Part shown: positions 1-64,000 of the stretch, in pieces
How the letters are laid out: each line of letters begins with the position of its first letter
Numbering within the stretch: the first letter of the stretch is position 1
Origin: Ignavibacteriota bacterium
GTDB lineage: Bacteria; Bacteroidota; Ignavibacteria; UBA10030
Length of the DNA: 64,000 bases
Assembly (NCBI GenBank): GCA_963701295.1
Contig: OY969585.1
Span: 1,152,001-1,216,000 of the forward strand
Direction of reading: 5' to 3'
Made by a program: the position numbers and the translations under genes
The notes under the pieces: model-generated
The model's input: only the letters and a program-made list of their open reading frames with translations
Told to the model about the DNA's origin: nothing
The model's database searches: none

Positions 1-651
1 CCGAGCATTTTGGATTCACAATTTTTTCTAGATTTGAAGAAACGAATGCCATTAGAATCAAAAGAATTGGTTATTCACAATATACAAGATTTGGAAAAGG
101 AATTTCAAACAAGCCATGATCCCACAATTGCAGCAAAACTTGCTAAATTTTACCTTTTTCAAGGTGAAAAACAAAAAGCGATACAATTGTTTGAGTGGAC
201 CACAAAGAAATTGCCGAGTCTTTCTCGCCCATGGCTCTATCTTGGCGATCTATATCAATCTTCTAACGAGGATGAAATGTTCCGATGTTATCAAAAAGCA
301 GCTTTTCTTGATAAATCAGATGTTTATCCCTTGCTACGATTAGGTCAATTCTATGAACAGAAAAATCGAATCAATGATGCAATACAATATTTCAAACGGT
401 CGATAAGAGCTTCGAATCTTCAATATGCTTTTCATTCAAGTAAAATTGCAGCCATGTATTGTTTAACTTGCAAGGATGAAAGATTGGTTATAAAAGATTA
501 CCTTGTGCCCAAAGGATTATTAACCTATTGTGCTCCATTATTTGATATTTCATCTGTTTATGATCGTCTTTCAGGTCTCTATACCAGGCAAGGAAACAAC
601 AAAAAAGCGGAAGAATATACGAGACTTAGTAAAGAATTGATATTTTATTGA
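1..651 (+). CDS. TPR-repeat protein (5'-partial; frame is open from base 1)
   Basis: TPR-like helical repeats (LAKFYLFQGEKQKAIQLFE, LGQFYEQKNRINDAIQYFKRSI); no stop between base 1 and the TTG at 10. Confidence 0.75.
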   Translation, partial: PSILDSQFFLDLKKRMPLESKELVIHNIQDLEKEFQTSHDPTIAAKLAKFYLFQGEKQKAIQLFEWTTKKLPSLSRPWLYLGDLYQSSNEDEMFRCYQKAAFLDKSDVYPLLRLGQFYEQKNRINDAIQYFKRSIRASNLQYAFHSSKIAAMYCLTCKDERLVIKDYLVPKGLLTYCAPLFDISSVYDRLSGLYTRQGNNKKAEEYTRLSKELIFY

Positions 652-682
652 CTAAAAGGATGATTTTTTTAGAAGAAAACAG

Positions 683-2758
683 ATGAAAAGCATTGTATTA
701 ATATTAAGGATTATTACACTATCTGTTTCTCTATTAAGTTGTAATAGAACGCCAAGCTTAGTTATTCCAAATGATTTTCAAGGGATATTACCGATAAAAG
801 AGTGGAAAGTCGTTGGTCCATTTGAATTTGATACCCTTAAACAGAATCCGCATAACACATATTACAACAAAGACTTAGAAAGATATGGCATCAGTGAGGA
901 ACACTTTTCAGAAAGTGATTTTGAAATATTGAATGATTATAAAATCAAAACTTTTAGTATCCAGACCTATAACTCCCCTGTAAACCTATTTGATCATGTT
1001 GACAAAAATCAGATAAATAATAAAAGTAATTTTTATCTATATACTTCTGTCTACAGTGAAGGTGAGGAAGAAGTTGTTTTCATTTTCGATGGCAGTTGTA
1101 ACTATAAAGTGTGGATAAATCAAAGACAGGTTTTGGAAGTTCTTAACAAAAAAAATACTCATAAAATTGGAGACCGTTTTATAAAAGTTAAACTGCAAAA
1201 AGGTAATAACTTTGTTTTCGCTAAAGTCAATAGAGGTAGCAATCAATTAGCGTGGGGGATATTAATGGTCGGTGCATCGTTAAAGGCTGCACAAAAAATA
1301 TATAAAGAAAATTATCTATCAGACTTTATAAGTGATCCCCTCATTTCAGATTCAATAAGCCTCTATTTAGGCCCGTATTCCAATGCCCGGATAAAGATCG
1401 TAGATAGTGATAATAATGTTAAGTTAAATGATAGTTGTTTCAATAAATATCAAAAAATCTTTTTTATTAAATGCGGCGGAATTCATGACGGACTTTACAG
1501 CAGTAAATTATTTCTTGAGGATGATTCTCTTGAAGAATTTATATATAGAGGTAATATATTCAAATTTATACAAGAATTGAAATTAAAGTCTCAACAATTA
1601 AAATGCGATAATTGTACAATGAATGATGTTAACGCTGCAATTGAGAGGCTAGATTTTTTGATAAATAAACTTGATGAAAGTTCCGAATCAGAAGTTAGAT
1701 ATTATCATAGCAACTTGATATACTATTCAATAAATTTGCATAATTTAATAGGTTATGTTAGAAAGAATAAGCATGATAGATTATATTGTGGTACTTCTCT
1801 AAAAACTTATTTTTCTGAGAAAGATAATGCTGTTTATCATTTTATGTTACACGTTAGTAAATGTTTAATAAATACGCCATCCCTGCCATTAATACTTTTT
1901 GTCCCATATTCACTTGTCGATGAAACTATGCCGAGGAGTTGGTATATAGGCACTTTAGATCAAATTGAGATGGACAGTAAGATGGCTGACGACTACGGTT
2001 TTGCGGTAGCTTGGTTATTTATGAGAGGAACCAAATATACTCCAATTAATGCAGTTGAAGAGGCTAAAAATGTAATTAAAAGAATTAAAAGGGATTATAA
2101 TTTAGATACAACAAAAATATATTTGATCGGAGAATGTGTAGGAGGCAAGAGAGCTTTGTTATTGGCAGAGAAATGTCCGGACCTTTTTTCTGGTATAGCA
2201 GTCAAAGAACCTGTAACAATGGGTGGAGACGAAATAGAAAAACCAATATATTTTGTGCAGAATCTATACAACATACCTACTTGCATATTCCATGGTATAT
2301 ACGATAATGAAGTTCCTATTGAGTGGTCAAGAAAGTTTGCATCCGATGCACAAAAAGTTGGTAAATTTATGAAAGTTGTAGAAACAGAAACAGGACATTT
2401 AAAGCTTTCGAGGGACGAAAGAAGAAATTCCTTCCTTTTTTTAGATAGTTTAAAGACCCATCATCAGGCAAAAAGAATCGATACTATTAAATATTGTACC
2501 TGCGATGTGGGATCCAGTTCTTTATACTGGATTGAAATTTGCAAAATAAAACCTCTTGAAAAGGCAGAAATCACAGCAACATATGATTCTTCAAGTCAAA
2601 ATATCCACGTTGACTGTAAAAATATATTGGAATTTAACGTGCTAACTAATTTGCTTGATTTAACAAAGGGGACTGATTTAACAATTTATGCAAATAATAT
2701 AATTTCCTATCGAGGAACGGTAAATAGAAACAAAGTAAATATTCTTTTAAAAGAGTGA
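683..2758 (+). CDS. Putative lipoprotein with C-terminal alpha/beta-hydrolase (esterase/peptidase-like) domain
   Basis: Lipobox LLSC; nucleophile elbow IYLIGECVGG, HGIYDNEVP and GH motifs. Confidence 0.7.
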   Translation: MKSIVLILRIITLSVSLLSCNRTPSLVIPNDFQGILPIKEWKVVGPFEFDTLKQNPHNTYYNKDLERYGISEEHFSESDFEILNDYKIKTFSIQTYNSPVNLFDHVDKNQINNKSNFYLYTSVYSEGEEEVVFIFDGSCNYKVWINQRQVLEVLNKKNTHKIGDRFIKVKLQKGNNFVFAKVNRGSNQLAWGILMVGASLKAAQKIYKENYLSDFISDPLISDSISLYLGPYSNARIKIVDSDNNVKLNDSCFNKYQKIFFIKCGGIHDGLYSSKLFLEDDSLEEFIYRGNIFKFIQELKLKSQQLKCDNCTMNDVNAAIERLDFLINKLDESSESEVRYYHSNLIYYSINLHNLIGYVRKNKHDRLYCGTSLKTYFSEKDNAVYHFMLHVSKCLINTPSLPLILFVPYSLVDETMPRSWYIGTLDQIEMDSKMADDYGFAVAWLFMRGTKYTPINAVEEAKNVIKRIKRDYNLDTTKIYLIGECVGGKRALLLAEKCPDLFSGIAVKEPVTMGGDEIEKPIYFVQNLYNIPTCIFHGIYDNEVPIEWSRKFASDAQKVGKFMKVVETETGHLKLSRDERRNSFLFLDSLKTHHQAKRIDTIKYCTCDVGSSSLYWIEICKIKPLEKAEITATYDSSSQNIHVDCKNILEFNVLTNLLDLTKGTDLTIYANNIISYRGTVNRNKVNILLKE

Positions 2759-2760
2759 GA

Positions 2761-2809
2761 AGATTCCCGAAGTTTTCCTATCGGTTCTCGTGAGAAACTT
2801 CGGGAATCT
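2761..2809. repeat. REP-like perfect 15-bp inverted repeat
   Basis: AGATTCCCGAAGTTT (2761-2775) / AAACTTCGGGAATCT (2795-2809) directly after the stop codon. Confidence 0.7.
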
Positions 2810-3010
2810 AACTAACCTGCCTTGCGTTTGATTGATCTCTCACGTACTTTGATTGCAGTTGTTTCACTCGTGGGGCAATTAGTGATACGATGAGGCGCCG
2901 TGGGGATTCCAATTCGAAGAGAAATTTTAAAGAGAAAAGATATTTTGCAGGGCAAATGAAATTTGTTGGGCTGCGATTACTGGTGACAATTCAACAAAGA
3001 TAAATATTTT

Positions 3011-4297
3011 ATGAAAATTAAACTTAGGAATTTAGTCCTGATAGCTTCCATTATTACCAGTACGAACCTCTCATTTGCTCAATGGGTGCAGACCAATGTT
3101 CCTCTTGGCGGAGCAGTTAATGGCATTGCAGTCAACGGCAAAAATATTTTTGTATGCACGGATTTTGGGATCTTTCTTTCGACTGACGATGGAACAAGTT
3201 GGAGTGCCACAAGTCAAGCAAATCTTGGGGCAAATGCAATCGTTGCCGAAGGAGAAAAATTATTCGTTGTGAGAAATGGGGTCAGTCTTTCAACTGACGG
3301 TGGTATTTCCTGGAATGCCGTAAACAATGGATTGCCTTCATATAGCGTCGTTTTCAAAATTGCTATCAGCGGTACAACTCTATTTGCAATGGTTTATGGT
3401 TCAATGATGATGATGGGCGGGTGGGGTATCTTTCGTTCAACTGACGATGGTGCACACTGGACCGCAGTGGGTTTAGGATATCTTAGTGTCTATACTATTG
3501 CAGCTTATTCTAACTCTGCAGGAGATACCGATATTTTTGCTGGGACAGACGGCGGACTGAACAATGGTTATCTCACACCAGGCGTGTTCCTTTCGACCGA
3601 TGATGGTATTTCGTGGGATTCGCTCGGGTTGGTAAATGTGAATGTTCGCGCTATTGCCGCCGTTCATAATGGATCGGGTGATTCAAGTATCTTTGCCGGA
3701 ACGACGAATGGAATTTTTCGTTCGACCAACGGAGGCTTAAGCTGGGACACCGTAAACACAGGAATACCAGACACAATCGTACGTGCTCTTGCCGTCAGCC
3801 CTAATGGGACAGGCGGCAACAATCTATTTGCCGGGACTGATAGCGGCGTCTTTCTTTCTACCAACAACGGCGATAAATGGACATCAGTTAATACTGGTTT
3901 CACAAACACAACTTGTGTGATGGTTTTTTCCGTCTCCGGCACGTATCTTTTTGCTGGGACTAATAACGGTGTCTGGAGACGACCGTTGTCGGAAATGATC
4001 ACAGAAGTAGAAAGGCTCTCGGCCGTTTTGCCGATGCATTTTAGTCTTGACCAGAATTATCCGAATCCATTTAATCCGGCAACGATTATTTCCTTTAGTC
4101 TTCCATCAAAATCTTTTGTTTCGTTGAAGGTATTTGATATTATAGGGAAAGAGGTAGCAACTATTGTATCGGAAGAAATGTCGGCAGGCAACCACTCGCG
4201 GCAATGGAATGCAGCAAATATATCAAGTGGAATTTATTTTTGTCAGATGCAAGCGGGTTCGTTTGTCGAAACAAAGAAACTCGTTTTGCTCAAATAG
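3011..4297 (+). CDS. Cassette 1: secreted BNR/Asp-box beta-propeller protein with T9SS C-terminal domain
   Basis: Signal peptide; repeated S-T-D/N-x-G-x-S/K-W Asp-boxes; C-terminal FSLDQNYPNPFNP...KKLVLLK. Confidence 0.9.
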   Translation: MKIKLRNLVLIASIITSTNLSFAQWVQTNVPLGGAVNGIAVNGKNIFVCTDFGIFLSTDDGTSWSATSQANLGANAIVAEGEKLFVVRNGVSLSTDGGISWNAVNNGLPSYSVVFKIAISGTTLFAMVYGSMMMMGGWGIFRSTDDGAHWTAVGLGYLSVYTIAAYSNSAGDTDIFAGTDGGLNNGYLTPGVFLSTDDGISWDSLGLVNVNVRAIAAVHNGSGDSSIFAGTTNGIFRSTNGGLSWDTVNTGIPDTIVRALAVSPNGTGGNNLFAGTDSGVFLSTNNGDKWTSVNTGFTNTTCVMVFSVSGTYLFAGTNNGVWRRPLSEMITEVERLSAVLPMHFSLDQNYPNPFNPATIISFSLPSKSFVSLKVFDIIGKEVATIVSEEMSAGNHSRQWNAANISSGIYFCQMQAGSFVETKKLVLLK

Positions 4298-4307
4298 AGC
4301 AATTGCA

Positions 4308-4489
4308 CCCTAACCAGGCGCTCCCGCCCAACAAGACGGCGGGCAAGCAAGCTAACGGTTGCCAGTTGGGTACGTAAATCATGGCGAGCATAGGTTTAGT
4401 GCAAAATTGAAAGTTATCAGCGTGAACTTGTTTCGTTTAGTACAATTTGAAAGTTTTCATTGCCGCAGCTTAGCCGCCATCCGTTAGGT
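4308..4489 (+). repeat. attC site 1 (25-nt hairpin insert in L'')
   Basis: CCCTAAC-CAGGCGCT[insert]CAAGCT ... GCAGCTTAGCCGCCATCC-GTTAGGT. Confidence 0.85.
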
Positions 4490-4540
4490 GGCATTGTGAC
4501 GGGCAGCGGTGCTGGATTCAATCAAAGGATACAATACATA

Positions 4541-5212
4541 ATGAATTCTAAACTACTAAGTATTACTCGTATCGTTAGTTTCATCATGACAATATATATT
4601 TGGCGGGTGGTGCAATTCGCAGAGTTTTCTCAACTCGCAGAGTACACTCTGACCATCGGACCAATTTTGTTTGTTTTTCCAGTTGTCTGGATCGGACGGA
4701 AGGCGGTCAACCTCAAACCGACTTTTGAGCGTGTTGCCTGGATTACGAGCTTTGTTCATATCGTCTTAATGGTTTTCTTTGGTGTATCGATCATCGAAGC
4801 CATCAGACTGTTTCAAATCTCGCGTGGCATCACAATACCATTACCTGTCGAAATTGGAACGGTACTCCTTTATCTTACCGGTGCGTGTTTGTCATTGACC
4901 GTGGTAAATCTCGCATTAAGCGGACTCGGAGCACCATTTGCTATTGCATTGAGCAAGCGTCTTGCAAATCGCTGGATGTATCGTTGGACGAGAAATCCGA
5001 TGGTTTTATGCTGTCTCGCCATGCTTCTATCGGCTGGCATTTATTTACAGTCTCTTTATTTTGTTTTGTGGGTTGTTTTACTTGTAACACCGGCGTGGAT
5101 TTACTTTTTGAAAGTGTATGAAGAGCGCGAGCTTGAAATCCGTTTCGGTGCATCATACTTGGATTACAAAACTAATACTTCTTTTCTCTGGCCAAGAATA
5201 CCGAGGAATTGA
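4541..5212 (+). CDS. Cassette 2: isoprenylcysteine carboxyl methyltransferase (ICMT/PEMT) family membrane protein
   Basis: Multiple TM helices; GLGAP, Y..TRNPM, EERELEIRFG..Y..Y motifs; ATG at 4541 chosen because the longer TTG start lies inside attC1. Confidence 0.8.
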   Translation: MNSKLLSITRIVSFIMTIYIWRVVQFAEFSQLAEYTLTIGPILFVFPVVWIGRKAVNLKPTFERVAWITSFVHIVLMVFFGVSIIEAIRLFQISRGITIPLPVEIGTVLLYLTGACLSLTVVNLALSGLGAPFAIALSKRLANRWMYRWTRNPMVLCCLAMLLSAGIYLQSLYFVLWVVLLVTPAWIYFLKVYEERELEIRFGASYLDYKTNTSFLWPRIPRN

Positions 5213-5234
5213 AATATAATTGTATAACAATGCC

Positions 5235-5454
5235 GCTTAACCAGGCGCTCCCGCCCAACAAGACGGCGGGCAAGCAAGCTGACGGAATGAGCTCATTGCA
5301 ATTAGCATGGCTGGTGGTGGGTTTAAGTTATTATAATTAACTTTTTTGTACCTCGTTGGTTGAGACAAATAAATATGGTTATCAGCATGAACTCGTTTCG
5401 TTTTGTGGTTAATTAAACTTGGTCACGCGGCAGCTTAGCCGCCATCCGTTAGGC
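5235..5454 (+). repeat. attC site 2 (25-nt hairpin insert in L'')
   Basis: GCTTAAC-CAGGCGCT[insert]CAAGCTGAC ... GCAGCTTAGCCGCCATCC-GTTAGGC. Confidence 0.85.
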
Positions 5455-5501
5455 GGCTTCCATAAACTATGGCAGTCAATTAATGAAAAGGGGATCAGAT
5501 A

Positions 5502-7562
5502 ATGAAATTCTTGCTAAGATATTTTGAGAAATTCATATTGTATTTGCAAACCGCCTTTGGGGTGAAACATATTCACACAGTAATCATCCTTTTTCTATTG
5601 TTGATTAACCTAGTGCTGATAGTGGTGGTTTTCCTTCTTTCGAATTCACTCGCCTCTATCTTAACGAATATGGCACTAAATTTCCTACAATTCTTCTTTG
5701 TTGTAGTCCTTTTAGGTGTCATCTTGGGGATCACATCTAATTACTTGTACGACAAAGCTATAGCCGCACTAAATAATCCTATCGGAAGAGCTATAAGCGA
5801 AAGCAGATTGATTAATTACTTCCTACCTGACAAAGAAAGTGAGAAGGAGAGAAGAACAAATTTAACAGTTGAGCGTTTGCCCAGCATGAAAGGCGAAGTT
5901 TGCATATTCGCCATTGCAGCAACAAGCTACCTTCCCAAGAAAGATGATGCAACACGTTTCTCCCAATTATTCATCAGCAAGTTAATTAACAAAGAAATTA
6001 ATTTGCGACTATTATTACTCAATCCCTACAGCCAAGCTTCGAAGTTTAGATATGCGCGAGAAGAAGGTATTGATGTGGATGTTATTTGTGAAAGAGAGAG
6101 GAACGAAATGAGATTTGAGAGATCGGCGCTCTATGGTGACATTGTGAACACTATGGATAAAGTCAAAGAGCTAAGAACTAAAGGGGCCAACATAGAATGC
6201 AGACTTACCAACTTCGAGCCTGCAATATCAATGATGTACACCAGTGACTTTGTTTATATTGATATACTTTCCTTGGGAAGGTTAGATGAAACGACTAAGT
6301 TCACAAAGCAACGAACTACTTTGCCAATCACCGAATTCTCCTCAGATTCTGCGTATTATCAAGTCGCCAAAAGCCATTTTGAATACCATTGGAAATATGG
6401 AATCACACCAGATGAATTTGGTTACTATAAACCCGCTTTACAAGAAAGCTTCTTTGGTTTCTCCTATACGGGCTATAGGTTGATCAAACAGCACGATTCT
6501 TGGATTTCTATTGATCCAGTAGTTGGATGCAACGCGGGTTGTAAATACTGTGTTCTTCAAACAACATTTCGGAATGATATTAAACCGAAAGTCTACGCAA
6601 GTCCGGAGACCATTGGTGATCACCTTCGAGAAAGCAAATTCTATCATGAAGACGAAGTCCTTTGCCTATTCAATTACACTGATGCTCTACTAACCGAAAA
6701 CAAAGAGCGTTTGATAAGTTGTCTTGAGACCCTTAAGGAAAAGCAATTTCGAAATTGGGTATGCATTCCCACAAAACACCCATTTGATGTGAAATTCGCT
6801 CACAAAATAATAGACTCGTATCATCATAACAAGTTGATCTTTCTCATTTCCCTTTCGGGCATGCCAGAAGGATATGAGCCGAGTATTAAATCAGCAGAGA
6901 TTGTTGCCACTATGAAAATGTTGAAAGAACTTAAGATACCACTCATTCACTATTGGAGGCCTGTTACCAAATTAAATTCCAGTGATCAGCATATTGAAAG
7001 TATTTTGGACAAAGTCGATGAGTACGCAAATTGTTCTGTGATTGTTGGCTTAAAGGCTAGCGATGCTCTCAATGACTACTATGTAAATGAGGGGCTTATA
7101 AGTAAGAGTGAATTAAAGGTTCATGGAGATTATTTACCAGAAGGATTCATGAAGAAGGTCAAAAATATTCTGAATCAGAAAGGCAAGGTATATCCTATCT
7201 ATCTTCACGCATCCTGTGCCGTAAGCAAGATAACAAGTCAGCCTGACTATAATGGAACTATGCTCAGAAACGATGTGTGTTCATTGTCTGCTACAGGAGC
7301 CTCATTATGTATTTCAGACCAAGAATCGATATGCCAGAACTTCTTAAAACGCACACAGCAAGAATTTGACAAGACCAAATTCTATGAGATTATTAGAGAG
7401 ATTCTTCCCAGAATGGATATGAAGATTGATGGCAATACGATCGAACTATTGGATCCTGTTTATCAAGAAGATCTTATTTATCTCGTACATCGACTCAGGC
7501 AACCAGTAGTGGCGAAACAGATATTGTACACCAATCAGTATGTTGGTTCAATACTTGCCTAG
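5502..7562 (+). CDS. Cassette 3: 2TM + DUF5919-like domain + radical SAM fusion protein
   Basis: Two N-terminal hydrophobic helices; LRLLLLNPYS..REEG middle domain; SIDPVVGCNAGCKYC (CxxxCxxC) plus extra C-terminal cysteines. Confidence 0.8.
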   Translation: MKFLLRYFEKFILYLQTAFGVKHIHTVIILFLLLINLVLIVVVFLLSNSLASILTNMALNFLQFFFVVVLLGVILGITSNYLYDKAIAALNNPIGRAISESRLINYFLPDKESEKERRTNLTVERLPSMKGEVCIFAIAATSYLPKKDDATRFSQLFISKLINKEINLRLLLLNPYSQASKFRYAREEGIDVDVICERERNEMRFERSALYGDIVNTMDKVKELRTKGANIECRLTNFEPAISMMYTSDFVYIDILSLGRLDETTKFTKQRTTLPITEFSSDSAYYQVAKSHFEYHWKYGITPDEFGYYKPALQESFFGFSYTGYRLIKQHDSWISIDPVVGCNAGCKYCVLQTTFRNDIKPKVYASPETIGDHLRESKFYHEDEVLCLFNYTDALLTENKERLISCLETLKEKQFRNWVCIPTKHPFDVKFAHKIIDSYHHNKLIFLISLSGMPEGYEPSIKSAEIVATMKMLKELKIPLIHYWRPVTKLNSSDQHIESILDKVDEYANCSVIVGLKASDALNDYYVNEGLISKSELKVHGDYLPEGFMKKVKNILNQKGKVYPIYLHASCAVSKITSQPDYNGTMLRNDVCSLSATGASLCISDQESICQNFLKRTQQEFDKTKFYEIIREILPRMDMKIDGNTIELLDPVYQEDLIYLVHRLRQPVVAKQILYTNQYVGSILA

Positions 7563-7604
7563 CGAATTGATGGAAAGACAAACTATGTGAATAAGCAAGT
7601 AACC

Positions 7605-7764
7605 ACCTAACAAATCGTTCAAGCTGACCGTATGAGCGTTAGTACCGATAAGCATGGCTTGCATAGGTTTTGGTTCTTAATAATAAACTTATCAGCATGA
7701 ACTTGTTTCGTTTTGTATATTTTGAAAGTTATCAACGTGGCAACTTAGTTGCCATCCGTTAGGC
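7605..7764 (+). repeat. attC site 3
   Basis: ACCTAAC-AAATCGTTCAAGCTGAC ... GCAACTTAGTTGCCATCC-GTTAGGC. Confidence 0.85.
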
Positions 7765-7793
7765 GGGCAAAAAACAATTACAAATACAGGAGA

Positions 7794-8564
7794 ATGAAAA
7801 TGTATATGCAAAGAAAAAGAATGCTATTCCTTTATTTAATCTTGATGTCAGTCACGATTAACTTACAATCGCAAGATACATCATCAGAACGAAATTCTTT
7901 GAAAGCAGGTGCTTGGGCATTGCAGTTTGGGATTTCCAGTAACTTTACGCTCACATCATTTCAAGGAAGTAATATAGCGTTCAAATATCAATTATCCGAC
8001 AAGAGCGCTCTTCGTGGAGGAATAACAATTAACGGTAGCACTAATGATGGAACCACTTCAAATTCTGGATCAATCGATGATACCAGCTATGGTACTGCTC
8101 CGGGAAGCAGCTCAACGGAATCCGCAACTGCCTCTTTTGTTCTCCAATACTTATGGTATATGAATCCAAACGGCCCCGTACATTTCTACACTGGACTTGG
8201 TCCATTAGTTTCATACAGCTATTCCAAGTATTCCACAAATAATCCTTATTCATCTACTGTATATGATAGCGGAAGTTATCGCGGGTATTGAAATCGAAAT
8301 ATAAGTACTTCAAACTCTACCCAATGGGGATTTGGTGTATCGTGTGTTATTGGCGTCGAATGGTTTGCTTGCCAATGGTTATCCTTGCATGCAGATTACA
8401 ATGAAAGCATCCAATATCGATGGGGTTCGAATTCATCGAATCAAGAATGGTCTTCTTCGACCAGTCCAAATTTTATACCTTCTCAAACTAATAATTCTGG
8501 AACAAGCAAAGGATGGTCTTTAAGCAGTTCTAGCGTTGCATTCGGGCTAAATATATATTTGTAA
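7794..8564 (+). pseudogene. Cassette 4: outer-membrane beta-barrel protein interrupted by an in-frame TGA at 8289-8291
   Basis: Signal peptide after AGGAGA; the same frame continues 90 codons past the TGA (QWGFGVSCVIGVEWF...VAFGLNIYL*), ending 8 nt before attC4. Confidence 0.8.
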
Positions 8565-8572
8565 ATTTGCCC

Positions 8573-8789
8573 GCCTAACCAGGCGCTCAAGCTCTGCTTG
8601 TCCAGAAGAATGAATCACAGCCGGAGGCCTGAGAATGTCATTGCACGAAGTGCAATACAAATTTATTGGATGCAAAATTCATGGCGAGCAAAGGTTGAGT
8701 ACAAATTTGAAAGTTATCAGCATGAACTTGTTTCGTTTAGTGTATTTTGAAAATTATCAGCGCCGCAGCTTAGTTGCCAATCGTTAGGC
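8573..8789 (+). repeat. attC site 4 (about 73-nt insert)
   Basis: GCCTAAC-CAGGCGCTCAAGCT ... GCAGCTTAGTTGCCAATC-GTTAGGC. Confidence 0.85.
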
Positions 8790-8830
8790 AGCAACACAAA
8801 GTATCTTACTAATATAACTAGGAGAAAATA

Positions 8831-9142
8831 ATGACAAACAATCTTACCCCACAGGAAGAAAAGCAACTTCTTGAGATGCTAAAAAACCAGCCGCGAGATA
8901 TTCGTTCTATCAATATTACTGCAAATCTTTTTCTGGTATTTGGTGGTTGTTTTATAGTTGGCACGGCGTTTTATTTACTCAAACACTTTACGGATAATGT
9001 AGCATATTTTGTAGGTCTACCAAATTTCGTTGGAGGGATGATATTGATCGTTAGTTATATTTTGCTTTCGAGGAGAGTAATCCGAATGAAACAGTTAAAC
9101 TCAATATTATCAAAGCTGCATAAAATGATTATTGCTGCCTAA
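8831..9142 (+). CDS. Cassette 5: small 2-TM hypothetical protein
   Basis: AGGAG RBS; stop codon is the TAA of the attC R'' box. Confidence 0.8.
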   Translation: MTNNLTPQEEKQLLEMLKNQPRDIRSINITANLFLVFGGCFIVGTAFYLLKHFTDNVAYFVGLPNFVGGMILIVSYILLSRRVIRMKQLNSILSKLHKMIIAA

Positions 9143-9290
9143 CCAGGCGCTCAAGCTGACGGAATGAGCTGGGTGCGAAATTCATGGCGAGCATAGGTTA
9201 GTACAAGATTGAGAGAACCAGTATGAACTTGTTTCGTTGGTTGCATTACGAAACTTATAAACGCCGCAGCTTAGTGCCTGTCCGTTAGGG
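9137..9290 (+). repeat. attC site 5 (shortest, uninterrupted copy)
   Basis: GCCTAAC-CAGGCGCTCAAGCTGACGG ... CCGCAGCTTAGTGCCTGTCC-GTTAGGG; unpaired C in CTCAAG versus CTTAG matches the L-box extrahelical base. Confidence 0.9.
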
Positions 9291-9313
9291 CTATAATATT
9301 AAAGGAGTTCAAA

Positions 9314-9871
9314 ATGGATAAACATGAATTCTTAAAACAGCAATATATTTCATTACGAGAGGAAATTAAGGAAACTAAGGCACGTATTTTTAAAACCTTA
9401 GGTTTCGGTATTATTGCTGTTCCTGCTGCTAATTTTCTAGGAGAATCCTATCACATTGATGTTGTTATTCTATCGTTACCATTACTTGTCATTGTTCTTG
9501 CATTTCTATATTTATCAGAGAATAATGCTAAGATGAGATGTGGTAGATTTATAAGAATCCATATTGAAAGTTTATTCAAAGATATCCCTGGTTGGGAAAC
9601 CTGGCTTGAAAATCCTGAGGAGGAATATCAAACAAGAATTGTTGATATATATCTTGATGCTTGTTTTTATATCCTATTCTTCATTTACTATGTTGGTTCT
9701 GTTTTTCTTGAAACAAGATTTTCAATTCAAAATTTTCATCTTTTGATTACTGCTATGATACTTGGCTTTTACGTAGCAATTGGTATTTGGTTCTTAATAC
9801 ACTTAATTACACATATTCAAGTCTCTACGACAATTAAAATGGATAAGGACAAATTACAACATAAGCCCTAA
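9314..9871 (+). CDS. Cassette 6: 4-TM hypothetical membrane protein
   Basis: AAGGAG RBS; QYISLREEI helix, TM pair, RCGRFIR..IE, GWE, second TM pair; stop in R''. Confidence 0.8.
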   Translation: MDKHEFLKQQYISLREEIKETKARIFKTLGFGIIAVPAANFLGESYHIDVVILSLPLLVIVLAFLYLSENNAKMRCGRFIRIHIESLFKDIPGWETWLENPEEEYQTRIVDIYLDACFYILFFIYYVGSVFLETRFSIQNFHLLITAMILGFYVAIGIWFLIHLITHIQVSTTIKMDKDKLQHKP

Positions 9872-10082
9872 CCAAGTGCTCAAGCTCGGCTTGTCCAGAA
9901 GAATGCATCACAGCCGGAGGCCTGAGAATGTCATTGCACGAAGTGCAATACAAATTTATTGGATGCAAAATTCATGGCGAGCAAAGGTTGAGTACAAATT
10001 TGAAAGTTTTCAGCATAAACTCGTTTCGTTTTCAGCAACTTGAAATTTATCAGCGCCGCAGCTTAGCGCCGATCCGTTATAC
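9866..10082 (+). repeat. attC site 6 (same about 73-nt insert as attC4)
   Basis: CCCTAAC-CAAGTGCTCAAGCT ... GCAGCTTAGCGCCGATCC-GTTATAC. Confidence 0.85.
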
Positions 10083-10152
10083 CGCTTGCGTTTTAAGGTA
10101 AGTTGGCCGAATTTAGCAACACTATTAATAAAATGAAATAAGGAGATAAACC

Positions 10153-10527
10153 ATGAATATTTTCTTATGGGTTCTTCAAATTCTTCTTGCCTTGCATACC
10201 ATCATGGGTGCAGTTTGGAAGTTTTCCAATTCGGAACAAACCGTACCTTCCTTGAGTACAATTCCTCATGGATTTTGGCTGACGTTGAGCGTCATTGAGC
10301 TGCTTTGTAGTTTGGGTTTGATCCTCCCTGCACTAAATAAGCGACTAGGCGTCCTGGTGCCGGTCGCGGCGGTTTGTATTGCAGCTGAAATGCTGCTCTT
10401 TTCCGGATTGCATATTTACTCCGGTGACACGAATTACAACCAAATGATATATTGGCTCGTCGTGGCTGCCATATGTTCGTTTATTGCTTACGGTAGATTT
10501 GTGTTGAAACCTCTTAGACGTCCTTAA
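10153..10527 (+). CDS. Cassette 7: DoxX-family membrane protein
   Basis: MNIFLWVLQILLA...IELLCSLGLILP...AYGRF pattern; AGGAGA RBS. Confidence 0.85.
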   Translation: MNIFLWVLQILLALHTIMGAVWKFSNSEQTVPSLSTIPHGFWLTLSVIELLCSLGLILPALNKRLGVLVPVAAVCIAAEMLLFSGLHIYSGDTNYNQMIYWLVVAAICSFIAYGRFVLKPLRRP

Positions 10528-10573
10528 ATAAGAAGTCAATCAATATGAGTTATGCAAAAAAATGTCGCAAGCG

Positions 10574-10761
10574 GTATAACCAGGCGCTCAAGCTGACCGG
10601 ATGAGCGCCCGCCCAAAGATAAACATGGCGGGTAAATGGGCACGTTAAGCATGGCGCGTAGAGGTTCAGATGTTTAATAATAAACTTTTCAGCATGAACT
10701 TGTTTCGTATAGTACATATTGAAAGGTATCAGTGGCGCAGCTTATGCGCCATCTGTTAGGG
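10574..10761 (+). repeat. attC site 7 (internal CCCGCC/GGCGGG hairpin insert)
   Basis: GTATAAC-CAGGCGCTCAAGCTGAC ... GCAGCTTATGCGCCATCT-GTTAGGG. Confidence 0.85.
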
Positions 10762-10786
10762 CGCATTCAAAATAAAGGAGAATTAA

Positions 10787-11203
10787 ATAAAAAGTAGAAA
10801 AAAATATATTCCACTCATATTCATTATTCCAGCACTAATACGCTCAATTAATCATCCTCCTCAATTGACATCGGGTTCTATAGGATTATTTGTAGTTATT
10901 CTTCTTTTAGTTGGTTTGTTCGTTTATTTAGAAAAAAGTATGGAGAAAAGAATTCGTAGGTTCGATAGAATCAAAGATCATCGATTCCTCTATATATTAA
11001 GTTTTAGTTTACTTTGCGGCTTACCTCTATCATTGGTATTAACTTGGTCATGGGAGTCTCAAATAAAATTATTGTACGCCATTCTTTTTATTGTATTGCC
11101 GACAGTCGTAATTTTTGGATGGACTGGATTGATGGATTGGAAAGAATGTCAGAAAAAATATCTCGAATTGAAATATTCACAACACGCAAATAATGCGACC
11201 TAA
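10787..11203 (+). CDS. Cassette 8: hypothetical membrane protein (apparent ATA start codon)
   Basis: AAGGAG 6 nt upstream of an in-frame ATA at 10787; frame open to the TAA in R''; first canonical alternative start is TTG 10865. Confidence 0.65.
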   Translation: MKSRKKYIPLIFIIPALIRSINHPPQLTSGSIGLFVVILLLVGLFVYLEKSMEKRIRRFDRIKDHRFLYILSFSLLCGLPLSLVLTWSWESQIKLLYAILFIVLPTVVIFGWTGLMDWKECQKKYLELKYSQHANNAT

Positions 11204-11258
11204 CCAGGCGCTCCCCGAAAAAAGAATTCGGGGCAGGCAAGCTGTCCGAATGAGCATT
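11198..11258 (+). repeat. attC site 8, left half only (25-nt hairpin insert; truncated)
   Basis: ACCTAAC-CAGGCGCT[insert]CAAGCTGTCCGAATGAGC, then similarity is lost; no L'/R' found. Confidence 0.75.
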
Positions 11259-11414
11259 GACTCGCCTCTTTTTTCTTATTTATTATAAGAGTGAATTGAT
11301 GGAATGCGGGAGATGTAATAGTCTATCTCACCGATTGTCGTTCGTTGATCATGATTATTCTTCAGGAGAAGATCAAATGAAAGTGAAAAAAGAAAATGGT
11401 TCTCAGGTGAAACT

Positions 11415-12305
11415 ATGAACAAAGGAGTTTGGTACGCTATCGGAGCTTATGGAAGCTGGGGATTATTACCAATATATTGGAAATTGCTCCATCATGTTCC
11501 TGCATTGCAATTAATCAGCCATCGCATTATATGGTCTTTTCTTGCTCTCATCGTAATTATTCTTTGTATCCGTCAGTGGGCGGGTTTCCGTTCAAAAGTG
11601 TTTTCTTGGAATGTTCTTCGCGTGTACTGTTTAGCAGCGGTGCTGATCGGTGTCAACTGGCTGACGTATGTGTGGGCGGTCAATGCAGGTCATATTGTTG
11701 AATCCAGTCTCGGATATTTCATCAATCCTTTGCTCAGTGTATCTATAGGAGTGTTCTTCCTTCATGAGCATCTGCGCCCGAGGCAATGGATCTCTATCGC
11801 ATTAGCCGCGGCAGGGGTTCTCTTCCTTGCGATAGTTCATGGTTCTATCCCGTGGATCGCTCTCACGCTTGCTTTTTCATTTGCGTTCTACGGCCTCGTA
11901 AAAAAAACAGCGCCGCTCGGTTCGCTGTACGGCTTGACACTGGAAACTGGGATTCTACTACTTCCTGCATTGTTCTTTCTGTTTATTTCTGATATGAACG
12001 GTAGGGGAGCGTTTCTCCACACAGGCACAATGGCTGATATCCTCTTAGCTGGCGCGGGAATCGTCACAACCATCCCGCTGCTGATGTTTGCATCGGCAGC
12101 CCGGCGTATTCCGCTTTCGCTGATAGGTATTCTACAATATATCTCCCCGACGCTGCAGTTTCTTATCGGTGTGTTGATTTATCATGAGTCGTTCACGTTC
12201 ATTCAGTTTATCGGATACGCCATTGTCTGGCTCGCATTGATTCTTTTTGGAGCGGAAAGTTTCTTTGCTTATCGAACACAGATTGCTGTTATGGAACCTG
12301 AATAA
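11415..12305 (+). CDS. rarD: EamA/DMT-family transporter RarD
   Basis: WGLLPIYWK, SLGYFINPLL, GILQYISPTLQF motifs. Confidence 0.92.
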   Translation: MNKGVWYAIGAYGSWGLLPIYWKLLHHVPALQLISHRIIWSFLALIVIILCIRQWAGFRSKVFSWNVLRVYCLAAVLIGVNWLTYVWAVNAGHIVESSLGYFINPLLSVSIGVFFLHEHLRPRQWISIALAAAGVLFLAIVHGSIPWIALTLAFSFAFYGLVKKTAPLGSLYGLTLETGILLLPALFFLFISDMNGRGAFLHTGTMADILLAGAGIVTTIPLLMFASAARRIPLSLIGILQYISPTLQFLIGVLIYHESFTFIQFIGYAIVWLALILFGAESFFAYRTQIAVMEPE

Positions 12306-12442
12306 AAGTATTTATCTTGAAATTTGAACGAGTAAAAAGTAAATTAAGTACCATAACTTCTGAAGTGCTTTAATTTTAGATTGACCGATAATAAGTCAAA
12401 TGGTAGAATCATTCCAATTTTTTCTAAAATGAAAGGAGATAA

Positions 12443-12979
12443 ATGACTGTGAGTGAAAATCTTCAATATCCGATTGGCAAATACAAGAAGCCGGAACACA
12501 TCGACGCGGGACAGAGAGAACGTTTCATTCAGGAAATTGCCGCAGTGCCGAAGGAACTCCGCAAAGCGGTTGAAGGATTGAATGAGTTACAGCTCAACAC
12601 ACCGTATCGCGAAGGCGGCTGGACAGTCCGGCAAGTCGTCCATCATCTTCCCGACAGCCATATAAATGCATACGTACGGCTGAAACTCGCACTGACGGAA
12701 CATGAGCCGGATATTAAGACGTACAAAGAAGCATTATGGGCTGAGCTTCCCGATGTGAAGACGGTTCCGATTGAAATCTCATTGGCTCTTCTTGATGCGC
12801 TCCATGCGCGATTGATTGCCTGCCTGCGGGGCCTTGATAGTGATGCATTTGAAAAGAAATTTCGACATCCTGCAATGGGCCTTATGTCCCTGAACGAACA
12901 ACTGGCGCTCTATGCGTGGCATGGGAAGCATCATGTCGCTCATATCACAAGCCTGCGGCAGCGTATGGGATGGAAATGA
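12443..12979 (+). CDS. bstA: YfiT/BstA-family (DinB superfamily) bacillithiol transferase-like protein
   Basis: LQYPIG, TPYREGGWTVRQVVHHLPDSH, YAWHGKHHVAHI. Confidence 0.85.
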   Translation: MTVSENLQYPIGKYKKPEHIDAGQRERFIQEIAAVPKELRKAVEGLNELQLNTPYREGGWTVRQVVHHLPDSHINAYVRLKLALTEHEPDIKTYKEALWAELPDVKTVPIEISLALLDALHARLIACLRGLDSDAFEKKFRHPAMGLMSLNEQLALYAWHGKHHVAHITSLRQRMGWK

Positions 12980-13006
12980 TTATGGTTTTGAAATTCATTT
13001 TGGGAA

Positions 13007-13447
13007 ATGGCAATGACTGAATTACCGATTACCTATCGCGGTGTTGTCCATCCATGGCAGTGCGATCTGATGGGGCATATGAATGTCGTGTGGTATGTAA
13101 GTAAGTTTGACGACGCAGCGTGGCAGCTTTTTGCGATGATGGGGCTGGATGTCAGCTATTTTAACCGCACGCACTGCGGTGTCGCCGCACTTCAGCAAAA
13201 CATTACATACAAGGCAGAAATCCATCCCGGAAGCACAGTCACCATTCGTTCGGGCATTCTTGAACTCAAAGAGAAAACCGTCCGGTTCGTCCACGAAATG
13301 CGCAATGATGCAACCGGAGAAATCGCCGCTGTGATGGAGTTGACAGCCGTGCATTTCAACATGAAAAAAAGAAAATCATGCCCATTTCCTGCGGCAACGG
13401 CAAAACGCAGTAGGAATCTGATTGTGCAGTACGATGCAGAAACTTAA
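13007..13447 (+). CDS. Acyl-CoA thioesterase (hot-dog fold, 4HBT-like)
   Basis: VHPWQCDLMGHMNV..Y...FD motif. Confidence 0.85.
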   Translation: MAMTELPITYRGVVHPWQCDLMGHMNVVWYVSKFDDAAWQLFAMMGLDVSYFNRTHCGVAALQQNITYKAEIHPGSTVTIRSGILELKEKTVRFVHEMRNDATGEIAAVMELTAVHFNMKKRKSCPFPAATAKRSRNLIVQYDAET

Positions 13448-13633
13448 ACGTTAAAAAAGAAAGCTGGTGCTCACTCTGCCTTTTAAGACTATATAATCTT
13501 CATTTCCATATTTCTCGGCAAGCCGACGTGGAATGCAATTTGAGTTAACAGAATTGTTTAACAAGCCAGATGAGCTCGACATCTTCTAAGTGTGGTGTGA
13601 TAATATATATCGCACAAAAAGAGGGAGTACGTT

Positions 13634-14293
13634 ATGAATTACATGAAGATATTTCTGTATTCACAATTGATCATTTGTTTAGCTCTTCTCAGCTTTTTTG
13701 ATCTCCTTGTCATCGCAAATGGTATTTTTAAAATCGTTTTGAAAACGAATCCCCCAATTGATAAAGACACTAAGATTCTTGGCTCGTCAAATACATCAAA
13801 CAGTAATTCAGAAGTTCATAATTCAACCTTAATATCTATTCTTCTGAAGTATTTGGCAATAGATGCTAACCAATTATCGCAACAAAAAAATAGTATAATT
13901 CAAATTCGCCTTTTCTATGCGGCAATCCTAACGGGGCTTGTGTCATATCTATTTAGCAGTAATAATCCCTTGATCGCATTGTTTATTTTGTTTTTAATTC
14001 TAATAATGTATTTATTAGAAGTACACTTTAATGACTTAATAAATAGGAGTGAGATAGGTTACTTTATCATGCGCAAAGCAGTTGAACGGTTAATTAACTT
14101 GAAGCCGAAAAATAATAAATGGTATATTCTAAATTTTAAATCTCTTCTTAAACAGCAGGAGAATGCTAGTAATCATAGATGGCGGAGAAAATTCTTCTCT
14201 GCTTGTAATCCAAATATCGAGCAAATAATATTCTACTGTATTCCTTGGCTTGGGATAAGTTTATATCTAATTTATTTAATAATAATTAAATGA
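13634..14293 (+). CDS. AT-rich hypothetical membrane protein (probable former cassette)
   Basis: 219-aa ORF with several TM helices; GAGGGAG RBS; followed by an attC remnant. Confidence 0.7.
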   Translation: MNYMKIFLYSQLIICLALLSFFDLLVIANGIFKIVLKTNPPIDKDTKILGSSNTSNSNSEVHNSTLISILLKYLAIDANQLSQQKNSIIQIRLFYAAILTGLVSYLFSSNNPLIALFILFLILIMYLLEVHFNDLINRSEIGYFIMRKAVERLINLKPKNNKWYILNFKSLLKQQENASNHRWRRKFFSACNPNIEQIIFYCIPWLGISLYLIYLIIIK

Positions 14294-14360
14294 CTATCAA
14301 TTGATAGGTCTCTCGGTTGGAGATATACAATCACTAAGTTTGAGTGTATTTAAATAAAAA

Positions 14361-14530
14361 TCGGCAGTCCGAACAAGCGTCGGTGTGTTAACCATGGCTT
14401 ACAAACGTGCACTACATAATTGTGAGCCAGAAGCTTATGAGCCTTTTGCCTCAAAAAATGATGTGAATGAACTTGTTTCTGTTAGTACATTATTTGTAAT
14501 TTGTCAGCGGCGCAAGCAACTCAAGCTGAG
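14361..14530 (+). repeat. Degenerate attC remnant
   Basis: CCGAACAAGCG start; internal CATGGCTT, ATGAACTTGTTTC-TGTTAGTACA and TCAGCGGCGCA match the interiors of attC1-7. Confidence 0.6.
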
Positions 14531-14537
14531 TAATACT

Positions 14538-15296
14538 ATGGATTCTTCGATATCAAGAAAGCTTCGCAGGGCTTTTCGAAACCTCCCTAATCTTTGGAGT
14601 GGCTACAATATCTACGTAAATCGCGACAAGCTTGACCTGATCAAATTGACGTTTAGCAAGCTCAATCCCAAAGCAAGGTCGTTTGCAGATCTCGGAGGTG
14701 TCTGGAAGGTGAATGCGGCTTACTGCCTCTACACCATCAAGAACTTTCAAATCGAAAAGGGAATCTTGGTCGACACGGACTTTCCACCAACGCTTGCCGC
14801 GAAACTGCAACGATACACGAATCTTCAAGTTCTGCAAGGTGATTTTGCAGATCGATCGGTTGTGGACAGGATCGGCCAGGTTGACGTTATCTTCTTCTTC
14901 GATGTTCTTTTGCATCAGGCAAATCCAGATTGGGACCAGATCATTGAGCGCTATGCAAGCAGCTGCTCCTGTTTCATAATTTATAATCAACAGTTTGTTC
15001 GAGGCGAGGAGACCGTCCGCCTTACAAACTTGCCGTTCGAAAAATACATCGAATTAGTTTCGGATCATGGGAAGGATCTGACCCATTACATTTACGAACA
15101 CAGGGAGGAGATTCATCCGAAGTATAGAAAACCGTGGAAGGATATTCACAATATCACGCAATGGGGTATCACTGACCGAGGACTGCGGCAGACCATGGCA
15201 CGATTAGGTTTCAGGGAAGTTTTTTACATGAACTACGGAATGTTTATTAACTTGCCTGCATTCGAGAATCATGCATTTGTTTTTATGCGAGGATGA
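14538..15296 (+). CDS. Class I SAM-dependent methyltransferase-like protein
   Basis: FADLGGVW motif I, LVD, GDF, FDVLLH; ATG 14538 chosen because the upstream extension is attC remnant. Confidence 0.75.
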   Translation: MDSSISRKLRRAFRNLPNLWSGYNIYVNRDKLDLIKLTFSKLNPKARSFADLGGVWKVNAAYCLYTIKNFQIEKGILVDTDFPPTLAAKLQRYTNLQVLQGDFADRSVVDRIGQVDVIFFFDVLLHQANPDWDQIIERYASSCSCFIIYNQQFVRGEETVRLTNLPFEKYIELVSDHGKDLTHYIYEHREEIHPKYRKPWKDIHNITQWGITDRGLRQTMARLGFREVFYMNYGMFINLPAFENHAFVFMRG

Positions 15297-15330
15297 CCGT
15301 TCGACCCTCTCGAGTCATTGCAGGCTTGCG

Positions 15331-15441
15331 GTCTATCCAGGCGCTCACTCGGTTTGTCTATGGAAAATATGAATATGGACTGCTTTGTGAAAGAATCTCA
15401 TCGTTCATTGAAGTTACGAGGCAGGCTCGGCATCGTTAGGT
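15331..15441 (+). repeat. Degenerate attC remnant
   Basis: CTATCCAGGCGCTCA (versus CTAACCAGGCGCTCA) ... GGCATC-GTTAGGT. Confidence 0.55.
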
Positions 15442-15543
15442 GAGCGCCATCGGAGTATCATGAAACATTGCATGGTATCATCTCGTATAAGAAATCGTTC
15501 CTATAAATCAATTCTCTCCATAACCACATAAGGAGCAATACAA

Positions 15544-15972
15544 ATGGAAAAGCATATTTCACTCGTGGCAATTCTGAATATCGTGTACCGCTCGCTGGCA
15601 ATCATCGGAGCGATTGTTCTCTTCTGCATTGCGTATGGATTCAGCTTTCTTATGAGGTTCATTTCGCATTGCAGCCACAATGAGATACAAGAGATCCCGG
15701 CGGAAGTATTTGGCATCGTACAGATTGTTCTTACAGTTATTGGTATTCTCGTTTTAATTTTTGCTGTCGTCGGAATCATCGGCGCTATCGGCGTAATCAG
15801 GAAAAAGGAATGGGGACGTATTACCTTGCTTATTGTATCATTCTTCAGCTTGCTCAGCATTCCGCTTGGCACTATTCTTGGAGTGTATAGCATTTGGGTC
15901 CTTTTGAACGACGAGACGATTCGGCTCTTTAATCCGGTTCCCAACACTTCGGCCAAGAAAACAGCAAAATAA
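15544..15972 (+). CDS. Hypothetical membrane protein
   Basis: AAGGAG RBS; hydrophobic helices; WGR, IPLGTILGVYSIWVL. Confidence 0.8.
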   Translation: MEKHISLVAILNIVYRSLAIIGAIVLFCIAYGFSFLMRFISHCSHNEIQEIPAEVFGIVQIVLTVIGILVLIFAVVGIIGAIGVIRKKEWGRITLLIVSFFSLLSIPLGTILGVYSIWVLLNDETIRLFNPVPNTSAKKTAK

Positions 15973-15991
15973 TTTCCGGATATTTTCTTTT

Positions 15992-16291
15992 ATGAAAATT
16001 CTGGCACTTGAAAAAGAAATCCCCGGTATAACCGATAACCGGTTTACTCCTGAGATTCTTCGCAAGGAATCTGCGCGGGCGTGGGAACTGCAACAGGAAG
16101 GAATAATCCGCGAATTATATTTCCGCTATGATCGTCAGGAAGCGGTACTCATACTCGAATGTAAGAACGCTGAAGAAGCTCGATCGGTGCTTGCATCGCT
16201 GCCGTTAGTCAAAGAAGGCCTGATCACATTTGACATTATCCCTTTGACAGCATACCCGGGGTTTGCCAGGCTTTTTGAAAAGAAGAAATAA
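15992..16291 (+). CDS. Muconolactone isomerase-like dimeric alpha/beta-barrel protein
   Basis: E...AWEL...GIIRELY, AVLILEC, LPLVKEGLITFDIIPL..YP. Confidence 0.75.
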   Translation: MKILALEKEIPGITDNRFTPEILRKESARAWELQQEGIIRELYFRYDRQEAVLILECKNAEEARSVLASLPLVKEGLITFDIIPLTAYPGFARLFEKKK

Positions 16292-16503
16292 CAAGGCTGT
16301 AAAAAATAGGCAAGAGAACGGTGTTCGTCAATGAATGCTGCTTGATGCAATAAAACATTTTTTTATACATAGCCCTGCGTGCATGTGTTCAGCTATCGGC
16401 TTCGGGTCGACACCTGTCGATCAGGATACTCTAGACCTGAAAAAGGATGCAGGTGCATTTCACTTATCGTGAGTGTTCTTCTCAATCATCGCTATTTTTC
16501 TTG

Positions 16504-17130
16504 TCAAGACTCTCCGGATACAAAATCCTTCGCACAATCCGGGCAGAGGCCATGACTGAGTGTTGCATCGGAGTGCTCCAATAAATATTTTTCCAATTGA
16601 TTCCAATATCCCTTATCGTCTCGAATTTTTTTACAGGATGAACAGATTGGAATAAGCCCGCTGAGTTTTTTTACGTTCGCGAGCGCTTCTTGGAGTTCAC
16701 GAATCAGTTTTTCCCGTTCTTTCTCTGCCTGTCTGCGTTCTTGAATAAGACGCCATTCACGCAACGTGCGCTCCACGGTATGAGGCATCGAGTCAAATGC
16801 TTCAGGGGATTTCACAACGTAATCCATCGCTCCCGATTTGAGCGCTTGGACAGCTAATTCTTCGCCGCCATGTGATGTGAGTATGACGACAGGGAAACGA
16901 TCTTTGCACATCGGCACTAAAGCTACACCTTGTCCATCCGGTAAACCATTATCGATCAATGCTAAATGAGGTGGATGGCTTTCGATTTCTGTTTTGGCTT
17001 CACGCAGAGTTCGAGCGACGATCACAGAATATTCTTCTGCCGAATCTGCAAAGGCACGGCAGATCAGCTCGGCGTGACCGGATTCGTCTTCCACAAGTAA
17101 AATCCGTCGATCAGAATTATTCTTGGACAT
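16504..17130 (-). CDS. Response regulator (REC) with C-terminal PICSSCKKIR...SHGLCPDC metal-binding domain
   Basis: LLVED, phospho-Asp IDNGLPD, YVVK; Cys-pair C-terminal domain. Confidence 0.9.
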   Translation of the reverse strand: MSKNNSDRRILLVEDESGHAELICRAFADSAEEYSVIVARTLREAKTEIESHPPHLALIDNGLPDGQGVALVPMCKDRFPVVILTSHGGEELAVQALKSGAMDYVVKSPEAFDSMPHTVERTLREWRLIQERRQAEKEREKLIRELQEALANVKKLSGLIPICSSCKKIRDDKGYWNQLEKYLLEHSDATLSHGLCPDCAKDFVSGES

Positions 17131-17150
17131 TCACCCCATCCTTTCTTTCT

Positions 17151-17591
17151 TCACCAAGGGCGTTTGTTCCATGCCAGCCAGTAATAACCTAAATCGCGCA
17201 AAAGGCGTGAGAAGTTATCAAAATTGACCGGCTTGGTCACATAGCTGTTTGCATGGTATTCATACGCTTGGGCCAAATCTTTTTCAGCGTCGGATGTCGT
17301 AAGGACGACAATCGGAATCGCTTGCAGTGTTAAATCACGCTTTATTTGTTTAAGTACTTCCAAACCATCAATCCGCGGTAAACGCAAGTCCAATAATATG
17401 AGATCCGGACGCGGAAATTTCTTATGATCGGAATATGTGCCTCGTCTATACACATAGTCGAGTGCAGCTTCACCGTCTTCAACATGATTAATATGGTTAG
17501 CAACCTGAAATTCTTCCAGATTGCGTTTGACAAGTTCCGCATGATCGGGGTTATCTTCTACTAGTAATATTGTCATTGGCCTGCCAATCAT
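17151..17591 (-). CDS. Single-domain response regulator (Rcp1-like)
   Basis: ILLVEDNPDH, PDLILLDLRLP, ANSYVTKP, YWL. Confidence 0.92.
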   Translation of the reverse strand: MIGRPMTILLVEDNPDHAELVKRNLEEFQVANHINHVEDGEAALDYVYRRGTYSDHKKFPRPDLILLDLRLPRIDGLEVLKQIKRDLTLQAIPIVVLTTSDAEKDLAQAYEYHANSYVTKPVNFDNFSRLLRDLGYYWLAWNKRPW

Positions 17592-19915
17592 TGTTCAAGT
17601 TCCTTTCGTGTTATGTGGTTTGAGGAGAGTGTAAAGCAGAACGTTGCACCAAAACCTTTGCCTTGTGATTCAACCCAGACTCTTCCGCCGTGAATTTCTA
17701 CAATGCGGTGTACGAGAGCCAATCCAATACCGGTGCCATGGGTGCTGGTATCGAGCTTGTTAAATAATCCAAACACTGTTTCGTGATAGTGCGGATCCAC
17801 ACCGATGCCATTGTCTTGGACATAGATCACCTGTTCTTCATGGTCTTTCCGCGTACCGATTTCAATACATGGATTCGGCTGGTTCCCCATAAACTTGACG
17901 GCATTTTCTATCAAATTTTGCAGCACTTGTGCCAAACGCCGTTGATCGCCATAGACCATCGGTAAACCTGGTTGAATAACTACTTCAACTTTACGTTCTG
18001 TAATCGCTCCGGCGAGCAGCCCCACAACTTCTTGCACTAGTTCAGCCAGATTCACATCCGATGGCGGGTTCATGGTGCGCCCAATGCGGGAAAGCTCCAG
18101 AAGATTTCCAAGGAGCCCTCCCATTTTATCGGCAGCGTCAGCAATCCTCCGCAGATCGCTTTCCAATCGTTGATATCGCCCAGCGATGACATCATGCAGC
18201 AATGCACCTGCAAATCCTTTAATGGTAATCAGCGGACTTTTCAAGTCGTGCGATACCGTGTAAGTAAAGCGTTCTAACTCTGCGTTCTTATCCTGCAATT
18301 CCTTTTGCTTTTGCCTGCGTTCAGTAATGTCTTCAAACACCGTTGCGAAAGTGCCTTGCTTCGGCGAAATAACACCAATACGAAAGTGCCTTTCCAGCGG
18401 TAAAAAATATGTTTCGAAAGTATATGGTTCTCCGGTGCGCGCTACGCGTTCGAATTCTTCAAAGTATGGCGGTGTCTCTGTGCCGTAGAGAACACTCGCC
18501 AATAATCCTTTTGCTTTCTTATGGAGAAGGCCTGTATGCTTTTCATAAGACGGATTAATATCGAGGATGCGATAATCAACCGCCTTGCCGTTCTCATCGT
18601 AGACCATTTCATGTAGTGCAACACCTTCTGTCAAATTCTCGAACAAAGTACGGAATTTATGTTCGCTATCGCTGAGATTGGCTAATAATTTTTCGCGTTC
18701 TTGCTGCAACAATTTCCATTCAGTGATATCGCGTGCGAACGTGCAGACCAACTGCTTTCCGCCGAATGTCACTGTATTTGCTGAAATAACGACATCAATG
18801 ATAGAACCATCTTTTCTTCGAAATCGCCACTCATCTGAGAGCGATTGACGAGTTGTTATAATGGTTATTACGCTTTTTCTGATTTCTTCAAAAGGTGCAA
18901 GTACTATTTTTTCTACCGGGAGCAGATGTGATTCTTCCGGCGAATATCCCAGCATTTTTTGAAAAGCGTGGTTTGAATTTATGATGTGCAAAGACTCGGG
19001 ATCAGTAATATAAATTGCATCGGCAGATTGTTCCACAACGGCGCGGAAACGCTCTTCGCTCTGACGCAATGCTTCTTCCTCTTGCTTGAGTATTATCTCC
19101 GCAAGCTTGCGTTCAGTGATATCCCTGCTTACCCCGACAATGCCGATAATCTTTCCGTGGTCATCTCTGATGGGAACTTTCGTCGTGACATGCCAGTTCA
19201 TCTTTCCCGTCTCTACATCTAAAACTTCTTCTTCGTGGTTAACAAGCGGTTCACCTGTTTCAACAATTTTCTGTTCATCTGCAGTGTATTGTCTTGCAAA
19301 TTGCGCCGGAAAAAAATCAAACGAAGTCTTACTCAATGCATCTTCTTGCTTGGACAAGCCTATTGAATGTAAATGAGCCGTATTATTGATGACATAATGA
19401 CCCTTCGCATCTGTGACATGCACTTTATCCGGTAAGGTATCAATCAGCGTACGGAGAAGGTTCCGTTCGCGAGCGATCATTTCCTTCGTTCTTTTTCGTA
19501 CCAGGTCGGCAATTTTATGCCCGCTCGCATTGGCAGAGAGGTTGACACCGAAGAGAAGTGAGCTTATTCTCAACTCACTGAATCTTCCCGTTACCCATCC
19601 AATGATGATACCAATAATACCGCTGAAAACGACAAAGACGAATTCCATGGAACCATACTGGAGAGTATATCCGTGCAGAAAGAAGTTTACGAAACCTACA
19701 ATCAATCCTGCCAACATTCCACTTCTTGCTCCCAACGCCCAAGCTGAGAGAACCACCGGAATTAAGACGATGATACCTCCGGTTTCACCCATATACGGAT
19801 GAATGCGAGAAAATATAGAGACATACAAAACGAGCAGCAAAATTGAAAGAGTCACTAAAGTTATTTGAAGAATATAACTTCGTAAATTACTTTCTTTTTT
19901 AATACGTTCTGTCAT
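17588..19915 (-). CDS. Membrane-anchored multi-PAS sensor histidine kinase
   Basis: TM N-terminus, three PAS/PAC units, VSHDLKSPL H-box, NLIENAVKF, DNGIG, GTGIGLA; 4-bp overlap with the regulator. Confidence 0.92.
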   Translation of the reverse strand: MTERIKKESNLRSYILQITLVTLSILLLVLYVSIFSRIHPYMGETGGIIVLIPVVLSAWALGARSGMLAGLIVGFVNFFLHGYTLQYGSMEFVFVVFSGIIGIIIGWVTGRFSELRISSLLFGVNLSANASGHKIADLVRKRTKEMIARERNLLRTLIDTLPDKVHVTDAKGHYVINNTAHLHSIGLSKQEDALSKTSFDFFPAQFARQYTADEQKIVETGEPLVNHEEEVLDVETGKMNWHVTTKVPIRDDHGKIIGIVGVSRDITERKLAEIILKQEEEALRQSEERFRAVVEQSADAIYITDPESLHIINSNHAFQKMLGYSPEESHLLPVEKIVLAPFEEIRKSVITIITTRQSLSDEWRFRRKDGSIIDVVISANTVTFGGKQLVCTFARDITEWKLLQQEREKLLANLSDSEHKFRTLFENLTEGVALHEMVYDENGKAVDYRILDINPSYEKHTGLLHKKAKGLLASVLYGTETPPYFEEFERVARTGEPYTFETYFLPLERHFRIGVISPKQGTFATVFEDITERRQKQKELQDKNAELERFTYTVSHDLKSPLITIKGFAGALLHDVIAGRYQRLESDLRRIADAADKMGGLLGNLLELSRIGRTMNPPSDVNLAELVQEVVGLLAGAITERKVEVVIQPGLPMVYGDQRRLAQVLQNLIENAVKFMGNQPNPCIEIGTRKDHEEQVIYVQDNGIGVDPHYHETVFGLFNKLDTSTHGTGIGLALVHRIVEIHGGRVWVESQGKGFGATFCFTLSSNHITRKELEQ

Positions 19916-19969
19916 TCTCTCGAATCCTTTTCGCTTCCTCTTGCTTCTTTTCTTGCATGATGCCTTGTG

Positions 19970-20848
19970 TTACGACAGTTGCTTCGCTGCTTTCAGCGTA
20001 TTCCTCAGAAGCATTGCAATGGTCATGAGACCAACACCGCCGGGAACAGGAGTGATGGCTTTTGCAATTTTCGCTGCAGATTCAAAATGCACATCGCCGA
20101 CAATTCGATATCCTTTCGGCAATGAAAGATCCTCCACGCGGTTGATGCCGACATCGATGACGACAACACCTTCTTTCAACATCGCACCGGTAATGAATTC
20201 AGGTCTACCAATTGCGGCTATCAAAATATCCGCGGACTTGAGGTAGGAGGTAAGATCAGAAGCACCTGTGTGTGCAACGGTGACAACCGCATTTGCACCG
20301 GATTGTTTCTGGAGAAGGATGTTCGCTATCGGCTTGCCCACAATATTACTCCGTCCAACAACAACAACATGTTTTCCAGCAGGATCATTTCCGCTGCGAA
20401 TGAGTAATTCCTGTATTCCCGCCGGTGTACATGATTTGAAGGTATCCTGACCGATGACTAACTTTCCAATATTCATCGGATGAAACCCATCGACATCCTT
20501 TCGCGGGTCGATTGCTCGGATTACTTCTTCCTCGCTGATATGTTTCGGCAGCGGCAGTTGGACGAGAAGTCCGTGGATGTTGGGATCGGCATTGAATTCA
20601 GCAATCTTTGTCAGTAATACATATTCCGGCGTGTCCATCGGCATTCGTTCGGTAACCGAATAGATGCCTGCTTCTTCGCACGCTTTTCCCTTTGATCGGA
20701 CATACGATTGTGAAGAGGGATTTTCGCCCACAAGGATAAACGCTAATCCCGGAACAATCCCTTTCGTCGTGCGCATACGGACGACTTCTTGTTTCACTTC
20801 ACGCTTGATATCTTCTGCTATTTTCTTCCCGTCAATAATTTCTGCCAT
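19970..20848 (-). CDS. folD: Bifunctional methylenetetrahydrofolate dehydrogenase/cyclohydrolase
   Basis: VQLPLP, KDVDGFH, GRSNIVGKP, TPVPGGVG. Confidence 0.97.
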   Translation of the reverse strand: MAEIIDGKKIAEDIKREVKQEVVRMRTTKGIVPGLAFILVGENPSSQSYVRSKGKACEEAGIYSVTERMPMDTPEYVLLTKIAEFNADPNIHGLLVQLPLPKHISEEEVIRAIDPRKDVDGFHPMNIGKLVIGQDTFKSCTPAGIQELLIRSGNDPAGKHVVVVGRSNIVGKPIANILLQKQSGANAVVTVAHTGASDLTSYLKSADILIAAIGRPEFITGAMLKEGVVVIDVGINRVEDLSLPKGYRIVGDVHFESAAKIAKAITPVPGGVGLMTIAMLLRNTLKAAKQLS

Positions 20849-20917
20849 TATGATTTCTCCAACCCTGCTGATTGATCACAGATTATGAATTCGCAGATAA
20901 TGATTTGAGACTATTCT

Positions 20918-21826
20918 CTATCTGTTTTTTCTACGAATGTTAATCTGTTTCGCCTTTTCACAATCCATCGTAACAAACGGTACTCTCATAGCGAATCCTT
21001 GGTTTCTTTTTGCTCTACGATTTAGCTTGTCTTCGATCCGTTGAAAAATCTCATCCTGAAGACTTGACGGCACAATTCCCTTCCACGCTTCCATGAAGGC
21101 TACCTTCATAAAAAAATGATTGAACATCGATGTGCCATCCGAAAAACGATAGGTAAATTCATCTTTATAAATTGCTCGAACCAGAAAACCTGCTTCACCC
21201 AGCACATTTTTGAACTCGGAGAGCGGCTTGCGTTTGGAATAGATATGAGCATCAATTTTTTCTTCACATTCCCGCAATCCGTGTTCCCTCAGTACTTCAC
21301 GGAACGCATCGTACAATTCTATAAATGTGCGATTCGTATTGAATGTAAAAACAAACTGTGCGGTCATTTTGGAAACACGATTGCATTCTGCCAGTACTTT
21401 GGTTAAATCCTGCACATTATTTAAACCATTATTTGAGACAATCAGATCAAAAAAATTGTTTTCAAACGGCATTGTTTCGGCAGCACCTTCGATCAATTCA
21501 ATGTTCTGTACGTCAGTATATTTGAGCTTGAGTCGAGTCCGCTCCATTCCTGCTTTCCCGGGATCTATGCCATAGATTTTCGATGTAGAACCGAGGCGCA
21601 TCGCAAGTTCTATGAGGGGAAATCCAAATCCGAAACCAATATCGAGAGCGCGTATATTTTTCTTATAGCGGACTTTGTCCAATAATTTTATACCAAATGG
21701 AGCAGACCAGAAAGGCAAATCATCAATGATGGATATACAAGCAGGATCGTTAAGATTGTATTGAGCTCGCAAATACTGTGTCATTGTACCAGTTTCATAG
21801 ATCGTGTTTTGCTTCCACGTGAACAC
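20918..21826 (-). CDS. Class I SAM-dependent methyltransferase
   Basis: LDIGFGFG, GIDP, FDLIVSNNG; start may instead be ATG 21784. Confidence 0.85.
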   Translation of the reverse strand: MFTWKQNTIYETGTMTQYLRAQYNLNDPACISIIDDLPFWSAPFGIKLLDKVRYKKNIRALDIGFGFGFPLIELAMRLGSTSKIYGIDPGKAGMERTRLKLKYTDVQNIELIEGAAETMPFENNFFDLIVSNNGLNNVQDLTKVLAECNRVSKMTAQFVFTFNTNRTFIELYDAFREVLREHGLRECEEKIDAHIYSKRKPLSEFKNVLGEAGFLVRAIYKDEFTYRFSDGTSMFNHFFMKVAFMEAWKGIVPSSLQDEIFQRIEDKLNRRAKRNQGFAMRVPFVTMDCEKAKQINIRRKNR

Positions 21827-21829
21827 AAA

Positions 21830-22627
21830 CTACTGAAAACTTGGGAAAATCACTTGTTCAATCTTTGTCGCTTTCCCCGTTTCAACATCCACCTGAATAT
21901 AGACCGCGCACATTCGCACATCATGTTCGGCTATTTCAAACTTGAACGGTGTCTGGAACATGAATCGACGAATCGCAATTTCCTTCTTCATTCCGATGAC
22001 CGAGTCGTACGGCCCGCTCATTCCTACATCGGTAATGTATGCAGTGCCGTTTGGAAGAATCCGTGCATCTGATGTCGGAATGTGTGTGTGTGTGCCGACG
22101 ATTGCGCTTACACGTCCGTCAAGGTGCCACGCAAGCGCCATTTTTTCCGCGGTCGCTTCGGCGTGCATATCGATCAGTGCTACCTTCGTATCATTTGCTA
22201 TCCTGCTCAATGCCCAATCTGCCGCCTTAAACGGATCGTCAATCGTTTGCATGAATGTCCGCCCCTGTAAATTTATGACGCCAACACGCCCCTTTTCTTT
22301 TAAATCGTATATGACGAAACCGCTACCAGGATTTTCTTTTGGATAATTCAACGGGCGCAGAATGTTGCGCTCTTTTGAAAGCAGTGCTTTGGCTTGCCAT
22401 CGATCCCACAAATGATTGCCGGTGGTTATAACATGAACTCCTAATCCAAACAACGTCTTCGCATCTGCCTCATCAATCCCTTTTCCTTCAGTGACATTCT
22501 CGCCATTGACGATACAAAAATCGATTTCGTACTTTTTGATATACTGTTTAAGCAATGAAGAGATGAGCGTAAATCCCGGTTTGCCGTTAATATCACCGAC
22601 AAAGAAGATGTTCAAAGATTTCGCCAT
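21830..22627 (-). CDS. ymdB: YmdB-like metallophosphoesterase (TIGR00282 type)
   Basis: GD, NGEN, TGNH, DMHAEATAEK, GTHTH, TDVGMSGP. Confidence 0.93.
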   Translation of the reverse strand: MAKSLNIFFVGDINGKPGFTLISSLLKQYIKKYEIDFCIVNGENVTEGKGIDEADAKTLFGLGVHVITTGNHLWDRWQAKALLSKERNILRPLNYPKENPGSGFVIYDLKEKGRVGVINLQGRTFMQTIDDPFKAADWALSRIANDTKVALIDMHAEATAEKMALAWHLDGRVSAIVGTHTHIPTSDARILPNGTAYITDVGMSGPYDSVIGMKKEIAIRRFMFQTPFKFEIAEHDVRMCAVYIQVDVETGKATKIEQVIFPSFQ

Positions 22628-22703
22628 CAAAACCTCTCATGTGTGCACTGCTCGTCCGATCTGCAGTGCAATATACAAAAAATGTCGGTAGATGAAAAGG
22701 TGA

Positions 22704-23741
22704 TCAAGCCAATCCTAATACATGTTCATACACCTGCTTCGTCTTCTCTCCCACCTTGTTCCAGATAAATTCTTTTCTGATACGCTCCTGCAACTCTGTA
22801 TCTTTTCCTTTCCTTAACGCCGTTTGAATTCCTTTTACGATGTCTTTCACAGAGGTTGGATCAACGTAGGTGGCATTATTCCCAAAATAATCTCGTGTTC
22901 CTCCAAAAGGGGTAATGACAATCTTAGCGCCTGCCAGCGCTGCTTCCAACGCGGAAATGCCCGGTGTTTCATACTGTGACGGCAAGACGAACACATCACA
23001 CGCGCTGTATGCAGAAGCAAGCAGCATGGAATCATGCGAAAGTTCGTTGATAACGAGCAGCCGTGGATTGTGTTTCGCCAGTTCAAGACAACTGCGGCCT
23101 GATGGAGAGTCATCAAAAGATCCAATGATGACCGCGGTGTGATTGACCTGTTCCAGTGCCTTCAGCAATTGGTACACATTTTTCCGATGCGGACCAATCT
23201 GCCCAACATAGAGAATAAAATCCTTCATTTCATACTGACGCACAAACAAGTCAGAAGAAGCTTTGGCAAATCGTTCTTCTACTCCATTAGCAGTGATAAA
23301 AAGATTTTTCGATGGGATATTCATGGCATACTGCATAAGATGCGCTTCGGCTTGCGTGTTCGGTAGAACGGCATTTGCCCATCCGCACATTTCAGAAATG
23401 AGGCCATAGTCTGTCCAAAATCCACGTATCAATTGATTGAGGAATGTATCAATACGGATAACAGAACGAACAACACTATCTGATCGACGGGTGAAGAACA
23501 CAGGTGATACTACAAACGGCATATTCCGAAGTCGTAACGCCCTAGCAAAATGATACGTTGCCATGTTCGCTGAAAAGATATGGACAAGGTCATAGTCCGC
23601 TGGATCGAAATCCCTCCACATTTCATAGAGCGTCACTGTCACACCAAGCTCTTCGAGCGCTGCTTTTGTCTGTCGCATTTGCGTCCGCACTCCACCTTGG
23701 TGCAGCCCAACAGCTTGATGAGTCGCAAATAACACGCGCAT
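22704..23741 (-). CDS. GT4 glycosyltransferase
   Basis: RKN, FVLPSQYETPGISALEA. Confidence 0.9.
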   Translation of the reverse strand: MRVLFATHQAVGLHQGGVRTQMRQTKAALEELGVTVTLYEMWRDFDPADYDLVHIFSANMATYHFARALRLRNMPFVVSPVFFTRRSDSVVRSVIRIDTFLNQLIRGFWTDYGLISEMCGWANAVLPNTQAEAHLMQYAMNIPSKNLFITANGVEERFAKASSDLFVRQYEMKDFILYVGQIGPHRKNVYQLLKALEQVNHTAVIIGSFDDSPSGRSCLELAKHNPRLLVINELSHDSMLLASAYSACDVFVLPSQYETPGISALEAALAGAKIVITPFGGTRDYFGNNATYVDPTSVKDIVKGIQTALRKGKDTELQERIRKEFIWNKVGEKTKQVYEHVLGLA

Positions 23742-23750
23742 ACGATTCCT

Positions 23751-25307
23751 TTATGTTTTCTTTCGCCGAATGAAATTCGTTACTGCATCAAGACCGCGTA
23801 CAAGCTGGACGCGATAATTCAATCGCCGTTCACGCAAATACTCATTGGGCATCATCCATGGTGCAGGTTTCGAGCCCCAGCGAATTGCTTCCAGCACTAT
23901 TTGCTTCGATGTCGGAATGATAGCTTCTGTTCCATTCGGCCGTGTGATACGCACATACAACGACCGATCTCGTTGAACTCCGCGTAAATGTACATTTCCT
24001 TTTGTATATCGAAATTCAGGAATAGATGCTGCACGCATCTTCCACCATTGCGCATACTCATGCATCGTCTTGATCGGCACGTGATTTTGGCGCATCTCCT
24101 GAAACAACCAATCCAGCACTGTATGATGCCCATCTCTGGGATGATGATAAAATATCATCGGCTCTCGGGTTGCAAGTCTTCGTTGCATCACACTTTCAAA
24201 ATAGTGTATCATGCGTGAGTCGTTATAGCCATGCCGTTTCAAACTGCCGATGCAAATTGGGTGAATCGGAACTTGAAGTGCGCCCTGACCGTGTTCGAGC
24301 CTGGGCATAACCGGCACATCATCATAATCATACGAAAACTCTGATGAATATTCAAAGCCGCACTCAAGAATTGCACGGCCAAGTTCTTCGTTCCATATGC
24401 CGAACGGCGCCGCAAATCCTTTCGCCTCAAGTTTAGCATGATGCAATATTGCCTGCGCTTTTCGTATGTTCTGAATATTTCGCTCATAATCCGGAAATGT
24501 TTGATGCTCGTAACAATGCACACCTATTTCTTGTTTATGCATTTCTTTGTAGAATTTAATCGACTTTTCTTGACTCTTTACGTCAACAAACCATGTTGCG
24601 GAAATACCGTTCCGATGGATCGTAGAAGACAGCTCTTCCATTTGTTCATCTGTTCCATAGTCTGTATCAATACGAAAACAGAAGATGGATCGTGCACCAT
24701 TGGGAAAGTGCCATATATGCACATAGGGCAGCCCGCGGCGATGATGGAGGAATTCAAGACAGCATGAAACAAGCTCCCGGATTTCCCCTTTTGAAACAAG
24801 CGAGACTGTTTCAAACGGTAGCCGGCGCTCCGGTGAATAAAATGATTTAATCGCTGTGCGGCGATCAAACACTAACGAAGCCGGATCAAACGGAAGCGCA
24901 ATAACAAGGTCTTTCGAACGTGTCCCGACATGAGCCCCTAAACTGCCCCTGTTCGTCCTTAAATCGTTGGCATTCCATGCAAGTTGACATTCTGCATAAA
25001 CGTCGATGACACCAACTGATCGAAAGGGCGAATCATTCGCCGGATAGAGATAGTTGACATTCATCGATTGAACAGTCGTTTGTCGAATTCGAGCGTACAC
25101 TTTGGCCGAGCAGAGCACAGCTCCACCCAGTGTAAGGTATTGACGCAGCATTTCCGATTCGCGGTCGTTGATATCATCACTCACCACTGCAACACTGAAT
25201 TCATCCGGAAGCAATGTGTTCGTGATGCCGACATGAGGAATGCCGATTTGCTGAAGCAGCAATTTCCATCCATCTTGTTCACCTAGTATTCCGATTTTCA
25301 AATGCAT
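23751..25307 (-). CDS. Polysaccharide deacetylase-family protein
   Basis: FRIDTD, ATWFV, EIGVHCYEH, GFAAPFG, FYHHP; ATG overlaps the flippase TAA. Confidence 0.8.
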   Translation of the reverse strand: MHLKIGILGEQDGWKLLLQQIGIPHVGITNTLLPDEFSVAVVSDDINDRESEMLRQYLTLGGAVLCSAKVYARIRQTTVQSMNVNYLYPANDSPFRSVGVIDVYAECQLAWNANDLRTNRGSLGAHVGTRSKDLVIALPFDPASLVFDRRTAIKSFYSPERRLPFETVSLVSKGEIRELVSCCLEFLHHRRGLPYVHIWHFPNGARSIFCFRIDTDYGTDEQMEELSSTIHRNGISATWFVDVKSQEKSIKFYKEMHKQEIGVHCYEHQTFPDYERNIQNIRKAQAILHHAKLEAKGFAAPFGIWNEELGRAILECGFEYSSEFSYDYDDVPVMPRLEHGQGALQVPIHPICIGSLKRHGYNDSRMIHYFESVMQRRLATREPMIFYHHPRDGHHTVLDWLFQEMRQNHVPIKTMHEYAQWWKMRAASIPEFRYTKGNVHLRGVQRDRSLYVRITRPNGTEAIIPTSKQIVLEAIRWGSKPAPWMMPNEYLRERRLNYRVQLVRGLDAVTNFIRRKKT

Positions 25308-26695
25308 TAGAACCTCGCCATAAATGTTTTTACATCGTTCCACGCAATCGCTCGAAGAAGAATTATGAAAAAACAATAACTCCCTACTCCCATAAGAACC
25401 GCCCATAGGAACCCATACTGCACAACAGAGGCAATAGCGATAGCCATCAATACAACTGAAAGAACCACACGCAATATTTTTTCTGGCGGAGCCAGCGGCA
25501 CTAAGAGGCGCAATGCACGACTAATCAGTACAACACTCAATCCTTCGGCTACGACCACACCGAATGCTGCGCCGAGAGGACCAAACCAAAAAGCACCGGC
25601 ACTTACAGCGAAGAAGTATGCAAGCGCTGTAATAATCATGATTTTCCCGTAAGACTTTTCACCTCCTGCGCCAATTAATCCGGAAGTGAATACCGTGTGC
25701 AGCATTGTTAAGAAAAAATACCAGATGAACACTTGCAACACGTGTGCAGATGCACCGTATTCTGCCCCAAAGACAATCCGAATCAAGTCATCTGCGATCA
25801 ACATTCCACCAACTGCAAGAGGCAGACTGATAAGAAGGATCCATCGCACTGCATCACGCAACAGTCCTTGGAACATCTCGGGTGAGTCATGAAATTTACG
25901 CGCGGAGGCTGGGAGAAGCAGCAGCACGAGGATACGGTCACCCATCATCAGGAAGTACACTAATTTGCCCGCCGCACTATAGACACCAATATCAGAGGAT
26001 GTCTTCAAGATTCCAAGTGCGAGAACCGGATAGTTTGTTATAAGCGTTGTAAGAATTATTCCAATTGCGAGCGGAGCAGATTGCTTGAATAAGCTCAGCG
26101 ACGGCGTAAAACGAATGTGAATATTGTGATATTTTTTGCGAAATTGAGTAAACAGAAGCGTCGATGCAGCACATTCTCCGCATATACTTCCAACCGCAAC
26201 CCACAAGACATTGTCGACTGTTCGCACAAAGATGAGAACGACGGCAAGATAGACAACCGATTGCAGTATTCTCGCTGCACTGACAACTCCCATCGTCTCC
26301 TTTCCCTGGAAGAACCAATCGACAAAAAAGATTTGAGGAAGAAGTGAAAATAGAAAGAGAATAATCAGCCATGAAATTATTCTATTCTGAACTCCGGCTA
26401 TCACTGTAAGAACAATTACTGCGAGCACGAGAATAGTAGAGATCAATCTGCTACCAATCACTTGTCCTACTACTTCAAGCGATGCTCCTTGAGCAATTTT
26501 CTTTGTCCCAATCGTTGGAAAACCAGCCGCACTTAAAACCATACCATATGCCAGTACTGCAAAGCCAAGATTGACGGCACCGAAATCTTCCTTTCCCAGT
26601 ACTCGTGCAAGATACGCCACAGAAATAAAACCTAGCAGACGACGTACTATATCTGCAGTAAAGAGTGAGAGAAGATTTTGAGAAAGTCGTTTCAC
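25307..26695 (-). CDS. Wzx-like oligosaccharide flippase
   Basis: YLARVLG..DFG, WFFQG, IGVYSAA, many TM helices; GTG start overlaps the upstream TGA. Confidence 0.88.
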   Translation of the reverse strand: MKRLSQNLLSLFTADIVRRLLGFISVAYLARVLGKEDFGAVNLGFAVLAYGMVLSAAGFPTIGTKKIAQGASLEVVGQVIGSRLISTILVLAVIVLTVIAGVQNRIISWLIILFLFSLLPQIFFVDWFFQGKETMGVVSAARILQSVVYLAVVLIFVRTVDNVLWVAVGSICGECAASTLLFTQFRKKYHNIHIRFTPSLSLFKQSAPLAIGIILTTLITNYPVLALGILKTSSDIGVYSAAGKLVYFLMMGDRILVLLLLPASARKFHDSPEMFQGLLRDAVRWILLISLPLAVGGMLIADDLIRIVFGAEYGASAHVLQVFIWYFFLTMLHTVFTSGLIGAGGEKSYGKIMIITALAYFFAVSAGAFWFGPLGAAFGVVVAEGLSVVLISRALRLLVPLAPPEKILRVVLSVVLMAIAIASVVQYGFLWAVLMGVGSYCFFIILLRAIAWNDVKTFMARF

Positions 26696-27867
26696 CGGCG
26701 TTTTGTTACATCCGTGTAGACTTCGTATGTTTGCCTGCCGATATCCGTCCATGAATATTTTTTTTCGGCAAGCTCAACGATAAATGCGCGTGTTTCTTCA
26801 CGCTGATGGAAGAGCGTGCTGTCAAAATATTTCCGCAATTGTGCTGCCATGTCTTTAGCATCATCGGGTTTGCAAATGAATCCCGTTACTCCGTCAATGA
26901 CATCCTCTGAAAAACTTCCAACATCTGTCGCAATAAGAGGAACACCAAACCGGTATGCAAGAAATAGAACTCCACTCTGAAAGATTCGTTTATAAGGAAG
27001 CACGGCACAATCGGCAGCAGAGAAATATGTTTCCACTTCATTATCCGGAATGAAATGCAGCCGGAGCAGTACATTCTTCTCTGGAAGACTTTTCCCAACT
27101 TGTGTTTTCAATTTCAAGATGTAGTCAGATTGGCGTTTCGGCTTACCTGCGACAACCAGTATGATCGATGGATCCTGTTGGACAAGTAATGCCGCTGCAT
27201 CAATTAATGTCTCGATACCCTTGTATTCATCGATCTGACCGAAAAAGAGAACAACGTGAGCTGTAGGAACAATACCAAGTTCCCGGCGTGCATCTTCCGG
27301 TGTTATACCCTTCTTTTGCACCCGGTTATTAATGCCGTGCGGAATAACAATGACTTTCTCCGAAGAAACGCGAAAGAGCGAGCAGAGTTCTTCTTTCATT
27401 TTCGGTGTATGAACGATGATTCGATCGACGAGATGATACATCACTGTGAGTGAAAACCACCGTAGAGGAGTTGCTGTGTTATCGCGCGCTTCTCGATAGA
27501 CATTATGTGCGGTAAAGACAATTTTTTTCCCGAGAAGCTTATAATAGAGATTCATCAACGTGCGATCGAATAAAGCAATGCTATTTTCCCATTGTATATG
27601 AAAAATATCAGAGCGGGTGGAAGCTGTGTAGTAAAGAAGACGAATATCGTACTTACTGATCCGCCACATTTTTGTGGAAATTGATTGCGGCGAGATATTG
27701 TCACCACGAAGATTGAAGAGTGTTACATGATGGAAAGCTTTAAACACTCCCACCGAACTATCAGAATCTATAACTTCTATCTCCAGCGTTGGTATTTCGG
27801 CAAGGCCAGAGACCAGTCCGTACAAGTAATCAGTTTGTTGACCGGCATTGAGGATGGAAATTCTCAT
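26692..27867 (-). CDS. GT4 glycosyltransferase
   Basis: FFGQI..YKG, VLPY...QSGV, ATDVG. Confidence 0.9.
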   Translation of the reverse strand: MRISILNAGQQTDYLYGLVSGLAEIPTLEIEVIDSDSSVGVFKAFHHVTLFNLRGDNISPQSISTKMWRISKYDIRLLYYTASTRSDIFHIQWENSIALFDRTLMNLYYKLLGKKIVFTAHNVYREARDNTATPLRWFSLTVMYHLVDRIIVHTPKMKEELCSLFRVSSEKVIVIPHGINNRVQKKGITPEDARRELGIVPTAHVVLFFGQIDEYKGIETLIDAAALLVQQDPSIILVVAGKPKRQSDYILKLKTQVGKSLPEKNVLLRLHFIPDNEVETYFSAADCAVLPYKRIFQSGVLFLAYRFGVPLIATDVGSFSEDVIDGVTGFICKPDDAKDMAAQLRKYFDSTLFHQREETRAFIVELAEKKYSWTDIGRQTYEVYTDVTKRR

Positions 27868-27879
27868 AAGAGGAACACG

Positions 27880-28371
27880 TTATTCGTCTACTTGCACCTC
27901 AAACTTGACGATATTGTAGCCTTTCATTGTATCGAGCACTCCAAAAATGACACCAATAAACACGACAATCATTCCTAAAAGAAATGCGCCAAGAATAATG
28001 TACCGAAGCTGCAGAATCGATGCGAAATAATCTATTCCGATACACAGTGATGTTGCGACGAAAAGGCCTACGGCAAGGAGGTAACAAAACACTGCGTTCC
28101 GAATCAATCGGGCACGAGCAAGAAGATCCGAAACCTGTCGTGCAATACTTACGACCCGTTGATTTTCTATAGGGTGAAATTCTCGTTGTGATGCGTTAAG
28201 CATGAATTTGCGTTTCTCTTCCGTTAATGCACGGATACGATTGAGAACGCTTGTAAACTTATTGCTGATACCAAGCAGCAGCAGGCCGCATGCATTAATC
28301 ATGACACCGGGCGCAAGAATCAACTGAATAACTTGGATAACGGAGAGACTCTCTGAAAGATTGGGATTCAT
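27880..28371 (-). CDS. DUF2721-like membrane protein
   Basis: IQLILAPGVMI..CGLLL...NK..VLNRIR pattern. Confidence 0.75.
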   Translation of the reverse strand: MNPNLSESLSVIQVIQLILAPGVMINACGLLLLGISNKFTSVLNRIRALTEEKRKFMLNASQREFHPIENQRVVSIARQVSDLLARARLIRNAVFCYLLAVGLFVATSLCIGIDYFASILQLRYIILGAFLLGMIVVFIGVIFGVLDTMKGYNIVKFEVQVDE

Positions 28372-28392
28372 AAATTTATGATCCTCGAATTC

Positions 28393-29406
28393 TTAATGAT
28401 TATTACGTACAACTTCACCCATAATAAACGGTTTCTCATTCTTCTTCTTCAATGCGGTTATGATTGTATCGGTGTTTTTACAATCGACGATCAGAATTAA
28501 ACCGACTCCAAGATTGAATGTGCGGCGCATGTCTTCTTCCGGGACATTGCCGACATGCTGGATAAGATTAAAAATAGCCGGACGATCCCATGAATCCCAA
28601 TCCACACTGAGTCTGAATTTTTTCGGAACGACACGCATCGTGTTGCTTTCGATACCGCCGCCGGTAATATGGGAAAGCCCATGAATACTGTGTGCAATGG
28701 CTTGCTCGAGCAGTGGATGAAGAGACGGTTGGTAGGACCGATGGACAGCAAGCAGCGCATCGCCGATTGTTTTATTCAATTCATCGATATAGGTGGTCAA
28801 CGAAAACTTATTCAGTAAAGCATGCCGGGCAAGCGAGTATCCGTTGGTGTGCAGCCCGGTCGATGGCAAACCAATAAGGACATCGCCTTTCACTACTTTC
28901 TTGCCGTTCAGAACTTTTGATTCATCCACAACACCGACAATGGTACCGGCAATGTCATAATCGTTTGTTTCGTACATTCCAGGCATTTCCGCTGTCTCGC
29001 CGCCGATGAGCGCGCATCCATTTTCTTTGCAGGCTTTCACAAACCCAAGGATGACCCTTTCTGCGACAACTGGCGAGAGTTTTCCTGTCGCATAGTAATC
29101 GAGGAAAAACAATGGTTTCGCTCCGCACACAAGAATATCGTTCACGCAATGGTTCACCAGGTCCTGTCCAACAGTATCGTGGCGATTCATTGCAATAGCG
29201 ATTTTGAGTTTAGTGCCAACGCCGTCAACGCTTGAAACGAGAATCGGCTTTTTATAGCCTTTAAAATTCGCACGATAGAATGCACCAAACATGCCGATAT
29301 CAGCGAGAACATTTTTATTGAATGTGGAGCGAATAGGTTTCTTAATACGGCGGACGAGGTCTTCTCCTGCCTCAATATCAACACCGGAGTCTTTGTATGT
29401 AGTCAT
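28393..29406 (-). CDS. purM: Phosphoribosylformylglycinamidine cyclo-ligase
   Basis: YKDSGVDI, DGVGTK, GGETAEMPG, HITGGG, TFNLGVG. Confidence 0.97.
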   Translation of the reverse strand: MTTYKDSGVDIEAGEDLVRRIKKPIRSTFNKNVLADIGMFGAFYRANFKGYKKPILVSSVDGVGTKLKIAIAMNRHDTVGQDLVNHCVNDILVCGAKPLFFLDYYATGKLSPVVAERVILGFVKACKENGCALIGGETAEMPGMYETNDYDIAGTIVGVVDESKVLNGKKVVKGDVLIGLPSTGLHTNGYSLARHALLNKFSLTTYIDELNKTIGDALLAVHRSYQPSLHPLLEQAIAHSIHGLSHITGGGIESNTMRVVPKKFRLSVDWDSWDRPAIFNLIQHVGNVPEEDMRRTFNLGVGLILIVDCKNTDTIITALKKKNEKPFIMGEVVRNNH

Positions 29407-29571
29407 GTGTGTTTCGTCATCTGAAATTAAGTTTGGGATAAGATAGGTGATTTTTTAACGTTGAACAAGGAAAGAACGATTCTTCGAAAATCCCGCTTAG
29501 ATTTACTTGTTCTTTTTTTACAGCTTCCCTATATTGTAGAAAGATTATTATCATGCTCATAGAGAGGGACA

Positions 29572-29943
29572 ATGGTCATAAGTCGGTTTCCCTTAGGAAT
29601 ATTATTATTTTCAGTTCTCGCCCTGTATTGTTCATCAACGAAATCTCTTTCGGAGGCAGAAAAAGCCAAATTAGACCTACCATTGCTGCATTTGCTTACC
29701 GATAAACATGTAGAAGAAAACCGACTTGATATCTTAACACGATCCGATGGAACCAAGGAGTATGCTGTCATTGTTCAATCAGTACATCCAGAAGATATTC
29801 GTACACTAGGGATCACCATAAGCAGTGTTTTTGGAGATATCATTGTGGTACATGCCTCTCTTGAGGAGTTAAAAAATATCGTATCATTACCTTCAGTCCG
29901 GGCTGTACGAACCGGATCAAGAAGAACTATCCAACAGCATTAA
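29572..29943 (+). CDS. Putative lipoprotein homologous to the propeptide of the downstream S8 protease
   Basis: Signal peptide ending ALYC-SS; colinear similarity to about residues 25-120 of the 29954 protein. Confidence 0.75.
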   Translation: MVISRFPLGILLFSVLALYCSSTKSLSEAEKAKLDLPLLHLLTDKHVEENRLDILTRSDGTKEYAVIVQSVHPEDIRTLGITISSVFGDIIVVHASLEELKNIVSLPSVRAVRTGSRRTIQQH

Positions 29944-29953
29944 AAAGGATCCT

Positions 29954-32743
29954 ATGCCCACTTTGACGCGACATACCAGAATAGTCATCCTCCTGTTGAT
30001 TGTTATTTGTGCAGCTTTCGGTACAGATCTCACGGAAAAGCAAAGGTCAAAATTGCATCCGTTGTTTCGATCTTTAATAACAAATTCGTCACAGCCATTG
30101 TTAAAAACATCAAGCAGGTCGCACCGCATCACATCAACGGTTTCCAGCGATGGCACTGTTCGTTATGGTGCCATTGTGTATACTCACAACGTTGAAATGC
30201 TTCGCTCAATGGGAATACATGTTAATTCTGTACTTCCAGAGTTTGTCACTGCACAACTCACACCATCGGATATGGTGAGAGTTGCTGATCTTGAAAGCGT
30301 GAAGTTCCTTGATCCAGGCAAAGTACATCATCCACTGCTCGATGTCAGCGTCCCCGAAACTGGAGCAACACTTTTGCATTCTGGTTTTATCAACAATACT
30401 CCCTATAAAGGAGGCGGTGCGATTGTCTTGATCTATGATACTGGAATTGACTGGAAGCATTTAGATTTTCGCAATCCAACCGATACTACAAAGTCACGGA
30501 TACTTTTTATTTGGGATCAAACTTTAACACCGATTGGTAGTGAATTATCTCCATCTCCATCTGATGTTCCATCTCCATATGGTGTAGAATACACAAAAGC
30601 TCAAATCGAAAACGAATTCAAAGGCAATGCACCAGGTTTTGTGCGTGAAAAGGATACTCATGGGCATGGAACACACGTAGCAAGCACAGCCGCCGGAAAC
30701 GGATTCTCTTTCAACAATAAATATGTTGGGATGGCATCGGAAGCAGATATCATCGTCGTAAAAGGCGGAGATGGGACATTCTCCTCAACCTGGGAGATCG
30801 ATGGCCTGACGTATGCAAAAAATAAGGCAGCGGCATTGGGGAAACCCATTGTTGTTAATATGAGTCTCGGAGGTCAAGTCGGCTCACACGACGGAACAGA
30901 TCCAGATGAAGTTGCAGTGAACAATTTTGTTCAGAACGCCGGGCGCGTGGTGTGTATTGCAGCCGGTAATGATGGTGCAAATCCAATCCATATGAATGAC
31001 AGCGTAAGCAATGGATCGTCAACAACAATCTCTATCAGCGTTCCTTCTTATACTCCATACCCTTCTGGGAAAGATAACAATTATTTCGTTTTGGACATAT
31101 GGCTGCAAAACAATAAAGCATTAAGTGCAACAGTGACATCGCCAACAAATATTATTTTTTCCAGCCAATTGAATAAAGAAGTATACGGACCAAATCAATC
31201 AGACGGAACAATTGATATTTATGACAAAATTGATCCTCAAAATTCACATCGTCATTTACAAATTTATATTTACGATGCAACTTCTTCTGTACCTAAAACT
31301 GGTACATGGACTATTGCTTTAAATACAACCGATACCTCAGTTGCCTATGATGCATGGATAGATAGCGATCTTAACGGGCCATCGGCAGCTCTTCCAAACG
31401 GCAATACGAATAAGACAGTTGCTATACCCGGCACTGCAAACGGTGCAATCACAATCGCTTCATATGTAACAAAGTGGAGTTGGACGAGTTCAGATGGAAA
31501 CAGTTGGTGGTACGGCTCGACAGACCGAACCGGCAATATTTCAACATTCAGCAGTATCGGACCGACAGCTGATAACAGACAGAAACCAGACATCGCTGCT
31601 CCAGGCCAAGGTATTGTTGCTGCATTCTCTAGCAATGATACAACTGAATCGACATCAGACATAATTATTAATAATAAATATCTCCTTATGCAGGGCACCA
31701 GCATGGCAACTCCTCATGTGACAGGAGGTGCAGCATTGCTGCTCAGTGCAAAACCTTCGTTGACCGCTGATCAAATCAAGAATTACTTAATGAGTACTGC
31801 CCGCACTGATGCCTTTACTTCCAATGTTTGGAATTCATCATGGGGATTCGGCAAGATGGACATCTATAAAGCAATGGCGAGTGCAGTCGGTGCATCGGGC
31901 GCTAACCGTACATTGCTTTCTTATTATAGTGGAACAACAAATGGCTCCCTTCCCTTACCAAGCCCGGGTGGTAACCAGAAACTATCTATGCGTTTCACGC
32001 CTACTATCACCGGCAATCTTTCCAGCATTACCGTTACGATAAATGGAGGAACGAATGGAGTGAAAGGGACCGGCAACCTGAAGGTTACTGCTGCTCAAAG
32101 TGTTGCAGGAAGTGTTGATGGTATCCCAGGTCCTCAAATAGGAGACAGTATTCTCATTCCATTTAGCTCATTAAGTGTCGGAGTTGCAAATGTGATCGAT
32201 TTTTCATCTGCTGGAGTGTCTGTAACTTCGGGAACAGATTTTCAGATTGTTTTGGAAACAACGAATGTCGGAGATACTCTCCAACTTCTTCTAGATGATG
32301 GATCATTGAACATTGATCGTAGTTCGTCGTATCGGAATGGTTTGAAAGGACTTGGCTGGTACAATAGGGCCGATCCTAATTATGGATCCGGTAAACAACC
32401 GGATGACAATAATCTTCTTATCACAGCAGATATTGCAGTGCTAGCAACAGCAGTCGAATATAGTACTCCTGAATTGCCGACATCGTTTGTGTTGAAGCAG
32501 AACTATCCAAATCCATTTAATCCTACAACAAAGATCACATATATAATTCCAACCGCGAGCAAAGTTACATTGAAGATATTTAACCTGCTCGGACAACTCG
32601 TTGCGACTTTAGTTGATGAACAACAGGAAGCAAATACTTATGTGAAGGAATTTGATGCTTCCCGCTTGGCTTCCGGAACCTATTTCTATCAAATTAAGGC
32701 CGGGAACTTTAACTCCACAAAGAAAATGATTCTGATAAAATAA
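29954..32743 (+). CDS. S8 (subtilisin-like) serine peptidase with T9SS C-terminal domain
   Basis: Catalytic YDTGID, HGTHVA, GTSMATPHV; C-terminal FVLKQNYPNPFNP...KKMILIK. Confidence 0.93.
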   Translation: MPTLTRHTRIVILLLIVICAAFGTDLTEKQRSKLHPLFRSLITNSSQPLLKTSSRSHRITSTVSSDGTVRYGAIVYTHNVEMLRSMGIHVNSVLPEFVTAQLTPSDMVRVADLESVKFLDPGKVHHPLLDVSVPETGATLLHSGFINNTPYKGGGAIVLIYDTGIDWKHLDFRNPTDTTKSRILFIWDQTLTPIGSELSPSPSDVPSPYGVEYTKAQIENEFKGNAPGFVREKDTHGHGTHVASTAAGNGFSFNNKYVGMASEADIIVVKGGDGTFSSTWEIDGLTYAKNKAAALGKPIVVNMSLGGQVGSHDGTDPDEVAVNNFVQNAGRVVCIAAGNDGANPIHMNDSVSNGSSTTISISVPSYTPYPSGKDNNYFVLDIWLQNNKALSATVTSPTNIIFSSQLNKEVYGPNQSDGTIDIYDKIDPQNSHRHLQIYIYDATSSVPKTGTWTIALNTTDTSVAYDAWIDSDLNGPSAALPNGNTNKTVAIPGTANGAITIASYVTKWSWTSSDGNSWWYGSTDRTGNISTFSSIGPTADNRQKPDIAAPGQGIVAAFSSNDTTESTSDIIINNKYLLMQGTSMATPHVTGGAALLLSAKPSLTADQIKNYLMSTARTDAFTSNVWNSSWGFGKMDIYKAMASAVGASGANRTLLSYYSGTTNGSLPLPSPGGNQKLSMRFTPTITGNLSSITVTINGGTNGVKGTGNLKVTAAQSVAGSVDGIPGPQIGDSILIPFSSLSVGVANVIDFSSAGVSVTSGTDFQIVLETTNVGDTLQLLLDDGSLNIDRSSSYRNGLKGLGWYNRADPNYGSGKQPDDNNLLITADIAVLATAVEYSTPELPTSFVLKQNYPNPFNPTTKITYIIPTASKVTLKIFNLLGQLVATLVDEQQEANTYVKEFDASRLASGTYFYQIKAGNFNSTKKMILIK

Positions 32744-32765
32744 CAAGCGGTAGTGTTCATTCAAA

Positions 32766-32805
32766 GAAAGCCCTCATGCAGAAATGCCTTAGGGCTTTCG
32801 TGTTT
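32766..32805 (+). terminator. Probable intrinsic terminator
   Basis: GAAAGCCCT...AGGGCTTTC stem then GTGTTT; near-copy at 36134. Confidence 0.7.
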
Positions 32806-33385
32806 CATCATCACAAGTTGACTTGTGAGTTTCCCAAAGAAATATAACTCTAAAGGTAAAAAATCAAAAGTCAATTTGCCGTGATGTTGGAATTTCCGTC
32901 CCGACATAATATTGTCCAATTATTACCTTCTATTATTGTTGACAGAGTCAATTGGCTGAAAAACTTTTATAACACGTACAAGGGAGATCATGATCACCGA
33001 TTGACTTGCTTTTACTATGCCTCGTGTGTTCTTCTTGCCTTTGATATACATCAACATGTGCACACTTACTTAAGAATGATGGAGACGGGAACCACTATAA
33101 TAGTGTCTTCGTTCATATAAAGCGAAGATATGGACAATGATCAGTTTATACAAAGTAAGTCTATTTGAACAACGAATAATCGAGTGGTATTGTAAATCAC
33201 AATTCATAGAAGTAATAATTTGGTATATTCTTATGGAATATTATGTGACGATTATTGAATCAGAATATAACTCCAATCAAAGGAACGGTGTTTTTTACGG
33301 AAAAATCACAACAGGCTGGAAAGTGCTCATACTAAAATTTTGGCAGGATATCTGTTCTCTGAAAATATTTTGTGTTTTCTTCATA

Positions 33386-33793
33386 ATGGTGTTTTTTTGT
33401 ATTCTCAATATTTCTTGTTCTTCAAGCAAGCAAGAAACCCGCAGCGAACAAACCAATACTGCAAGTACACCTCTATTGCCAACGACACAAGAGAAAACGG
33501 CGGTCCAAGACAGCGTACCTTCAACGGCATCACTGCACTTTGCCCCAATTGTGAATGATACTGTAACCGGTGTACTGTACGTTACAGGGAACGAGCCGTT
33601 CACAAAAGTTGGATTGCAGACTTCATACGGGACAATGTATATCTTAAAATGCACAAAAGAGATCGAATCAGACTTACGTGCTATGCAAGGAAAGATTGTA
33701 AACGTTCACTATGATAGTATGGACCAAATTCCAGAGGGGCAAGCTCTGAAGGTTGTAAAGATTGAATATCTACAACAACGTACAGTTAAATGA
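33386..33793 (+). CDS. Putative lipoprotein upstream of the metalloprotease (start uncertain, 33323-33386)
   Basis: Hydrophobic stretch ending NISC-SSS, S/T/Q-rich linker, small beta-rich domain with GNEPF. Confidence 0.65.
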   Translation: MVFFCILNISCSSSKQETRSEQTNTASTPLLPTTQEKTAVQDSVPSTASLHFAPIVNDTVTGVLYVTGNEPFTKVGLQTSYGTMYILKCTKEIESDLRAMQGKIVNVHYDSMDQIPEGQALKVVKIEYLQQRTVK

Positions 33794-33825
33794 TAATCAT
33801 CTCACATTAGAGTGGAAGATATCAT

Positions 33826-36114
33826 ATGCAGCATTATTTCGTTCGGCAGTTTATAGGTTTTATATTAAGTTTCTTGGTTTGCACAACACTTCATGCACAA
33901 CCCTTGAAACAAATAGCGACAGAGAAAGGCATGCTTCCGAACAGCTATCCGATTCATGGATCAGATCTACTCTGGAAACAGGAGCTTGAAGTACGAGAAT
34001 TTGTGGCACAACATCCGGAAGCTCTTCAATCGAGCGCATTGCACAAAACCGCATGGACGTTCGGAGTGGGTTCTGCCAAATCATGGTACGCAGATAACTT
34101 GATTACCCGTAACAACAGCGACAGATACCAAATATCTTCGACCTGCCGTGCTGTAGGCATCAACTGCTATATTTTTGTGGAAGACTCGAGCTGGAACACT
34201 CATGTGAATCAAGCAGCCGTTGATTCCATACGTATCTATTTTGACTCCAAAACACCTGCGAATCCTTCCAAGGGAATTTTTACTACTGATACGTCTGCCT
34301 TCGGTAATCCACCCGATGTCGATCATGACCCGAAGATTATAATTCTGCTCCTCAATATTAAAGATGGCTACAGCGGCAGCGGCGGTTTTGCCGAAGGGTA
34401 CTTCTATTCATTCAATGAAGTCAATCCTTTGACACCAGGATATAGCACAAGCAATTTCGCAGAAATGTTTTATATTGATACGAATCCGCTTGACCTTATG
34501 ACATCAGAAGGATTAGCATCCGGAATTTCAACACTCGCACATGAATTTCAACATATGATTCATTTTAACTACGCATCACTTATCAATGGAAAATCTAACG
34601 GAGATTTGACATTCATTGATGAAGGTTGTTCGGTACTCGCTGAAGTGAACTGTGGTTTCCCTATCTATAATCCAATACTCTACGCAAACGAACCCAACCA
34701 TTATCTCTTTGACTGGCGCAGCGGTGACATGACCCATGTGCTTAACGATTATTCAAGAGCTGCTCGGTTTTTTGTGTATATGCGGGATCAAGTTGGCATG
34801 AGTCTCTTTAAAAATATCGTCGCAAGTCCGCTCTATGGCGTACCACAAATTGATGCAGGTTTCCAGGTAATCGCATCTAGTTTTCGGTTTGCTGACATCC
34901 TAAAGAATTGGTTTGTCGCCAATATCTTAGATGATAGAACGTTTGATACAAAGTATGGATATCTCTATCCTAACCTTCCAAAATCAGTAGAACATACTTT
35001 TTATAATCCTACTGTTGTTCTCACAACCGACACTGTACAGAATTATGCAGTGGAATATCTTGCCTTCAAGAATGGTTCTCAATTGAGGACAACTATCACA
35101 TGCAGCAATTCTGCTTTAGTGGTAAAGGCAGTTGAGATCGGTCCTTCATCTAAAAGAGTTTTAGATGTAACAAATGGAGTAGAATTTTACGAACCTGAAT
35201 TTGGAACTACCTATAGCGAAGTTCATTTCATCATAATGAACACAAGTCCTACTACACAATACACATATACATATGCCGCGTCAGGTACCGGCGGTAATGC
35301 TGTAGAATTGAAATATGATTTAACTGAACCGACCGGTTATCTGTCTGGTGCGATAGGTGATACGGTATGTGTATGGTTCAATGGTGTTCCTGATGGAAAA
35401 CTTGATTCGGTGCGAGTGGCACTTCGAAGGGCTGGTATGATGACTGGCGGCGTTTGGACTTACACTGGAGTAGTACAACCCTCGCCGTTAGGCGCACCGC
35501 TTGCTGTACCGGTAACCGTAACAGTCACTCAAACTCCAAGTTATCCATATCCTGTACCGTGGCCAAACTGGGGTACAATCGATTTAAGAACGAAGAATAT
35601 CGATGCGAGTAAAGCGTTTGCCGTTGCTTTTATTGATCAAGGTGATTATGCGACACAACCGCGTGTTATGGTTACGGAATCCCCATTGCCAGGTGAGATT
35701 ACCAGTCTTACATATTCTCATGCTTCATCTTCACCAAACTGGTATTACCCCACTTCGAATGACACTGGAGACTCTGTCTATACTTATCTTATCCGGGCAT
35801 ATGTGAGTATTGATACATCGGGAGAAAAACAAAATGTCGAATTGACTCCCGCCTCTTTCGTTCTGGAACAAAATTATCCCAATCCCTTCAATCCTACTAC
35901 CACCATTAAGTTCCAAATATCATCGAAAGGATTTGTAACATTAAAGATCTATGATATGATCGGACGGGAAGTAGCCACACTGGTGAACGGATTCCAGGAA
36001 ACTGGAATACACGATGTGAAGTTTGATGCCTCAAACCTGCCAAGCGGTGTCTATCTCTATCGTATCACTGCCGGCACATATGCAGAAACGAGGAAACTCG
36101 TGCTCATTAAATAA
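33826..36114 (+). CDS. Zinc metallopeptidase (HEFQH, M30-like) with T9SS C-terminal domain
   Basis: Signal peptide; TLAHEFQHMIH and downstream DEG; FVLEQNYPNPFNP...RKLVLIK. Confidence 0.88.
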   Translation: MQHYFVRQFIGFILSFLVCTTLHAQPLKQIATEKGMLPNSYPIHGSDLLWKQELEVREFVAQHPEALQSSALHKTAWTFGVGSAKSWYADNLITRNNSDRYQISSTCRAVGINCYIFVEDSSWNTHVNQAAVDSIRIYFDSKTPANPSKGIFTTDTSAFGNPPDVDHDPKIIILLLNIKDGYSGSGGFAEGYFYSFNEVNPLTPGYSTSNFAEMFYIDTNPLDLMTSEGLASGISTLAHEFQHMIHFNYASLINGKSNGDLTFIDEGCSVLAEVNCGFPIYNPILYANEPNHYLFDWRSGDMTHVLNDYSRAARFFVYMRDQVGMSLFKNIVASPLYGVPQIDAGFQVIASSFRFADILKNWFVANILDDRTFDTKYGYLYPNLPKSVEHTFYNPTVVLTTDTVQNYAVEYLAFKNGSQLRTTITCSNSALVVKAVEIGPSSKRVLDVTNGVEFYEPEFGTTYSEVHFIIMNTSPTTQYTYTYAASGTGGNAVELKYDLTEPTGYLSGAIGDTVCVWFNGVPDGKLDSVRVALRRAGMMTGGVWTYTGVVQPSPLGAPLAVPVTVTVTQTPSYPYPVPWPNWGTIDLRTKNIDASKAFAVAFIDQGDYATQPRVMVTESPLPGEITSLTYSHASSSPNWYYPTSNDTGDSVYTYLIRAYVSIDTSGEKQNVELTPASFVLEQNYPNPFNPTTTIKFQISSKGFVTLKIYDMIGREVATLVNGFQETGIHDVKFDASNLPSGVYLYRITAGTYAETRKLVLIK

Positions 36115-36133
36115 ATTTACAAGATTTATCAAA

Positions 36134-36173
36134 GAAAGCCCTATCGCAAAAATGCGTTAGGGCTTTCGTATTT
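36134..36173 (+). terminator. Probable intrinsic terminator
   Basis: GAAAGCCCTA...TAGGGCTTTC stem then GTATTT. Confidence 0.7.
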
Positions 36174-36238
36174 CAGCGTGAGTTGCCATTCTTCTATGGC
36201 TTCGTTATATTGAACCCAGTCAATGGTAGAAAATCGAA

Positions 36239-36910
36239 ATGAACTCTGTAACATTGCGCGGCTCCGTCGAGCCGATTCTTGTTCAAAAAATCATCTGCCT
36301 TGGACAGAACTATGCCGAACACGCGAAAGAAATGAAGTTTGAGGTGCCGGTTTCACCCGTTTTTTTTCTCAAGCCTCCGAGCGCCATCATCCATCAGGGC
36401 GAACAAATTATTATTCCCACAATTTCTAACGATGTTCAACACGAAATAGAATTAACGGTACTCATCGGCAAAAGGGGAAAAAACATCACGCGCAAGTCGG
36501 CATTACAGTACGTGGCAGGATATAGTGTCGGACTCGATATGACCATGCGTGATGTCCAGTTGGAAGCCAAGAAAAAAGGCCTCCCGTGGTCGCTCGCAAA
36601 AGGATTTGATACTTCTGCACCGCTTTCAGAATTTATTCCGGTTGCACTGGTTGGTAACCCAATGTCTCTTAGTATCCAATTGAAAATCAATGGCACCGTG
36701 AGACAATCTTCCAGTACAAGCAAATTGATTTTTCCTGTCGATACAATCATAGCATACATCTCTCAGTTCATGACACTCGAACGAGGAGATATCATTTATA
36801 CCGGCACGCCAGAAGGAGTCTCTCGTGTTGATCATGGCGATACATTAGAAGCCATCCTGCAGCATGCAGATGGACATGTTTTAACATCGTTATCGGTGAG
36901 TGTTCAGTAA
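36239..36910 (+). CDS. Fumarylacetoacetate hydrolase-family protein
   Basis: GQNYAEHAKE, FLKP, HEIEL, AKGFDT, TGTPEGV. Confidence 0.92.
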   Translation: MNSVTLRGSVEPILVQKIICLGQNYAEHAKEMKFEVPVSPVFFLKPPSAIIHQGEQIIIPTISNDVQHEIELTVLIGKRGKNITRKSALQYVAGYSVGLDMTMRDVQLEAKKKGLPWSLAKGFDTSAPLSEFIPVALVGNPMSLSIQLKINGTVRQSSSTSKLIFPVDTIIAYISQFMTLERGDIIYTGTPEGVSRVDHGDTLEAILQHADGHVLTSLSVSVQ

Positions 36911-36998
36911 CGATACATTGGAGATTTCGTTTAAAATTTGTAAAACGCCGATGATAGATTACAAAAAAAGAACTGACAACTAATACTTGACAATTTAC

Positions 36999-37808
36999 AT
37001 GGCTAAAATCATCACCATAGCGATCCCAAAAGGCGGCGTCGGAAAAACAACGACGGCAGTGAATCTTGCTGCAAGTTTCGCTGTCTTAGAAAAACGCGTG
37101 TTGCTCATCGATACAGATCCGTTTGGCGCCTGCAGTATGTCACTTGGAATCACGCCGGAAAAGACAAAAGGCGGATTGTACGAAGTCTTCAACTTTATCC
37201 ATTCCATGGCACAGGTCATTCACCGGACAGACCTTGCATTCTTGGATTTCATTCCGAGTAACATTACATCACAGCAAGCAGAAGAGCGCATCATGCGCTT
37301 ATCGGAAAATCGAACGTTACTGAAGAACATCCTTCGCACCATTACGCCGCACTACGATTATATCATCATTGACACGCCGCCCTTCCTGCGCGGCCTTACG
37401 ACAAACGCCCTTACATGTTCCGATTCTGTGCTCATACCGATTAAGTCGGGACATTTTTCACTCGAAGGTATTGAAAAGATCTTTAAGTACTTCGATTGGA
37501 TTCAAGAAGTGGCAAACAAAAATCTACACATTGAAGGCATCCTTCAAACGATGTACGAGCCGCACACAAAAGTCACAGAAATCACAGATCGTGAGTTGCA
37601 ATTGCGCTTCCGTAAGTATCTTCTCAAAACCATTATTCCGAAAAATACGCATCTCACAGAAGCATCCTTCTATGGTAAACCAGCAGTGCTCTTCAATGCC
37701 TCTTCAAAAGGAACACTGGCGTATTTGGACCTCGCGCGTGAATTAGTCGAACGGCATCAAACGGCACAACCACCTATCGTTCTTCCTTCGCAGATTCAAA
37801 TCGCTTGA
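36999..37808 (+). CDS. ParA/Soj-family ATPase
   Basis: Deviant Walker A KGGVGKTT, IDTDP, IIDTPP. Confidence 0.9.
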   Translation: MAKIITIAIPKGGVGKTTTAVNLAASFAVLEKRVLLIDTDPFGACSMSLGITPEKTKGGLYEVFNFIHSMAQVIHRTDLAFLDFIPSNITSQQAEERIMRLSENRTLLKNILRTITPHYDYIIIDTPPFLRGLTTNALTCSDSVLIPIKSGHFSLEGIEKIFKYFDWIQEVANKNLHIEGILQTMYEPHTKVTEITDRELQLRFRKYLLKTIIPKNTHLTEASFYGKPAVLFNASSKGTLAYLDLARELVERHQTAQPPIVLPSQIQIA

Positions 37809-37842
37809 ATTTCAATGGCAAACCAATAGAGAGATTGAAAAA

Positions 37843-38235
37843 ATGAGAATAGCCGGTATTTTGATTCTTTTTTTTTCGATCACACTGTCTGCAAGCGGAC
37901 AGGAACAACACACCCTATCGGTGCGAGACACTTCCGTGAATAAGCAGAGAAATTATGATTCGGTATATTTATTCGGAACACGTTCATTTTCGCTTCCCCT
38001 ATCACTGAGAATCATCCCTGAAAATATTCCATATTACCTCACCCAACCGCCGATTGTTTCTTTGCAGTATAGCTCATGGAAATTACGGCAGAATCTTAAT
38101 TTTGCACCTATCTGGAAAATTGAGCTGGCAAAGCAAGAAGAATATAAAACACTCTATACAATCCTGGGATCGATTGAAGCCAGCGGGGTCGCGTATCTTA
38201 CCTACCTACATTTGAAGAAGTACGGCTTGAAATAG
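37843..38235 (+). CDS. Hypothetical secreted protein
   Basis: Signal peptide; 130-aa ORF in operon position. Confidence 0.65.
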   Translation: MRIAGILILFFSITLSASGQEQHTLSVRDTSVNKQRNYDSVYLFGTRSFSLPLSLRIIPENIPYYLTQPPIVSLQYSSWKLRQNLNFAPIWKIELAKQEEYKTLYTILGSIEASGVAYLTYLHLKKYGLK

Positions 38236-38242
38236 AAAATAT

Positions 38243-38266
38243 ATAGTCGCAGACTTTATGTCCGCG
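38243..38266. repeat. Degenerate REP-like palindrome
   Basis: ATAGTCGCAGACTTTATGTCCGCG, similar to 56674-56697. Confidence 0.5.
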
Positions 38267-38545
38267 TTTATGCGCACAAACCACAAACCGACCTGCCTGC
38301 CGTAGTACATCATTCACAAACTCAGCTTGGGAATGGAATGACATGAAACTCTGCATCTGGCACGATAAAAGTGGAATTTTGCACAATGAACACTTCCCGA
38401 GCAGAGTTTGGGAGAGAATATATATCGCCCCTTCCTTATCTTCCCTTGTCGTTGATTTCATCCCCCTTTTTTCGTTAATTGAAATGAATGTTATCTCCGC
38501 GGGCAGCGATAAGCTGTCCTTTTTTAGATTAAGAACATAATTCGT

Positions 38546-41293
38546 ATGAACACACAGGAACTTTCGAAAGCATATAATCCAAAAGAAGTCGAAGATAAGT
38601 GGTACTCTTTCTGGGAATCCAACCGGCTGTTTCATGCAACCGTCAATCAAGATAAAACACCATATACGGTCGTCATTCCCCCGCCGAATATTACCGGCAT
38701 CCTCACCATGGGTCACGTGCTGAACAACACCTTGCAGGATGTATTTGTCCGGTGGAAGCGAATGCAGGGATTTGAAGCATGTTGGATCCCCGGCACCGAC
38801 CATGCTGGTATCGCTACTCAGAATGCTGTTGAAAAATCTCTTGCAATAGAAGGCAAGCATCGCCGCGATCTCGGACGCGAAAAATTTATCGCACTCGTGT
38901 GGCAGTGGCGAGATAAATACGGCAGCACTATAATAAAGCAGCTGAGAAAATTAGGCGTCTCCTGCGATTGGGAACGTGAACGTTTCACCATGGACAAAGG
39001 ATTGTCGAATGCAGTAAAAGAAGTCTTCATCCGACTATTCGAAAAAGGACTCGTGTACCGCGGCAAATACATCGTCAACTGGTGCCCACAGCACCAGACC
39101 GCACTGAGCGATGACGAGGTCGATCACTCAGAGACGAACGGGAATCTCTATCATATTAAGTACCCAATTGTCAGTTCAAGCGAATTCGCCGTTGTCGCTA
39201 CCACGCGGCCGGAAACCATGCTCGGCGATACAGCACTGTGTGTGCATCCAAAAGACGAGCGGTACAAGCATTTAATCGGGAAGACTGCGATTCTTCCCAT
39301 CGTCGGACGCAAACTTCCCATCATCGCCGATGATTATATCGACCTGAGCTTCGGAACCGGCGTCATGAAAGTAACTCCGGCACATGATACAAACGATTTC
39401 CTTCTTGGCCAGCGGCATGAACTTGAACAGTTAAACGTCCTTGATGAAACCGGACACTTAAATGCGGCTGTACCAAAGCAATACGAAGGTATGGACAGGT
39501 TCGAATGCCGCAAGCAGCTTGTGAAAGATTTGGAAGCACAAGGTTTCTTGGTGAAAGTTGAACCGTATGTGCACAATATCGGCAAGTGCTATCGCTGTCA
39601 CACTATCATCGAGCCGTGGCTGTCCGATCAGTGGTTTGTGAAAATGAAACCGCTCGCCGCTCCGGCACTGCGCGTTGTGTACGAAGGCAAAGTCCGTTTT
39701 CATCCGGATCGCTGGACGAAAGTATATGAACACTGGATGACGAACATCCGGGATTGGTGCATCTCGCGGCAAATCTGGTGGGGGCATCGGATTCCCGTCT
39801 ATTATACACCCGATGGCAACTACACCGCAGCACGCAGTGAAGAAGAAGCGCGCAAGAAACTTGGTGTCGGTTCAGAAACCACTATTCGACAAGACGAAGA
39901 TGTACTTGATACGTGGTTCTCGTCGTGGCTCTGGCCATTCTCCACGCTTGGCTGGCCGGAAGACAATGCAGATTTGCATTACTTCAATCCGACCAGCACA
40001 TTGGTCACGGCACCCGATATTATTTTCTTCTGGGTCGCACGCATGATTATGGCGAACATGGAATTCATGAAAGGTACTCCGGGACGCGACGGTAAGCCGC
40101 GCAAAAAAGATGATGACCTGATTCCATTCAGTGATGTGTACTTCACGAGCATCATTCGTGATATGGAGGGACGTAAGATGAGCAAGTCGCTCGGCAACTC
40201 TCCTGATCCGCTTGATGTCATTGAACAGTACGGCGCCGATGCATTGCGTTTCACCATTGCGTACCTTGCGCCGCTTGGTCAGGATGTATTGTTCTCCGCA
40301 GAAAAATGCGAGATAGGCAGAAATTTTGCCAACAAAATCTGGAACGCTGGCCGCTTCTTGCTAATGAATAAAAACGAAATTCTTGGTGATATGAAAATCT
40401 CTCTCGATACACTGCCGACAGACCATCTCGATCTTGCCGACCGTTGGATACTCTCGCGGCTCAATCAAGCAATCAAAGCGTTCAACACTTCACTCAACGA
40501 ATTTCATGTCAACGAAGCCACCAAGCTCATCTACGACTTCATCTGGCATGATTTCTGCGATTGGTATGTGGAATTGGTCAAGACCCGCTTCTATGGTGAA
40601 GAACCGAAGGAAGCAAAAACTGCTGTTGTCACGCGCGCGCTCTGGATTTATGATCAAGCATTGCGCCTGCTGCATCCTGTGATGCCGTTTATTTCGGAAG
40701 AACTCTGGCAGCACCTCACAGATCGAAAAGGACAATCGCTTGTGCGCGCTGAATTCCCCGTCGTGTACAAGCGTTACATCAACCAGACGATCGAAGATGA
40801 ATTAAATTTTGTCATTAAAGTTGTCGAAGCAGTTCGGAATATACGCGGCGAGCTGAATGTTGCACCTTCGAAGCAGATAGAAGTGCATATGCACTTATTC
40901 GGAGAAATGGATGAAGAATTCCCGGAAAGTGCCAGTAATATACAAGGACTTCTCAGTTATATCGACCGCCTGTGCCGTGCGAAAACAGTGACAACATGGG
41001 ATGGTAAATCAAAGAAGTTCGAACGCCCCAAAGCTTCCGCAAGCGCAGTAGTGGATGGAACGGAAATCTTTGTGCCGCTGGAAGGCATTATCGATCTCGA
41101 TACCGAACGGAAGCGATTAGAAAAAGAAATCGCACGCCTGCATGGATTGGTAGACGGTATCGAAAGAAAATTAGCGAATGCAAGTTTTGTCGAGAAAGCA
41201 CCAAAGGATGTTGTGGAAAAGGAACACGAGAAGCAGAAGAATATTACGATGAATATGGAGAAGCTGAAAGCAAGTCTAGAGCAGCTAAAATAA
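38546..41293 (+). CDS. valS: Valine--tRNA ligase
   Basis: PPPNITG, DHAGIATQ, DWCISRQIWWGH, KMSKS, C-terminal coiled coil. Confidence 0.98.
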   Translation: MNTQELSKAYNPKEVEDKWYSFWESNRLFHATVNQDKTPYTVVIPPPNITGILTMGHVLNNTLQDVFVRWKRMQGFEACWIPGTDHAGIATQNAVEKSLAIEGKHRRDLGREKFIALVWQWRDKYGSTIIKQLRKLGVSCDWERERFTMDKGLSNAVKEVFIRLFEKGLVYRGKYIVNWCPQHQTALSDDEVDHSETNGNLYHIKYPIVSSSEFAVVATTRPETMLGDTALCVHPKDERYKHLIGKTAILPIVGRKLPIIADDYIDLSFGTGVMKVTPAHDTNDFLLGQRHELEQLNVLDETGHLNAAVPKQYEGMDRFECRKQLVKDLEAQGFLVKVEPYVHNIGKCYRCHTIIEPWLSDQWFVKMKPLAAPALRVVYEGKVRFHPDRWTKVYEHWMTNIRDWCISRQIWWGHRIPVYYTPDGNYTAARSEEEARKKLGVGSETTIRQDEDVLDTWFSSWLWPFSTLGWPEDNADLHYFNPTSTLVTAPDIIFFWVARMIMANMEFMKGTPGRDGKPRKKDDDLIPFSDVYFTSIIRDMEGRKMSKSLGNSPDPLDVIEQYGADALRFTIAYLAPLGQDVLFSAEKCEIGRNFANKIWNAGRFLLMNKNEILGDMKISLDTLPTDHLDLADRWILSRLNQAIKAFNTSLNEFHVNEATKLIYDFIWHDFCDWYVELVKTRFYGEEPKEAKTAVVTRALWIYDQALRLLHPVMPFISEELWQHLTDRKGQSLVRAEFPVVYKRYINQTIEDELNFVIKVVEAVRNIRGELNVAPSKQIEVHMHLFGEMDEEFPESASNIQGLLSYIDRLCRAKTVTTWDGKSKKFERPKASASAVVDGTEIFVPLEGIIDLDTERKRLEKEIARLHGLVDGIERKLANASFVEKAPKDVVEKEHEKQKNITMNMEKLKASLEQLK

Positions 41294-41339
41294 TGCTCTG
41301 ATACTTATTACTTTTCACTTAGTAGTTATTACTTGAACT

Positions 41340-41714
41340 ATGTATACAGTCACTATCGAAACAGAATTCTCCGCTGCGCACATCATCCGTGGATATAATG
41401 GTCCATGTTCCCGGCTTCATGGACATAATTGGAAGGTAACTGTCGAAACCAAGACCGATGTGCTTGATACTATCGGCATGAGCGTCGATTTCTATGTGCT
41501 GCAGAAGAAGACCGAAGAGATAGTAGCAAAATTTGATCACCGCGATATGAACAGCATTCCGCCGTTTGATAAAGAACTCAATCCAACATCGGAAAATATT
41601 GCTCGGTACATTTATGATGAACTGAAAAAACTATTGCCTCCGCAGGTAAAACTCTCATTCGTAGCCATTGGAGAGACCAGACAGTATACAGCAAAGTTTT
41701 CAGAGGATCATTAA
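41340..41714 (+). CDS. queD: 6-carboxy-5,6,7,8-tetrahydropterin synthase
   Basis: FSAAH, C..LHGHNW, NPTSENIA. Confidence 0.95.
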   Translation: MYTVTIETEFSAAHIIRGYNGPCSRLHGHNWKVTVETKTDVLDTIGMSVDFYVLQKKTEEIVAKFDHRDMNSIPPFDKELNPTSENIARYIYDELKKLLPPQVKLSFVAIGETRQYTAKFSEDH

Positions 41715-41729
41715 TCCATTGAGATATCA

Positions 41730-42389
41730 ATGACAACACCATCACAAGACACACTCATCATCAATGAAATCTTTTTCAGCATCCAAGGTGAATCGACACG
41801 CATTGGACGGCCATGTGTCTTTGTCCGGTTGACGTCATGTGATCTTCGATGCAGTTGGTGCGACACGGCATATGCTTTCGAGGAAGGCACCGAACTGAAC
41901 ATAAATGCTATTCTTCAAAAGGTCAAAGAATACGGATGTAATCTTGTTGAAATCACCGGCGGAGAACCGCTGCTGCAGGAGAATGTTCATCCGTTGATGC
42001 GGCGTCTCTGCGATGAAGCGTTTGAGGTAATGATTGAGACCGGCGGCCACCATGATATCAGCAGGATTGATCCCCGTGTAAAACGAGTTATGGACATTAA
42101 GTGTCCCGGCAGTAAGATGGAAAAGCGAAATCGATGGGAAAACGTTGAAATGCTCAATGCTCATGATGAAGTAAAATTTGTCATTGCTGATTATGCCGAT
42201 TATAAATGGGCAAAACATGTACTCCTGCAATATCAATTGGATAAACGCTGTCCGATTCTTATGTCACCTGTGTTTGGTACATTAGAAAATCGTACATTAG
42301 CAGAGTGGATCCTGCATGATCGTCTTCGTGTCCAATTTCAGCTGCAAATGCATAAATATATTTGGGATCCGACAGCAAGAGGAGTATAA
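41730..42389 (+). CDS. queE: 7-carboxy-7-deazaguanine synthase (radical SAM)
   Basis: [31 protein letters not shown]. Confidence 0.95.
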
Positions 42390-42390
42390 C

Positions 42391-42750
42391 GTGAATCCAA
42401 TCGATAAACTTGAAACTTTCGACAACAAGTATCCAAACCGTGATTATACTATTACGATCGTGAATCCGGAATTCACTTCCGTCTGCCCCAAAACAGGCCT
42501 GCCCGACTTCGGCACAATCACCATACATTATATTCCGGCAAAGAAATGCATTGAATTGAAATCGCTCAAATATTATTTTATGGAATATCGTTCGATGGGA
42601 ATTTTCTATGAGACAGTCACAAATAGAATCTTAGACGACCTTGTTTCCGTGCTCCATCCGAAATGGATGGAAGTCACGGGTGCGTTCACGGCACGTGGCG
42701 GTATTACTACCACGGTGAAAACTGTGCATTCAAAAAAAGGAAAACACTAG
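42391..42750 (+). CDS. queF: preQ0 reductase (type I)
   Basis: [26 protein letters not shown]; GTG start after GAGGAG. Confidence 0.95.
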
Positions 42751-42755
42751 GGTCG

Positions 42756-43460
42756 ATGAGCAAGCCTCGTGCGGTTGTTCTTGTAAGCGGAGGGATGGAT
42801 AGCTGTGTTACCGCTGCCATTGCCAATCTTGAATACAATCCAGCGTTTCTCCATATTAACTATGGACAGAGAACCGAGCGGCGGGAATTGAAAGCCTTCC
42901 ACGCGCTTGCCGATCATTTTGGTATTGGAAAACGTTTGATTGCCGAGCTTACACATTTGAACAAGATTGGCGGATCGAGCCTTACAGATAAAAATATCAG
43001 AATTACAAAAGCTGATCCGGAAAAACTTTTTCAAGCGGCAAAAAACGAGATTCCAACATCCTATGTCCCGTTTCGCAATGCGAATATTCTCTCCGTTGCA
43101 GTAAGTTGGGCGGAAGTTATCGGCGCTCAAAAAATATTTATCGGTGCAGTAGAGGAAGACAGTTCAGGATATCCCGACTGCCGGAAAGAATTCTATGATG
43201 CTTTCAATACCATGATCGATCTCGGAACAAAACCGGAAACAAAAATTGCCATCGTTACACCGGTAATTGACTTAAAAAAATCGGACATTGTGAAACGAGG
43301 AAAAGAATTAAAAGCGCCATTTGAATTAACGTGGTCGTGTTATAAAAATGAAGACATTGCGTGCGGTATTTGCGATAGCTGCGCATTACGTCTGCGTGCC
43401 TTCCAAATCGCAGGGATGGAAGATCCGATACCATATTTAATCAGGCCAAAATATTATTGA
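42756..43460 (+). CDS. queC: 7-cyano-7-deazaguanine synthase
   Basis: SGGMDS, YVPFRN, GYPDCR, TWSCY, CGICDSC. Confidence 0.96.
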
Positions 43461-43540
43461 CTTAACCTTTTTCATCCAGTACTTTGTCTTATGCTAAAAA
43501 GATAAAAATATTTTTTAAATGATTTTTTTTGCGGGGTTCT

Positions 43541-44269
43541 ATGTTTCCGTCGGAAATTCTTCGCAATATTATCAAACTTTTCCAACTCCTCTCTCGTGGA
43601 TTCAAATCGAGTTTCTCGCTCAACCCATCAGAGAAAATTAAGAACCAGACCGGAGCCAATCGGCCGATCCCGGTTGCACACCGTAATATTTGTCCGCACT
43701 GCAAGCTTGATATTCCGGACGGCGCACGGGTCTGTCATCACTGTCATCAATTTGTGAGTGTACGATTCAATCTTGCGAATGTTATCACCATCATTGTATC
43801 TGTGGCAGCAGTTTCTATGTCGGTCTACTCGCTCTATATGACAGCTTCACAGGCACATGTAGCAAAGGATATTGAGAGCCGTCGCTTCCTCATCGAAACA
43901 CTCGACAATATGCATAAAACTCAGGGTGAACTGCAAGCATCAAGAGAAAAAGGAGGCGATGAAGACAATCTGAGCGAGAAAGAAATTTTACTTTTGAATT
44001 ACTACGAGGTTCTCTCCCGGACACTTGCACAGTACATCAAACTGGAACCGACGCTCTTCGTGAAGGCACGCTGCACGTACGAACCTTTCCTCCCGATTCG
44101 GCAAAGTCCCTCTGAAAAATCAAAAAAAATCGGCGCAGTATATAAAGATGAGGAAGTGTTTCGACTCGGTAAGTTTTCCTATGGGAGGAGCGAGGATTGG
44201 TACTATATTGCCAGCGCCGATCAGCAAAAAATTGGGTGGGTGCATAAATATCTAGAAATAGTGCAATAG
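43541..44269 (+). CDS. Hypothetical protein: zinc ribbon + TM helix + SH3-like C-terminus
   Basis: CPHC...CHHC; one TM helix; terminal DWYYI...IGWV; start uncertain. Confidence 0.6.
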   Translation: MFPSEILRNIIKLFQLLSRGFKSSFSLNPSEKIKNQTGANRPIPVAHRNICPHCKLDIPDGARVCHHCHQFVSVRFNLANVITIIVSVAAVSMSVYSLYMTASQAHVAKDIESRRFLIETLDNMHKTQGELQASREKGGDEDNLSEKEILLLNYYEVLSRTLAQYIKLEPTLFVKARCTYEPFLPIRQSPSEKSKKIGAVYKDEEVFRLGKFSYGRSEDWYYIASADQQKIGWVHKYLEIVQ

Positions 44270-44279
44270 CGTCAGAAAA

Positions 44280-44327
44280 ACCTTCGTAAGGTTTCTTATG
44301 ATAATCCTTTGAGAACTTTGCGAAGGG
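44280..44327. repeat. REP-like inverted repeat between convergent genes
   Basis: ACCTTCGTAAGGTT ... AACTTTGCGAAGGG. Confidence 0.5.
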
Positions 44328-44335
44328 TATCTGGG

Positions 44336-44887
44336 TTACTCTCTCCACTTTATCGAACAGCCCATCGAGGGAATTTGTTTTAGCGCAATGGATTTTCCTT
44401 CGGCAAGATTAGCGATAGCATCCTTCAATTCTTCCTTCGTTACCTTCGATTCTTCTTGCCAGTTGTCATCAACGCGTCCGTGATACACAAGTTTTTGTTC
44501 AGTATCAAAGAGATAAATATCCGGTGTGCACCGTGCATCGAATGCCCGAGCAACCTTTTGGGTATCGTCAATAAGATATGGGAATGGAATTCCCCATTCT
44601 TTGATTTTCTTGTCCATCTCATCTGGTGCATCATCGGGATATTTGGGATTGATATTCGGGTTGATTGCCAGAACATTGATCTCTCGTTCCATTGCATATC
44701 GGCCTAAGCGGATCATCCGCGGCCACACCGCTTTTGCATAGGGACAATGATTGCAGGTGAAAACGACCAATAATCCTTTCTTTCCGACTGCATAATCACT
44801 TATATGGATAACACCATTGGGATCTTTTAAGATGAATTTCGGCATAATCATGCCAAGTGGAACATCTACTGATTCTAAAAGTGCCAT
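44336..44887 (-). CDS. Thioredoxin-like/AhpC-TSA family redoxin
   Basis: CNHCPY, FPYL.D.TQ.VA, ARCTPD, YHGRVDD, SMGCSIKW. Confidence 0.92.
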   Translation of the reverse strand: MALLESVDVPLGMIMPKFILKDPNGVIHISDYAVGKKGLLVVFTCNHCPYAKAVWPRMIRLGRYAMEREINVLAINPNINPKYPDDAPDEMDKKIKEWGIPFPYLIDDTQKVARAFDARCTPDIYLFDTEQKLVYHGRVDDNWQEESKVTKEELKDAIANLAEGKSIALKQIPSMGCSIKWRE

Positions 44888-45125
44888 TGAATCTTCTCCT
44901 ATTTATAGATAGAACCATCATGAATCTAAAAAAAGTTTCCAAGAGTTGCAGGCGCTTGCAATTTATATGAAATTGGCTGACATTTAATCGTCTCTGAAAA
45001 ACTTCAGTTCCCAAAAAATGTGAATACGAACCGTTGAGTATTCAGTAATTCACTCATTGAATTGCATATCACACTGAACGGCCAATACATCAATCTGTCA
45101 ATCGAATTAACACATTGAGGCTCCA

Positions 45126-46835
45126 ATGAAACGTACTCCCAAGCTTAATAAAGTTCATCACATTGATTCTATCCAAGACATGCTCATCAAGTCTGCGGGT
45201 AAGCATGGTGATAAGCTTGCATTGGAAGATTTGAGGGACACACCTATTCCCAAGGCGAGCTATAACTCGCTGTTGAAGTATGTGCTGAAGTTCGGTACAG
45301 CGCTCCGTGAACTCGGACTCCCCGAGCGAAGTCATATTGCTGTCATCGGCGAGAACCGCGTGCAGTGGAGTATAACATATCTGACAGCCCTGTGCTTCAA
45401 TTATGTCATTGTTCCTATTGATGCCAAATTGAACACTAATGAAATCCTCAACATCATTTATGAATCCGATGCAAGCGCTATCGTTTTCTCCGAATCATTC
45501 GATACAATGCTTCGGGAAGAAAAACGTGCGCTGAAACATCTACGATATTATATCAACATGGATTTGCTAGCGAAGAGAGACGGATTTCTATCGATGCCGG
45601 AACTTATCAACAACAGCCGTGGCTGTACGGTCGATGCACTGCCGAGACTCGATCCAAAAGCTATGGCTGTCATTATTTTTACATCGGGTACACTGGGCAG
45701 AGCAAAAGGTGTCATGCTGAGTCAGCATAATCTTGCTGCAAACCTTATTGCGATGGTGAGTATGATGATGATTTATCCGCAGGACAGGTTTCTTTCCGTA
45801 CTGCCGATTCACCATACGTACGAATGTACATGTGGATTTCTTTGCCCGCTCTATGCAGGTGCTTCTGCACATTATGCTCGCTCACTCAAGACAGTCGTCG
45901 ATGATTTGCAACAGGTGAAGGCCACGATGCTGCTTGGCGTGCCTTTGTTGTTTGACAAAATGTTCAAACGCATTTATCATGCTATTAAAGAAAAGCGTAT
46001 TACGTCTATCATTGTTCCGCCGTTGATTAAGCTGACCGATGTTGTTGCCCGTTTCGGATGGAAGAGTGCAAAGAAAATTGTCTTCTCAGAAATCCACGAA
46101 AAATTCGGCGGGCATATTCGTGCATTCATCGCCGGTGGTGCTGCGCCCGATCCGATGGTGGCAAAGGGTCTCCGGGATTTGGGATTCACATTCGTGCAAG
46201 GCTATGGTTTGACAGAAACATCTCCGATTCTTGCACTCAATCAACTCGACAATTTCAAAGATGAAGCAGCGGGCTTACCTTTACCCGGCGTAGAACTCCG
46301 TATCGACTCAAAGAGTGAAGACAATGTTGGCGAAGTGTTGGCAAAAGGAGCGAATGTGATGATGGGCTTTTATAAAAACGAGCGGGCTACAAAAGAGGCA
46401 TTTGAAAATGGCTGGTTCAAAACTGGCGATCTCGGTTTCATCGACAGCGACGGCTTTCTCCATATTTGCGGACGGAAGAAAAACGTAATCATCTCCCGCA
46501 GCGGTAAAAATGTATATCCCGAAGAAATCGAAGATATCCTTCAGCGCAGCCCCTTTGTGCAGGAATGTCTCGTGTATGGTGAAGACGATCCAAAATTAGA
46601 TGAAATCATTTCTGCACAGATCGTAGTAGATGCAGAGGCATTCATCGAGTTATCCGAATCGCGCGGTGTGCAGATCACTCCTGAGCTTATTAACGAAATA
46701 CTCAGCGAAGAAGTAAAGAAAGCAAACGCAGAGCTCTCAAGCTTTAAACAAATTAGAAAATTCACCGTCCGTGAACAGGAGTTTGAGAAAACCACAACAC
46801 AAAAAATTAAGCGATATTTAGCGTTGCCAAAGTAA
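45126..46835 (+). CDS. Long-chain fatty acid--CoA ligase (AMP-binding)
   Basis: FTSGTLGRAKG, QGYGLTETSP, GWFKTGDLG, GKNVYPEEIE. Confidence 0.92.
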   Translation: MKRTPKLNKVHHIDSIQDMLIKSAGKHGDKLALEDLRDTPIPKASYNSLLKYVLKFGTALRELGLPERSHIAVIGENRVQWSITYLTALCFNYVIVPIDAKLNTNEILNIIYESDASAIVFSESFDTMLREEKRALKHLRYYINMDLLAKRDGFLSMPELINNSRGCTVDALPRLDPKAMAVIIFTSGTLGRAKGVMLSQHNLAANLIAMVSMMMIYPQDRFLSVLPIHHTYECTCGFLCPLYAGASAHYARSLKTVVDDLQQVKATMLLGVPLLFDKMFKRIYHAIKEKRITSIIVPPLIKLTDVVARFGWKSAKKIVFSEIHEKFGGHIRAFIAGGAAPDPMVAKGLRDLGFTFVQGYGLTETSPILALNQLDNFKDEAAGLPLPGVELRIDSKSEDNVGEVLAKGANVMMGFYKNERATKEAFENGWFKTGDLGFIDSDGFLHICGRKKNVIISRSGKNVYPEEIEDILQRSPFVQECLVYGEDDPKLDEIISAQIVVDAEAFIELSESRGVQITPELINEILSEEVKKANAELSSFKQIRKFTVREQEFEKTTTQKIKRYLALPK

Positions 46836-46928
46836 CATGCATAGTTACAACAATAAAAGGAAGTAGAACATTTAAGTTACTCGTTATTTCTAATTCATAA
46901 ATCACATCACAAATCATCGGAGGATGTT

Positions 46929-47387
46929 ATGGCAGCATCCGTTGTTCATTGGGAAATTTCTGCAATAAATTCAAAACTCTTGCAGGACTTTTATTCTAAC
47001 CTTTTCGGCTGGAATATTAATGCCGATAATCCACAACAATATGGGATGGTAGATACTGGTTTGAAAATGGGGATCAATGGAGGGATTTATCCGGGAACCG
47101 AGCAGCAGCCACATGGTGTCGTCGTCTATACCCAAGTTGAAGAAATACAAACATATTTGGATAAAGCCGTTGGCCTTGGTGGAAAAGTTATTCTCCCAAT
47201 CACTGAAATTCCCAATATGGTTACCTATGCAATGTTTGCAGATGTAGAAGGGAATATTATGGGTTTAATTAAAGGACCTCAGAGCGTACCGGAAAAATCA
47301 AAGAAAAAGAGATCAATGCGTAAACAAAAAAAGAGTAGAAAGGCGCTGAAGGTGAGGCGGGTAACAAAGAAGAAGGCACGCAGATAA
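46929..47387 (+). CDS. VOC/glyoxalase-family protein with basic C-terminal tail
   Basis: VVHWEI, FYSNLFGW, GINGG, DVEGN; K/R-rich last 30 residues. Confidence 0.88.
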   Translation: MAASVVHWEISAINSKLLQDFYSNLFGWNINADNPQQYGMVDTGLKMGINGGIYPGTEQQPHGVVVYTQVEEIQTYLDKAVGLGGKVILPITEIPNMVTYAMFADVEGNIMGLIKGPQSVPEKSKKKRSMRKQKKSRKALKVRRVTKKKARR

Positions 47388-47399
47388 TTCAGTTATATG

Positions 47400-47435
47400 A
47401 CCTTGCAAAAGCTAAATCTTTTGCAAGGTTTTTTT
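47400..47435 (+). terminator. Intrinsic terminator immediately before dinB
   Basis: ACCTTGCAAAAG-CTAAAT-CTTTTGCAAGGT + T run. Confidence 0.8.
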
Positions 47436-47437
47436 AT

Positions 47438-48595
47438 ATGGGGAAAGAAAAGAAATACATAGCCCATCTCGATCTCGATTGTTTTTTCGTTTCTGTTGAG
47501 CGCATTAAAAATCCCGATCTCATCGGTAAACTGGTTGTTGTTGGCGGCAGCGCAACCGGACGAGGCGTTGTCGCTTCCGCATCGTATGAAGCACGGAAGT
47601 TCGGTATCCATTCTGCCATGCCCACTGCACGAGCACAGAAACTGTGTCCCAACCTCATCGTTGTACGGGGAAGTCACGGCGAATACAGCTCTATCTCTCA
47701 AAGACTCTTTGAACGAATGTGTGAGCTAGCTCCCATCGTTGAACGTGCCTCCATCGATGAGATGAACATGGATTTCACCGGCTGTGAAAACCTGTACAAC
47801 AACGATCTTCCGGGATTTATGAAAACCATACAAAAGCTCGTGCTGAACGAATTTCAACTCCCCTGCACCATCGGACTCGCTTCCAACACCACTATTGCAA
47901 AGATTGCAGCAAATCGTGTAAAGCCCGCCGGTGTTATTTTTGTGCCGCATGGGAAAGAAGTCGAATACTTAGCGCCGTTCGATATTAGTGTTATTCCCGG
48001 CATCGGAAAAAAGACAGAAGAATATTTAAGAGGCAAAGGATTCCATACTGTTGCTGACATCCAGTCTAAGTCTGAGAACGAATTGTTGTCTCTTCTCGGT
48101 AAACATGGATCTTGGATTTTTCATGCCGCCAATGGACATGGTTCGGATATTATCGGAGAAGAATGGAATGCAAAGAGCATTTCACGTGAAGAAACCTTTG
48201 CAAAAGATATCGCTGACCGGAAAGAACTTGAAAAGGTCGTCTTCGAATTGACCGAGGATGTATGCCGGCAGCTCCGCGCCCATGGATGGAAGACGCATAC
48301 CGTAACACTCAAGCTCCGCTCTTCCGACTTCAAAACGATCAGTCGCGCAAAGAGCATCGACCCAACGAATGATGATACCATTGTCTCACGTGTGGCACGA
48401 GAACTTCTTCAATCCTCCTACACAGGAAAACTGCCGGTTCGACTTATTGGAGTGCGGCTTTCTAACTTCGATGAAGAAGAACAACTCAAACTCTCCCTTT
48501 TCCCATCGGATCAGAAGAAACAAAATATCCTCTGCGCCGTGGATTCCATACGAAAGAAATTTGGGGATAACGTCATTCACGTAGGCGGAGAGTAG
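47438..48595 (+). CDS. dinB: DNA polymerase IV
   Basis: HLDLDCFFVSVE, SYEARKFG, SIDE, AKIA...KP.G. Confidence 0.95.
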   Translation: MGKEKKYIAHLDLDCFFVSVERIKNPDLIGKLVVVGGSATGRGVVASASYEARKFGIHSAMPTARAQKLCPNLIVVRGSHGEYSSISQRLFERMCELAPIVERASIDEMNMDFTGCENLYNNDLPGFMKTIQKLVLNEFQLPCTIGLASNTTIAKIAANRVKPAGVIFVPHGKEVEYLAPFDISVIPGIGKKTEEYLRGKGFHTVADIQSKSENELLSLLGKHGSWIFHAANGHGSDIIGEEWNAKSISREETFAKDIADRKELEKVVFELTEDVCRQLRAHGWKTHTVTLKLRSSDFKTISRAKSIDPTNDDTIVSRVARELLQSSYTGKLPVRLIGVRLSNFDEEEQLKLSLFPSDQKKQNILCAVDSIRKKFGDNVIHVGGE

Positions 48596-48677
48596 CGTAG
48601 GGATATTCAATCGACCATCCCTACGAAGCACACAACCTTTTTGGCTTCCTTCCAACAAAAGCGTATCTTACGAATGT

Positions 48678-49520
48678 ATGGGACGATTTAAGTTTATTAT
48701 TGAATATGAAGGAACACGCTTCAGCGGCTGGCAGGTACAAAAGAATGCCCGCACTGTTCAAGGAGAAATCAACGCCGCCATAGGCAAAGTTTTTGGCACA
48801 CATAATTTTGAATTTTATGGTTCAGGCCGCACAGATGCCGGTGTTCATGCATTACAACAAGCAGCGCACCTTGAGATTAAAACGATGCTGGCACCGGAAA
48901 TCATCCGGGTGAAGCTGAATGACGAACTTCCCGCCGACATCAACATTATTGAAATCGAAAAAGCTTTTGCCGATTTCCATGCTCGACACGATGCCTTGGC
49001 GCGAAGTTATCTCTACCAAATCTCACGAAGGCGGACGGCGTTCGGCAAAAAGTTCGTATGGTGGGTCAAAGACCCGCTCGATGTGACAAAGATGCGGCAA
49101 ACAGCTGAGTTGTTCCAAGGGCTCAAGGATTTCCAATCCTTCACCGTAGACGATCCGGAAGAAAAATCTACGAAAGTGTATATTAACTCGATAGATATTC
49201 AACAGGCAGGCGATTTAATTCTTGTACGCATTGTCGGATCGCATTTTATATGGAAGATGATTCGTCAAATCGTTGGTGTACTGGTAGAAGTTGGGCGCGG
49301 AAAAATGCCGCTTAACGATGTAAAGAAATTTCTTCATACTCAATCGGATGAACCGGCAAAGCTTACGGCTCCGCCATCGGGATTGTTCCTTGAGCGCGTC
49401 TATTATAAAGGAGATATATGGTTAAAGGAATTAAAGCCGATGATGGAAATTTCCACAAAGCTATCCATGAAGTTCATAAAGAAACAAGAAAAAATACCAG
49501 GGAAGGATGAAAAAGAATAA
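48678..49520 (+). CDS. truA: tRNA pseudouridine(38-40) synthase
   Basis: YEGTRFSGWQ, GRTDAGVHA, FHAR, TAPPSGL. Confidence 0.95.
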   Translation: MGRFKFIIEYEGTRFSGWQVQKNARTVQGEINAAIGKVFGTHNFEFYGSGRTDAGVHALQQAAHLEIKTMLAPEIIRVKLNDELPADINIIEIEKAFADFHARHDALARSYLYQISRRRTAFGKKFVWWVKDPLDVTKMRQTAELFQGLKDFQSFTVDDPEEKSTKVYINSIDIQQAGDLILVRIVGSHFIWKMIRQIVGVLVEVGRGKMPLNDVKKFLHTQSDEPAKLTAPPSGLFLERVYYKGDIWLKELKPMMEISTKLSMKFIKKQEKIPGKDEKE

Positions 49521-49704
49521 AAAGGAAAAACCAGCGATATCCTCTATGGATACCCTTCCGCTTTTTTGCGATTTTTCATGTTCGTACGCAGGATTTGCAC
49601 AACCGGATGCTATCGGGGCTTGCAGACGTGATCTCGCAGTGTACTGCAAGAAGTTTAAGAAATACAACAATAAAAATTCTCACTGCGTCGGGAGAAAATC
49701 ATAA
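49507..49704 (+). CDS. Small Cys-rich basic protein
   Basis: GGAAGG before ATG, overlaps the truA end; CDFSC, AC, YC, HC. Confidence 0.55.
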   Translation: MKKNKKEKPAISSMDTLPLFCDFSCSYAGFAQPDAIGACRRDLAVYCKKFKKYNNKNSHCVGRKS

Positions 49705-49773
49705 CATCACATCAATTCTTCATTCTGGCAATAAGCTTCCTTTTTGCTCTGTGCGGTAAGAAGAAGAAAGAAC

Positions 49774-51015
49774 ATGCCCCAGCATCTCAATAAAGAACTG
49801 AACAGCATTGCGGAACCGTACACTAAGCTTGTACTCGCTGTGGGTCAACACGATGCAGATTATGTTGATGCGTACTATGGGCCTAAAGAATGGTCTGAGG
49901 AAGCAAAAACCGAGAAGAAACCGCTCAGCACCATCAAGGAAGCAGCACTCCTGCTTAAAACAAGGCTCGATGAAATTGACATTGCTCGGAACGAAGATAT
50001 CCTTTATCTCCGCCATCAGTATTTACAGAAACAAATTGCATCGCTGATCTCTCGGGTCGAAGCACTCAACGGCAAGAAGCTTTCCTTCGACGAAGAGGCA
50101 AAAGCGTATTATGATGTCGAACCGCCTTTTTTCCCCGAGGAGCATTTCCAGAAACTTGTAAGTGAGTTAAACTCATTAGTACCAGGCAAGGGAGCGATTC
50201 CCGAACGTGTCGAAACCTTTCGCCGGCAATTTACAATTACTCCCGACAGGATCGACAAGGTATTCAGTGCAGCAATTTATGAATGCCGCCAGAGAACAAA
50301 GAAATATATCGACCTTCCTGATAATGAAACATTCCGATTGGAATACGTTCACAACAAATCATGGAGCGGGTACAATTGGTATAAAGGAAACAACGAAAGC
50401 CTGATTCAAATCAACATCGACCTGCCGATCTTTTTGGAACGTGCCATTGACCTTGCGGCGCACGAAGGGTATCCGGGACACCACGTTTATAATTGTTTAT
50501 TAGAGACTGCGTTTGTGCGCAAATGTGGCTGGGTGGAATTTACAGTTTATCCACTCTTCAGTTCACAGTCGCTTATTGCGGAAGGAACAGCGAACTTCGG
50601 TATAGAGGTCGCATTCCCCGGGAAGGAACGAATGGAATTCGAACGCTCCATGCTCTTCCCGCTCGCCGGACTCGATAAAGATCAAGCAGAAAATTATTCC
50701 AAGGTACAAGCACTCGCCGAAAAACTCAGTTATGCCGGCAATGAAGCCGCACGCCGTTATCTGAACGCCGAAATGTCACGCAAAGACGCAGTTCAGTGGC
50801 TTGTCAACTATGCGCTGATGTCGCCGGAACGCGCACAACAACGCACGCGTTTCTTCGACCAGTATCGCAGTTACGTCATCAATTATAATTTCGGCATGGA
50901 TTTGGTACGTCGGTACATTGAACGGCGCGGTGGCACAGAAGACAAACCGGAAAAACGCTGGGAAGAATTCACGAAACTCATTTCATCACCGCGATTGCCT
51001 TCGGGATTGCTCTAG
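49774..51015 (+). CDS. DUF885-like putative metallopeptidase
   Basis: AAHEGYPGHH and downstream AEG.A motifs. Confidence 0.75.
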   Translation: MPQHLNKELNSIAEPYTKLVLAVGQHDADYVDAYYGPKEWSEEAKTEKKPLSTIKEAALLLKTRLDEIDIARNEDILYLRHQYLQKQIASLISRVEALNGKKLSFDEEAKAYYDVEPPFFPEEHFQKLVSELNSLVPGKGAIPERVETFRRQFTITPDRIDKVFSAAIYECRQRTKKYIDLPDNETFRLEYVHNKSWSGYNWYKGNNESLIQINIDLPIFLERAIDLAAHEGYPGHHVYNCLLETAFVRKCGWVEFTVYPLFSSQSLIAEGTANFGIEVAFPGKERMEFERSMLFPLAGLDKDQAENYSKVQALAEKLSYAGNEAARRYLNAEMSRKDAVQWLVNYALMSPERAQQRTRFFDQYRSYVINYNFGMDLVRRYIERRGGTEDKPEKRWEEFTKLISSPRLPSGLL

Positions 51016-52269
51016 ATGTCGCCAGTCAAATCAAAAATACCAAAAGAAGAACGTCCATACCTCGACCGCCTCTTGGACGAAATTCGTTATCGGATATCCG
51101 GAGTAGAAGACATCGATGTAGCGAGTCAATCCATACCGCGCTATACCGGAGAGTTCTGGACATCGAAACAACGGCAGGCGCACTCACTGCATGAAGTCTC
51201 GTACCGGGCATGCTTCAAACCTCAGCTTCCAAACTTCTTTATAGAATATCTGACAAAAGAAGGCGATATCGTGTACGATCCCTTCAGCGGACGCGGCACA
51301 ACCGCATTAGAAGCGGGTTTAATGGGCAGAAAAGTCATCGCGAACGATATCAATCCCTTGAGTACTCTTCTGAGCAAACCCAGGTTTTTTCCACCATTGC
51401 TTGAAGAATTGATGAAACGATTGGATAGTATTCCTATCGATGAAAACGAAGATGCAGACATCAATCTTTCGATGTTCTTTCATCCAAAGACCGAAGCAGA
51501 AATTGTTTCCATGAAAAACTATCTCACCGAACGCCGCGAGAGCGGAACGGAAGACAACATCGATCGGTGGATCCGGATGGTCGCGACCAATCGATTGACG
51601 GGACATTCCAAGGGATTTTTTTCCGTGTATACACTGCCACCAAATCAAGCCGTAAGTGCTGACAGCCAGCGAAAAATCAATGTGAAGATGCAACAAACTC
51701 CCGAGCATCGGGATACTCGTGTCATCATATTTAAAAAATCCAAGACACTACTGAGTGATATAACAACAGAGGAACGCATTCTTCTTCAAAAAACCGGTGC
51801 AGATGCATGTTTCTTCACATCTGATGCACGAGAAACGAAAACGATTTCTGCCAACTCTATTCAGCTTACCGTAACTTCTCCGCCCTTCCTCGATGTGGTA
51901 GATTACGTACAGGACAACTGGTTGCGCTGTTGGTTCAATGATCTCGATGCGGCAGAAGCTGCGAAAACAATTACTATGGCACGAACACTGGAGGATTGGT
52001 CTGCAGTAATGTTTGGAGTCTTTCGTGAGCTGTATCGCATAACAAAACCGCGTGGATTCGTAGCATTTGAAGTCGGTGAAGTGCGAAATAATAAAATACG
52101 TTTAGATGAACATGTGGTGCCACTCGGAGTAAAGGCAGGATTTTCGTGCATTGGGATAGTCATTAACGAACAGTACTTCACCAAAACATCGAATATCTGG
52201 GGCGTCGATAACAACGAAAAAGGTACAAATTCCAACCGGATTGTGCTTTTCAGGAAGGAGACAAAATGA
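51016..52269 (+). CDS. Orphan amino (N4-C/N6-A) DNA methyltransferase-like protein
   Basis: Motif I YDPFSGRGTT precedes motif IV TSPPF. Confidence 0.85.
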   Translation: MSPVKSKIPKEERPYLDRLLDEIRYRISGVEDIDVASQSIPRYTGEFWTSKQRQAHSLHEVSYRACFKPQLPNFFIEYLTKEGDIVYDPFSGRGTTALEAGLMGRKVIANDINPLSTLLSKPRFFPPLLEELMKRLDSIPIDENEDADINLSMFFHPKTEAEIVSMKNYLTERRESGTEDNIDRWIRMVATNRLTGHSKGFFSVYTLPPNQAVSADSQRKINVKMQQTPEHRDTRVIIFKKSKTLLSDITTEERILLQKTGADACFFTSDARETKTISANSIQLTVTSPPFLDVVDYVQDNWLRCWFNDLDAAEAAKTITMARTLEDWSAVMFGVFRELYRITKPRGFVAFEVGEVRNNKIRLDEHVVPLGVKAGFSCIGIVINEQYFTKTSNIWGVDNNEKGTNSNRIVLFRKETK

Positions 52270-52943
52270 TCTGGCGTACTATTTTTATGTTCACATTATC
52301 TTCTCTCGTTTCATGTTCCACCGGATATTTGTCGCTTCGGAATAAGGACCGCATCGTTTTTTTTGGAGACTCTATTACACTGCTGGGAGTAAAACCTCAC
52401 GGATACATTACGCTCATCAAAGATTCACTCTCAAAGAAGTTTCCTTCCATCGAAATTATCGGTGCAGGTATTGGCGGAAACAAAGTGCCCGATCTTTTAG
52501 CAAGAATCGATACCGATGTCATCGCTAAGAACCCGACAATCGTCGTTATCTATATCGGCATCAACGATGTATGGCATTTTATTACACCCGGCCAAGTCGG
52601 TACACCGAAAGATGTGTATGAAGCAGGATTAGAAAAAATTATCGGTAAGATACAACAAACGGGTGCGCGTGTTATTCTCTGTACTCCATCCGTAGTTGGT
52701 GAAAAAAGGGATGGAACAAATCAACTGGATGCACAATTGGATGAATACTCTGGAATCAGCCGCCGCGTTGCGCAAAAAACTAAGATCGAACTCTGCGATT
52801 TACGTAACGCTTTTGTGAATTACCTCAAGATGCATAATCCTGATAATGCTGAACAAGGAATCTTGACAGCCGATAAAGCACACCTCAATGATGAAGGGAA
52901 CCGTCTTGTTGCTAAGGAATTACTTAAGGCACTCGGTCAATAA
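52266..52943 (+). CDS. SGNH/GDSL hydrolase, putative lipoprotein
   Basis: LVSC lipobox; FGDSIT, GIND, DKAH. Confidence 0.9.
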   Translation: MIWRTIFMFTLSSLVSCSTGYLSLRNKDRIVFFGDSITLLGVKPHGYITLIKDSLSKKFPSIEIIGAGIGGNKVPDLLARIDTDVIAKNPTIVVIYIGINDVWHFITPGQVGTPKDVYEAGLEKIIGKIQQTGARVILCTPSVVGEKRDGTNQLDAQLDEYSGISRRVAQKTKIELCDLRNAFVNYLKMHNPDNAEQGILTADKAHLNDEGNRLVAKELLKALGQ

Positions 52944-53093
52944 TTGACCGGCGATAATGAGAAATTAGGTCATTTATAGAACTTTTCTGCTGTCAGGAAA
53001 TGCAAATTAACATAATTTTCCGATGATTTTGTGATTCATCCTCGAAACCTTCTGTCGATTCTCAATTCTTCCAATCCTTTTGTATATTAGTCT

Positions 53094-53945
53094 ATGAACA
53101 AAAAAGAGCTTGAAAATCTTCGCACTATCATTCATAGAGCACTTGAAGAAGATATCGGCAGCGGTGATATCACAACACTCAGCACAATTCCAGCAAAGTC
53201 TGTTCTGAATGGAACGTTCATCGCAAAAGAATCCGGAGTGGTCGCCGGATTAGAAGTAGTGCGCGAAACGTTACAATATCTCGACAAGCAGGTTTCGTTT
53301 TCTCAAAAAGTTACTGACGGCAAACATGTTTCCAAAGGAACTGTTCTTGCAATAGTGCGCGGAAAAGGACGCGCTTTACTAACAGCCGAGCGAACAGCAT
53401 TGAATTTTCTTCAGCGAATGTCCGGTATTGCTACACTCACCCGCGCATACGTCGATGCCGTCAAAAATACTAGTACAATCATTCTCGACACACGTAAAAC
53501 ATCTCCAGGCAATAGATTCCTCGATAAACAAGCGGTTCTCCTTGGTGGGGGAGCTAATCATCGATTTGGATTGTTTGATATGGTACTGATAAAGGACAAT
53601 CATATTGCCGCCGCTGGAGGAATCACTCAAGCGGTGACGCAAGTATGGGCAGCGGATACGATGAAACGATTTATCGAAGTTGAAGTGAAGAATCTTAATG
53701 AATTGCGGGAAGCGATTTCGCTGAAAGTCGATCGCATATTACTCGACAATATGGATATCAAAACGCTCTGTGAAGCAGTCCGTTTTACTGCCGGACGCAT
53801 TCCTCTGGAAGCATCCGGTAATATTACACTCAAGAATGTTGCCGCAGTCGCTGCAACTGGCGTCGATATGATTTCTATCGGTGTGCTGACACATTCGGTA
53901 CGAGCGCTGGATATTAGTTTTTTGATTCAGTCACCAAAGAAATAA
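53094..53945 (+). CDS. nadC: Nicotinate-nucleotide diphosphorylase (carboxylating)
   Basis: EDIGSGDITT, DTRKT, LIKDNH, LLDNM, EASG. Confidence 0.96.
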   Translation: MNKKELENLRTIIHRALEEDIGSGDITTLSTIPAKSVLNGTFIAKESGVVAGLEVVRETLQYLDKQVSFSQKVTDGKHVSKGTVLAIVRGKGRALLTAERTALNFLQRMSGIATLTRAYVDAVKNTSTIILDTRKTSPGNRFLDKQAVLLGGGANHRFGLFDMVLIKDNHIAAAGGITQAVTQVWAADTMKRFIEVEVKNLNELREAISLKVDRILLDNMDIKTLCEAVRFTAGRIPLEASGNITLKNVAAVAATGVDMISIGVLTHSVRALDISFLIQSPKK

Positions 53946-53950
53946 ATAGA

Positions 53951-55003
53951 ATGTTTGCGGAAGATATTTATCAAGATCTGAAAACAAAATTGCATGATGT
54001 CGTGCCGGACGTTGAGCTGCGATTAAAATCCGAACTCGCATTCCAAATCAATAAGCTCAAAGTCGAACGCAACGCAGTTATCCTTGGGCATAATTACATG
54101 GAACCGGCACTCTTCCATTCCATCCCCGATTATTCCGGGGACTCTCTTGAGTTAAGCCGGATTGCCTCTAAAACCAATAAAGATATTATCGTTTTCTGCG
54201 GTGTACGTTTTATGGCAGAGACAGCAAAAATCTTATCACCGCAAAAAACAGTTCTTATTCCGGCGAAAAAGGCCGGATGCTCGCTCGCAGATGGAATTAC
54301 AGCCGATGATGTTCGTCAGTTGAAAGCAAAGTATCCGGGCGTTCCGGTTGTTACATATATTAATACGAATGCGGAAGTGAAAGCAGAATCGGATATTTGC
54401 TGTACATTGAGCAATGCCATGGCGGTGGTTCAGTCGCTCAAGAACGAAACAGTTATTTTTCTTCCGGATGAATATCTTGCCCGCAATGTCGCACAGACAA
54501 CGGGAAGACATGTTATTTTTCCGACGTTGAGCGGAGGCAAACCGGACAGCGACACGCTTCTCGATAAACCAATCATCGGCTGGAAGGCGCGGTGCGAGGT
54601 GCATGAAAAATTCACTGTCGAAGATATCCAAAATATACGCAAGCAATTTTCTGATGTTATCATTCTCTCTCATCCTGAATGCAGTCCGGAAGTTGTTGCG
54701 GCATCGGATTTCTCCGGCAGTACCACACAGATGATTCGCCATGTCCAGCGCACGAATGCTGCACGCTATCTTTTGCTTACGGAGTGTTCGATGGGCGATA
54801 ACATCATGGTTGCCAATCCGGAAAAGAATATGCTTCGCTTGTGCAGTGTCCGATGTCCGCATATGAATGAGATTACATTAGAAGATACATTAGAAGCGCT
54901 GCGGCAAACGCGGTATGTTGTCGAAGTGCCGGAAGAGATCCGTGTGCGAGCACTGCGTGCGGTCGAGCGGATGTTAGAAATTATTCCATCGGCCGCAGAT
55001 TAA
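53951..55003 (+). CDS. nadA: Quinolinate synthase
   Basis: HNY, GDSL, AGCSLA, CEVH, HPEC, CPHM. Confidence 0.95.
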   Translation: MFAEDIYQDLKTKLHDVVPDVELRLKSELAFQINKLKVERNAVILGHNYMEPALFHSIPDYSGDSLELSRIASKTNKDIIVFCGVRFMAETAKILSPQKTVLIPAKKAGCSLADGITADDVRQLKAKYPGVPVVTYINTNAEVKAESDICCTLSNAMAVVQSLKNETVIFLPDEYLARNVAQTTGRHVIFPTLSGGKPDSDTLLDKPIIGWKARCEVHEKFTVEDIQNIRKQFSDVIILSHPECSPEVVAASDFSGSTTQMIRHVQRTNAARYLLLTECSMGDNIMVANPEKNMLRLCSVRCPHMNEITLEDTLEALRQTRYVVEVPEEIRVRALRAVERMLEIIPSAAD

Positions 55004-55014
55004 TTTTATTGGTT

Positions 55015-55043
55015 CGTCATTCCCACATGTTGTGAGTGGGATT
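55015..55043. repeat. CGTC-type REP-like palindrome between nadA and nadB
   Basis: CGTC-ATTCCCAC...GTGGGATT. Confidence 0.5.
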
Positions 55044-55068
55044 GATGATTTTTTTTATAGGATAGGTT

Positions 55069-56637
55069 ATGCAAGAATATATCAAATGTGATGTGCTTAT
55101 TATCGGATGCGGGATTGCAGGCAGTATTGCCGCATTACAGCTTGCAGATGCCGGTGTTCATGTCGTTGTAGCGACACGCTCATCGAATCCCGAAGAATCC
55201 AATACCTACTATGCGCAAGGCGGAATAATATACGAAGGGGAAAGCGATTCACCGGAACTTCTCGCCAAAGACATTTTGCATGCCGGTGCTGGGTATTGCA
55301 ATCCGCAAGCAGTGGAGCTTCTTGCACAGGAAGCACCCAAACTCGTTCGCTCGCTTCTTCTGGAAAAACTTTCTATCCCCTTCGACCGAACAGCCGAAGA
55401 TAAACTCTCCCTCGTACTCGAAGGCGGACATAGTATCGCTCGCATTCTTCATGCGGCAGATTCCACCGGCAGCCTTATCGAACGGTACCTAATTCAGGCA
55501 CTGAAAGCAAAAGCGAATATTACATTATTAACCGATACAACAGCAGTAGACTTGCTTACTCCTGCTCACCATTCAGTGAACCGGCTGACGGTGTATGATC
55601 CACTCTCCTGCAACGGTGCGTTCCTCCTTAATCAAGCAACAGGGCACGTACAGCGGATATTTGCACGCACGACTATTCTGGCATCCGGCGGATTAGGGCA
55701 AGTTTTTCTCCGAACAACGAATCCGGCAGGAGCGCGAGGCGATGGATTGGCGATGGCGTATCGCGCCGGTGCCAGAGTTCTCAATTGCGAATTTATGCAG
55801 TTCCATCCGACGGCATTTTATCAACAAGGCGCGCCGTGTTTCCTCATTACCGAAGCAATGCGCGGAGCAGGTGCCAAACTATTGGATTCCGACGGCAATC
55901 TGTTTATGCAAAAATACGATCCCGAATGGAAAGATCTCGCACCGCGTGATGTTGTTGCCCGAAGCATTCATCAGGAAATGCTGACGAGCGGAACCACGCA
56001 CGTTTTTCTTGATATTGCATCGCATCTTCCGGAAAACGATATACGAGATCGCTTCCCTTTTATCTACGAAAAATGTCTTGAGTATGGTATCGATATTACG
56101 CACGAACCTATCCCGATTGTTCCGGCAGCACATTATTTTTGCGGAGGCGTGTGGGTCGATCTCTGGGGACGAACAACGCTCAATCATCTCTATGCCGTCG
56201 GCGAGGTTGCTTGTACAGGACTTCATGGCGCCAATCGGCTTGCAAGCACATCATTGCTGGAAGGTGTCGTTTGGGGTAATCGCGCCGCAGAACATATTCT
56301 CCATACTATGGAAGAACATCCAAAGCCGCGCATTGATGAAATTCCGCCGTGGATTGAAACAGGTACGGAGATACCAGATTCCGCACTCATCAGTCAGGAT
56401 ATGAGCGTCATCAAACATATTATGTGGAATTACACCGGACTCATTCGCACAACCGAACGTTTACAACGTGCCTTACGCGAACTGCGACATCTTGAATCCG
56501 AAATCGACCGCTTCTATCAAGCCGTCAAGTTGACAGACAGCATCATCGGATTGCGTAATGCAGTACGTGCTGCTATCATCATCACTATTGCGGCGTGGGA
56601 AAATAAAATGAGCGTCGGCTGTCATTATAGACAGTAA
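55069..56637 (+). CDS. nadB: L-aspartate oxidase
   Basis: IGCGIAG, YAQGG, EGGHS, QFHPT, HYFCGG, GLHGANRLASTSLLE; nadC-nadA context. Confidence 0.95.
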   Translation: MQEYIKCDVLIIGCGIAGSIAALQLADAGVHVVVATRSSNPEESNTYYAQGGIIYEGESDSPELLAKDILHAGAGYCNPQAVELLAQEAPKLVRSLLLEKLSIPFDRTAEDKLSLVLEGGHSIARILHAADSTGSLIERYLIQALKAKANITLLTDTTAVDLLTPAHHSVNRLTVYDPLSCNGAFLLNQATGHVQRIFARTTILASGGLGQVFLRTTNPAGARGDGLAMAYRAGARVLNCEFMQFHPTAFYQQGAPCFLITEAMRGAGAKLLDSDGNLFMQKYDPEWKDLAPRDVVARSIHQEMLTSGTTHVFLDIASHLPENDIRDRFPFIYEKCLEYGIDITHEPIPIVPAAHYFCGGVWVDLWGRTTLNHLYAVGEVACTGLHGANRLASTSLLEGVVWGNRAAEHILHTMEEHPKPRIDEIPPWIETGTEIPDSALISQDMSVIKHIMWNYTGLIRTTERLQRALRELRHLESEIDRFYQAVKLTDSIIGLRNAVRAAIIITIAAWENKMSVGCHYRQ

Positions 56638-56673
56638 TGAAAATATAGGATGATGTGATTTGGTGATTTGGAG

Positions 56674-56735
56674 ATAGCCGCGGACTTTGTGTCCACGAAT
56701 TCATAGAAAAACCGCAAGCTGAAGCTTGCAATTAC
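56674..56735. repeat. Degenerate REP doublet (REPIN-like)
   Basis: ATAGCCGCGGACTTTGTGTCCACG ... CGCAAGCTGAAGCTTGCAATTAC. Confidence 0.5.
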
Positions 56736-56839
56736 CAACCACACATCAACCTACGATACTTCTTTCCTTTTTTCCTATCTTTATTTAATACTGAATTTTC
56801 CTTATACTTTGTTCATTGTATTATTGAAAGGAACAAATA

Positions 56840-57802
56840 ATGTATAGGCCGCAGATCACGGTTGTGGATTGCACCATCCGCGACGGTGGATTGATGAATA
56901 AATCTCAGTTTACGTTGGATTGTGTGCAGGCAGTGTACAAGGCAATTTGCGAATCAGGTGTTCATATAGTGGAGCTGGGGTACCGAAACAGCCGGAAGAT
57001 GTTCGATCCGGAAAAATATGGCGCTTGGCGTTTCTGCGATGACGAGATGATCAAAAAAGTCGTAGGGGATAAAAAATACCCAGACACTAAGATCGCTGTT
57101 ATGATGGACGCGCATAAGAGCTCCATCGACGACCTGCTTCCCCAAGAAAAAAGTCTTGTGGATGTGGTTCGCTGTGCCACCTATGTAAAAGACATCGACA
57201 AATGTATCATGATCGTCAATGACGCCGTTGCAAAAGGATATGAGACTACCATCAATATTATGTCAATCTCTACAGCACCGGAGCGGGAACTGAATGAAGC
57301 ATTGCAGCAGATCAAGGAAGAGACCAAGATCAAAGCGTGCTACATTGTGGATAGTTTCGGCAATTTGTATTCCGAGGACATTGATTATTTTGTTTCCAAG
57401 TATCAAAAGATGCTGCCCGGTATCGAGGTTGGTGTCCATATGCACAACAATCAGCAGCTTGCATTTGCCAACACGATTGAAGGCATCATCCGCGGGGCAA
57501 ACTTTCTTGACGGCACGCTGTATGGATTTGGCCGCGGCGCAGGCAACTGCTGTCTTGAGCTTTTACTCGGTTTCCTCAAAAATCCTAAATTCAATATGCG
57601 CCCGCTCTTGGATGTCATCGCGTCTCACATTATTCCTCTACAGAAAGAAATTAATTGGGGATACTCCGTTCCCTATATGGTAACGGGCATTATGAACCGG
57701 CATCCCGATGAAGCCATTAAGCTGATGATGCTGCCGGAAAAGGATCCGGTAAGAAATAACTTCCGCGCGTTCTATGAAAGGATGTTGGATCCGGAACCAT
57801 AG
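56840..57802 (+). CDS. HMGL-like (DRE-TIM) aldolase, 4-hydroxy-2-oxovalerate aldolase-related
   Basis: DCTIRDGG, VDSFG, HMHNN, GRGAGN. Confidence 0.88.
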   Translation: MYRPQITVVDCTIRDGGLMNKSQFTLDCVQAVYKAICESGVHIVELGYRNSRKMFDPEKYGAWRFCDDEMIKKVVGDKKYPDTKIAVMMDAHKSSIDDLLPQEKSLVDVVRCATYVKDIDKCIMIVNDAVAKGYETTINIMSISTAPERELNEALQQIKEETKIKACYIVDSFGNLYSEDIDYFVSKYQKMLPGIEVGVHMHNNQQLAFANTIEGIIRGANFLDGTLYGFGRGAGNCCLELLLGFLKNPKFNMRPLLDVIASHIIPLQKEINWGYSVPYMVTGIMNRHPDEAIKLMMLPEKDPVRNNFRAFYERMLDPEP

Positions 57803-57819
57803 AGAAGAAAGCTTATCCA

Positions 57820-57856
57820 AAGAAAGGCGATCGAAACCGTCGCCTTTCTTATTTCT
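57820..57856 (+). terminator. Probable intrinsic terminator
   Basis: AAGAAAGGCGA...TCGCCTTTCTT + ATTTCT. Confidence 0.7.
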
Positions 57857-58589
57857 GTCGATTTCGTGGGCGACAATAAAATAGTGGTAAGTCATTCTCT
57901 GGCAAGCGAGAATCAAGAACTCGATAATCTCAATCAATGCAAAGAAAAGTCATTGCCCCGAAAGAGCCTTTTCAAAACGAGGCGCATTCTAAGGAGAAAT
58001 CTACAATGAAACTCATCGTCGCTTTCTTTGAGTGTGCAAAGAAAGCGACAGAAAGAAACACATGCGAAATCGAAATGTGTACTCCCGAGGAAGAACTCAG
58101 ATTCAGGATTTAACCAACAATACGATTAGGATATATAACTCGGATATAACAGTCATCACCTTGCCTTAACCCTGTTCACTGCTATCGATTTCGCTGGCAA
58201 AAGTAAAGATCAAAAAGTGAGTCATACCTGCAAACACCGGAATCTCAGTTGAGATTTCCACTTGCGTTTTAGAAATGCAATTGATAGATTACCCGCGTAT
58301 CTAAGAACGATGCAACGTCAAAGTATCCGAAGAAAGTGGGGAATTATTGAGAGTCATCGGAAAGTTTAACAACTATAACGCCAGAACCCATTCAATAAAT
58401 GCCAGGATTGATTGCAATATGCAAGCTAATCATAGTTTAGGGCACGCAATTTAATAGTGGCTATAAGAATATTATTCGTAACTAATTGAATTATCGGAGA
58501 TTAAAAAACTAAGCATACTCCTTGTTACCGCTGATCGAAATACGGTCAGGTAAAAATCAATTGTTTTACTAACAATAAGGAGCTATGCC

Positions 58590-59153
58590 ATGCGTACGAA
58601 TCATATAGCAGATCATATTTTGATCTGTGCAATGCTGTTATGTTCTCTTGCCTTTCTTATTGTATCGTGCAAGAAAGGCAATGTTGCCGATCCTCCTGCT
58701 GGGATTACAACACCATTCACAGGAATCACTGAGACTGACTCGACGGGTCCGATGCCAATTGGTAAAGTTGATCCTGATGATTGGAAATCATTAATGGATT
58801 GTTCTTCAAATCCAAGAATATTGCATGTCTCTTCAAATATAGAGTCCGTCAAGAATGATACTGTAATAGACCTGTTACCGACTTGTACAAAGATCTATCC
58901 TGTCTATCCTAATCCAGCTAGTAAAAGTTTTACAATATCTTTTTCTCTTAATGAACAGGATTCCGTTGTTATCACTCTTAATAGCACACCGACCAAGGTC
59001 GTTAAAGAAATACTCAAGCACCGATTAGCGACTGGATCATATGCTATCAATGTGAACGGATCAGATTTACAACCGGCAATTTATCGAGTATACATCTTCG
59101 TATTTCGCCAATCAGATGTACTTAGCTCTTATGGAGACGTACAAATAAATTAA
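58590..59153 (+). CDS. Putative lipoprotein with T9SS-CTD/FlgD-like tail, in a solitary cassette
   Basis: AAGGAG RBS; IVSC lipobox; YPVYPNPA...GSY...W-less CTD-like end; flanked by TTAGGGCACGCA / TGCGTGCCCTAAC. Confidence 0.75.
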   Translation: MRTNHIADHILICAMLLCSLAFLIVSCKKGNVADPPAGITTPFTGITETDSTGPMPIGKVDPDDWKSLMDCSSNPRILHVSSNIESVKNDTVIDLLPTCTKIYPVYPNPASKSFTISFSLNEQDSVVITLNSTPTKVVKEILKHRLATGSYAINVNGSDLQPAIYRVYIFVFRQSDVLSSYGDVQIN

Positions 59154-59237
59154 CAAGCCCTAGTAAAATTACAATACGCGGCTCGTGATTCATAGAGATG
59201 GAACGGAGCCGCGTAATAATTAAGAAACAAATGCGTG

Positions 59238-59417
59238 CCCTAACAAGCCGCTCAAGAGGCGCCTGTGGTGCTCACTCGGCTTGTCCGGAAGAATGCATCA
59301 TGCTGAGGGTGATAATAAATTGGGAAGTATCAATTTTGTCGAGTCGGGATTACTTGTCCGCCGGTTGTTTGGCGGAGCGGCCCGCCACGAAACTGGCGGG
59401 TAATCTTATAGTTAGAG
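59238..59417 (+). repeat. Degenerate attC site with hairpin inserts
   Basis: CCCTAAC-AAGCCGCTCAAG; CTCGGCTTGTCCGGAAGAATGCATCA shared with attC4/6; candidate R' GTTAGAG. Confidence 0.65.
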
Positions 59418-59448
59418 TATGTTTTGAAATGCTGAAAGGATTTTGTTT

Positions 59449-59979
59449 ATGCCCACAGATGAAGAATTAAAATATCCCACCGGGAGATTTCAGTTCATAC
59501 AGCCAACACCTGATCTCCGAGCTAAATATATTCATCAGTTCAGATCCGCACCCGGTATTTTGTATGATGCTGTTAAGGATCTCAAAGAGAATCAACTTCT
59601 TAGCACGTACCGTCCTGGCGGATGGACTCTTGCTCAGGTTGTGCATCATCTAGCTGAGTCGGACGTAAATGCCTACCCTCGATTAAAGTACGCCCTAACT
59701 CAGGATGTACCTGACGTGATGGTAGCTCAGCAAGGGTTGTGGGCTGAGCTGTCTGATGCAAAATCTCCGAATATTAGTTTATCTCTGACTCTTTTCGAGG
59801 CCATCCGTCATCGATGGGCAGATGCATTCGATTCGCTAAACCCCGAAGATTTTACTAGACAATGGCGACACAACCGGTACGGTCTTTTGACAATCGATGC
59901 CTTGCTTCAACAGTATACATGGCATGCCCAACATCATTCTGCTCAAATAAGCGAGCATCGCAAGAGGATGGGTTGGTAG
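59449..59979 (+). CDS. Second YfiT/BstA-like DinB-family protein
   Basis: LKYPTG, YRPGGWTLAQVVHHLAES, WHAQHH. Confidence 0.85.
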   Translation: MPTDEELKYPTGRFQFIQPTPDLRAKYIHQFRSAPGILYDAVKDLKENQLLSTYRPGGWTLAQVVHHLAESDVNAYPRLKYALTQDVPDVMVAQQGLWAELSDAKSPNISLSLTLFEAIRHRWADAFDSLNPEDFTRQWRHNRYGLLTIDALLQQYTWHAQHHSAQISEHRKRMGW

Positions 59980-60073
59980 TGAGGCCATCATTTTCAGATA
60001 TTTTTTTACTCTTGTATTCGGCAGCCTGAACAAGCGCTGCCGAAGAATAAACAAGAAGATTGAATAGTGTAAG

Positions 60074-60580
60074 CTACCATTTCCCGTTTTTAATAATAAT
60101 CTCTGCGATCTTTTTTAGCTGTTCCTGCGTGAGAATCGGTTTCATTGTTTTAAAGTCGAGGGATGTTGAGATCGTCACCCAGTGCGTTCCCTTCCGCACC
60201 GAAAGATAATACGGCACCATCTAGGGTGGACCATCGTATGCTTCATCGCCGACTCCTTTCACCGGACTATTATAGACACTCTTGAATGAGCTCGATTGTT
60301 TGGTTTGAGCGAACGCTTTCAGATCGACAATTTCAAATACGACACTTAAGAGTCTTTTTCCATCCGGCTTTACAAAATTCAGATCACCGATCATGTGTTT
60401 ACTTGGATCCTTAGGAGCGGTCTTAAGGCCCTGGATACCTGTTATCTTTGCCACATCGGCAACAGACAACAATTTATCATTCGGTGAATCTGCAGCAAAC
60501 AGAGACACGCCTGAAATACTTATGATGAATATTGCCAGTAGCCATACCGTGCTGAAATTTTTAAGTAGAGATTTCTTCAT
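60074..60580 (-). pseudogene. Secreted hypothetical protein interrupted by an in-frame TAG at 60221-60223
   Basis: Signal peptide; the frame continues 48 codons after the TAG (MVPYYLSVRKG...LTQEQLKKIAEIIIKNGKW*). Confidence 0.65.
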
Positions 60581-60717
60581 AACACCTTCCTTTTTAATAA
60601 GTTTTTTAGACGATGAGTACAAGAAAATGAAAATCTTGAACCATTATAGACAAACAAAATCTACCACTATTACACTGCAATTACAATTGCATTATTCCAG
60701 AAGAGACCGTTCACACA

Positions 60718-61644
60718 TCAGTAAAGGATCCGTTGTTCACCGACCTCTAGCCCTACAATTCGGCCGGAAATCCCTTTGTCCGCTGCAGCCGCTCGAAGCT
60801 GATCAAGCGGACCCTGTGGGTTTGCGGTAGATCCAAAGAGCATTGTGCCGAAATGGATCGGCATCATGTATGTCGCTCCCACATCCTTGAAAATTTCCAG
60901 CGCACCCAGCGGGTTTGCATGCACCTGCGACCCAAAGCCGCTTCCTGAACTCGGGGCAATAGGAATAATTGCCAAGTCAATATTGAAACGACAGCCAATT
61001 TCTTTAAAGAGTTCGGAATTGTAACCGGTATCTCCCGCAAAGAAAACAGCAATTCCTCTGTATTCGATAACATACCCGGTGTACCCGCGTTCTCCCATCC
61101 ATCCGCGGTCAATACTGTACCGGCCGTTGAAATGCTGTACCGGAATCGCCGTGATGCAGACGCTGTCGCTCTCGATTACATCCCATGGTTTCATCTCTTC
61201 AACTTCCTGAAAACCAAAATCCGGAACATACTCTGCAAGCCCATCAGGGAAAACCAGCATTCCGTTCTTCGGAAGCATATCGAGACTGCCATAACTGAGA
61301 TGATCGAGATGCATATGCGAAATAAGTGTGAAATCTACTTTTGTAAGGAGAGTCGGATCGAGTCCGGGTTTGACAGCACGCTTGACAACCATACCGATTG
61401 TGTTTGTAAAAAGTGGATCGGTAATAAAAATCTTGTCGTAAATCTGGATGAGCGCAGTTGCATGCCCGACCCACGACACAGCCAGCTTCACATTTTGAAG
61501 TACCGGTGTTGTGATCATATGCGGGGCAGGCGGGATCGGCTCGCCGATTCTTGTGAGCGACTGCCATATTGTGCGCTGGATATATGAACTACAGCCGCTC
61601 AGCACGAAGACGAGCGATACAAGAGTGAAATGCCGATACTTCAT
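60718..61644 (-). CDS. MBL-fold metallo-hydrolase (RomA/NAPE-PLD-like), lipoprotein
   Basis: LSGC lipobox; WVGHAT, SHMHLDH, FAGDTG, PIHFGT. Confidence 0.9.
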   Translation of the reverse strand: MKYRHFTLVSLVFVLSGCSSYIQRTIWQSLTRIGEPIPPAPHMITTPVLQNVKLAVSWVGHATALIQIYDKIFITDPLFTNTIGMVVKRAVKPGLDPTLLTKVDFTLISHMHLDHLSYGSLDMLPKNGMLVFPDGLAEYVPDFGFQEVEEMKPWDVIESDSVCITAIPVQHFNGRYSIDRGWMGERGYTGYVIEYRGIAVFFAGDTGYNSELFKEIGCRFNIDLAIIPIAPSSGSGFGSQVHANPLGALEIFKDVGATYMMPIHFGTMLFGSTANPQGPLDQLRAAAADKGISGRIVGLEVGEQRILY

Positions 61645-61775
61645 TAAAAGAAAATACGGAATTCATGCAAACTAATCCATTCGAATCCTGTTGACAGTCT
61701 GAAGTTCATATTATCTAACAATGTATGCTGTTTGATTGTCTTCATATAAAAAATTATATTGGTGCATAATTTATT

Positions 61776-61847
<72 letters not shown>

Positions 61848-61938
61848 CATCAGGCATGGTTGCACGCATGTGTCAGAAGTGATTTAAGTAAATGTTCCCT
61901 AAATCCAAACATTCACCAACAAACCAAAAGGAGAAGTC

Positions 61939-62337
61939 ATGAAAAAAGTTCTTATTGGCGCTGTTGTTGTATTTGTGATTTTAGAAGTGCTGGATATTAT
62001 TTTCCACGGTTTCATTCTTGGATCTGTGTACGCGACAATGCAAAATGTTTGGCGTCCCGATATGATGCAGAAAATGTGGATTATGCATATTGTCAAGATC
62101 GTTGTGGCATTCATGTTTACATTTATCTTTTCTAAGGGATACGAGGGAAAAGGACTCATGGAAGGTGCGCGGTATGGATTCTATATCGGTTTGATGTTGA
62201 GCATGGGGTACGCATTCGGTTCGTATGCCTCATTTCGCATCACTTATCAAATCGCATTGCAATGGTTTATCTTTGCGATGTTTGAATACATCATTGCCGG
62301 CATTGGAGTGGCACTGGTATTTGGGAAGAAGAAATAA
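61939..62337 (+). CDS. 4-TM hypothetical membrane protein
   Basis: AAGGAG RBS; EGARYG motif; four hydrophobic helices. Confidence 0.8.
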   Translation: MKKVLIGAVVVFVILEVLDIIFHGFILGSVYATMQNVWRPDMMQKMWIMHIVKIVVAFMFTFIFSKGYEGKGLMEGARYGFYIGLMLSMGYAFGSYASFRITYQIALQWFIFAMFEYIIAGIGVALVFGKKK

Positions 62338-62381
62338 ACATAAGTCGACTGAAATATTGATATTGATGAACGCCTGACTTT

Positions 62382-62408
62382 TGCCCGGTTCTCCTCCGGG
62401 CATTTTTA
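62382..62408 (+). terminator. Intrinsic terminator
   Basis: TGCCCGG-TTCTCCT-CCGGGCA + T run. Confidence 0.8.
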
Positions 62409-62465
62409 TTGGCATTTATAGACGATTGCATCCCATTATTTCTTGCAGTACACTAGAATTATACT

Positions 62466-64000
62466 ATGTCAAAAACTATCAGCCCCAGTATACTCTCTGC
62501 GCAGGATATTGCTGTTCGGTACGGACCTCAAGCCGTTCTTAAAAGTGCTACACTAAATATCCATCAAACCGACAGAATAGGACTCATCGGCAGCAATGGT
62601 TCCGGTAAATCGACCTTGCTCAAAATAATTGCAGGCCTTCTGCAACTGGATTCCGGGTCGATCTCGCGGCGCAGGGACATTATTACCGGATACCTTGCAC
62701 AGGATTTTCAACTCGATTCCACTAAATCGGTCTATGAAAACATTGTGGATGGCGCACACGATGTCATCGATATCATAAGAGAGTACGAGTCGCTTCCCCC
62801 AACTTCGGAGAGCCGTCGTATTCTGGAGGAACAAATTCATCACCGTGATGGATGGAATCTCGAGAACAGGATCGAAACGGCGATGCATTCGCTCAATGTT
62901 CCCGAAAAGGACCGAGCCATCGATACACTTTCTGGGGGAGAAAAACGCCGAGTGGCGCTCTGTCAAGCGATTATCTCGCGTCCTGATTTTCTTATTCTTG
63001 ATGAGCCGACAAATCATCTCGACACTCAGTCGATCGAGTGGGTGGAAGAATTTCTGGTAAATTATTCCGGCGCATGTTTGTTCGTCACGCACGACAGATA
63101 CTTTTTGGATTTAATTGCAAATAGAGTTGTCGAGCTTTCAAATGGTGAATGTTATTCACACGACGGTAATTACAATGATTTTTTGCTGGATAAAATAGAA
63201 CGGGAAGCGCAATTAGAAACCGAAGAGCAGAAGCGCAACAATTTTCTACGCCGTGAACTTGCTTGGGTGCGCCGTGGAGCCCGTGCACGAAGAACGAAGG
63301 CGAAAAGCCGGCTCAAAGTATATTTTGATGCTGTTCAGCAAAAAGACCCTGAACCTGCAGAGGAAGTGGATCTGATCATACCCCCAGCGTCAGGCCTTGG
63401 AACGACGGTTCTTAATTTGAAGAATCTGGGAATGGAACTTGGTGGAAAAAAATTATTTGATGGGTTAAATTTCAAGTTTGACAGGAAACGTAAATTAGGC
63501 ATTATCGGACGCAATGGTCTTGGCAAAACAACATTATTGAAAATTATTTTAGGAAAGCTTCATGCGGCCATAGGCGAGGTTGTCGTTGGCGAGAGGACAG
63601 CGTTCAATTATATCGATCAATCGCGCGTGGCTCTGAATGATGAAAACACAGTCATCCAAGAACTCGGCAACGGGCGGGAATGGATTCTGTTTGGTGAAGA
63701 ACGGATGAAAGTATGGACATATCTTAGGCGCTTCCTTTTTACTGACGACCGGATGAATACCAAAGTCGGAAAACTCTCCGGTGGAGAACGCAGCCGGCTT
63801 CTGCTCGCTAAAGTGCTGAAGAATGGCGGGAATTTCCTCATCCTCGACGAACCGACGAATGATTTGGATCTTTCAACACTGCGCTTGCTGGAAGAAGCGC
63901 TCGCCGCTTTTAAAGGATGCGTGATTGCAGTGAGCCACGATCGATATTTTCTGAACAGAGTTTGCAACGGGATACTTGCATTCGAAGGAGATGGCAAGGT
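62466..64000 (+). CDS. uup: ABC-F family ATPase (Uup-like), 3'-partial; absent from the ORF track
   Basis: Own translation from ATG 62466: GSNGSGKS, SGGEKRR, LDEPTNHLD, ELAWVRRG..ARRTK, second GRNGLGKT / LSGGER / LDEPTND. Confidence 0.88.
   Translation, partial: MSKTISPSILSAQDIAVRYGPQAVLKSATLNIHQTDRIGLIGSNGSGKSTLLKIIAGLLQLDSGSISRRRDIITGYLAQDFQLDSTKSVYENIVDGAHDVIDIIREYESLPPTSESRRILEEQIHHRDGWNLENRIETAMHSLNVPEKDRAIDTLSGGEKRRVALCQAIISRPDFLILDEPTNHLDTQSIEWVEEFLVNYSGACLFVTHDRYFLDLIANRVVELSNGECYSHDGNYNDFLLDKIEREAQLETEEQKRNNFLRRELAWVRRGARARRTKAKSRLKVYFDAVQQKDPEPAEEVDLIIPPASGLGTTVLNLKNLGMELGGKKLFDGLNFKFDRKRKLGIIGRNGLGKTTLLKIILGKLHAAIGEVVVGERTAFNYIDQSRVALNDENTVIQELGNGREWILFGEERMKVWTYLRRFLFTDDRMNTKVGKLSGGERSRLLLAKVLKNGGNFLILDEPTNDLDLSTLRLLEEALAAFKGCVIAVSHDRYFLNRVCNGILAFEGDGK

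Follow-up and report, generated by a model that had tools for sequence, protein, structure and literature searches.

Eight co-oriented open reading frames separated by attC repeats were found at 2965..11258 of the window, which is the 64,000-nucleotide stretch of DNA analyzed here. They make up the right end of an 18-kb island flanked by a 27-bp direct repeat. The features are listed below, with pfold referring to the predicted folding of the bottom strand.

1..2758, + strand: right part of a low-GC block (33% GC), with the end of an O-antigen-ligase/TPR gene and a hydrolase-like gene; not cassettes
2821..2938, + strand: promoter-like leader, TTGCGT-17 nt-TACTTT at 2822-2850; not attI
2965..2971, + strand: left end of cassette 1, G/TTGGGC; no attC right half or attI upstream
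3011..4297, + strand: cassette 1 gene, BNR/Vps10 beta-propeller protein with a T9SS-type C-terminal domain
4308..4489, + strand: attC1, 182 bp; 25-bp hairpin in L'' (4323-4347); arms mismatched; pfold 0.26
4541..5212, + strand: cassette 2 gene, PEMT/isoprenylcysteine-methyltransferase-like membrane protein
5235..5454, + strand: attC2, 220 bp; hairpin in L'' (5250-5274); pfold 0.02
5502..7562, + strand: cassette 3 gene, 686 aa; hydrophobic N-terminus fused to a radical-SAM-like domain that falls below the Pfam cut-off
7605..7764, + strand: attC3, 160 bp; degenerate; pfold ~0
7794..8564, + strand: cassette 4 gene, likely outer-membrane protein; no family match
8573..8789, + strand: attC4, 217 bp; long insert in the variable region; pfold 0.011
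8831..9142, + strand: cassette 5 gene, small membrane protein; stop in R''; weak PycTM match (E 0.004)
9137..9290, + strand: attC5, 154 bp; pfold 0.82
9314..9871, + strand: cassette 6 gene, encoding a membrane protein; no family match; stop in R''
9866..10082, + strand: attC6, 217 bp; 91% identity to attC4; pfold 1e-4
10153..10527, + strand: cassette 7 gene, DoxX family
10574..10761, + strand: attC7, 188 bp; L' altered, with a competing local hairpin; pfold ~0
10865..11203, + strand: cassette 8 gene, membrane protein, start uncertain; stop in R''
11198..11255, + strand: left half of attC8, truncated by the island boundary; its L'' contains a 25-bp hairpin (11213-11237)
11256..11282, + strand: right copy of the 27-bp direct repeat, overlapping a promoter-like site before rarD
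11415..12305, + strand: rarD (EamA), conserved chromosomal flank

The first-pass annotation had described eight cassettes, and the eight reading frames stand; seven attC sites are complete, but only the left half of the eighth is present. The complete sites measured 154-220 bp, as had been given for the spacers, and they carry the common end sequences and interior motifs that had been noticed. Three genes do end on the TAA of R'', with stops at 9142, 9871, and 11203. The sites had also been called a homogeneous family. This applies to the ends and to parts of the interior, but the rest varies, and ungapped identity between whole or near-whole window copies was about 61-91%. Both cores, AAC (R'' RYYYAAC) and GTT (R' GTTRRRY), were present in all seven complete sites, and the second extrahelical base was absent from two of the seven. 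The 25-bp hairpin interrupts the L'' box in three of the eight sites (two of the seven complete ones). We considered whether these hairpin inserts are a dispersed REP family, but just 12 copies were found, 10 of them within attC sites. One weak match to a Y1 transposase was also seen. attC2 and attC4 are chimeric: attC2 combines a left half of type GGCG with a right half of type CCGC, and attC4 combines left type GGCG with right type TTGC.

A profile of the window sites, run on the source genome, gave 163 matches at E<1e-3, whereas the reversed genome yielded none below E 0.17, so the signal is far above chance. About 160 family sites are spread across 10 arrays of the chromosome. The repeats have attC geometry, with R''/R' and L''/L' boxes and the bottom-strand extrahelical bases G16 and T23. 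Top-strand position 16 was C in 118 of 120 sites, a figure partly imposed by the search pattern, and position 23 was A in 113 of 120, which the pattern did not impose. Logos of the R'' and R' cores were built from 109 genome sites. The stem arms covary, with 72 of 120 sites fully matched compared to 30.7 in shuffles (maximum 48). Central spacers of 5 nt and, between L' and R', 8 nt were found at 118 of the 127 anchors with GTT; published work accepts attC spacers of up to 10 nt (PMC7370490). Of 19 non-Bacteroidota sites, 18 had an L'-R' spacer of 5-6 nt, as opposed to 8 nt here. At five loci of other genera, some sites escaped the generic attC finder, and its totals are therefore undercounts.

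The first-pass annotation had judged the sites unusually long, and this is borne out by the 154-220 bp in the window compared to published ranges of 55-141 nt (PMC7370490) and 56-141 bp with most at 120-129 bp (accessible part of PMC5371416); these ranges are descriptive and not a functional rule. The median length of the family was 159 bp, with sites of up to about 240 bp, and 117 of 123 genome sites were at least 150 bp. It had also been proposed that default size limits could miss the longest sites. The default maximum attC size of IntegronFinder is 200 bp, and three of the seven window sites and 13 of 123 sites genome-wide exceed it.

In every gene unit, R'' is complementary to the left end of that same unit, the pattern that integrated circles should give. 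Over 111 intervals, R'' matched its own left end at 5.07 of 8 positions beyond the core, compared to 2.79 for the downstream site, and shuffles gave a mean of 2.80 and a maximum of 3.26 (p 2e-12). Within the window, the own left end outscored the downstream site in all seven testable cassettes. Of 148 sites, 123 lie on the leading template, which is a strand bias. In addition, nine identical IS110 copies sit at one same base of R'' in the genome, and no target duplications were found at the ends of family sites.

Bottom strands that fail to fold with the R and L boxes had been named as a reason to reject the sites. This was partly the case in the window, where predicted pfold was <0.1 in five of seven bottom strands and >0.1 in two, with modest folding z-scores (-0.2 to -3.9); attC5 was the only site predicted to have the recombinogenic hairpin as its best fold. 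None of the seven window sites had matched stem arms, in contrast to 72 of 113 elsewhere in the genome. However, predicted bottom-strand pfold was >0.1 in 75 of 103 genome sites. Since most sites elsewhere in the genome fold well, the window result suggests that the array has decayed and not that the identification is wrong. Among genome sites, the top strand exceeded the bottom strand in stability by a mean of 1.9 kcal/mol. The earlier assignment of the sites to a sedentary chromosomal integron family is supported.

No tyrosine recombinase was found in the window or near it, as the first-pass annotation had stated, and the genome search placed neither intI nor attI next to the array. The sole intact intI lies at G000:C1:3566706, about 1.2 Mb from the array round the chromosome. 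It passes the TIGR02249 cut-off with 453 bits, has the catalytic motifs and the IntI-specific insertion, and its product aligns end to end with VchIntIA (PDB 2A3V, E 4e-86). Six further arrays in the chromosome are headed by near-identical attI sites without intI. An N-terminal stub of intI lies beside the attI at 2464821, and a 45-aa C-terminal piece lies at 581744; the other tyrosine-recombinase fragments, at 2497718 and elsewhere, were rejected as IntI. LexA had no match above the cut-off, and hence SOS control is not claimed. Distant arrays of the genome share identical cassettes. None of the window cassettes recurs as an identical copy in another array. The arms were matched in 69 of 98 sites behind attI compared to 3 of 22 without attI (p 1e-6). 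It is likely that the one integrase gene, whose product is probably active, serves about ten scattered arrays.

With at least two attC sites and no neighboring intI, the window array is a CALIN belonging to a sedentary integron and, as such, nothing out of the ordinary. The other earlier option, the tail of a larger array, was rejected because the nearest upstream family match is 110 kb away. The array begins at a cassette crossover point behind the promoter-like leader. The leader may be the promoter of the array; it has four diverged copies elsewhere in the genome, none of which heads an array. No match to the attI profile and no trace of intI was found upstream of 2965. Because neither an attC right half nor attI lies upstream, the left end of cassette 1 is likely a secondary (attG-type) insertion point. 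It is complementary to its own R'' at 11 of 15 nt, barely over the 10 for the downstream site, and the secondary-site reading is therefore weak. At the other end, the half attC8 stops exactly where the 27-bp repeat begins (11255/11256). The two copies of this repeat are identical at 23 of 27 positions, and the left one lies outside the window at G000:C1:1145073. The island has terminal repeats, and a scan of all its ORFs but one, with tyrosine recombinases searched as a family, found no recombinase. In one relative (G004) the site is empty: the TonB-domain gene and rarD adjoin there, and the repeat is present once. All 11 relatives with the flanking rarD gene lack attC near it. A protein search of the low-GC block against 251 genomes of the class gave one 24% match besides the source genome.

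We consider it probable that this is a cassette array without integrase or attI of its own, occupying the right end of the island, and that the array was likely built by an integrase from elsewhere and is now likely decaying. The integrase would have started the array at a secondary site, a GTT, either at this locus or in the island's donor. The last attC may have been cut by the arrival of the island or by a later deletion. Recombination between the conserved attC interiors could then have produced the chimeric sites, and most cassettes would now excise poorly, with attC5 the best preserved. Several observations speak against this account: the low pfold of five of the seven window sites and their modest z-scores, the greater stability of top strands (although Vibrio sites do likewise), the poor match at the left end of cassette 1, the failure to find a recombinase among the scanned island ORFs, the lack of identical twins of window cassettes, and the homologues of cassettes 4 and 7 without flanking attC; no excised circle or activity was seen.

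Another possible explanation is that a complete integron once stood here and that an intI-attI platform near 2900 was deleted while the array stayed in place. Loss of intI from a retained array is common in this genome, as the remains at 2464821 and 581744 show, it is seen again in a relative with a 74-aa intI stub (G006), and it is among the CALIN routes listed in the accessible parts of PMC8618304 and PMC4889954. Still, this is unlikely, since the six other intI-less arrays kept attI but no trace of attI or intI precedes 2965, where the DNA is instead the leader, whose four other copies head no array. The array could also be a fragment of a large array moved passively by rearrangement or transformation, with two chance breakpoints and no integrase step at this locus. 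The cut inside attC8, the lack of a recombinase found in the island, and the many mismatched sites, as at the distal ends of other arrays, would fit such a history. This is quite improbable, however: the left end falls on GTT at the expected cassette start, and there is neither an IS110 copy near the array nor a repeated IS-sized element in the upstream part of the island. Finally, the repeats might have nothing to do with integrons and instead be a family of non-coding RNAs, REP elements, or miniature transposons between genes. This would explain the conserved interiors, some small GC hairpins, and the several bottom strands that disfavor the attC fold, but it is very improbable given the lack of any Rfam match (E up to 1) within positions 1-20000 of the window, co-oriented sites in arrays of which one is headed by intI and attI, end complementarity that follows cassette logic without target duplications, IS110 insertion at a single R'' base, the intI match, and the stem-arm covariation.

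For the genome as a whole, we lean toward reading the system as a distributed integron, in which a single integrase would act on a network of platforms that lack intI but retain attI and the cassette promoter, so that new cassettes would enter and be expressed simultaneously at seven or more places of the chromosome. The attC sites would be specific to the lineage, their bodies spanning 150-240 bp and their spacers 8 nt, and arrays lacking attI, the window array among them, would leave the cycle and become chimeric. As attI goes undetected in surveys, every such platform would be recorded there as a dead CALIN; IntegronFinder does not detect attI outside class 1 (accessible part of PMC9024848). 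Orphan attI sites recur across the genus. All 15 of its other genomes carry the attC family, and 12 of them carry intI. The named records that carry the family are Bacteroidota MAGs only, and the Ignavibacteria-like origin suggested earlier for the genome is plausible.

The following comparisons draw on the accessible parts of the cited sources. CALINs as described (PMC4889954) likewise have at least two co-oriented attC sites and no nearby intI, with intI elsewhere in half of CALIN genomes, as is the case here. This array differs in its direct-repeat-bounded island, its cut last attC, the lack of a neighboring IS, and the six sister arrays that keep attI. The Vibrio cholerae integron (VchIntIA, VCR; PMC2727003, PMC5371416) shares a homogeneous attC family, G16, a long variable region, bottom strands on the leading template, more stable top strands (PMC5371416), and a homologous IntI. 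It differs in its 120-129-bp sites, compared to a median of 159 bp here with the longest at about 240 bp, in spacers of 5 and 5 nt rather than 5 and 8 nt, and in having one array rather than about 160 sites over 10 arrays with several attI. Xanthomonas integrons (bioRxiv 10.1101/2025.06.18.660453) have a genus-wide ancestral platform, frequent intI loss, and extra arrays at other loci for which mobilization in trans was proposed. There, a single intI locus is reported, the CALINs occupy conserved positions, and no attI at CALINs is described. Here, by contrast, the array lies at a locus specific to the lineage, and the attI sites retained by the orphan arrays are near-identical. Insertion at attG, giving SALINs (bioRxiv 10.1101/2022.09.11.507474), has the same GTT start (GWT consensus) without attI or attC and with a promoter-like site upstream; it involves one cassette compared to eight here, where the 3' half of the target is lost and the event is unprovable. 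The IS110-family element in this genome inserts at one attC position like IS1111-attC (cited in PMC11187229), although no copy lies in the window. Integrons are known from Ignavibacteria (PMC9024848): Ignavibacterium album is listed with two In0 and Melioribacter roseus with a complete integron that has just one attC, but no large arrays are among the cases listed. Our literature search, with subscription papers mostly outside reach, found no description of several attI served by one integrase or of long attC in Bacteroidota or Ignavibacteria; supplementary files to the preprints on Xanthomonas and on attG may be relevant here.

These data describe an integron family in an uncultured lineage for which published surveys list almost no cassettes. 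Its attC sites are longer than the published range, and its spacer geometry is different. Two CALIN classes can be separated, those headed by attI with intact sites and shared cassettes and those without attI with mismatched sites; as both occur in one genome, the origin and liveness of CALINs can be tested there. Matched sites of 155, 195, and 230 bp are natural substrates for the attC length limit, and they also suit the question of whether the 8-nt spacer limits which integrases recruit cassettes.

Several cassette genes have relatives elsewhere. Paralogues of cassette 1 reach 52% identity over long stretches in the genome, several of them inside other arrays, and a 61% paralogue of cassette 8 lies at the far end of the intI-linked array. 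PADLOC gave two weak matches only among the eight proteins, and an anti-phage role was rejected. No family attC flanks the DoxX homologues in three genomes or the cassette 4 homologue in G111. Cassette 4 homologues in G096 and G128 lie between attC sites with other neighbors, which, like the empty site in G004 and the identical cassettes in distant arrays, is a mark of cassette mobility. The cassette 4 gene of the window has a nonsense codon at 8289-8291. No RNA runs were among the sequencing runs listed as holding array sequence, and all of the holders had small shares. Joints between short contigs stem from the repeat family and were excluded. Intact cassette 4 copies of about 98% identity were found in three sequencing runs of one study.

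Eight co-oriented ORFs at 2965-11255 of the window (G000:C1:1152001-1216000) were found to be separated by seven complete repeats, each 154-220 bp long, and by a left half-site, attC8. The source sequence is a single 3.64-Mb contig that is 99.3% complete. The cassette array proposed in the first-pass annotation was thus recovered, except that only seven of its repeats are complete, and the TAA of the left box is the stop codon of three ORFs, which confirms the claim that three genes stop on the TAA of R''. A profile built from the seven sites gave 163 genome matches at E<1e-3 (156 in 10 clusters, 7 single), with nothing below E 0.17 in the reversed genome used as a control, and an Rfam search of window positions 1-20000 gave no match. 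Contig fragments from one sequencing run (X1) crossed the attC1/cassette 2 and attC2/cassette 3 junctions with perfect matches and lend limited support to the assembly. A divergent attC-like site (R'' TATC, R' GTTAGGT) was also seen at 15326-15440, and a fragment of attC interior at 14380-14514 overlaps the start of the ORF at 14385-15296.

Next, the repeats were compared with known attC sites. Right ends were called by weight matrices (148 in the genome) and a left end was paired for 123. The boxes run R'' - 5 nt - L'' ... L' - 8 nt - R', with extrahelical bases at positions 16 and 23, bottom-strand G and T, in 118/120 and 113/120 sites, although the count at position 16 is partly imposed by the search pattern. 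This agrees with the extrahelical G, then T 6-8 nt beyond, described in PMC2727003. The arms covary at four bases beside the L box, where 72 of 120 sites were fully complementary compared to 30.7 in 5000 shuffles. Over 111 intervals, and counting eight positions outside the core, R'' and its flank matched the unit's own left end at 5.07 of 8, compared to 2.79 of 8 for the downstream site; the window cassettes matched their own left ends at 10-15/15. Such matching would be the trace expected from an integrated circle. Judged by sequence, the repeats are attC sites.

The 123 paired sites had a median length of 159 bp and fell into classes near 152-160, 182-199, and 213-239 bp; 117 were at least 150 bp and 13 exceeded 200 bp, one of which (312 bp) is probably mis-paired. 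These sites are longer than the ranges stated in PMC7370490 (55-141 nt, spacers up to 10 nt), PMC5371416 (56-141 bp in mobile integrons, mostly 120-129 bp in sedentary ones), and PMC3607928 (115-132 bp for long Treponema sites), so the initial impression of unusual length held against these published ranges. The L'-R' spacer was 8 nt in 118 of 127 GTT-bearing anchors (165 anchors in all). A sequence-independent finder, which returned zero sites from shuffled loci, gave an 8-nt spacer in 85 of 88 sites at 13 loci of the genus. From 80 intI loci in other taxa the finder returned 26 sites: 19 had spacers of 5-7 nt and lengths of 59-129 bp, and seven, all in two Bacteroidota MAGs, had 8-nt spacers and lengths of 152-195 bp. 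The family is also carried by Bacteroidota MAGs. All 15 other genomes of the genus carried the family and 12 carried intI, and of 151 genomes from the order, 39 had the right-end pattern, in up to 203 copies. We found no description of this family in the literature, our coverage of which was incomplete. In G093, 203 pattern matches lie on one strand. In G128, from another family of the same order and with 166 exact pattern matches genome-wide (100 of them listed), two intI genes flank ~230 kb with site runs on opposite strands (G128:C1:3654297-3883522).

No attI was found at the window array by an attI profile and no intI adjoins it. The array is real and is a CALIN, a known kind, under the definition in PMC4889954, as had been suggested. 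The idea that it is the tail of a larger array failed, since the nearest upstream family match is 110 kb away. Of 15 relatives, 11 were found to have the downstream gene rarD. No attC was found at these 11 loci, although three of them lie on contigs that stop within ~3.5 kb upstream of the gene or give little flank. In the source genome, 18.2 kb separates a TonB-domain gene from rarD, bounded by a 27-bp repeat (23/27 identical). In the relative G004, the two genes are 210 bp apart and the repeat is single-copy; this is the empty site of the island. The array begins between G and TTGGGC at 2965; at its other end is a half attC that stops exactly at the right copy of the 27-bp repeat. Among the ORFs scanned, no recombinase turned up in the island, which contains the following besides the array:

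33%-GC block (locus L044:11459-18651 and window 683-2758): genes for thioredoxin-like, C39 peptidase, ABC ATPase, Yip1, O-antigen-ligase/TPR, hydrolase
2821-2938: promoter-like leader between the low-GC block and the array

The low-GC block resembles a peptide export or modification cluster, and a search of 250 other genomes gave one distant match to its hydrolase.

A search for intI, as suggested at first pass, found one intact gene outside the window (G000:C1:3566706-3567665), divergent from its adjoining array. Its alignment with VchIntIA runs end to end and covers both the IntI-specific segment and the catalytic motifs. The attI profile gave eight matches in this genome at E<1e-3; the reversed genome gave none. 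One adjoins intI, five near-identical and one shorter match head arrays that lack intI, and one is decayed.

Seven attI-headed arrays, with one intI among them (G000:C1)
224172
1796973
2464821
2834104
3172046
3446563
3566442

A promoter-like TTGCGT/TTGCAT-17-TAGATT is retained at several attI sites and an intI stub at one. The first cassette's R'' matched the bases past the crossover at 13-15/15 at four attI (three orphan), and a fifth scored 9. Arrays 0.7-2.2 Mb apart share whole cassettes of 289, 313, and 1822 bp at 100% identity. Ten of the 15 other genus genomes gave 19 attI-like matches. For 12 of those lying away from an intI, 1-1.5 kb upstream was inspected and no full intI was found, although for one the contig extended only 7 bp upstream and one carried a 74-aa intI stub; co-oriented attC followed 11 of the 12. 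Given that dnaA lies at 976782 and that the skew turns near 2.70 Mb, the leading-strand template holds the bottom strand of 123 of 148 sites, the 225-kb array being the main exception. Two palindromic repeats of R-like and L-like boxes upstream of attI are possibly extra integrase-binding sites. A lone 45-aa intI C-terminal piece (98% protein identity) lies at G000:C1:581744-581878, upstream of an apparent tRNA gene end. A decayed second integron platform was seen in the window at 58255-59400:

58255-58450: intI-upstream promoter region and degenerate attI
~58585-59153: cassette gene; R'' at ~59238 matches the bases after attI, and a broken attC is next

Arrays dispersed over a chromosome are already known (PMC7370490; Xanthomonas preprint 10.1101/2025.06.18.660453). 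The Ignavibacteria integrons listed in PMC9024848 each have 0-1 attC, in contrast to 156 family matches in 10 clusters here. By that paper's own account attI goes undetected outside class 1, so orphan attI sites would go unnoticed. In our incomplete coverage of the literature, no paper was found that describes one intI shared by several attI-headed arrays.

The window array shows a pattern of decay. Matched stem arms were found in 0/7 window sites compared to 72/113 elsewhere in the genome (p 0.001), median pfold was 0.011 compared to 0.39 (p 0.02), and arms matched in 69/98 sites up to 45 kb behind an attI compared to 3/22 without attI (p 1e-6); these p values are overstated because sites within one array are not independent. 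Among the window sites, the recombinogenic form is the best predicted fold of attC5 alone. Both attC2 and attC4 are chimeric, each pairing a left half and a right half of different arm types. An integrase crossover in R' cannot make such sites; they were probably made by homologous recombination in the conserved interior and would be expected to excise less. Gene 4 has a nonsense codon in place of a tryptophan of its homologues. Three window sites carry 25-bp GC hairpins in L'' (4323-4347, 5250-5274, 11213-11237), of two different sequences ending CAAG or CAGG, all at the same L'' point; 10 of 12 such hairpins genome-wide lie inside attC sites.

We suggest that the array was seeded by IntI acting in trans at a secondary GTT, in this genome or in a donor. 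Cassette insertion at secondary sites is the attG route of 10.1101/2022.09.11.507474, and mobilisation in trans was proposed earlier in PMC9668308. The leader would act as a putative promoter for the first cassettes, and attC8 may have been cut by the island insertion or by a deletion. Another possible explanation is that an integron platform once stood at the array and was deleted; remnants such as an intI stub persist at another attI, the window array has no attI, and we consider this unlikely. That the array is a passive fragment we rate slightly lower. A non-integron repeat family is very improbable: the layout, extrahelical bases, arm covariation, and own-left-end matching all fit attC sites.

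In G096 and G128, homologues of cassette 4 (64-69% protein identity) are flanked by attC sites and have different gene neighbours; the attC in G128 is much shorter and has the same right end. No family attC was found beside a third homologue, in G111, or three DoxX homologues, so these genes exist outside arrays too. None of the window cassettes has an exact copy elsewhere in the genome. T9SS-type tails, together with the Bacteroidota MAGs that carry the family, make the Ignavibacteria-like affiliation suggested at first pass plausible. The ORF at 5502-7562 encodes a 686-aa radical-SAM-like fusion. Within the length range covered by the search it has only 11 homologues, of which two are labelled Hodarchaeota and Lokiarchaeota MAG proteins (53-57% identity); this could be a cross-domain cassette or a binning error. 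An IS110-family element of ~1387 bp lies at L046:431-1432, in another locus examined, and at 10 other places in the genome. Its nine identical and two variant copies are all inserted at one base of attC R'', making it a candidate RNA-guided attC-targeting recombinase.

Follow-up and report, generated by a model that had tools for sequence, protein, structure and literature searches.

What are the short hairpins that interrupt the integron recombination sites of this Ignavibacteriota genome, and how did they come to lie there? The window, that is, the whole stretch of 64,000 nucleotides that we analysed, carries an array of attC sites and a solitary, distant one. Such sites are built of R and L boxes with an extrahelical G at position 16 (PMC5027507). 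Those of the window show an inverse core RYYYAAC, L'' and L' boxes with the extrahelical base 16, a core GTTRRRY and a foldable bottom strand, attC8 for its left half only, as a search for its right arm found none. Cassette starts agree with their own inverse cores at 8-10 of 10 positions. The genome encodes a full-length IntI (TIGR02249, 453 bits), and no IntI was found beside the window's array, which is therefore a CALIN. The attC sites are about 150-230 nt long, belong to three covarying arm types and carry mini-elements at fixed positions:

4308..4489, + strand: attC1, 182 nt; left arm of GGCGCT type, right arm of GCGGCT type (arm-chimeric)
5235..5454, + strand: attC2, 220 nt, of the long terminal-structure type; arm-chimeric
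7605..7764, + strand: attC3, site A empty, left arm degenerate
8573..8789, + strand: attC4, site A empty; a second insert family starts just 3' of L'' (core 8596-8612)
9137..9290, + strand: attC5, empty reference site, 154 nt
9866..10081, + strand: attC6, site A empty; second insert family as in attC4 (core 9889-9905)
10574..10761, + strand: attC7, site A empty, site C filled
11198..11265, + strand: attC8, left half-site, end coordinate approximate
59238..59418, + strand: distant attC, solo and decayed, with several inserts

The hairpins of interest, devoid of ORFs, lie within these sites as follows:

4323-4347, + strand: attC1 insert at site A; 6-bp GC stem, 9-nt loop, CAAG foot
5250-5274, + strand: attC2 insert at site A, identical to the one at 4323-4347
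11213-11237, + strand: attC8 insert at site A; 7-bp-stem lineage, CAGG foot
10608-10636, + strand: attC7 insert at site C, outside the L box; hairpin 10608-10632, same stem family, followed by a TAAA foot that ends at 10636
59353-59376, - strand: distant-attC insert at site D, a bottom-strand element at the mirror L' position
59381-59403, + strand: further hairpin of the family in the distant attC, in the spacer and R' region, with a decayed TAA- foot

On re-checking, all coordinates proved exact, and the three 25-nt site-A inserts all lie at GCGCT^CAAGCT, immediately 5' of the extrahelical position 16 of the L'' box, with the length, shared position and CAAG or CAGG feet given in a preliminary description of this DNA; the empty site, for example in attC5 (9137-9290), reads GCGCTCAAGCT. 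The related hairpin reported for attC7 is present as well, together with its TAAA foot. Of the inverted pair described in the distant attC, both hairpins exist, but the one at 59353-59376 is not just half of a pair: it is a bottom-strand insertion in its own right, at a junction (GGC^TAAT) that is a decayed version of GGCGC^TAAGC. An Rfam scan of the window returned one tRNA only and no family matching the element. The covariation claimed for the stems holds for those relatives of the attC8 insert that have a 7-bp stem (n = 9 related sequences, 92% of cells paired), where three of seven pairs have changed on both sides and none of 500 shuffles matches the paired fraction. It does not extend to the attC1/attC2 and attC8 inserts, which are two variant lineages and not a covarying pair of one alignment. 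We rejected covariation as proof of selection, since quasi-palindrome correction of a hairpin by itself can produce it without selection. A broad hairpin-plus-foot scan gave 59 matches in the genome versus six in the reversed genome, so these structures are more abundant than expected by chance. The enrichment in attC that had been anticipated was recovered with this pattern, designed with the attC copies already known: attC sites, which make up 7.5% of non-ORF DNA, hold 25 of the 59 matches and 25 of the 37 outside ORFs. The same scan found 12 further copies in this genome at the attC position of site C.

Across six genomes of the genus, hairpins occupy site A in 59 of 404 attC left ends, the fill rates of G058, G063 and G184 being inflated by regions that were partly picked around known filled sites. 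These inserts comprise at least six types, three tandem doubles and seven nested cases. The L'' extrahelical position is thus a true hotspot, struck by several independent insert types. Three independent insertions in the window had to be rejected nonetheless: the attC1 and attC2 inserts are a single allele common to sister species, present at three more attC of the same genome and in G058 and G063, and are consequently not independent events. The single ancestral origin that the preliminary description named as damaging to its idea therefore applies to these two, and not to the attC8 insert, whose lineage is another one, related inserts filling site A in G058, G184 and G048 (in the last with a TAAA foot). 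The site-D allele likewise recurs, identical or nearly so, in G184, G058 and G048. The feet CAAG, CAAA and TAAA swap at orthologous sites, and one locus (L292) carries a hybrid allele. Arm-chimeric structure was seen in 10 of 21 insert-bearing attC versus 14 of 93 (p = 0.002), an excess that is weaker in the relatives (2/5 versus 15/175, p = 0.07), the copies not being independent. Taken together, the shared site-specific alleles and the arm-chimeric attC suggest that gene conversion, or else a templated genesis of attC, may have carried filled left arms from one attC to another. To our knowledge, the genesis of cassettes is still unexplained. In five IntI-linked arrays, one of 64 attC was filled at site A, at rank 14. 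Homologs of the cassette-2 gene occur at six loci in five of 60 genomes and were rejected as empty alleles, being too distant (50-70% identity); one of them is followed by a complete attC of the same family with an empty site A. None of the contigs listed bridged either insert, the best DNA run holding 0.18 of the words and no RNA run being listed.

The proposal that the element is specific to attC, in contrast, was not sustained, and we rejected attC-only targeting. The same family, defined by a GC stem and a YARR foot and landing in structured repeats on the 5' side of a pyrimidine, is found in pseudo-tRNAs, heptamer repeats, Ssn-type repeats and other palindromes of many phyla, with hosts in Bacteroidota, Patescibacteria, Omnitrophota and Desulfobacterota as well as in their phages. 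Precise insertions were observed in the L boxes of attC, where both strands are hit, at two sites higher on the attC stem, in defunct tRNA duplicates and in further palindromic repeats. A pyrimidine follows the foot at 68 of 77 dereplicated junctions (72 of 86 in a wider set, against a background of 0.50), and the first base of the element matches this pyrimidine (Fisher p = 0.004). Random windows fold less well (median z of -0.3) than the reconstructed empty targets (-1.1). Comparison of empty and filled alleles leaves a flanking duplication of at most 1 nt, so that the reported lack of target duplication is correct overall, except for a 1-nt ambiguity, the element's first base being the same as the base after its foot. 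What endures of the original idea is a minimal, polar mobile element made of a hairpin and a tetranucleotide, which inserts without a classical duplication.

A candidate for the enzyme came from the surroundings of the non-attC copies. Small GIY-YIG genes located between a tRNA gene and a broken duplicate of that tRNA adjoin such hairpins: in this genome, the element lies inside the pseudo-tRNA just upstream of two of the three tRNA-linked GIY-YIG genes (L002 and L004), and only one of 46 tRNA genes, the one adjoining L002, has an element within 250 nt. Among small GIY-YIG loci, 50 of 126 carry a stem with YARR foot within 250 nt (6 of 126 in the reversed control), at a density of 1.68/kb near the gene versus 0.068/kb farther out in these loci; a strict pattern finds the element near 15 of 111. 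No such stem was found within 250 nt of 12 SsnA-type loci (a label given by similarity to L003) or of 13 GIY-YIG loci bounded by inverted repeats (IR). Of the eight loci with the symmetric CAGG type, seven belong to one ten-member GIY-YIG clade (SH-aLRT 94; 0/500 shuffles) that spans several phyla and tRNA types, and the four best new homologs in 300 further genomes all carry the CAGG type, one of them as a variant. The polar type, to which the window's insert belongs, shows no clustering on this tree, which has few columns: for its 9 rows, 108 of 500 shuffles scored as low. Judged by eye, all ten tRNA-Cys units among 28 new loci keep a polar hairpin at one position while its loops vary, and six of the ten pass the strict pattern. 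The proteins match PF01541 with invariant catalytic Y5, Y16 and E62; their closest solved relatives are the UPF0213 proteins 1zg2 and 1ywl, and NCBIfam offered no useful family. An autonomous copy, with the GIY-YIG gene inside the element's own arms, was not found among 123 loci. Of 70 sampled viral and metagenome copies, two lie within 700 nt of a GIY-YIG gene; the neighbour scan was run after removal of 106 of 120 metagenome loci (GC of at least 52% or length below 800 nt), and of the first 80 genome loci listed, 49 were searched for GIY-YIG.

Could a different agent account for these patterns? The preliminary description had favoured an HUH enzyme (RAYT or IS200/IS605 TnpA) that cuts and pastes the hairpin in REP-like fashion, and indeed a hairpin with a tetranucleotide foot, the polarity and the absent duplication suit HUH chemistry. 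Over 151 genomes of the class, 117 of which encode Y1_Tnp, the number of elements is correlated with that of GIY-YIG (rho 0.47) as well as with that of Y1_Tnp (rho 0.37), and permutation within families leaves the Y1 link only (p = 0.007 versus 0.19 for GIY-YIG); 7 of 56 element-rich genomes lack a Y1 match and 8 of 56 lack a match to the GIY-YIG query. Genome-level counts thus do not separate the two enzymes, nor do they exclude HUH. Locally, however, the search for a RAYT or TnpA gene flanked by the motif found the element at none of 20 Y1_Tnp loci, a small sample mostly from element-rich genomes, be it within 250 nt or anywhere in about 3 kb, and this genome's single Y1 match, with a weak E value of 8e-4, is accompanied by its own GTAG palindromes. 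GTAG was seen at none of the five inserts tested, the feet being CAAG, CAGG, CAAA or TAAA. We therefore regard an HUH enzyme as quite unlikely. Very little more or less can be said for another small repeat-associated protein acting in trans (four-helix-bundle, DUF559, GxxExxY or an IR-bounded GIY-YIG), which we consider improbable. The element is frequent in repeats flanking what we take to be four-helix-bundle, DUF559 and GxxExxY genes, and similar GC caps close the ends of the IR-bounded GIY-YIG elements, some of them beside TAAA or CTTG; yet these families are absent from 127 neighbouring ORFs (the longest per side, 132 less four duplicates and one overlapping the element), and IR-bounded GIY-YIG genes were not seen in this genome, besides lacking the element at the 13 loci mentioned above.

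It is also unlikely, if somewhat less so, that no dedicated enzyme is at work and that repair, template switching in folded single-stranded DNA and gene conversion let hairpins accumulate in structured DNA free of selection; those beside GIY-YIG genes would then only mirror the pseudo-tRNAs that these genes create. The many unrelated hairpin types both at site A and in pseudo-tRNAs would fit, as would the often chimeric or broken state of filled attC, and the covariation is within reach of self-correction. Against it stand the conservation of the same stem and foot across many phyla and in phages, the polarity and the pyrimidine rule of insertion, and the finding that, in genomes beyond the original sample, a single GIY-YIG clade foretold a single hairpin type. 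Pseudo-tRNAs, for their part, could be neutral sinks made by the GIY-YIG unit.

We therefore favour, with a probability of roughly 0.55, a gene-less polar hairpin with a GC stem, a loop that varies and a YARR foot, which lands before a pyrimidine, is likely moved by a putative tRNA-linked GIY-YIG single-strand nickase and has likely spread by copying among attC. The nuclease would recognise stem and foot in single-stranded DNA and is predicted to nick it as SsnA does, which cuts beside its hairpin and requires a C directly after the palindrome (PMC11893778). If a folded target, for instance GCGCT^YAAGC, is nicked, its repair could then copy a donor hairpin, and the match between the element's first base and the next base of the target would be expected from 1-nt microhomology. 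A founder insert would then probably spread among attC paralogs by homologous copying, in keeping with the allele pattern.

For the cassettes, an extruded hairpin at sites A and D is predicted to convert the L-box bulge at the extrahelical base to a three-way junction and would, as a by-product, lower IntI synapsis, whereas sites B and C would presumably tolerate inserts better. Inserts would probably hamper cassette excision, and a locking of cassettes in place is plausible. In folding predictions, the R/L pairing is hardly changed by the insert (median +0.1 kcal/mol, 38 sites), and recombination does not invariably depend on single extrahelical bases (PMC5027507). As a bolder and tentative possibility, the tRNA-linked GIY-YIG proteins may represent a new transposase-like class that copies 19-37-nt hairpins into folded single-stranded DNA. 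In integrons the hairpins would home to both strands of the L box and silence old cassettes, their site-specific alleles in chimeric attC recording an exchange of arms among attC paralogs outside the IntI crossover. If this were true, such hairpins would rank among the smallest mobile elements, an enzyme class could be named for tiny hairpin inserts and the Ssn concept would widen from cutting to mobility. The inserts would be a third kind of attC parasite, seated on an extrahelical base contacted by the integrase and perhaps retiring cassettes, and natural lineage markers for attC copying and recombination, with a bearing on the origin of attC; the proteins would be candidate sequence-specific single-strand nickases with ready-made substrates. 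Conceivably, inserts also conceal attC sites from covariance-model searches.

In the literature covered, chiefly openly accessible papers and, for PMC11893778, the main text, we found no account of such hairpins, either in attC or in the pseudo-tRNAs that adjoin GIY-YIG genes. IS1111-attC elements and group IIC-attC introns are also mobile DNA that targets attC, but are kilobase elements with their own enzyme, inserted close to the 5' end of attC on the antisense strand (PMC3001079, citing Tetu and Holmes, 2008), whereas the window's element is 21-37 nt long, gene-less, occurs on both L-box strands and is not restricted to attC. It does not qualify as a MITE, having no duplication beyond 1 nt and a one-sided foot, nor as an IS200/IS605 derivative, as no Y1 gene lies beside the copies and the target rule is a single pyrimidine, not a tetra- or pentanucleotide. 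REP, BIME and REPIN sequences with their RAYT (TnpA-REP) and GTAG/CGTC repeats are similar in being GC palindromes of 20-40 nt with an unpaired tetranucleotide tag, non-autonomous and in part nested within other palindromes (Di Nocera et al., 2013; PMC3733652); the window's element differs by its YARR tag on the 3' side and by having no RAYT beside it, as judged from the 20 Y1 loci, and the main text of that paper contains neither 'CAGG' nor 'GIY'. The closest parallel is Ssn with its NTS/SRM repeats (cd10448; Chenal et al., 2025; PMC11893778), where mobility was offered as a hypothesis. The SRM consensus matched none of five inserts (14 matches genome-wide versus 8 in a control), and the element-linked genes are tRNA-linked and on a separate branch, SsnA-type proteins such as L003 being set apart on one side of the tree (support 97) with L002 and L004 outside. 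The window's element furthermore inserts into other repeats, attC and pseudo-tRNAs, and the Ssn main text never mentions 'tRNA'. Both systems nevertheless combine a small single-domain GIY-YIG protein, here with the Tyr, Tyr and Glu residues, with short oriented hairpins that lie beside its gene and are also dispersed in the genome, and in both a conserved base immediately beyond the stem is important (PMC11893778).

The three hairpin inserts that the preliminary description placed in attC1 (4323-4347), attC2 (5250-5274) and attC8 (11213-11237) are present at these coordinates, each a gene-less element of 25 nt with a GC stem, a loop and a one-sided YARR foot. Alignment of filled to empty attC sites mapped four insertion points:

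Site A: at L'', top strand, between attC positions 15 and 16, numbered from the inverse core
Sites B and C: further up the attC stem, outside the L box
Site D: at L', bottom strand

Position 16 is the extrahelical base, a G on the bottom strand, according to one study (PMC5027507). Sites A and D are mirror positions, and the foot-bearing strand reads ^YAAGC at both; the hairpin at window 59353-59376, in a distant decayed attC, sits at D, a position that is also filled in sister species.

The window's genome is complete (3.64 Mb) and carries ~170 attC-like sites of one family spread over many arrays, with one full IntI lying far from the window's array, which is therefore a CALIN. A broad hairpin-plus-foot pattern gave 59 matches in this genome versus 6 in its reversed sequence, and 25 of the 59 lie inside attC sites; Ignavibacteriaceae records hold the same filled attC type. 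Starts of the window's cassettes match the inverse core in 8-10 of 10 positions, and these cassettes were, to judge from sequence, delivered as units. The array is decaying, with chimeric arms, a half-site at attC8 and several insert families. A second family begins just 3' of L'' in attC4 (core at 8596-8612) and attC6 (core at 9889-9905); this core recurs in the distant attC (59279-59295), and in the relative G058 it is common, often alongside site-A inserts. Cassette 1 carries a Por-secretion tail; this and the filled attC type found in Ignavibacteriaceae suggest a host that is probably related to Ignavibacteria. A cassette ORF of 686 aa (window 5502-7562), without a match in a Pfam search, is a candidate defence-type fusion: on visual inspection its N-terminus looks membrane-bound, its middle PLD-like, and a CxxxCxxC motif recalls radical-SAM proteins. 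The cassette before attC4 (7749-8523), with an in-frame TGA at 8289-8291 and a seeming continuation downstream, is probably a broken outer-membrane protein gene.

The three inserts are not independent events, as attC1 and attC2 share one allele, but site A has been hit repeatedly: it is filled in 59 of 404 left ends of six genomes (regions of three of these being partly picked around filled sites), by at least six insert types; 3 of the fills are tandem doubles and 7 are nested. Of the 118 left ends in the window's genome, 8 carry a site-A insert, one spurious row being left out. The attC1/attC2 allele occurs five times there and also in the relatives G058 and G063, and B, C and D alleles are likewise common to different species. 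Shared alleles together with many insert types at site A thus indicate that founders inserted at this single nucleotide more than once and that the sites they filled were then copied. The claimed stem covariation is borne out within the 7-bp-stem lineage of the attC8 insert, and one loop lineage occurs at A, B and D, its closing pair C-G switched to T-A at D.

The attC family of the window's genome comprises three covarying L-box/spacer arm types, plus a long type ~38 nt longer; of the 114 sites that could be typed, 90 have matching left and right arms, and about a fifth are arm chimeras. Chimeras account for 10/21 insert-bearing versus 14/93 insert-free sites (p=0.002), and in relatives for 2/5 versus 15/175 (p=0.07). 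Both attC1 and attC2 are chimeric, and their sequences diverge downstream of the insert. Since IntI crossover is confined to the R' core, IntI cannot make such mosaics; filled arms would instead spread between attCs by homologous conversion or templated attC genesis. Another reading of the chimera excess is that attCs already damaged tolerate inserts. In two species some attCs are preceded by a 74-nt unit whose last part copies the attC left end (~3542300 in the window's genome; L317; L328).

Folding with DNA parameters extrudes the insert as a side hairpin next to the extrahelical G, and R/L pairing cost shifts by a median of 0.1 kcal/mol (38 sites filled in silico), so that any block would be steric. 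Among the 64 attCs of five IntI-linked arrays a single one has site A filled, and it stands 14th in rank from the integrase; the IntI array of the window's genome does contain B and C inserts. The scarcity of A fills near IntI fits locking and slow colonisation with age alike.

Targeting proved not to be attC-specific as proposed: a GTDB genome scan yielded 121 loci (Bacteroidota, Patescibacteria, Omnitrophota, Desulfobacterota, Planctomycetota and others), of which, by eye, five are attC site A and many non-attC ones sit in heptamer repeats. The element also sits in various types of palindromic repeat and, in the window's genome, in an Ssn-type repeat; a symmetric form occurs at 56 loci in phage contigs. 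In 151 genomes of the class, a strict stem+CARG pattern matched 1698 times versus 301 in the control. A pyrimidine follows the foot at 68 of 77 junctions, and the element's first base tends to match it (p=0.004). Empty targets, when reconstructed, show more folding than random DNA does.

As to the enzyme, the window's genome has four small GIY-YIG genes, one SsnA-type and three with a tRNA gene on one side and a broken tRNA duplicate on the other; in two of the three the element interrupts the duplicate. Among 111 relatives a tRNA adjoins 84, with a tRNA duplicate at 64 of the 84; hairpins commonly break up this duplicate or take the place of part of it. Stem+YARR matches lie within 250 nt of 50/126 small GIY-YIG loci, at 25 times the distal density, and of 0/12 SsnA-type and 0/13 IR-bounded loci. 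Every attC insert class has a pseudo-tRNA counterpart (polar CAAG, TAAA foot, CCCCGA stem of attC8). The symmetric CAGG type concentrates in one GIY-YIG clade across phyla (7/8 loci), whose four best new homologs also carry it; the polar type showed no clustering on the GIY-YIG tree. SsnA demonstrates that proteins of this kind are able to recognise and bind an oriented hairpin and to nick adjacent ssDNA (PMC11893778), and small GIY-YIG proteins may also move the present hairpin. We consider a GIY-YIG mechanism slightly favoured (probability about 0.55).

Pseudo-tRNAs may alternatively be passive sinks for hairpins, and only 2 of 70 sampled element copies have a GIY-YIG neighbour. The HUH enzyme first suggested fares unevenly: locally 0 of 20 Y1 loci have a stem+YARR match within 250 nt, and the window's genome has a single, weak Y1_Tnp match, with GTAG palindromes, yet genome-level element counts favour Y1 as much as GIY-YIG, or more. 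The Y1 gene (L007, G000:C1:487039-490209) is RAYT-like, with one GTAG palindrome within its reading frame and another downstream; the genome has 4 exact-pattern copies. G299, of the same class, combines 422 element-pattern matches with 16 Y1_Tnp matches.

Other small GIY-YIG loci deserve mention. The SsnA-type gene of the window's genome (L003, G000:C1:2937456-2940674) lies within arrays of nested repeats, one containing a short hairpin+CAGG insert of the studied family. IR-bounded genes of other genomes (L045, L056, L186, L187, L199, L232, L240, L242, L246, L257, L264, L269, L273) group together on the tree, have GC-capped terminal inverted repeats and are inserted into other genes: by eye, integrase-like without duplication (L045), four-helix-bundle-like (L199, L269), pilin-like (L242) and probably 23S rRNA (L246). 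They look like autonomous elements with the gene in the hairpin loop. In three places small GIY-YIG units that are almost identical stand in tandem, 3 to 13 of them per array, spaced at 300-430 nt:

G043:C2:365051-368823, tandem GIY-YIG array
G223:C19:516164-517931, tandem GIY-YIG array
G271:C1:3709355-3710421, tandem GIY-YIG array

A search of the literature, covering work outside subscription papers and the Ssn paper's supplements, returned no description of the element. It falls outside REP/RAYT, IS200/IS605, Ssn/SRM and MITE, as well as the known attC-targeting elements, but resembles REP and SRM in being a gene-less oriented hairpin tied, here by association, to a small ssDNA enzyme.

Follow-up and report, generated by a model that had tools for sequence, protein, structure and literature searches.

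A single-gene integron cassette joining a two-helix module, a pseudo-PLD domain and a radical SAM domain: a candidate conflict protein with an exchangeable N-terminus

The cassette and its integron setting

The window analysed here, 64,000 nt of contig OY969585.1 from an Ignavibacteriota bacterium, contains on its forward strand an open reading frame (ORF) of 686 aa, with an ATG start, a TAG stop and an open frame throughout. The encoded protein joins two predicted transmembrane helices (2TM), a domain with the PLD-superfamily fold that lacks the catalytic motif (pseudo-PLD), and a radical SAM domain. The features of the locus are collected in Table 1.

Table 1. Features of the 686-aa ORF and its cassette, in positions of the window.
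Feature	Position	Strand	Basis
attC-like site of the preceding cassette	5235..5454	+	bottom-strand fold, z -2.69
686-aa ORF: 2TM + pseudo-PLD (DUF5919-like) + SPL-like radical SAM	5502..7562	+	
Two predicted transmembrane helices, residues about 24-47 and 53-84	5571..5753	+	hydropathy and structure model
PLD-superfamily fold without catalytic HxK, residues 91-315	5772..6446	+	model and structure search
Radical SAM domain with TD and WRP motifs, of the branch resembling spore photoproduct lyase (SPL-like, COG1533-type)	6450..7559	+	Pfam, structure
CxxxCxYC (C343, C347, C350), predicted SAM-binding [4Fe-4S] site	6528..6551	+	conservation
Four further conserved Cys (C572, C593, C603, C611), predicted second metal site	7215..7334	+	
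attC-like site of the ORF cassette	7605..7764	+	ACCTAAC at 7605, GTTAGGC at 7758

The ORF was originally predicted to be the only gene of an integron cassette, and this was borne out. A GTTAGGC core at 5448, which ends the preceding attC-like site, opens the cassette, and the attC-like site that follows the ORF carries the inverse core as well as a second GTTAGGC. On the bottom strand of this site the cores are paired (z -2.34; 5 of 200 shuffles were equally good), and a 150-nt fold from which the right-hand core was left out had no structure (z 0.02). The flanking repeat is present in seven copies between positions 4418 and 10760 of the window, and it gave 167 nhmmer matches, forming several arrays, in the 3.64-Mb genome. 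The genome encodes one integron integrase scoring above the cut-off (453 bits versus 265), at 3,566,721, where it adjoins another array of the same repeat. The array that holds the ORF has no integrase of its own. Because of the repeat arrays and the distant integrase, we consider the array in the window as an integrase-free cassette cluster, in a genome that possesses a large chromosomal integron.

Two further statements of the original prediction had to be adjusted. The cassette measures 2.3 kb from core to core, and not 2.1 kb. It had been called AT-rich: its GC content is indeed below the genome mean, but only mildly so (38.3% versus 42.4%, the 7.6th percentile among windows of equal size). 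The gene is single-copy in its genome, and was found in none of the 15 same-genus genomes searched. Integron cassettes carrying defence genes are described in the accessible part of 10.1101/2024.07.02.601719. The remaining cassettes of the array (DoxX, PEMT, BNR) look like ordinary adaptive genes, so that cassette status is by itself weak evidence for a role in defence.

Three domains in one polypeptide

All sequence motifs on which the original prediction relied were found in the protein, namely RLLLLNPYS (residues 169-177), REEG, HFEYHW, CNAGCKYC and the cysteines C572, C593, C603 and C611. The N-terminal transmembrane pair was also recovered, as two hydrophobic segments with Kyte-Doolittle peaks of 3.56 and 2.54, which are modelled as helices at residues 24-47 and 53-90.

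The middle domain, when folded alone (residues 91-315), gave a model with a pLDDT of 86. In VIA-align its matches included NucT (Z 11.8, rmsd 3.0, 144 residues aligned), FAM83B (Z 11.6) and TrmBL2 (Z 10.4). All 26 rows with a Z of at least 5 are PLD folds, as judged by their titles, and the next row scored 4.6. Foldseek, which had been suggested as a check on each domain, likewise returned the PLD fold. The HxK(x)4D motif that precedes the central hairpin, the catalytic motif of PLD enzymes, should fall in columns 240-245 of the family alignment, a position deduced from the order of the strands rather than from a printed structural alignment. No His or Lys, and thus no HxK, is present at these columns in the 29 aligned rows. 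An HWK occurs at residues 296-298 of the 686-aa protein, where it sits on the last helix. As the expected HxK place is empty, an active PLD nuclease or lipase was rejected, and the sequence indicates that the domain is likely inactive. Its invariant residues are R118, Y143, N174, P175, K181, R234, G259 and W297.

This domain had been assigned by eye to DUF5919. The assignment is fair as a likeness, given the PLD fold and scores below threshold, but the gathering score was reached nowhere. The DUF5919 model (PF19319) gave 12.5 bits at residues 157-193, versus a cut-off of 23.5, which was its sole match in the genome; four distant relatives had 23.0, 18.5, 16.4 and 14.6 bits, and none of 12 close homologues matched at E values up to 1. 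DUF5919, the TrmB effector-binding domain and FAM83 resemble the middle domain in having a PLD fold without HxK. It differs from DUF5919 in that it stays below 23.5 bits in every protein tested, and in its coupling to a radical SAM domain. Relatives of the middle domain were found neither in plasmids, nor in 63 stand-alone loci of the radical SAM domain, nor elsewhere in the genome of origin; when used alone as query in a word-indexed search, it returned one truncated fusion. The term DUF5919 is absent from the papers covered by our literature search.

Residues 317-686 form a radical SAM barrel, as determined by structure comparison. The top VIA-align rows are radical SAM enzymes, among them PFL-activating enzyme (Z 13.9, rmsd 3.2, 207 residues aligned), SPL (Z 12.7) and viperin (Z 12.3). 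The Pfam Radical_SAM model (PF04055) matched the protein with an E value of 0.0014 and 19.3 bits, under the cut-off of 29.5. The match was weak in 11 of 12 close homologues as well, and the relative L075 passes at 31.9 bits. A PDB sequence search gave nothing useful for either the protein or the family profile (best E 0.0075 for the profile).

Conservation of the predicted metal-binding cysteines is high. CxxxCxYC is kept in all 36 PLD-linked sequences and in all 101 stand-alone ones. Together with TD, WRP and the four extra Cys it is present in all 70 family rows (for C343 in 69, as one row begins within the motif). Among the 36 PLD-linked sequences, WRP, C572 and CxxxCxxC are always intact; C593 and C603 are unaligned in eight rows, in two of which (P0047 and P0064) the last three Cys are shifted to the C-terminus. 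The WRP and the four extra Cys are absent from the six rows of a PA0069-like outgroup. T393, D394, T424 and P487 are identical in all six.

The closest named families are SPL-like, all with scores below cut-off: PA0069 (best E 3e-9, 4 of 18 members) and Rv2578c (best E 3.4e-4, 8 of 18 members), neither of which matched the 686-aa protein itself, the weakly matching rSAM_mob_pairB, and Pfam SPL (weak in 3 of 12 close homologues, best E 0.016). SPL identity was rejected on the family models, none of which reached a curated cut-off. Viperin models of PADLOC and NCBIfam had no match in the protein at E values up to 1, nor in its relatives; viperin identity was rejected, because family models and motifs disagree with it. 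An SPL-like rather than viperin-like branch, as originally proposed, agrees with the TD/T/P positions shared with the PA0069-like rows and with the lack of viperin-model matches.

The protein might be imagined as an SPL-like stress or repair enzyme for damaged or modified DNA or nucleotides, anchored in the membrane, controlled by a regulatory domain and without any role against phages. This is suggested by the SPL-like character of the nearest families, by the name 'DNA repair photolyase' that JGI gives to three homologues, and by one plasmid relative that has Ku and a DNA polymerase III alpha gene in its vicinity. We find it quite improbable. The family scores are far below cut-off, repair context is limited to that one locus, and the family is a clade of its own relative to SPL, PA0069, Rv2578c and rSAM_mob_pairB, with its WRP, its C-terminal four-Cys site and its fused domains. 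The gene is also rare and sporadic: searches for the fusion among relatives and across the phylum yielded PA0069-like background only (in 3 of 101 and 8 of 401 genomes, including its own), the fusion profile retrieving a PA0069-like protein at an E value of 1.8e-6 per genome. Finally, a repair enzyme leaves unexplained why TIR, DUF4062, kinase and TM modules replace one another, as described below.

A fixed core with swapped N-terminal modules

Eleven close relatives, at 43-83% identity, share the whole or part of the arrangement, which judging from these sequences is not due to chance. Two of them, encoded on contigs 2.2 and 3.9 kb long, come from bins that carry an Asgard archaeal label. A scan of GTDB genomes, metagenomes and viral contigs with the fusion alignment gave no DNA surrounding fused homologues. 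A search of the whole library with the complete protein returned 373 representatives (50% identity) at an E value of 0.001. With the best 150 of these 373 as the source, 144 new proteins were examined together with the two of L075, and 24 of these 146 contain pseudo-PLD and radical SAM domains in the same order. The middle-domain profile had 17 matches in the first round and 26 in the second, for which the profile was built with the first-round matches; three matches are weak (E 1e-4 to 8e-4).

The front ends of these 24 fusions are diverse. Nine have a TCAD9/APH kinase, five TM helices, three a DUF4062 and two a TIR domain; nucleoside deoxyribosyltransferase, calcineurin-like phosphoesterase and cyclase-like domains occur once each (the last judged by eye, with no Pfam match), and two proteins have none or are truncated. 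A third TIR fusion, P0024, was recognised by eye and missed by the profile. One protein, P0098, has an extra C-terminal HD domain (weak match). N-terminal modules thus swap on a fixed pseudo-PLD and radical SAM core. The 2TM, correctly described in the original prediction as part of the fusion, is the variable module of the family: other domains take its place in relatives, and the prediction had missed that it is just one of at least six interchangeable modules.

A split form of the arrangement is found in L075, the best metagenome match, in which the stop of a gene encoding TIR and pseudo-PLD domains overlaps the start of the radical SAM gene. The C-terminal part of its TIR protein scored 10.6 bits on the middle-domain profile, above all of 2000 shuffles (maximum 5.9), and had an E value of 1.6e-18 on the second-round profile. 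Pairwise comparison with the middle domain of the 686-aa protein gave 21% identity and an E value of 0.037, which is weak alone; the motifs are collinear. The Glu of the W-x-x-x-E position, the catalytic Glu of TIR domains, is kept in the four TIR domains examined.

TM and TIR front ends each occupy at least three separate branches of a FastTree tree built from 153 sequences. In this tree the PLD-linked radical SAM domains do not appear to form one clade, but are interleaved with 84 sequences having no pseudo-PLD in the same protein, 75 of which were examined as protein sequences alone. PADLOC, applied to 15 relatives, matched the N-terminal modules alone, by the TIR models of SAVED-TIR, ThsB and Argonaute, by 'Effector' models and by PDC-S60. 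PADLOC 2.0.0 holds no model for the pseudo-PLD and radical SAM core, and the check proposed with the original prediction returned for the 686-aa protein itself nothing beyond a weak match to MTase_II (E 5e-4). TIR, DRHyd and calcineurin-like domains are among the variable effectors described for conflict systems (PMC7159879, accessible text), and the available portion of 10.64898/2026.10.19.760177 reports TIR fused to an inactive HKD domain in antiviral neighbourhoods.

Stand-alone relatives of the radical SAM domain were found in 36 plasmid records, 44 genome loci and 18 metagenome loci, and in none of the phage collections. In all, 81 loci were fetched, of which the 72 that are at least 5 kb long were used for counts. 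At least one nucleotide-handling enzyme lies beside the relative in 55 of the 72 loci, a number that is a description and not a statistic, because the queries came from the same loci and many are related Streptomyces. The neighbours were MazG-like proteins (29), NUDIX (22), NMP kinase (17), dCTP deaminase (14), DEDDh exonuclease (13), an AAA_28 P-loop protein (13), thymidylate synthase (5), NDK (5) and HD (4). In two cases (L039 and P0140), one protein combines the radical SAM domain with a MazG-like domain. Homologues of the MazG-like, NUDIX or kinase partner genes were absent from the genome of the cassette at an E value of 1e-5.

Anti-phage genes adjoin the stand-alone operon in four of 19 annotated plasmid regions, one each with dGTPase and TIR, with Shedu and an ABC-three-component system, with CBASS, and with an ABC-three-component system. 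A clearly annotated anti-phage gene was absent from the other 15 regions. All four of these defence-island loci fall in the branch that lies farthest from the fusion. The stand-alone loci examined were not core metabolic operons, which would have spoken against the original prediction, and the mobile, conflict-type context originally proposed is supported.

Some stand-alone loci look biosynthetic. Fifteen Streptomyces loci combine the radical SAM gene with genes for a class II aldolase and a MurA-like enolpyruvyl transferase, a pair also carried by 14 of the 17 loci left after the 55, and 14 combine it with a dCTP deaminase, a kinase and sugar-nucleotide enzymes. Together with the lack of relatives in phages, these 15 and 14 loci would fit a conflict protein directed at other mobile DNA or competing cells rather than phages, or a remnant enzyme of nucleoside natural products recruited to a regulatory fusion. 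A pathway cannot come from a single-gene cassette, however, and the N-terminal modules are of the immune type, which makes this an improbable explanation of the cassette.

Proposed trigger and effector, and the direction of signalling

When the different readings are summed, the protein probably has a conflict role of some kind. One constant core carries front ends of many unrelated kinds, the majority of which are known from conflict effectors; we read this as a trigger combined with a variable effector, and tentatively favour the cassette protein as a self-contained anti-phage switch, whose core would trigger and whose 2TM effector would damage the membrane. The radical SAM domain would act on a nucleotide or a nucleotide-containing substrate, which we infer from the genes that accompany its stand-alone relatives, for nucleotide kinases, MazG, NUDIX, dCTP deaminase, thymidylate synthase and exonucleases. 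The pseudo-PLD domain, having lost its catalytic motif and kept its invariant residues, would read the radical SAM product or the substrate-bound state, and would thereby cluster the N-terminal module. Once clustered, the 2TM would bring the infected cell to arrest through membrane damage; in relatives, the effector would be a TIR, a DUF4062 or deoxyribosyltransferase-type hydrolase, a kinase or a phosphoesterase.

Several sequence observations argue for such a switch. Effector-type PADLOC models match the front ends and not the core, TM and TIR modules appear on multiple branches, L075 has the pair in split form, and the four TIR domains examined keep the Glu. The absence of the cassette from 15 same-genus genomes and the four of 19 plasmid regions beside anti-phage genes are also consistent with it. 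On the other side, the core had no PADLOC match, the defence-island loci lie on the farthest branch, and in the FastTree tree the PLD-linked radical SAM domains are scattered over more than one clade. In addition, turnover by SAM radicals is sensitive to oxygen and slow, a drawback in a trigger that has to act fast.

Elsewhere, domains of the TIR, cyclase and kinase types can serve to receive a signal, in which case the direction would reverse. The N-terminal module would then be the input, responding to membrane stress, to a TIR or cyclase signal or to phosphorylation, with the pseudo-PLD as a regulatory latch. The output would be the radical SAM domain, which would produce a nucleotide analogue that is toxic or terminates chains, in the manner of viperin. 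A toxic enzyme would need a latch, because the cassette has no detoxifying partner. Enzymes able to activate or remove an abnormal nucleotide are indeed found near stand-alone relatives (the same 55 of 72 loci), MazG-like domains are fused to radical SAM in two proteins, and one relative has a cyclase-like N-terminus. As far as the accessible part of PMC12691670 shows, thmABC makes 4'-thiothymidine and thmC gives resistance. Against this direction, the main alternative, which we regard as possible but rather unlikely, many unrelated front ends on a fixed core are the usual pattern of variable effectors, and it is effector-type models that match them; moreover, neither the cassette nor, for homologues of the partner genes, the genome supplies a kinase or a detoxifying partner.

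Comparison with known systems places the family close to several and within none. Prokaryotic viperins (pVips) share with it a radical SAM domain, a proposed anti-phage role, nucleotide chemistry and, for the stand-alone relatives, kinase neighbours; the family differs by its SPL-like TD and WRP and its four extra Cys, and structure matches are at 9-16% identity. CBASS, Pycsar and Thoeris also exchange 2TM- or TIR-type modules on a conserved small domain, but the family has no CD-NTase, SAVED, STING, CNBD, SLOG or Macro, and its core is usually one polypeptide. If the favoured reading is right, the family would work like these systems in its logic, with other parts. Ophion, which consists of the radical SAM protein OpnA with PHP and PRTase (10.1101/2025.09.30.679545), has in the accessible part of its description the same three features as viperins, the radical SAM, the proposed anti-phage role and the nucleotide chemistry; the cassette has neither PHP nor PRTase, and its radical SAM domain is joined in one protein to the pseudo-PLD and a variable module. 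The family is also set apart from HXS, to the extent that the available text of PMC13128918 describes it. The radical SAM, nucleoside kinase and triphosphatase logic of thmABC/AbmM (PMC12691670, in part) recalls that of the stand-alone relatives, a likeness of gene logic; it is, however, an antibiotic pathway, and both kinase and triphosphatase are missing from the cassette.

The literature searched, chiefly the main text of open papers, gave no description of the pseudo-PLD and radical SAM core; the family is apparently undescribed, although a large defence-prediction table could contain it. No library or paper searched covers the architecture, and its function is what we infer. To our knowledge, nucleotidyltransferases, cyclases, TIR domains and a small number of further enzymes are the sources of the immune second messengers reported until now, and radical SAM enzymes with an established part in defence either produce antiviral nucleotides or serve in the maturation of a protein. 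Radical SAM and pseudo-PLD with interchangeable effectors fit neither of these patterns. The family may even be a new class of immune signalling, with a radical SAM enzyme making a modified-nucleotide second messenger, a pseudo-PLD receptor and a swappable effector, in one polypeptide or a two-gene pair. We hold this to be unlikely; if true, a radical SAM messenger with a PLD-fold receptor would give DUF5919-like domains a function. Whichever way the signal runs, this uncharacterised radical SAM subfamily (373 representatives at 50% identity) would offer new chemistry that can be tested, and DUF5919-like domains would gain their first role. Cloning of the single-gene form is easy, and the TIR versions allow a simple NAD+ read-out.

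attC-like repeats and the cassettes of the window

A repeat search across the whole 3.64 Mb genome holding the window gave 167 matches to one attC-like repeat. These were spread over many separate arrays in a genome that has a single integron integrase, and the arrays are a large reservoir of unstudied cassettes. Within the window's own array, the attC upstream of the cassette encoding the 686-residue radical SAM protein (hereafter, the window protein) is long, about 220 bases. It has in common with two further sites an extra palindromic insert of 55 nt (family D11). Two other attC regions form a closer pair than the remaining copies, with 91% identity across 213 bases.

In the cassette following the window-protein gene, the ORF ends at nt 8291, beyond which another frame carries, by eye, protein-like sequence with alternating hydrophobic residues. 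Judged from its sequence, this cassette resembles a gene for an outer-membrane barrel that has suffered a frameshift. Two multi-TM ORFs, for which Pfam, PADLOC and NCBIfam gave no convincing match, are possible membrane effectors.

Positions of array features in the window
Feature	Position (nt)
Site with D11 insert	4304-4358
attC-like array	4366-14514
attC upstream of window-protein cassette, with D11 insert	5235-5454
Region of cassette following window-protein gene	7749-8400
attC region, first of closer pair	8574-8786
Multi-TM ORF	9314-9871
attC region, second of closer pair	9867-10079
Site with D11 insert	11194-11248
Multi-TM ORF	13634-14293

Gene neighbourhoods of the radical SAM relatives

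Among the loci encoding relatives of the window protein's radical SAM domain, a conserved operon combines the radical SAM gene with a DEDDh exonuclease and an AAA_28 P-loop protein (L007, L010, L012, L013-L016, L018-L021). Its hosts are Alphaproteobacteria and Actinomycetota, its extra genes encode HD, aldo-keto reductase, thymidylate synthase, NDK or MazG proteins, and four copies lie in defence islands. This operon is a candidate for a system of its own. In 15 Streptomyces loci (L006, L009, L022, L036, L038, L040-L042, L045-L047, L049, L052-L054), the radical SAM gene is found with a glycosyltransferase, a class II aldolase and a MurA-like transferase, a set reminiscent of peptidyl nucleoside pathways at their enolpyruvyl-UMP step.

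Fusions and extensions

A MazG-like domain is fused N-terminally to the radical SAM domain in L039 (5449-7122), L077, L078 and the protein relative P0140; in many other loci it is encoded by a separate, adjoining gene. P0060 and P0076, devoid of the pseudo-PLD, have a nucleotidyltransferase (NTP_transferase) at this N-terminal position. C-terminal extensions of 180-330 residues, matching no Pfam family at E 1e-4, were present in 12 relatives (P0040, P0041, P0045, P0074, P0092, P0097, P0107, P0119, P0125, P0149, P0152, P0162). Finally, the window protein has a small domain beyond its four-cysteine site; in kinase-fused forms, including P0047 and P0064, this domain seems to be inserted within that site, separating the first cysteine from the other three.

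Follow-up and report, generated by a model that had tools for sequence, protein, structure and literature searches.

A predicted lipoprotein homologous to the prodomain of the adjacent T9SS subtilase: a likely membrane-tethered protease inhibitor in an Ignavibacteriota genome

The window analysed here is a stretch of 64,000 nucleotides from contig OY969585.1 of an Ignavibacteriota bacterium. It contains a small gene directly ahead of the gene for an S8 subtilase, with the following features on window coordinates:

29572..29943, + strand: small gene, 123 aa, predicted lipoprotein and free-standing homologue of the neighbouring S8 prodomain (sequence comparison, family, fold)
29572..29631, + strand: signal peptide of predicted lipoprotein type (residues 1-19), followed by Cys20, where the lipid would be attached (sequence, Cys conservation, Lgt and LspA in the genome)
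29632..29916, + strand: propeptide-fold body of the small protein, residues 21-115, with two helices at the N-terminus followed by four strands and two further helices (AlphaFold2 model, structural matches)
29917..29940, + strand: C-terminal tail of the small protein, residues 116-123, counterpart of the prodomain tail that occupies the active site (structural alignments, tail length statistics)
29944..29953, + strand: 10-nt spacer with an RBS-like purine run for the protease gene (sequence)
29954..32743, + strand: S8 subtilase, 929 aa, CspB/CspA-type, with a T9SS type A C-terminal domain (Pfam, NCBIfam, structure comparison)
30023..30337, + strand: the protease's own prodomain, about residues 24-128 (profile and sequence alignment)
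32504..32731, + strand: T9SS type A sorting domain, residues 851-926 (PF18962 and TIGR04183 above cut-off)

A purine-rich RBS-like stretch precedes each of the two open reading frames. The small gene thus has its own RBS-like site, start and stop, and its product is not cut from a precursor. The distance of 10 nt given in the initial annotation agreed with the spacer. It is this spacing that suggests co-transcription of the pair, a scan for promoters and terminators having remained at chance level (22 sites against 18.2 expected and 7 against 4.8).

The large protein carries Peptidase_S8 and Por_Secre_tail domains. Its triad D162/H238/S583 is intact, with N339 as oxyanion residue, and a beta-rich insertion interrupts the catalytic domain; the closest solved relatives are CspA, CspB and CspC. 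The enzyme has a complete prodomain of its own, which would be cleaved after Leu128. PorU, the usual T9SS anchoring route, is encoded in the genome, as is SprA. The genome also holds an S8 paralogue without a partner small gene. Directly downstream of the pair lies a second, unrelated pair of a lipoprotein and a protease, in this case a metalloprotease. That second lipoprotein, at 33386-33793 and ahead of the metalloprotease, had no match in Pfam or the PDB, and in the Atlas only unnamed clusters at ≤0.87 and DUF5818 at 0.82.

The small protein proved to be homologous to the prodomain of its neighbour, as the initial annotation had proposed, and aligned with it from end to end. All four motif pairs that it had quoted as colinear were present in the same order. 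BLASTP of the small protein against the protease gave 22% identity over 113 columns (E 2e-8), and the local score without signal peptides was 89, whereas 5000 shuffles averaged 27.8 and never exceeded 61. Alignment of the two family profiles with HHalign reached a probability of 99.7% (E 3.4e-26, 124 columns), and the similarity extended to the last residue of the small protein. The region had been placed at 29572..30320; the similarity there is real, but on the protease side it runs slightly farther, the prodomain ending at about 30337. Neither Pfam nor NCBIfam has a family for the small protein. Pfam Inhibitor_I9 (PF05922) matched neither this protein nor any of 82 family members at E 0.01. 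The Csp prodomain family PF18425 did not match this small protein either; it gave weak matches in 3 of the 82 members (best E 4e-4) and in 13 of 30 Atlas neighbours, and in one small protein and five neighbouring prodomains, among 34 scanned, it scored 17-20 bits against a cut-off of 25. A sequence search of the PDB with two family profiles returned nothing under E 0.07, a prodomain chain (8c4x_B) appearing at E 0.73.

The AlphaFold2 model of the small protein (pLDDT 90.7) is alpha/beta with four long helices, one of which is the signal peptide. As modelled, the protein has the subtilase-propeptide (I9) fold, a four-stranded sheet with two helices. Indeed, the best 17 structural matches among 48,161 representative chains were all subtilase prodomains or the Pleurotus inhibitor POIA1 (Z 8.2-5.0, rmsd 1.7-3.7), the best one with Z 8.2 and rmsd 2.4 over 74 residues and POIA1 with Z 5.3 and rmsd 2.2 over 60 residues. 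Foldseek returned the CspB prodomain first (E 0.033) and Aeromonas ORF2 second (E 0.088, rmsd 8.3).

The structural alignments stop at model residue 121-122. The equivalent of P1 would accordingly be Gln121 or Gln122, with a register uncertain by one residue, and the chain probably ends at or just past the position where a propeptide would be cleaved. This putative P1 is reached by 81 of 82 small proteins; 30 end exactly there and 69 extend no more than 3 residues beyond. The P4-P1 consensus is N-Y-P-Q in the small family and in the prodomains alike, and the present copy reads R-T-I-Q compared with H-H-P-L in the neighbouring prodomain. In subtilisin BPN', the helix-capping acidic residue on the last strand of the propeptide is Glu69. 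The position that probably corresponds to it, P9 in a register resting on what we take to be the P1 number of the BPN' propeptide, is acidic (D or E) in 101 of 120 prodomains; among the small proteins, 35 of 82 have E there, and the present copy has Arg113.

The small protein is predicted to be a lipoprotein, although the lipobox of this copy, A-L-Y-C20 with Tyr at −1, is non-canonical. Of 82 family members, 80 have retained the lipoprotein-type Cys, and 57 of these 80 have G, A or S at −1; genes for Lgt and signal peptidase II (LspA) are present in the genome. A surface export motif, K-(D/E)2 or Q-A-(D/E)2, occurred in 3 of 80; it was described for Bacteroidetes (PMC5080379) and may not apply to this lineage. 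A periplasm-facing location is slightly favoured.

The family comprises about 100 clusters at 50% identity, nearly all of them small proteins of ~120 aa, and the duplication is older than the genus. Conservation of the gene pair, which the initial annotation had put forward as a check, was evident: in an order-wide search of 251 genomes, 70 of the 76 copies among the matches listed (92%) adjoin such an S8 gene, and 19 of 19 small genes did so at the loci of the genome collection. Flanking genes vary between loci and the small gene lies downstream of the protease in three of them, so that the two genes stay together even where their surroundings or their order differ, and do so in several families. 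The median dN/dS was 0.22 for the small protein and 0.17 for the prodomain (33 usable of 36 pairs, 9 same-genus copies); the small gene is under purifying selection. Among the matches listed, 18 proteases of Csp type have no partner gene of their own. Conversely, six copies (G483, G523, G452, G564, G477 and G035) have no S8 alongside, and the queries used detected no CspB-type S8 in their genomes, three of which are rated 100% complete. The orphans are full-length or nearly so, and four sit at one syntenic site in three genera; the tail is shortened in at least two and altered in a third. The protease is likewise absent from three genomes of the same genus that have no small gene. Frameshifted copies were seen in G004, G605 and at two more loci, which may reflect decay or assembly error.

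In the tree, small proteins group together and not with their neighbours' prodomains. In the tail and two strands, they were closer to their own neighbour's prodomain than to those of others (p about 0.01-0.03, several windows tested); this held neither for the helices nor for one strand. In the tail it disappeared once the set was dereplicated at 45% (12 draws of n 11-16, none with p<0.05). We regard this co-similarity as weak, post hoc support for an inhibitor. Three groups appeared in the free tree, and multiple independent origins were considered and set aside: a tree that keeps all 65 small proteins in one group was not rejected and scored higher (AU p 0.84).

The concept of stand-alone propeptide inhibitors and of lipoprotein inhibitors is not new, and several systems invite comparison. 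The parallels with potempins and Spi drawn in the initial annotation are documented. Potempins PotA-E of Tannerella forsythia are lipoproteins of 98-132 residues encoded directly upstream of T9SS-secreted peptidases, and PotC inhibits the S8 protease mirolase (PMC9890683). The layout here is the same, with lipidation as a prediction, but the parallel is one of gene layout only: a potempin is a beta-barrel (OB or up-and-down) whose loop does the inhibiting, whereas in the small protein, with its alpha/beta propeptide fold, this part would fall to the C-terminal tail. Surface exposure was furthermore shown for potempins (PMC9890683), whereas the small protein may face the periplasm. Closer in fold are the stand-alone I9 inhibitors (MEROPS I9: Pleurotus POIA1, yeast PBI2/IB2, Arabidopsis SPI-1; also Plasmodium SUB1-ProM and Toxoplasma MIC5), which share with it a separate small gene, the propeptide fold and a tail ending near P1. 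The gene for SUB1-ProM likewise adjoins that of its subtilase, and the protein has a signal peptide (PMC6993865). This set is, however, eukaryotic and soluble and is described as lacking significant sequence similarity to propeptides; the small protein comes from a bacterium and is predicted to carry a lipid anchor, and its sequence clearly marks it as a paralogue of the prodomain next door. Aeromonas sobria ORF2 (PDB 3WQB), a weak structural match as given above, is bacterial and encoded by an adjacent gene as well. It is an external chaperone-inhibitor of ASP whose C-terminus binds the active site with an IC50 of 84 nM; ASP itself has no propeptide and depends on ORF2 for folding, unlike the present protease with its own prodomain, and no lipid anchor is mentioned for ORF2 in the text available to us (PMC5638518). 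The Csp prodomain (PF18425; Clostridium perfringens CspB, PDB 4I0W) has the same fold, and in structure the neighbouring protease belongs to the Csp type; in CspB, however, the prodomain is part of the zymogen, and here a second copy exists as a separate gene. Spi of Streptococcus pyogenes is intracellular and is not known to be a lipoprotein. It is a propeptide analogue encoded beside SpeB, a protease that has its own propeptide (PMC2873492), as here, but SpeB is a C10 cysteine protease of another fold. A literature search found no paper on a lipid-anchored propeptide copy paired with a T9SS protease.

Taken together, we think that the small gene, an old and conserved duplicate of the neighbour's prodomain with a predicted lipid anchor, probably encodes a membrane-tethered inhibitor of that protease, likely shielding the cell envelope from it. 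Functional precedent comes from potempins (PMC9890683) and SUB1-ProM (PMC6993865). Both proteins would be exported by Sec. The protease would fold with its own prodomain and cut it off, and T9SS would secrete the enzyme. The lipoprotein would remain attached to a membrane and catch any enzyme near the envelope that has already shed its prodomain. In such a complex the sheet of the lipoprotein would lie against the catalytic domain, and its C-terminal tail would plug the active site on the non-prime side. This mode is modelled on the CspB prodomain supplied in trans: full length, it blocks the active site, which is opened by removing P3-P1 or P4-P1 (PMC3567191). Binding and inhibition by the small protein are what the fold and tail suggest. 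Against such a role we count the orphan copies, Arg113 at P9, the differing tail, the disappearance of the tail co-similarity on dereplication, the frameshifts and the pair identity of only 22%; since CspB folding is highly specific for its own prodomain (PMC3567191), that low identity weighs against the inhibitor as well. The term self-protection is to be qualified, since six copies lack a detected protease and many proteases lack a partner.

An unlikely reading makes the small protein a trans-acting folding or maturation helper like ORF2, aiding folding, processing or hand-over to T9SS, with inhibition incidental. Csp-type prodomains do fold their protease in trans (PMC3567191), ORF2 is the second Foldseek match, and the yeast and Pleurotus I9 inhibitors are reported as chaperones (bioRxiv 10.64898/2026.05.05.722857). 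However, PotA had no effect on maturation of its protease (PMC9890683), and since the present protease has a complete prodomain and the 18 listed relatives, this genome's paralogue included, lack a partner of their own, the copy does not seem needed for folding and an obligatory chaperone role is unlikely. The orphans, four of them syntenic across three genera, could instead point to a general envelope guard against foreign subtilases from competitors or predators, kept after loss of the own protease. This is still less probable, given the predominance of listed copies next to an S8, the joint absence of both genes in the three same-genus genomes and the selectivity of SUB1-ProM for its cognate enzyme (PMC6993865). 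The shortened and altered orphan tails also speak against it, as they would be expected after loss of the target.

The predicted anchor would also suit a membrane tether or receptor that holds or displays the mature protease at the surface or on vesicles without mainly blocking it. PotA captures secreted karilysin at the surface, albeit as an inhibited complex (PMC9890683), and conservation of the helix-capping residue is poor within this genus. Retention of an active-site-blocking tail to P1 in nearly all members, the presence of PorU and the rarity of the surface export motif nevertheless make a tether distinctly improbable. It is very unlikely that the small protein serves the envelope in some other way that has nothing to do with the protease, the linkage being a leftover of tandem duplication: orphans occur and the fold is a common ferredoxin-like arrangement (ACT-like domains match at Z 4-4.6), but linkage outlasts rearrangement across several families and tail length is kept. 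Finally, a truncated remnant of a second protease gene, which the initial annotation had named as an alternative, is hardly credible. Tandem S8 duplicates do occur (G011) and a few copies are frameshifted. Yet the size of the family, its almost uniformly small members, the distinct signal type with its conserved Cys, the dN/dS of 0.22 and the grouping of small proteins with each other refute it as far as sequence can.

If the membrane-tethered inhibitor is confirmed, the stand-alone propeptide inhibitors would gain a branch that is bacterial and tethered to a membrane; the subtilase examples described in the sources at hand are eukaryotic with the exception of ORF2. Self-protection of the potempin kind, at work while T9SS secretes a protease, would likewise be extended to an uncultured lineage resembling Ignavibacteria. 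An enzyme with one prodomain in cis and a second copy in trans is a natural system in which to separate chaperone from inhibitor function, and to see a degradable propeptide become a lasting inhibitor. The work also brings to notice an unannotated family of about 100 clusters. A more far-reaching version, possible but doubtful, is that the family arose once from a CspB-type prodomain and co-adapts its tail to the protease it travels with, while orphans guard the envelope against proteases of other cells. If so, and with the lipoprotein-metalloprotease pair next door, cassettes of a lipoprotein inhibitor and a T9SS protease would be general beyond Tannerella and employ several folds.

Some candidates at the borders of the family were discarded. 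A 1230-aa match (P0131) arose by chance from repeats, what looked like a fusion in G021 (an open frame of 1103 aa) consisted of two genes, and metagenome locus L222 was left out as a prodomain match rather than a small gene. A small class-level search brought no additions. The long relatives of the small protein turned out to be the S8 zymogens themselves.

Two open reading frames lie 10 nt apart on the same strand of the window:

29572-29943, + strand: small ORF, 123 aa, predicted lipoprotein
29954-32743, + strand: large ORF, 929 aa, Peptidase_S8 with a T9SS type A tail

The initial annotation had described a colinear likeness between the lipoprotein and the N-terminus of the S8 protease, and our alignments bear this out. 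Pairwise alignment gave 22% over 113 columns (E 2e-8), and with the signal peptides removed the score was 89 against a maximum of 61 among 5000 shuffles. The family profile matched the prodomain profile at 99.7% over 124 columns, covering the small protein from start to end. Its AlphaFold2 model was confident (pLDDT 90.7), and each of the best 17 structural matches among 48,161 representative chains was either a subtilase prodomain or POIA1, a stand-alone inhibitor. The top match reached Z 8.2 (rmsd 2.4, 74 residues), with unrelated folds from Z 4.6 down; taken alone these values are middling, and the case for the modelled fold depends on its agreement with sequence homology. In Foldseek no match fell below E 0.001; the CspB prodomain headed the list, followed by Aeromonas ORF2. 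CspB_prodomain was carried by 13 of 30 ESM Atlas neighbours. The third Atlas hit was a cluster of 85 proteins, mostly from Bacillota where known, with a representative of 102 aa and CspB_prodomain as its sole domain; these may be stand-alone Csp prodomains of another phylum, or fragments.

In the 929-aa protein, both Peptidase_S8 and the T9SS type A tail scored above cut-off in the profile scan. The catalytic triad and oxyanion Asn were intact and invariant across 120 aligned relatives, and the closest structural matches of the predicted structure (pLDDT 88.8) were clostridial CspA, CspB and CspC (E 1e-33 to 6e-30). PorU and SprA are encoded in the genome, as are Lgt and signal peptidase II. 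The genome also holds a second CspB-type T9SS S8 protease lacking a small partner (G000:C1:2434323-2437346, read as locus L111:1824-4847) and a third S8 of a different kind (G000:C1:868071-868967).

Conservation of the gene pair, which the initial annotation had proposed to check, held up. A search with the single small protein matched 14 of 41 related genomes, all of the window's family; in a set of 251 genomes of the order, a broad profile matched 96, and 34 of 401 genomes matched in a phylum sample. The order-wide listing left out 31 weaker matches and counted two pieces of one frameshifted gene once. Among the 76 small copies listed, an S8 lay beside 70: for 55 the coordinates put a prodomain match immediately downstream, for 15 reading the locus showed an S8 alongside, and the remaining 6 had none. 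The S8 was directly downstream in 19/19 genome-collection loci and 24/29 metagenome loci, the other five of which end within 261 nt. As these sets are related and share loci, their counts are not independent. The loci come from MAGs labelled Ignavibacteria and Bacteroidota. At three loci from a different family the order is reversed, with the small gene downstream of the protease, and at one locus of a distant family (L060:3782-9658, genome G389) the partner S8 is 1958 aa long, roughly double the norm. The reverse link was looser: at least 18 proteases among the matches listed, this genome's paralogue included, lack their own small gene. Of these, one is the second of a tandem whose first protease is paired, and a few are close to the end of a contig.

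The small proteins form a real, conserved and unannotated family, with 60 matches among 85 candidates (90% clusters) and 104 matches among 50% representatives. The latter measured 69-193 aa except for one outsize sequence, a chance repeat match and not a family member. Of 82 full-length members chosen for alignment, 80 had a Cys after a hydrophobic stretch, preceded in 57 of those 80 by G, A or S. The window's copy has Tyr directly before the Cys, and its lipidation is therefore a family-level prediction.

The small gene might have been a truncated remnant of a second protease, as the initial annotation had considered, but its own family, its own tree group and a median dN/dS of 0.22 for the mature protein (nine same-genus copies, 33 usable of 36 pairs) speak against this. 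The protease prodomain gave a close value (0.17, 28 pairs, same genus). The tree comprised 65 small domains and 76 prodomains over 99 columns, excluding eight frameshifted, truncated or read-through rows. In it the window's small protein clustered with other small proteins (a starred group of 9) and the prodomain of the adjacent protease with other prodomains, also in a starred group, and the duplication therefore predates the genus. The tree that holds all small proteins to a single origin was not rejected and outscored the free tree (AU p 0.84). Within the genus (29572-31000 and corresponding loci), median dS was 0.63 for the small gene and 0.42 for the prodomain, versus 1.02 for the first catalytic part, which may perhaps have been swapped by recombination.

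In the Csp family, the nearest with solved structures, a prodomain supplied in trans is described as rescuing folding and also occluding the active site, which is opened when the last three or four prodomain residues are missing (PMC3567191). In structural alignments, residue 121-122 of the small protein, the equivalent of Leu128 in the neighbour protease, is superposed on the final residue of several propeptides of known structure. With residue 121 as P1, 81/82 members reach the site; 30 stop there and 69 stop at most three residues after it. The commonest P4-P1 residues are N-Y-P-Q in small proteins and prodomains alike. Because the Csp prodomain blocks in trans, the tail reaches P1 and P4-P1 is shared, we infer binding and consider it reasonably probable that the small protein is an inhibitor of its neighbour, which, tethered, it would catch near the envelope once the protease's prodomain is shed. 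The small protein may also have a chaperone role, but the protease, which carries a prodomain itself and often lacks a partner, would not depend on it.

For the inhibitor reading, similarity between neighbours would add weak support. Within tree groups, the tail resembled its own neighbour's tail more than others' (25 dereplicated pairs, p 0.02), whereas the body did not (p 0.12, same number of pairs); the likeness also appeared in windows on two strands, was absent in helix windows, and the tail signal disappeared at stricter dereplication. This test was devised post hoc, with the data already seen. The surface-export motif of Bacteroidetes lipoproteins (available text of PMC5080379) occurred in 3/80 small proteins; the rule may not hold for this lineage, and if it applies, a periplasmic side would be slightly favoured.

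Other observations weigh against the inhibitor reading. With the queries used, no CspB-type S8 was found in the genomes of the six orphan copies (G483, G523, G452, G564, G477 and G035), three of which are rated 100% complete. Two orphan tails are shortened and one altered, which would fit decay after target loss; the remaining ones look intact. Four orphans (L143, L145, L146 and L147, from G483, G564, G523 and G452) belong to one subfamily, at the same site as a protease kept in G553 and G570, and 3/4 have shortened or altered tails. Three same-genus genomes that lack the small gene likewise gave no CspB-type protease. Small copies are frameshifted beside a full-length protease at L012:1498-1873 (G004), G605:C10:90781-91132, L059 and L077, which may be real decay or assembly error. 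The equivalent of Glu69 in the subtilisin BPN' propeptide was placed in the alignment using what we take to be the P1 number of that propeptide; at this inferred position, prodomains had D or E in 101/120, small proteins E in 35/82 and the window's copy Arg. Glu69 is described as the helix-capping residue in the available text of PMC6993865.

With the stand-alone I9-type inhibitors POIA1, PBI2, SPI-1 and SUB1-ProM, as far as the available texts describe them (PMC6993865; bioRxiv 10.64898/2026.05.05.722857), the small protein shares fold, separate gene and tail; it fails the Pfam I9 profile, and its inhibition is a prediction, for which reasons we treat it as a variant of these inhibitors and not as one of them. 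Potempins, in the accessible account (PMC9890683), have the gene layout and predicted anchor in common with it, but their fold differs. Aeromonas ORF2 is described as serving a propeptide-less protease (available text of PMC5638518), whereas the neighbour here has its own prodomain. Among bacteria, the precedent for a propeptide analogue is Spi, whose protease is of the cysteine type (PMC2873492). Literature searches, which covered few subscription journals, turned up no account of a subtilase prodomain duplicated as a lipoprotein.

A second lipoprotein-protease pair follows downstream:

33386-33793 (longest ORF from 33137), + strand: second small predicted lipoprotein, invariant Cys, G-N-E-P-F motif
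33826-36114, + strand: metalloprotease (M30-like, HExxH) carrying a T9SS tail, directly downstream of the second lipoprotein

This lipoprotein is unrelated to the prodomain-like one, had no match in Pfam or PDB, and was matched in 24/65 genomes of the family. A metalloprotease homologue followed it directly in 16/20 loci read; three of the others end at a contig edge and one has another gene. Its sequence pattern looks beta-rich, and as a guess it might be a potempin-like inhibitor.
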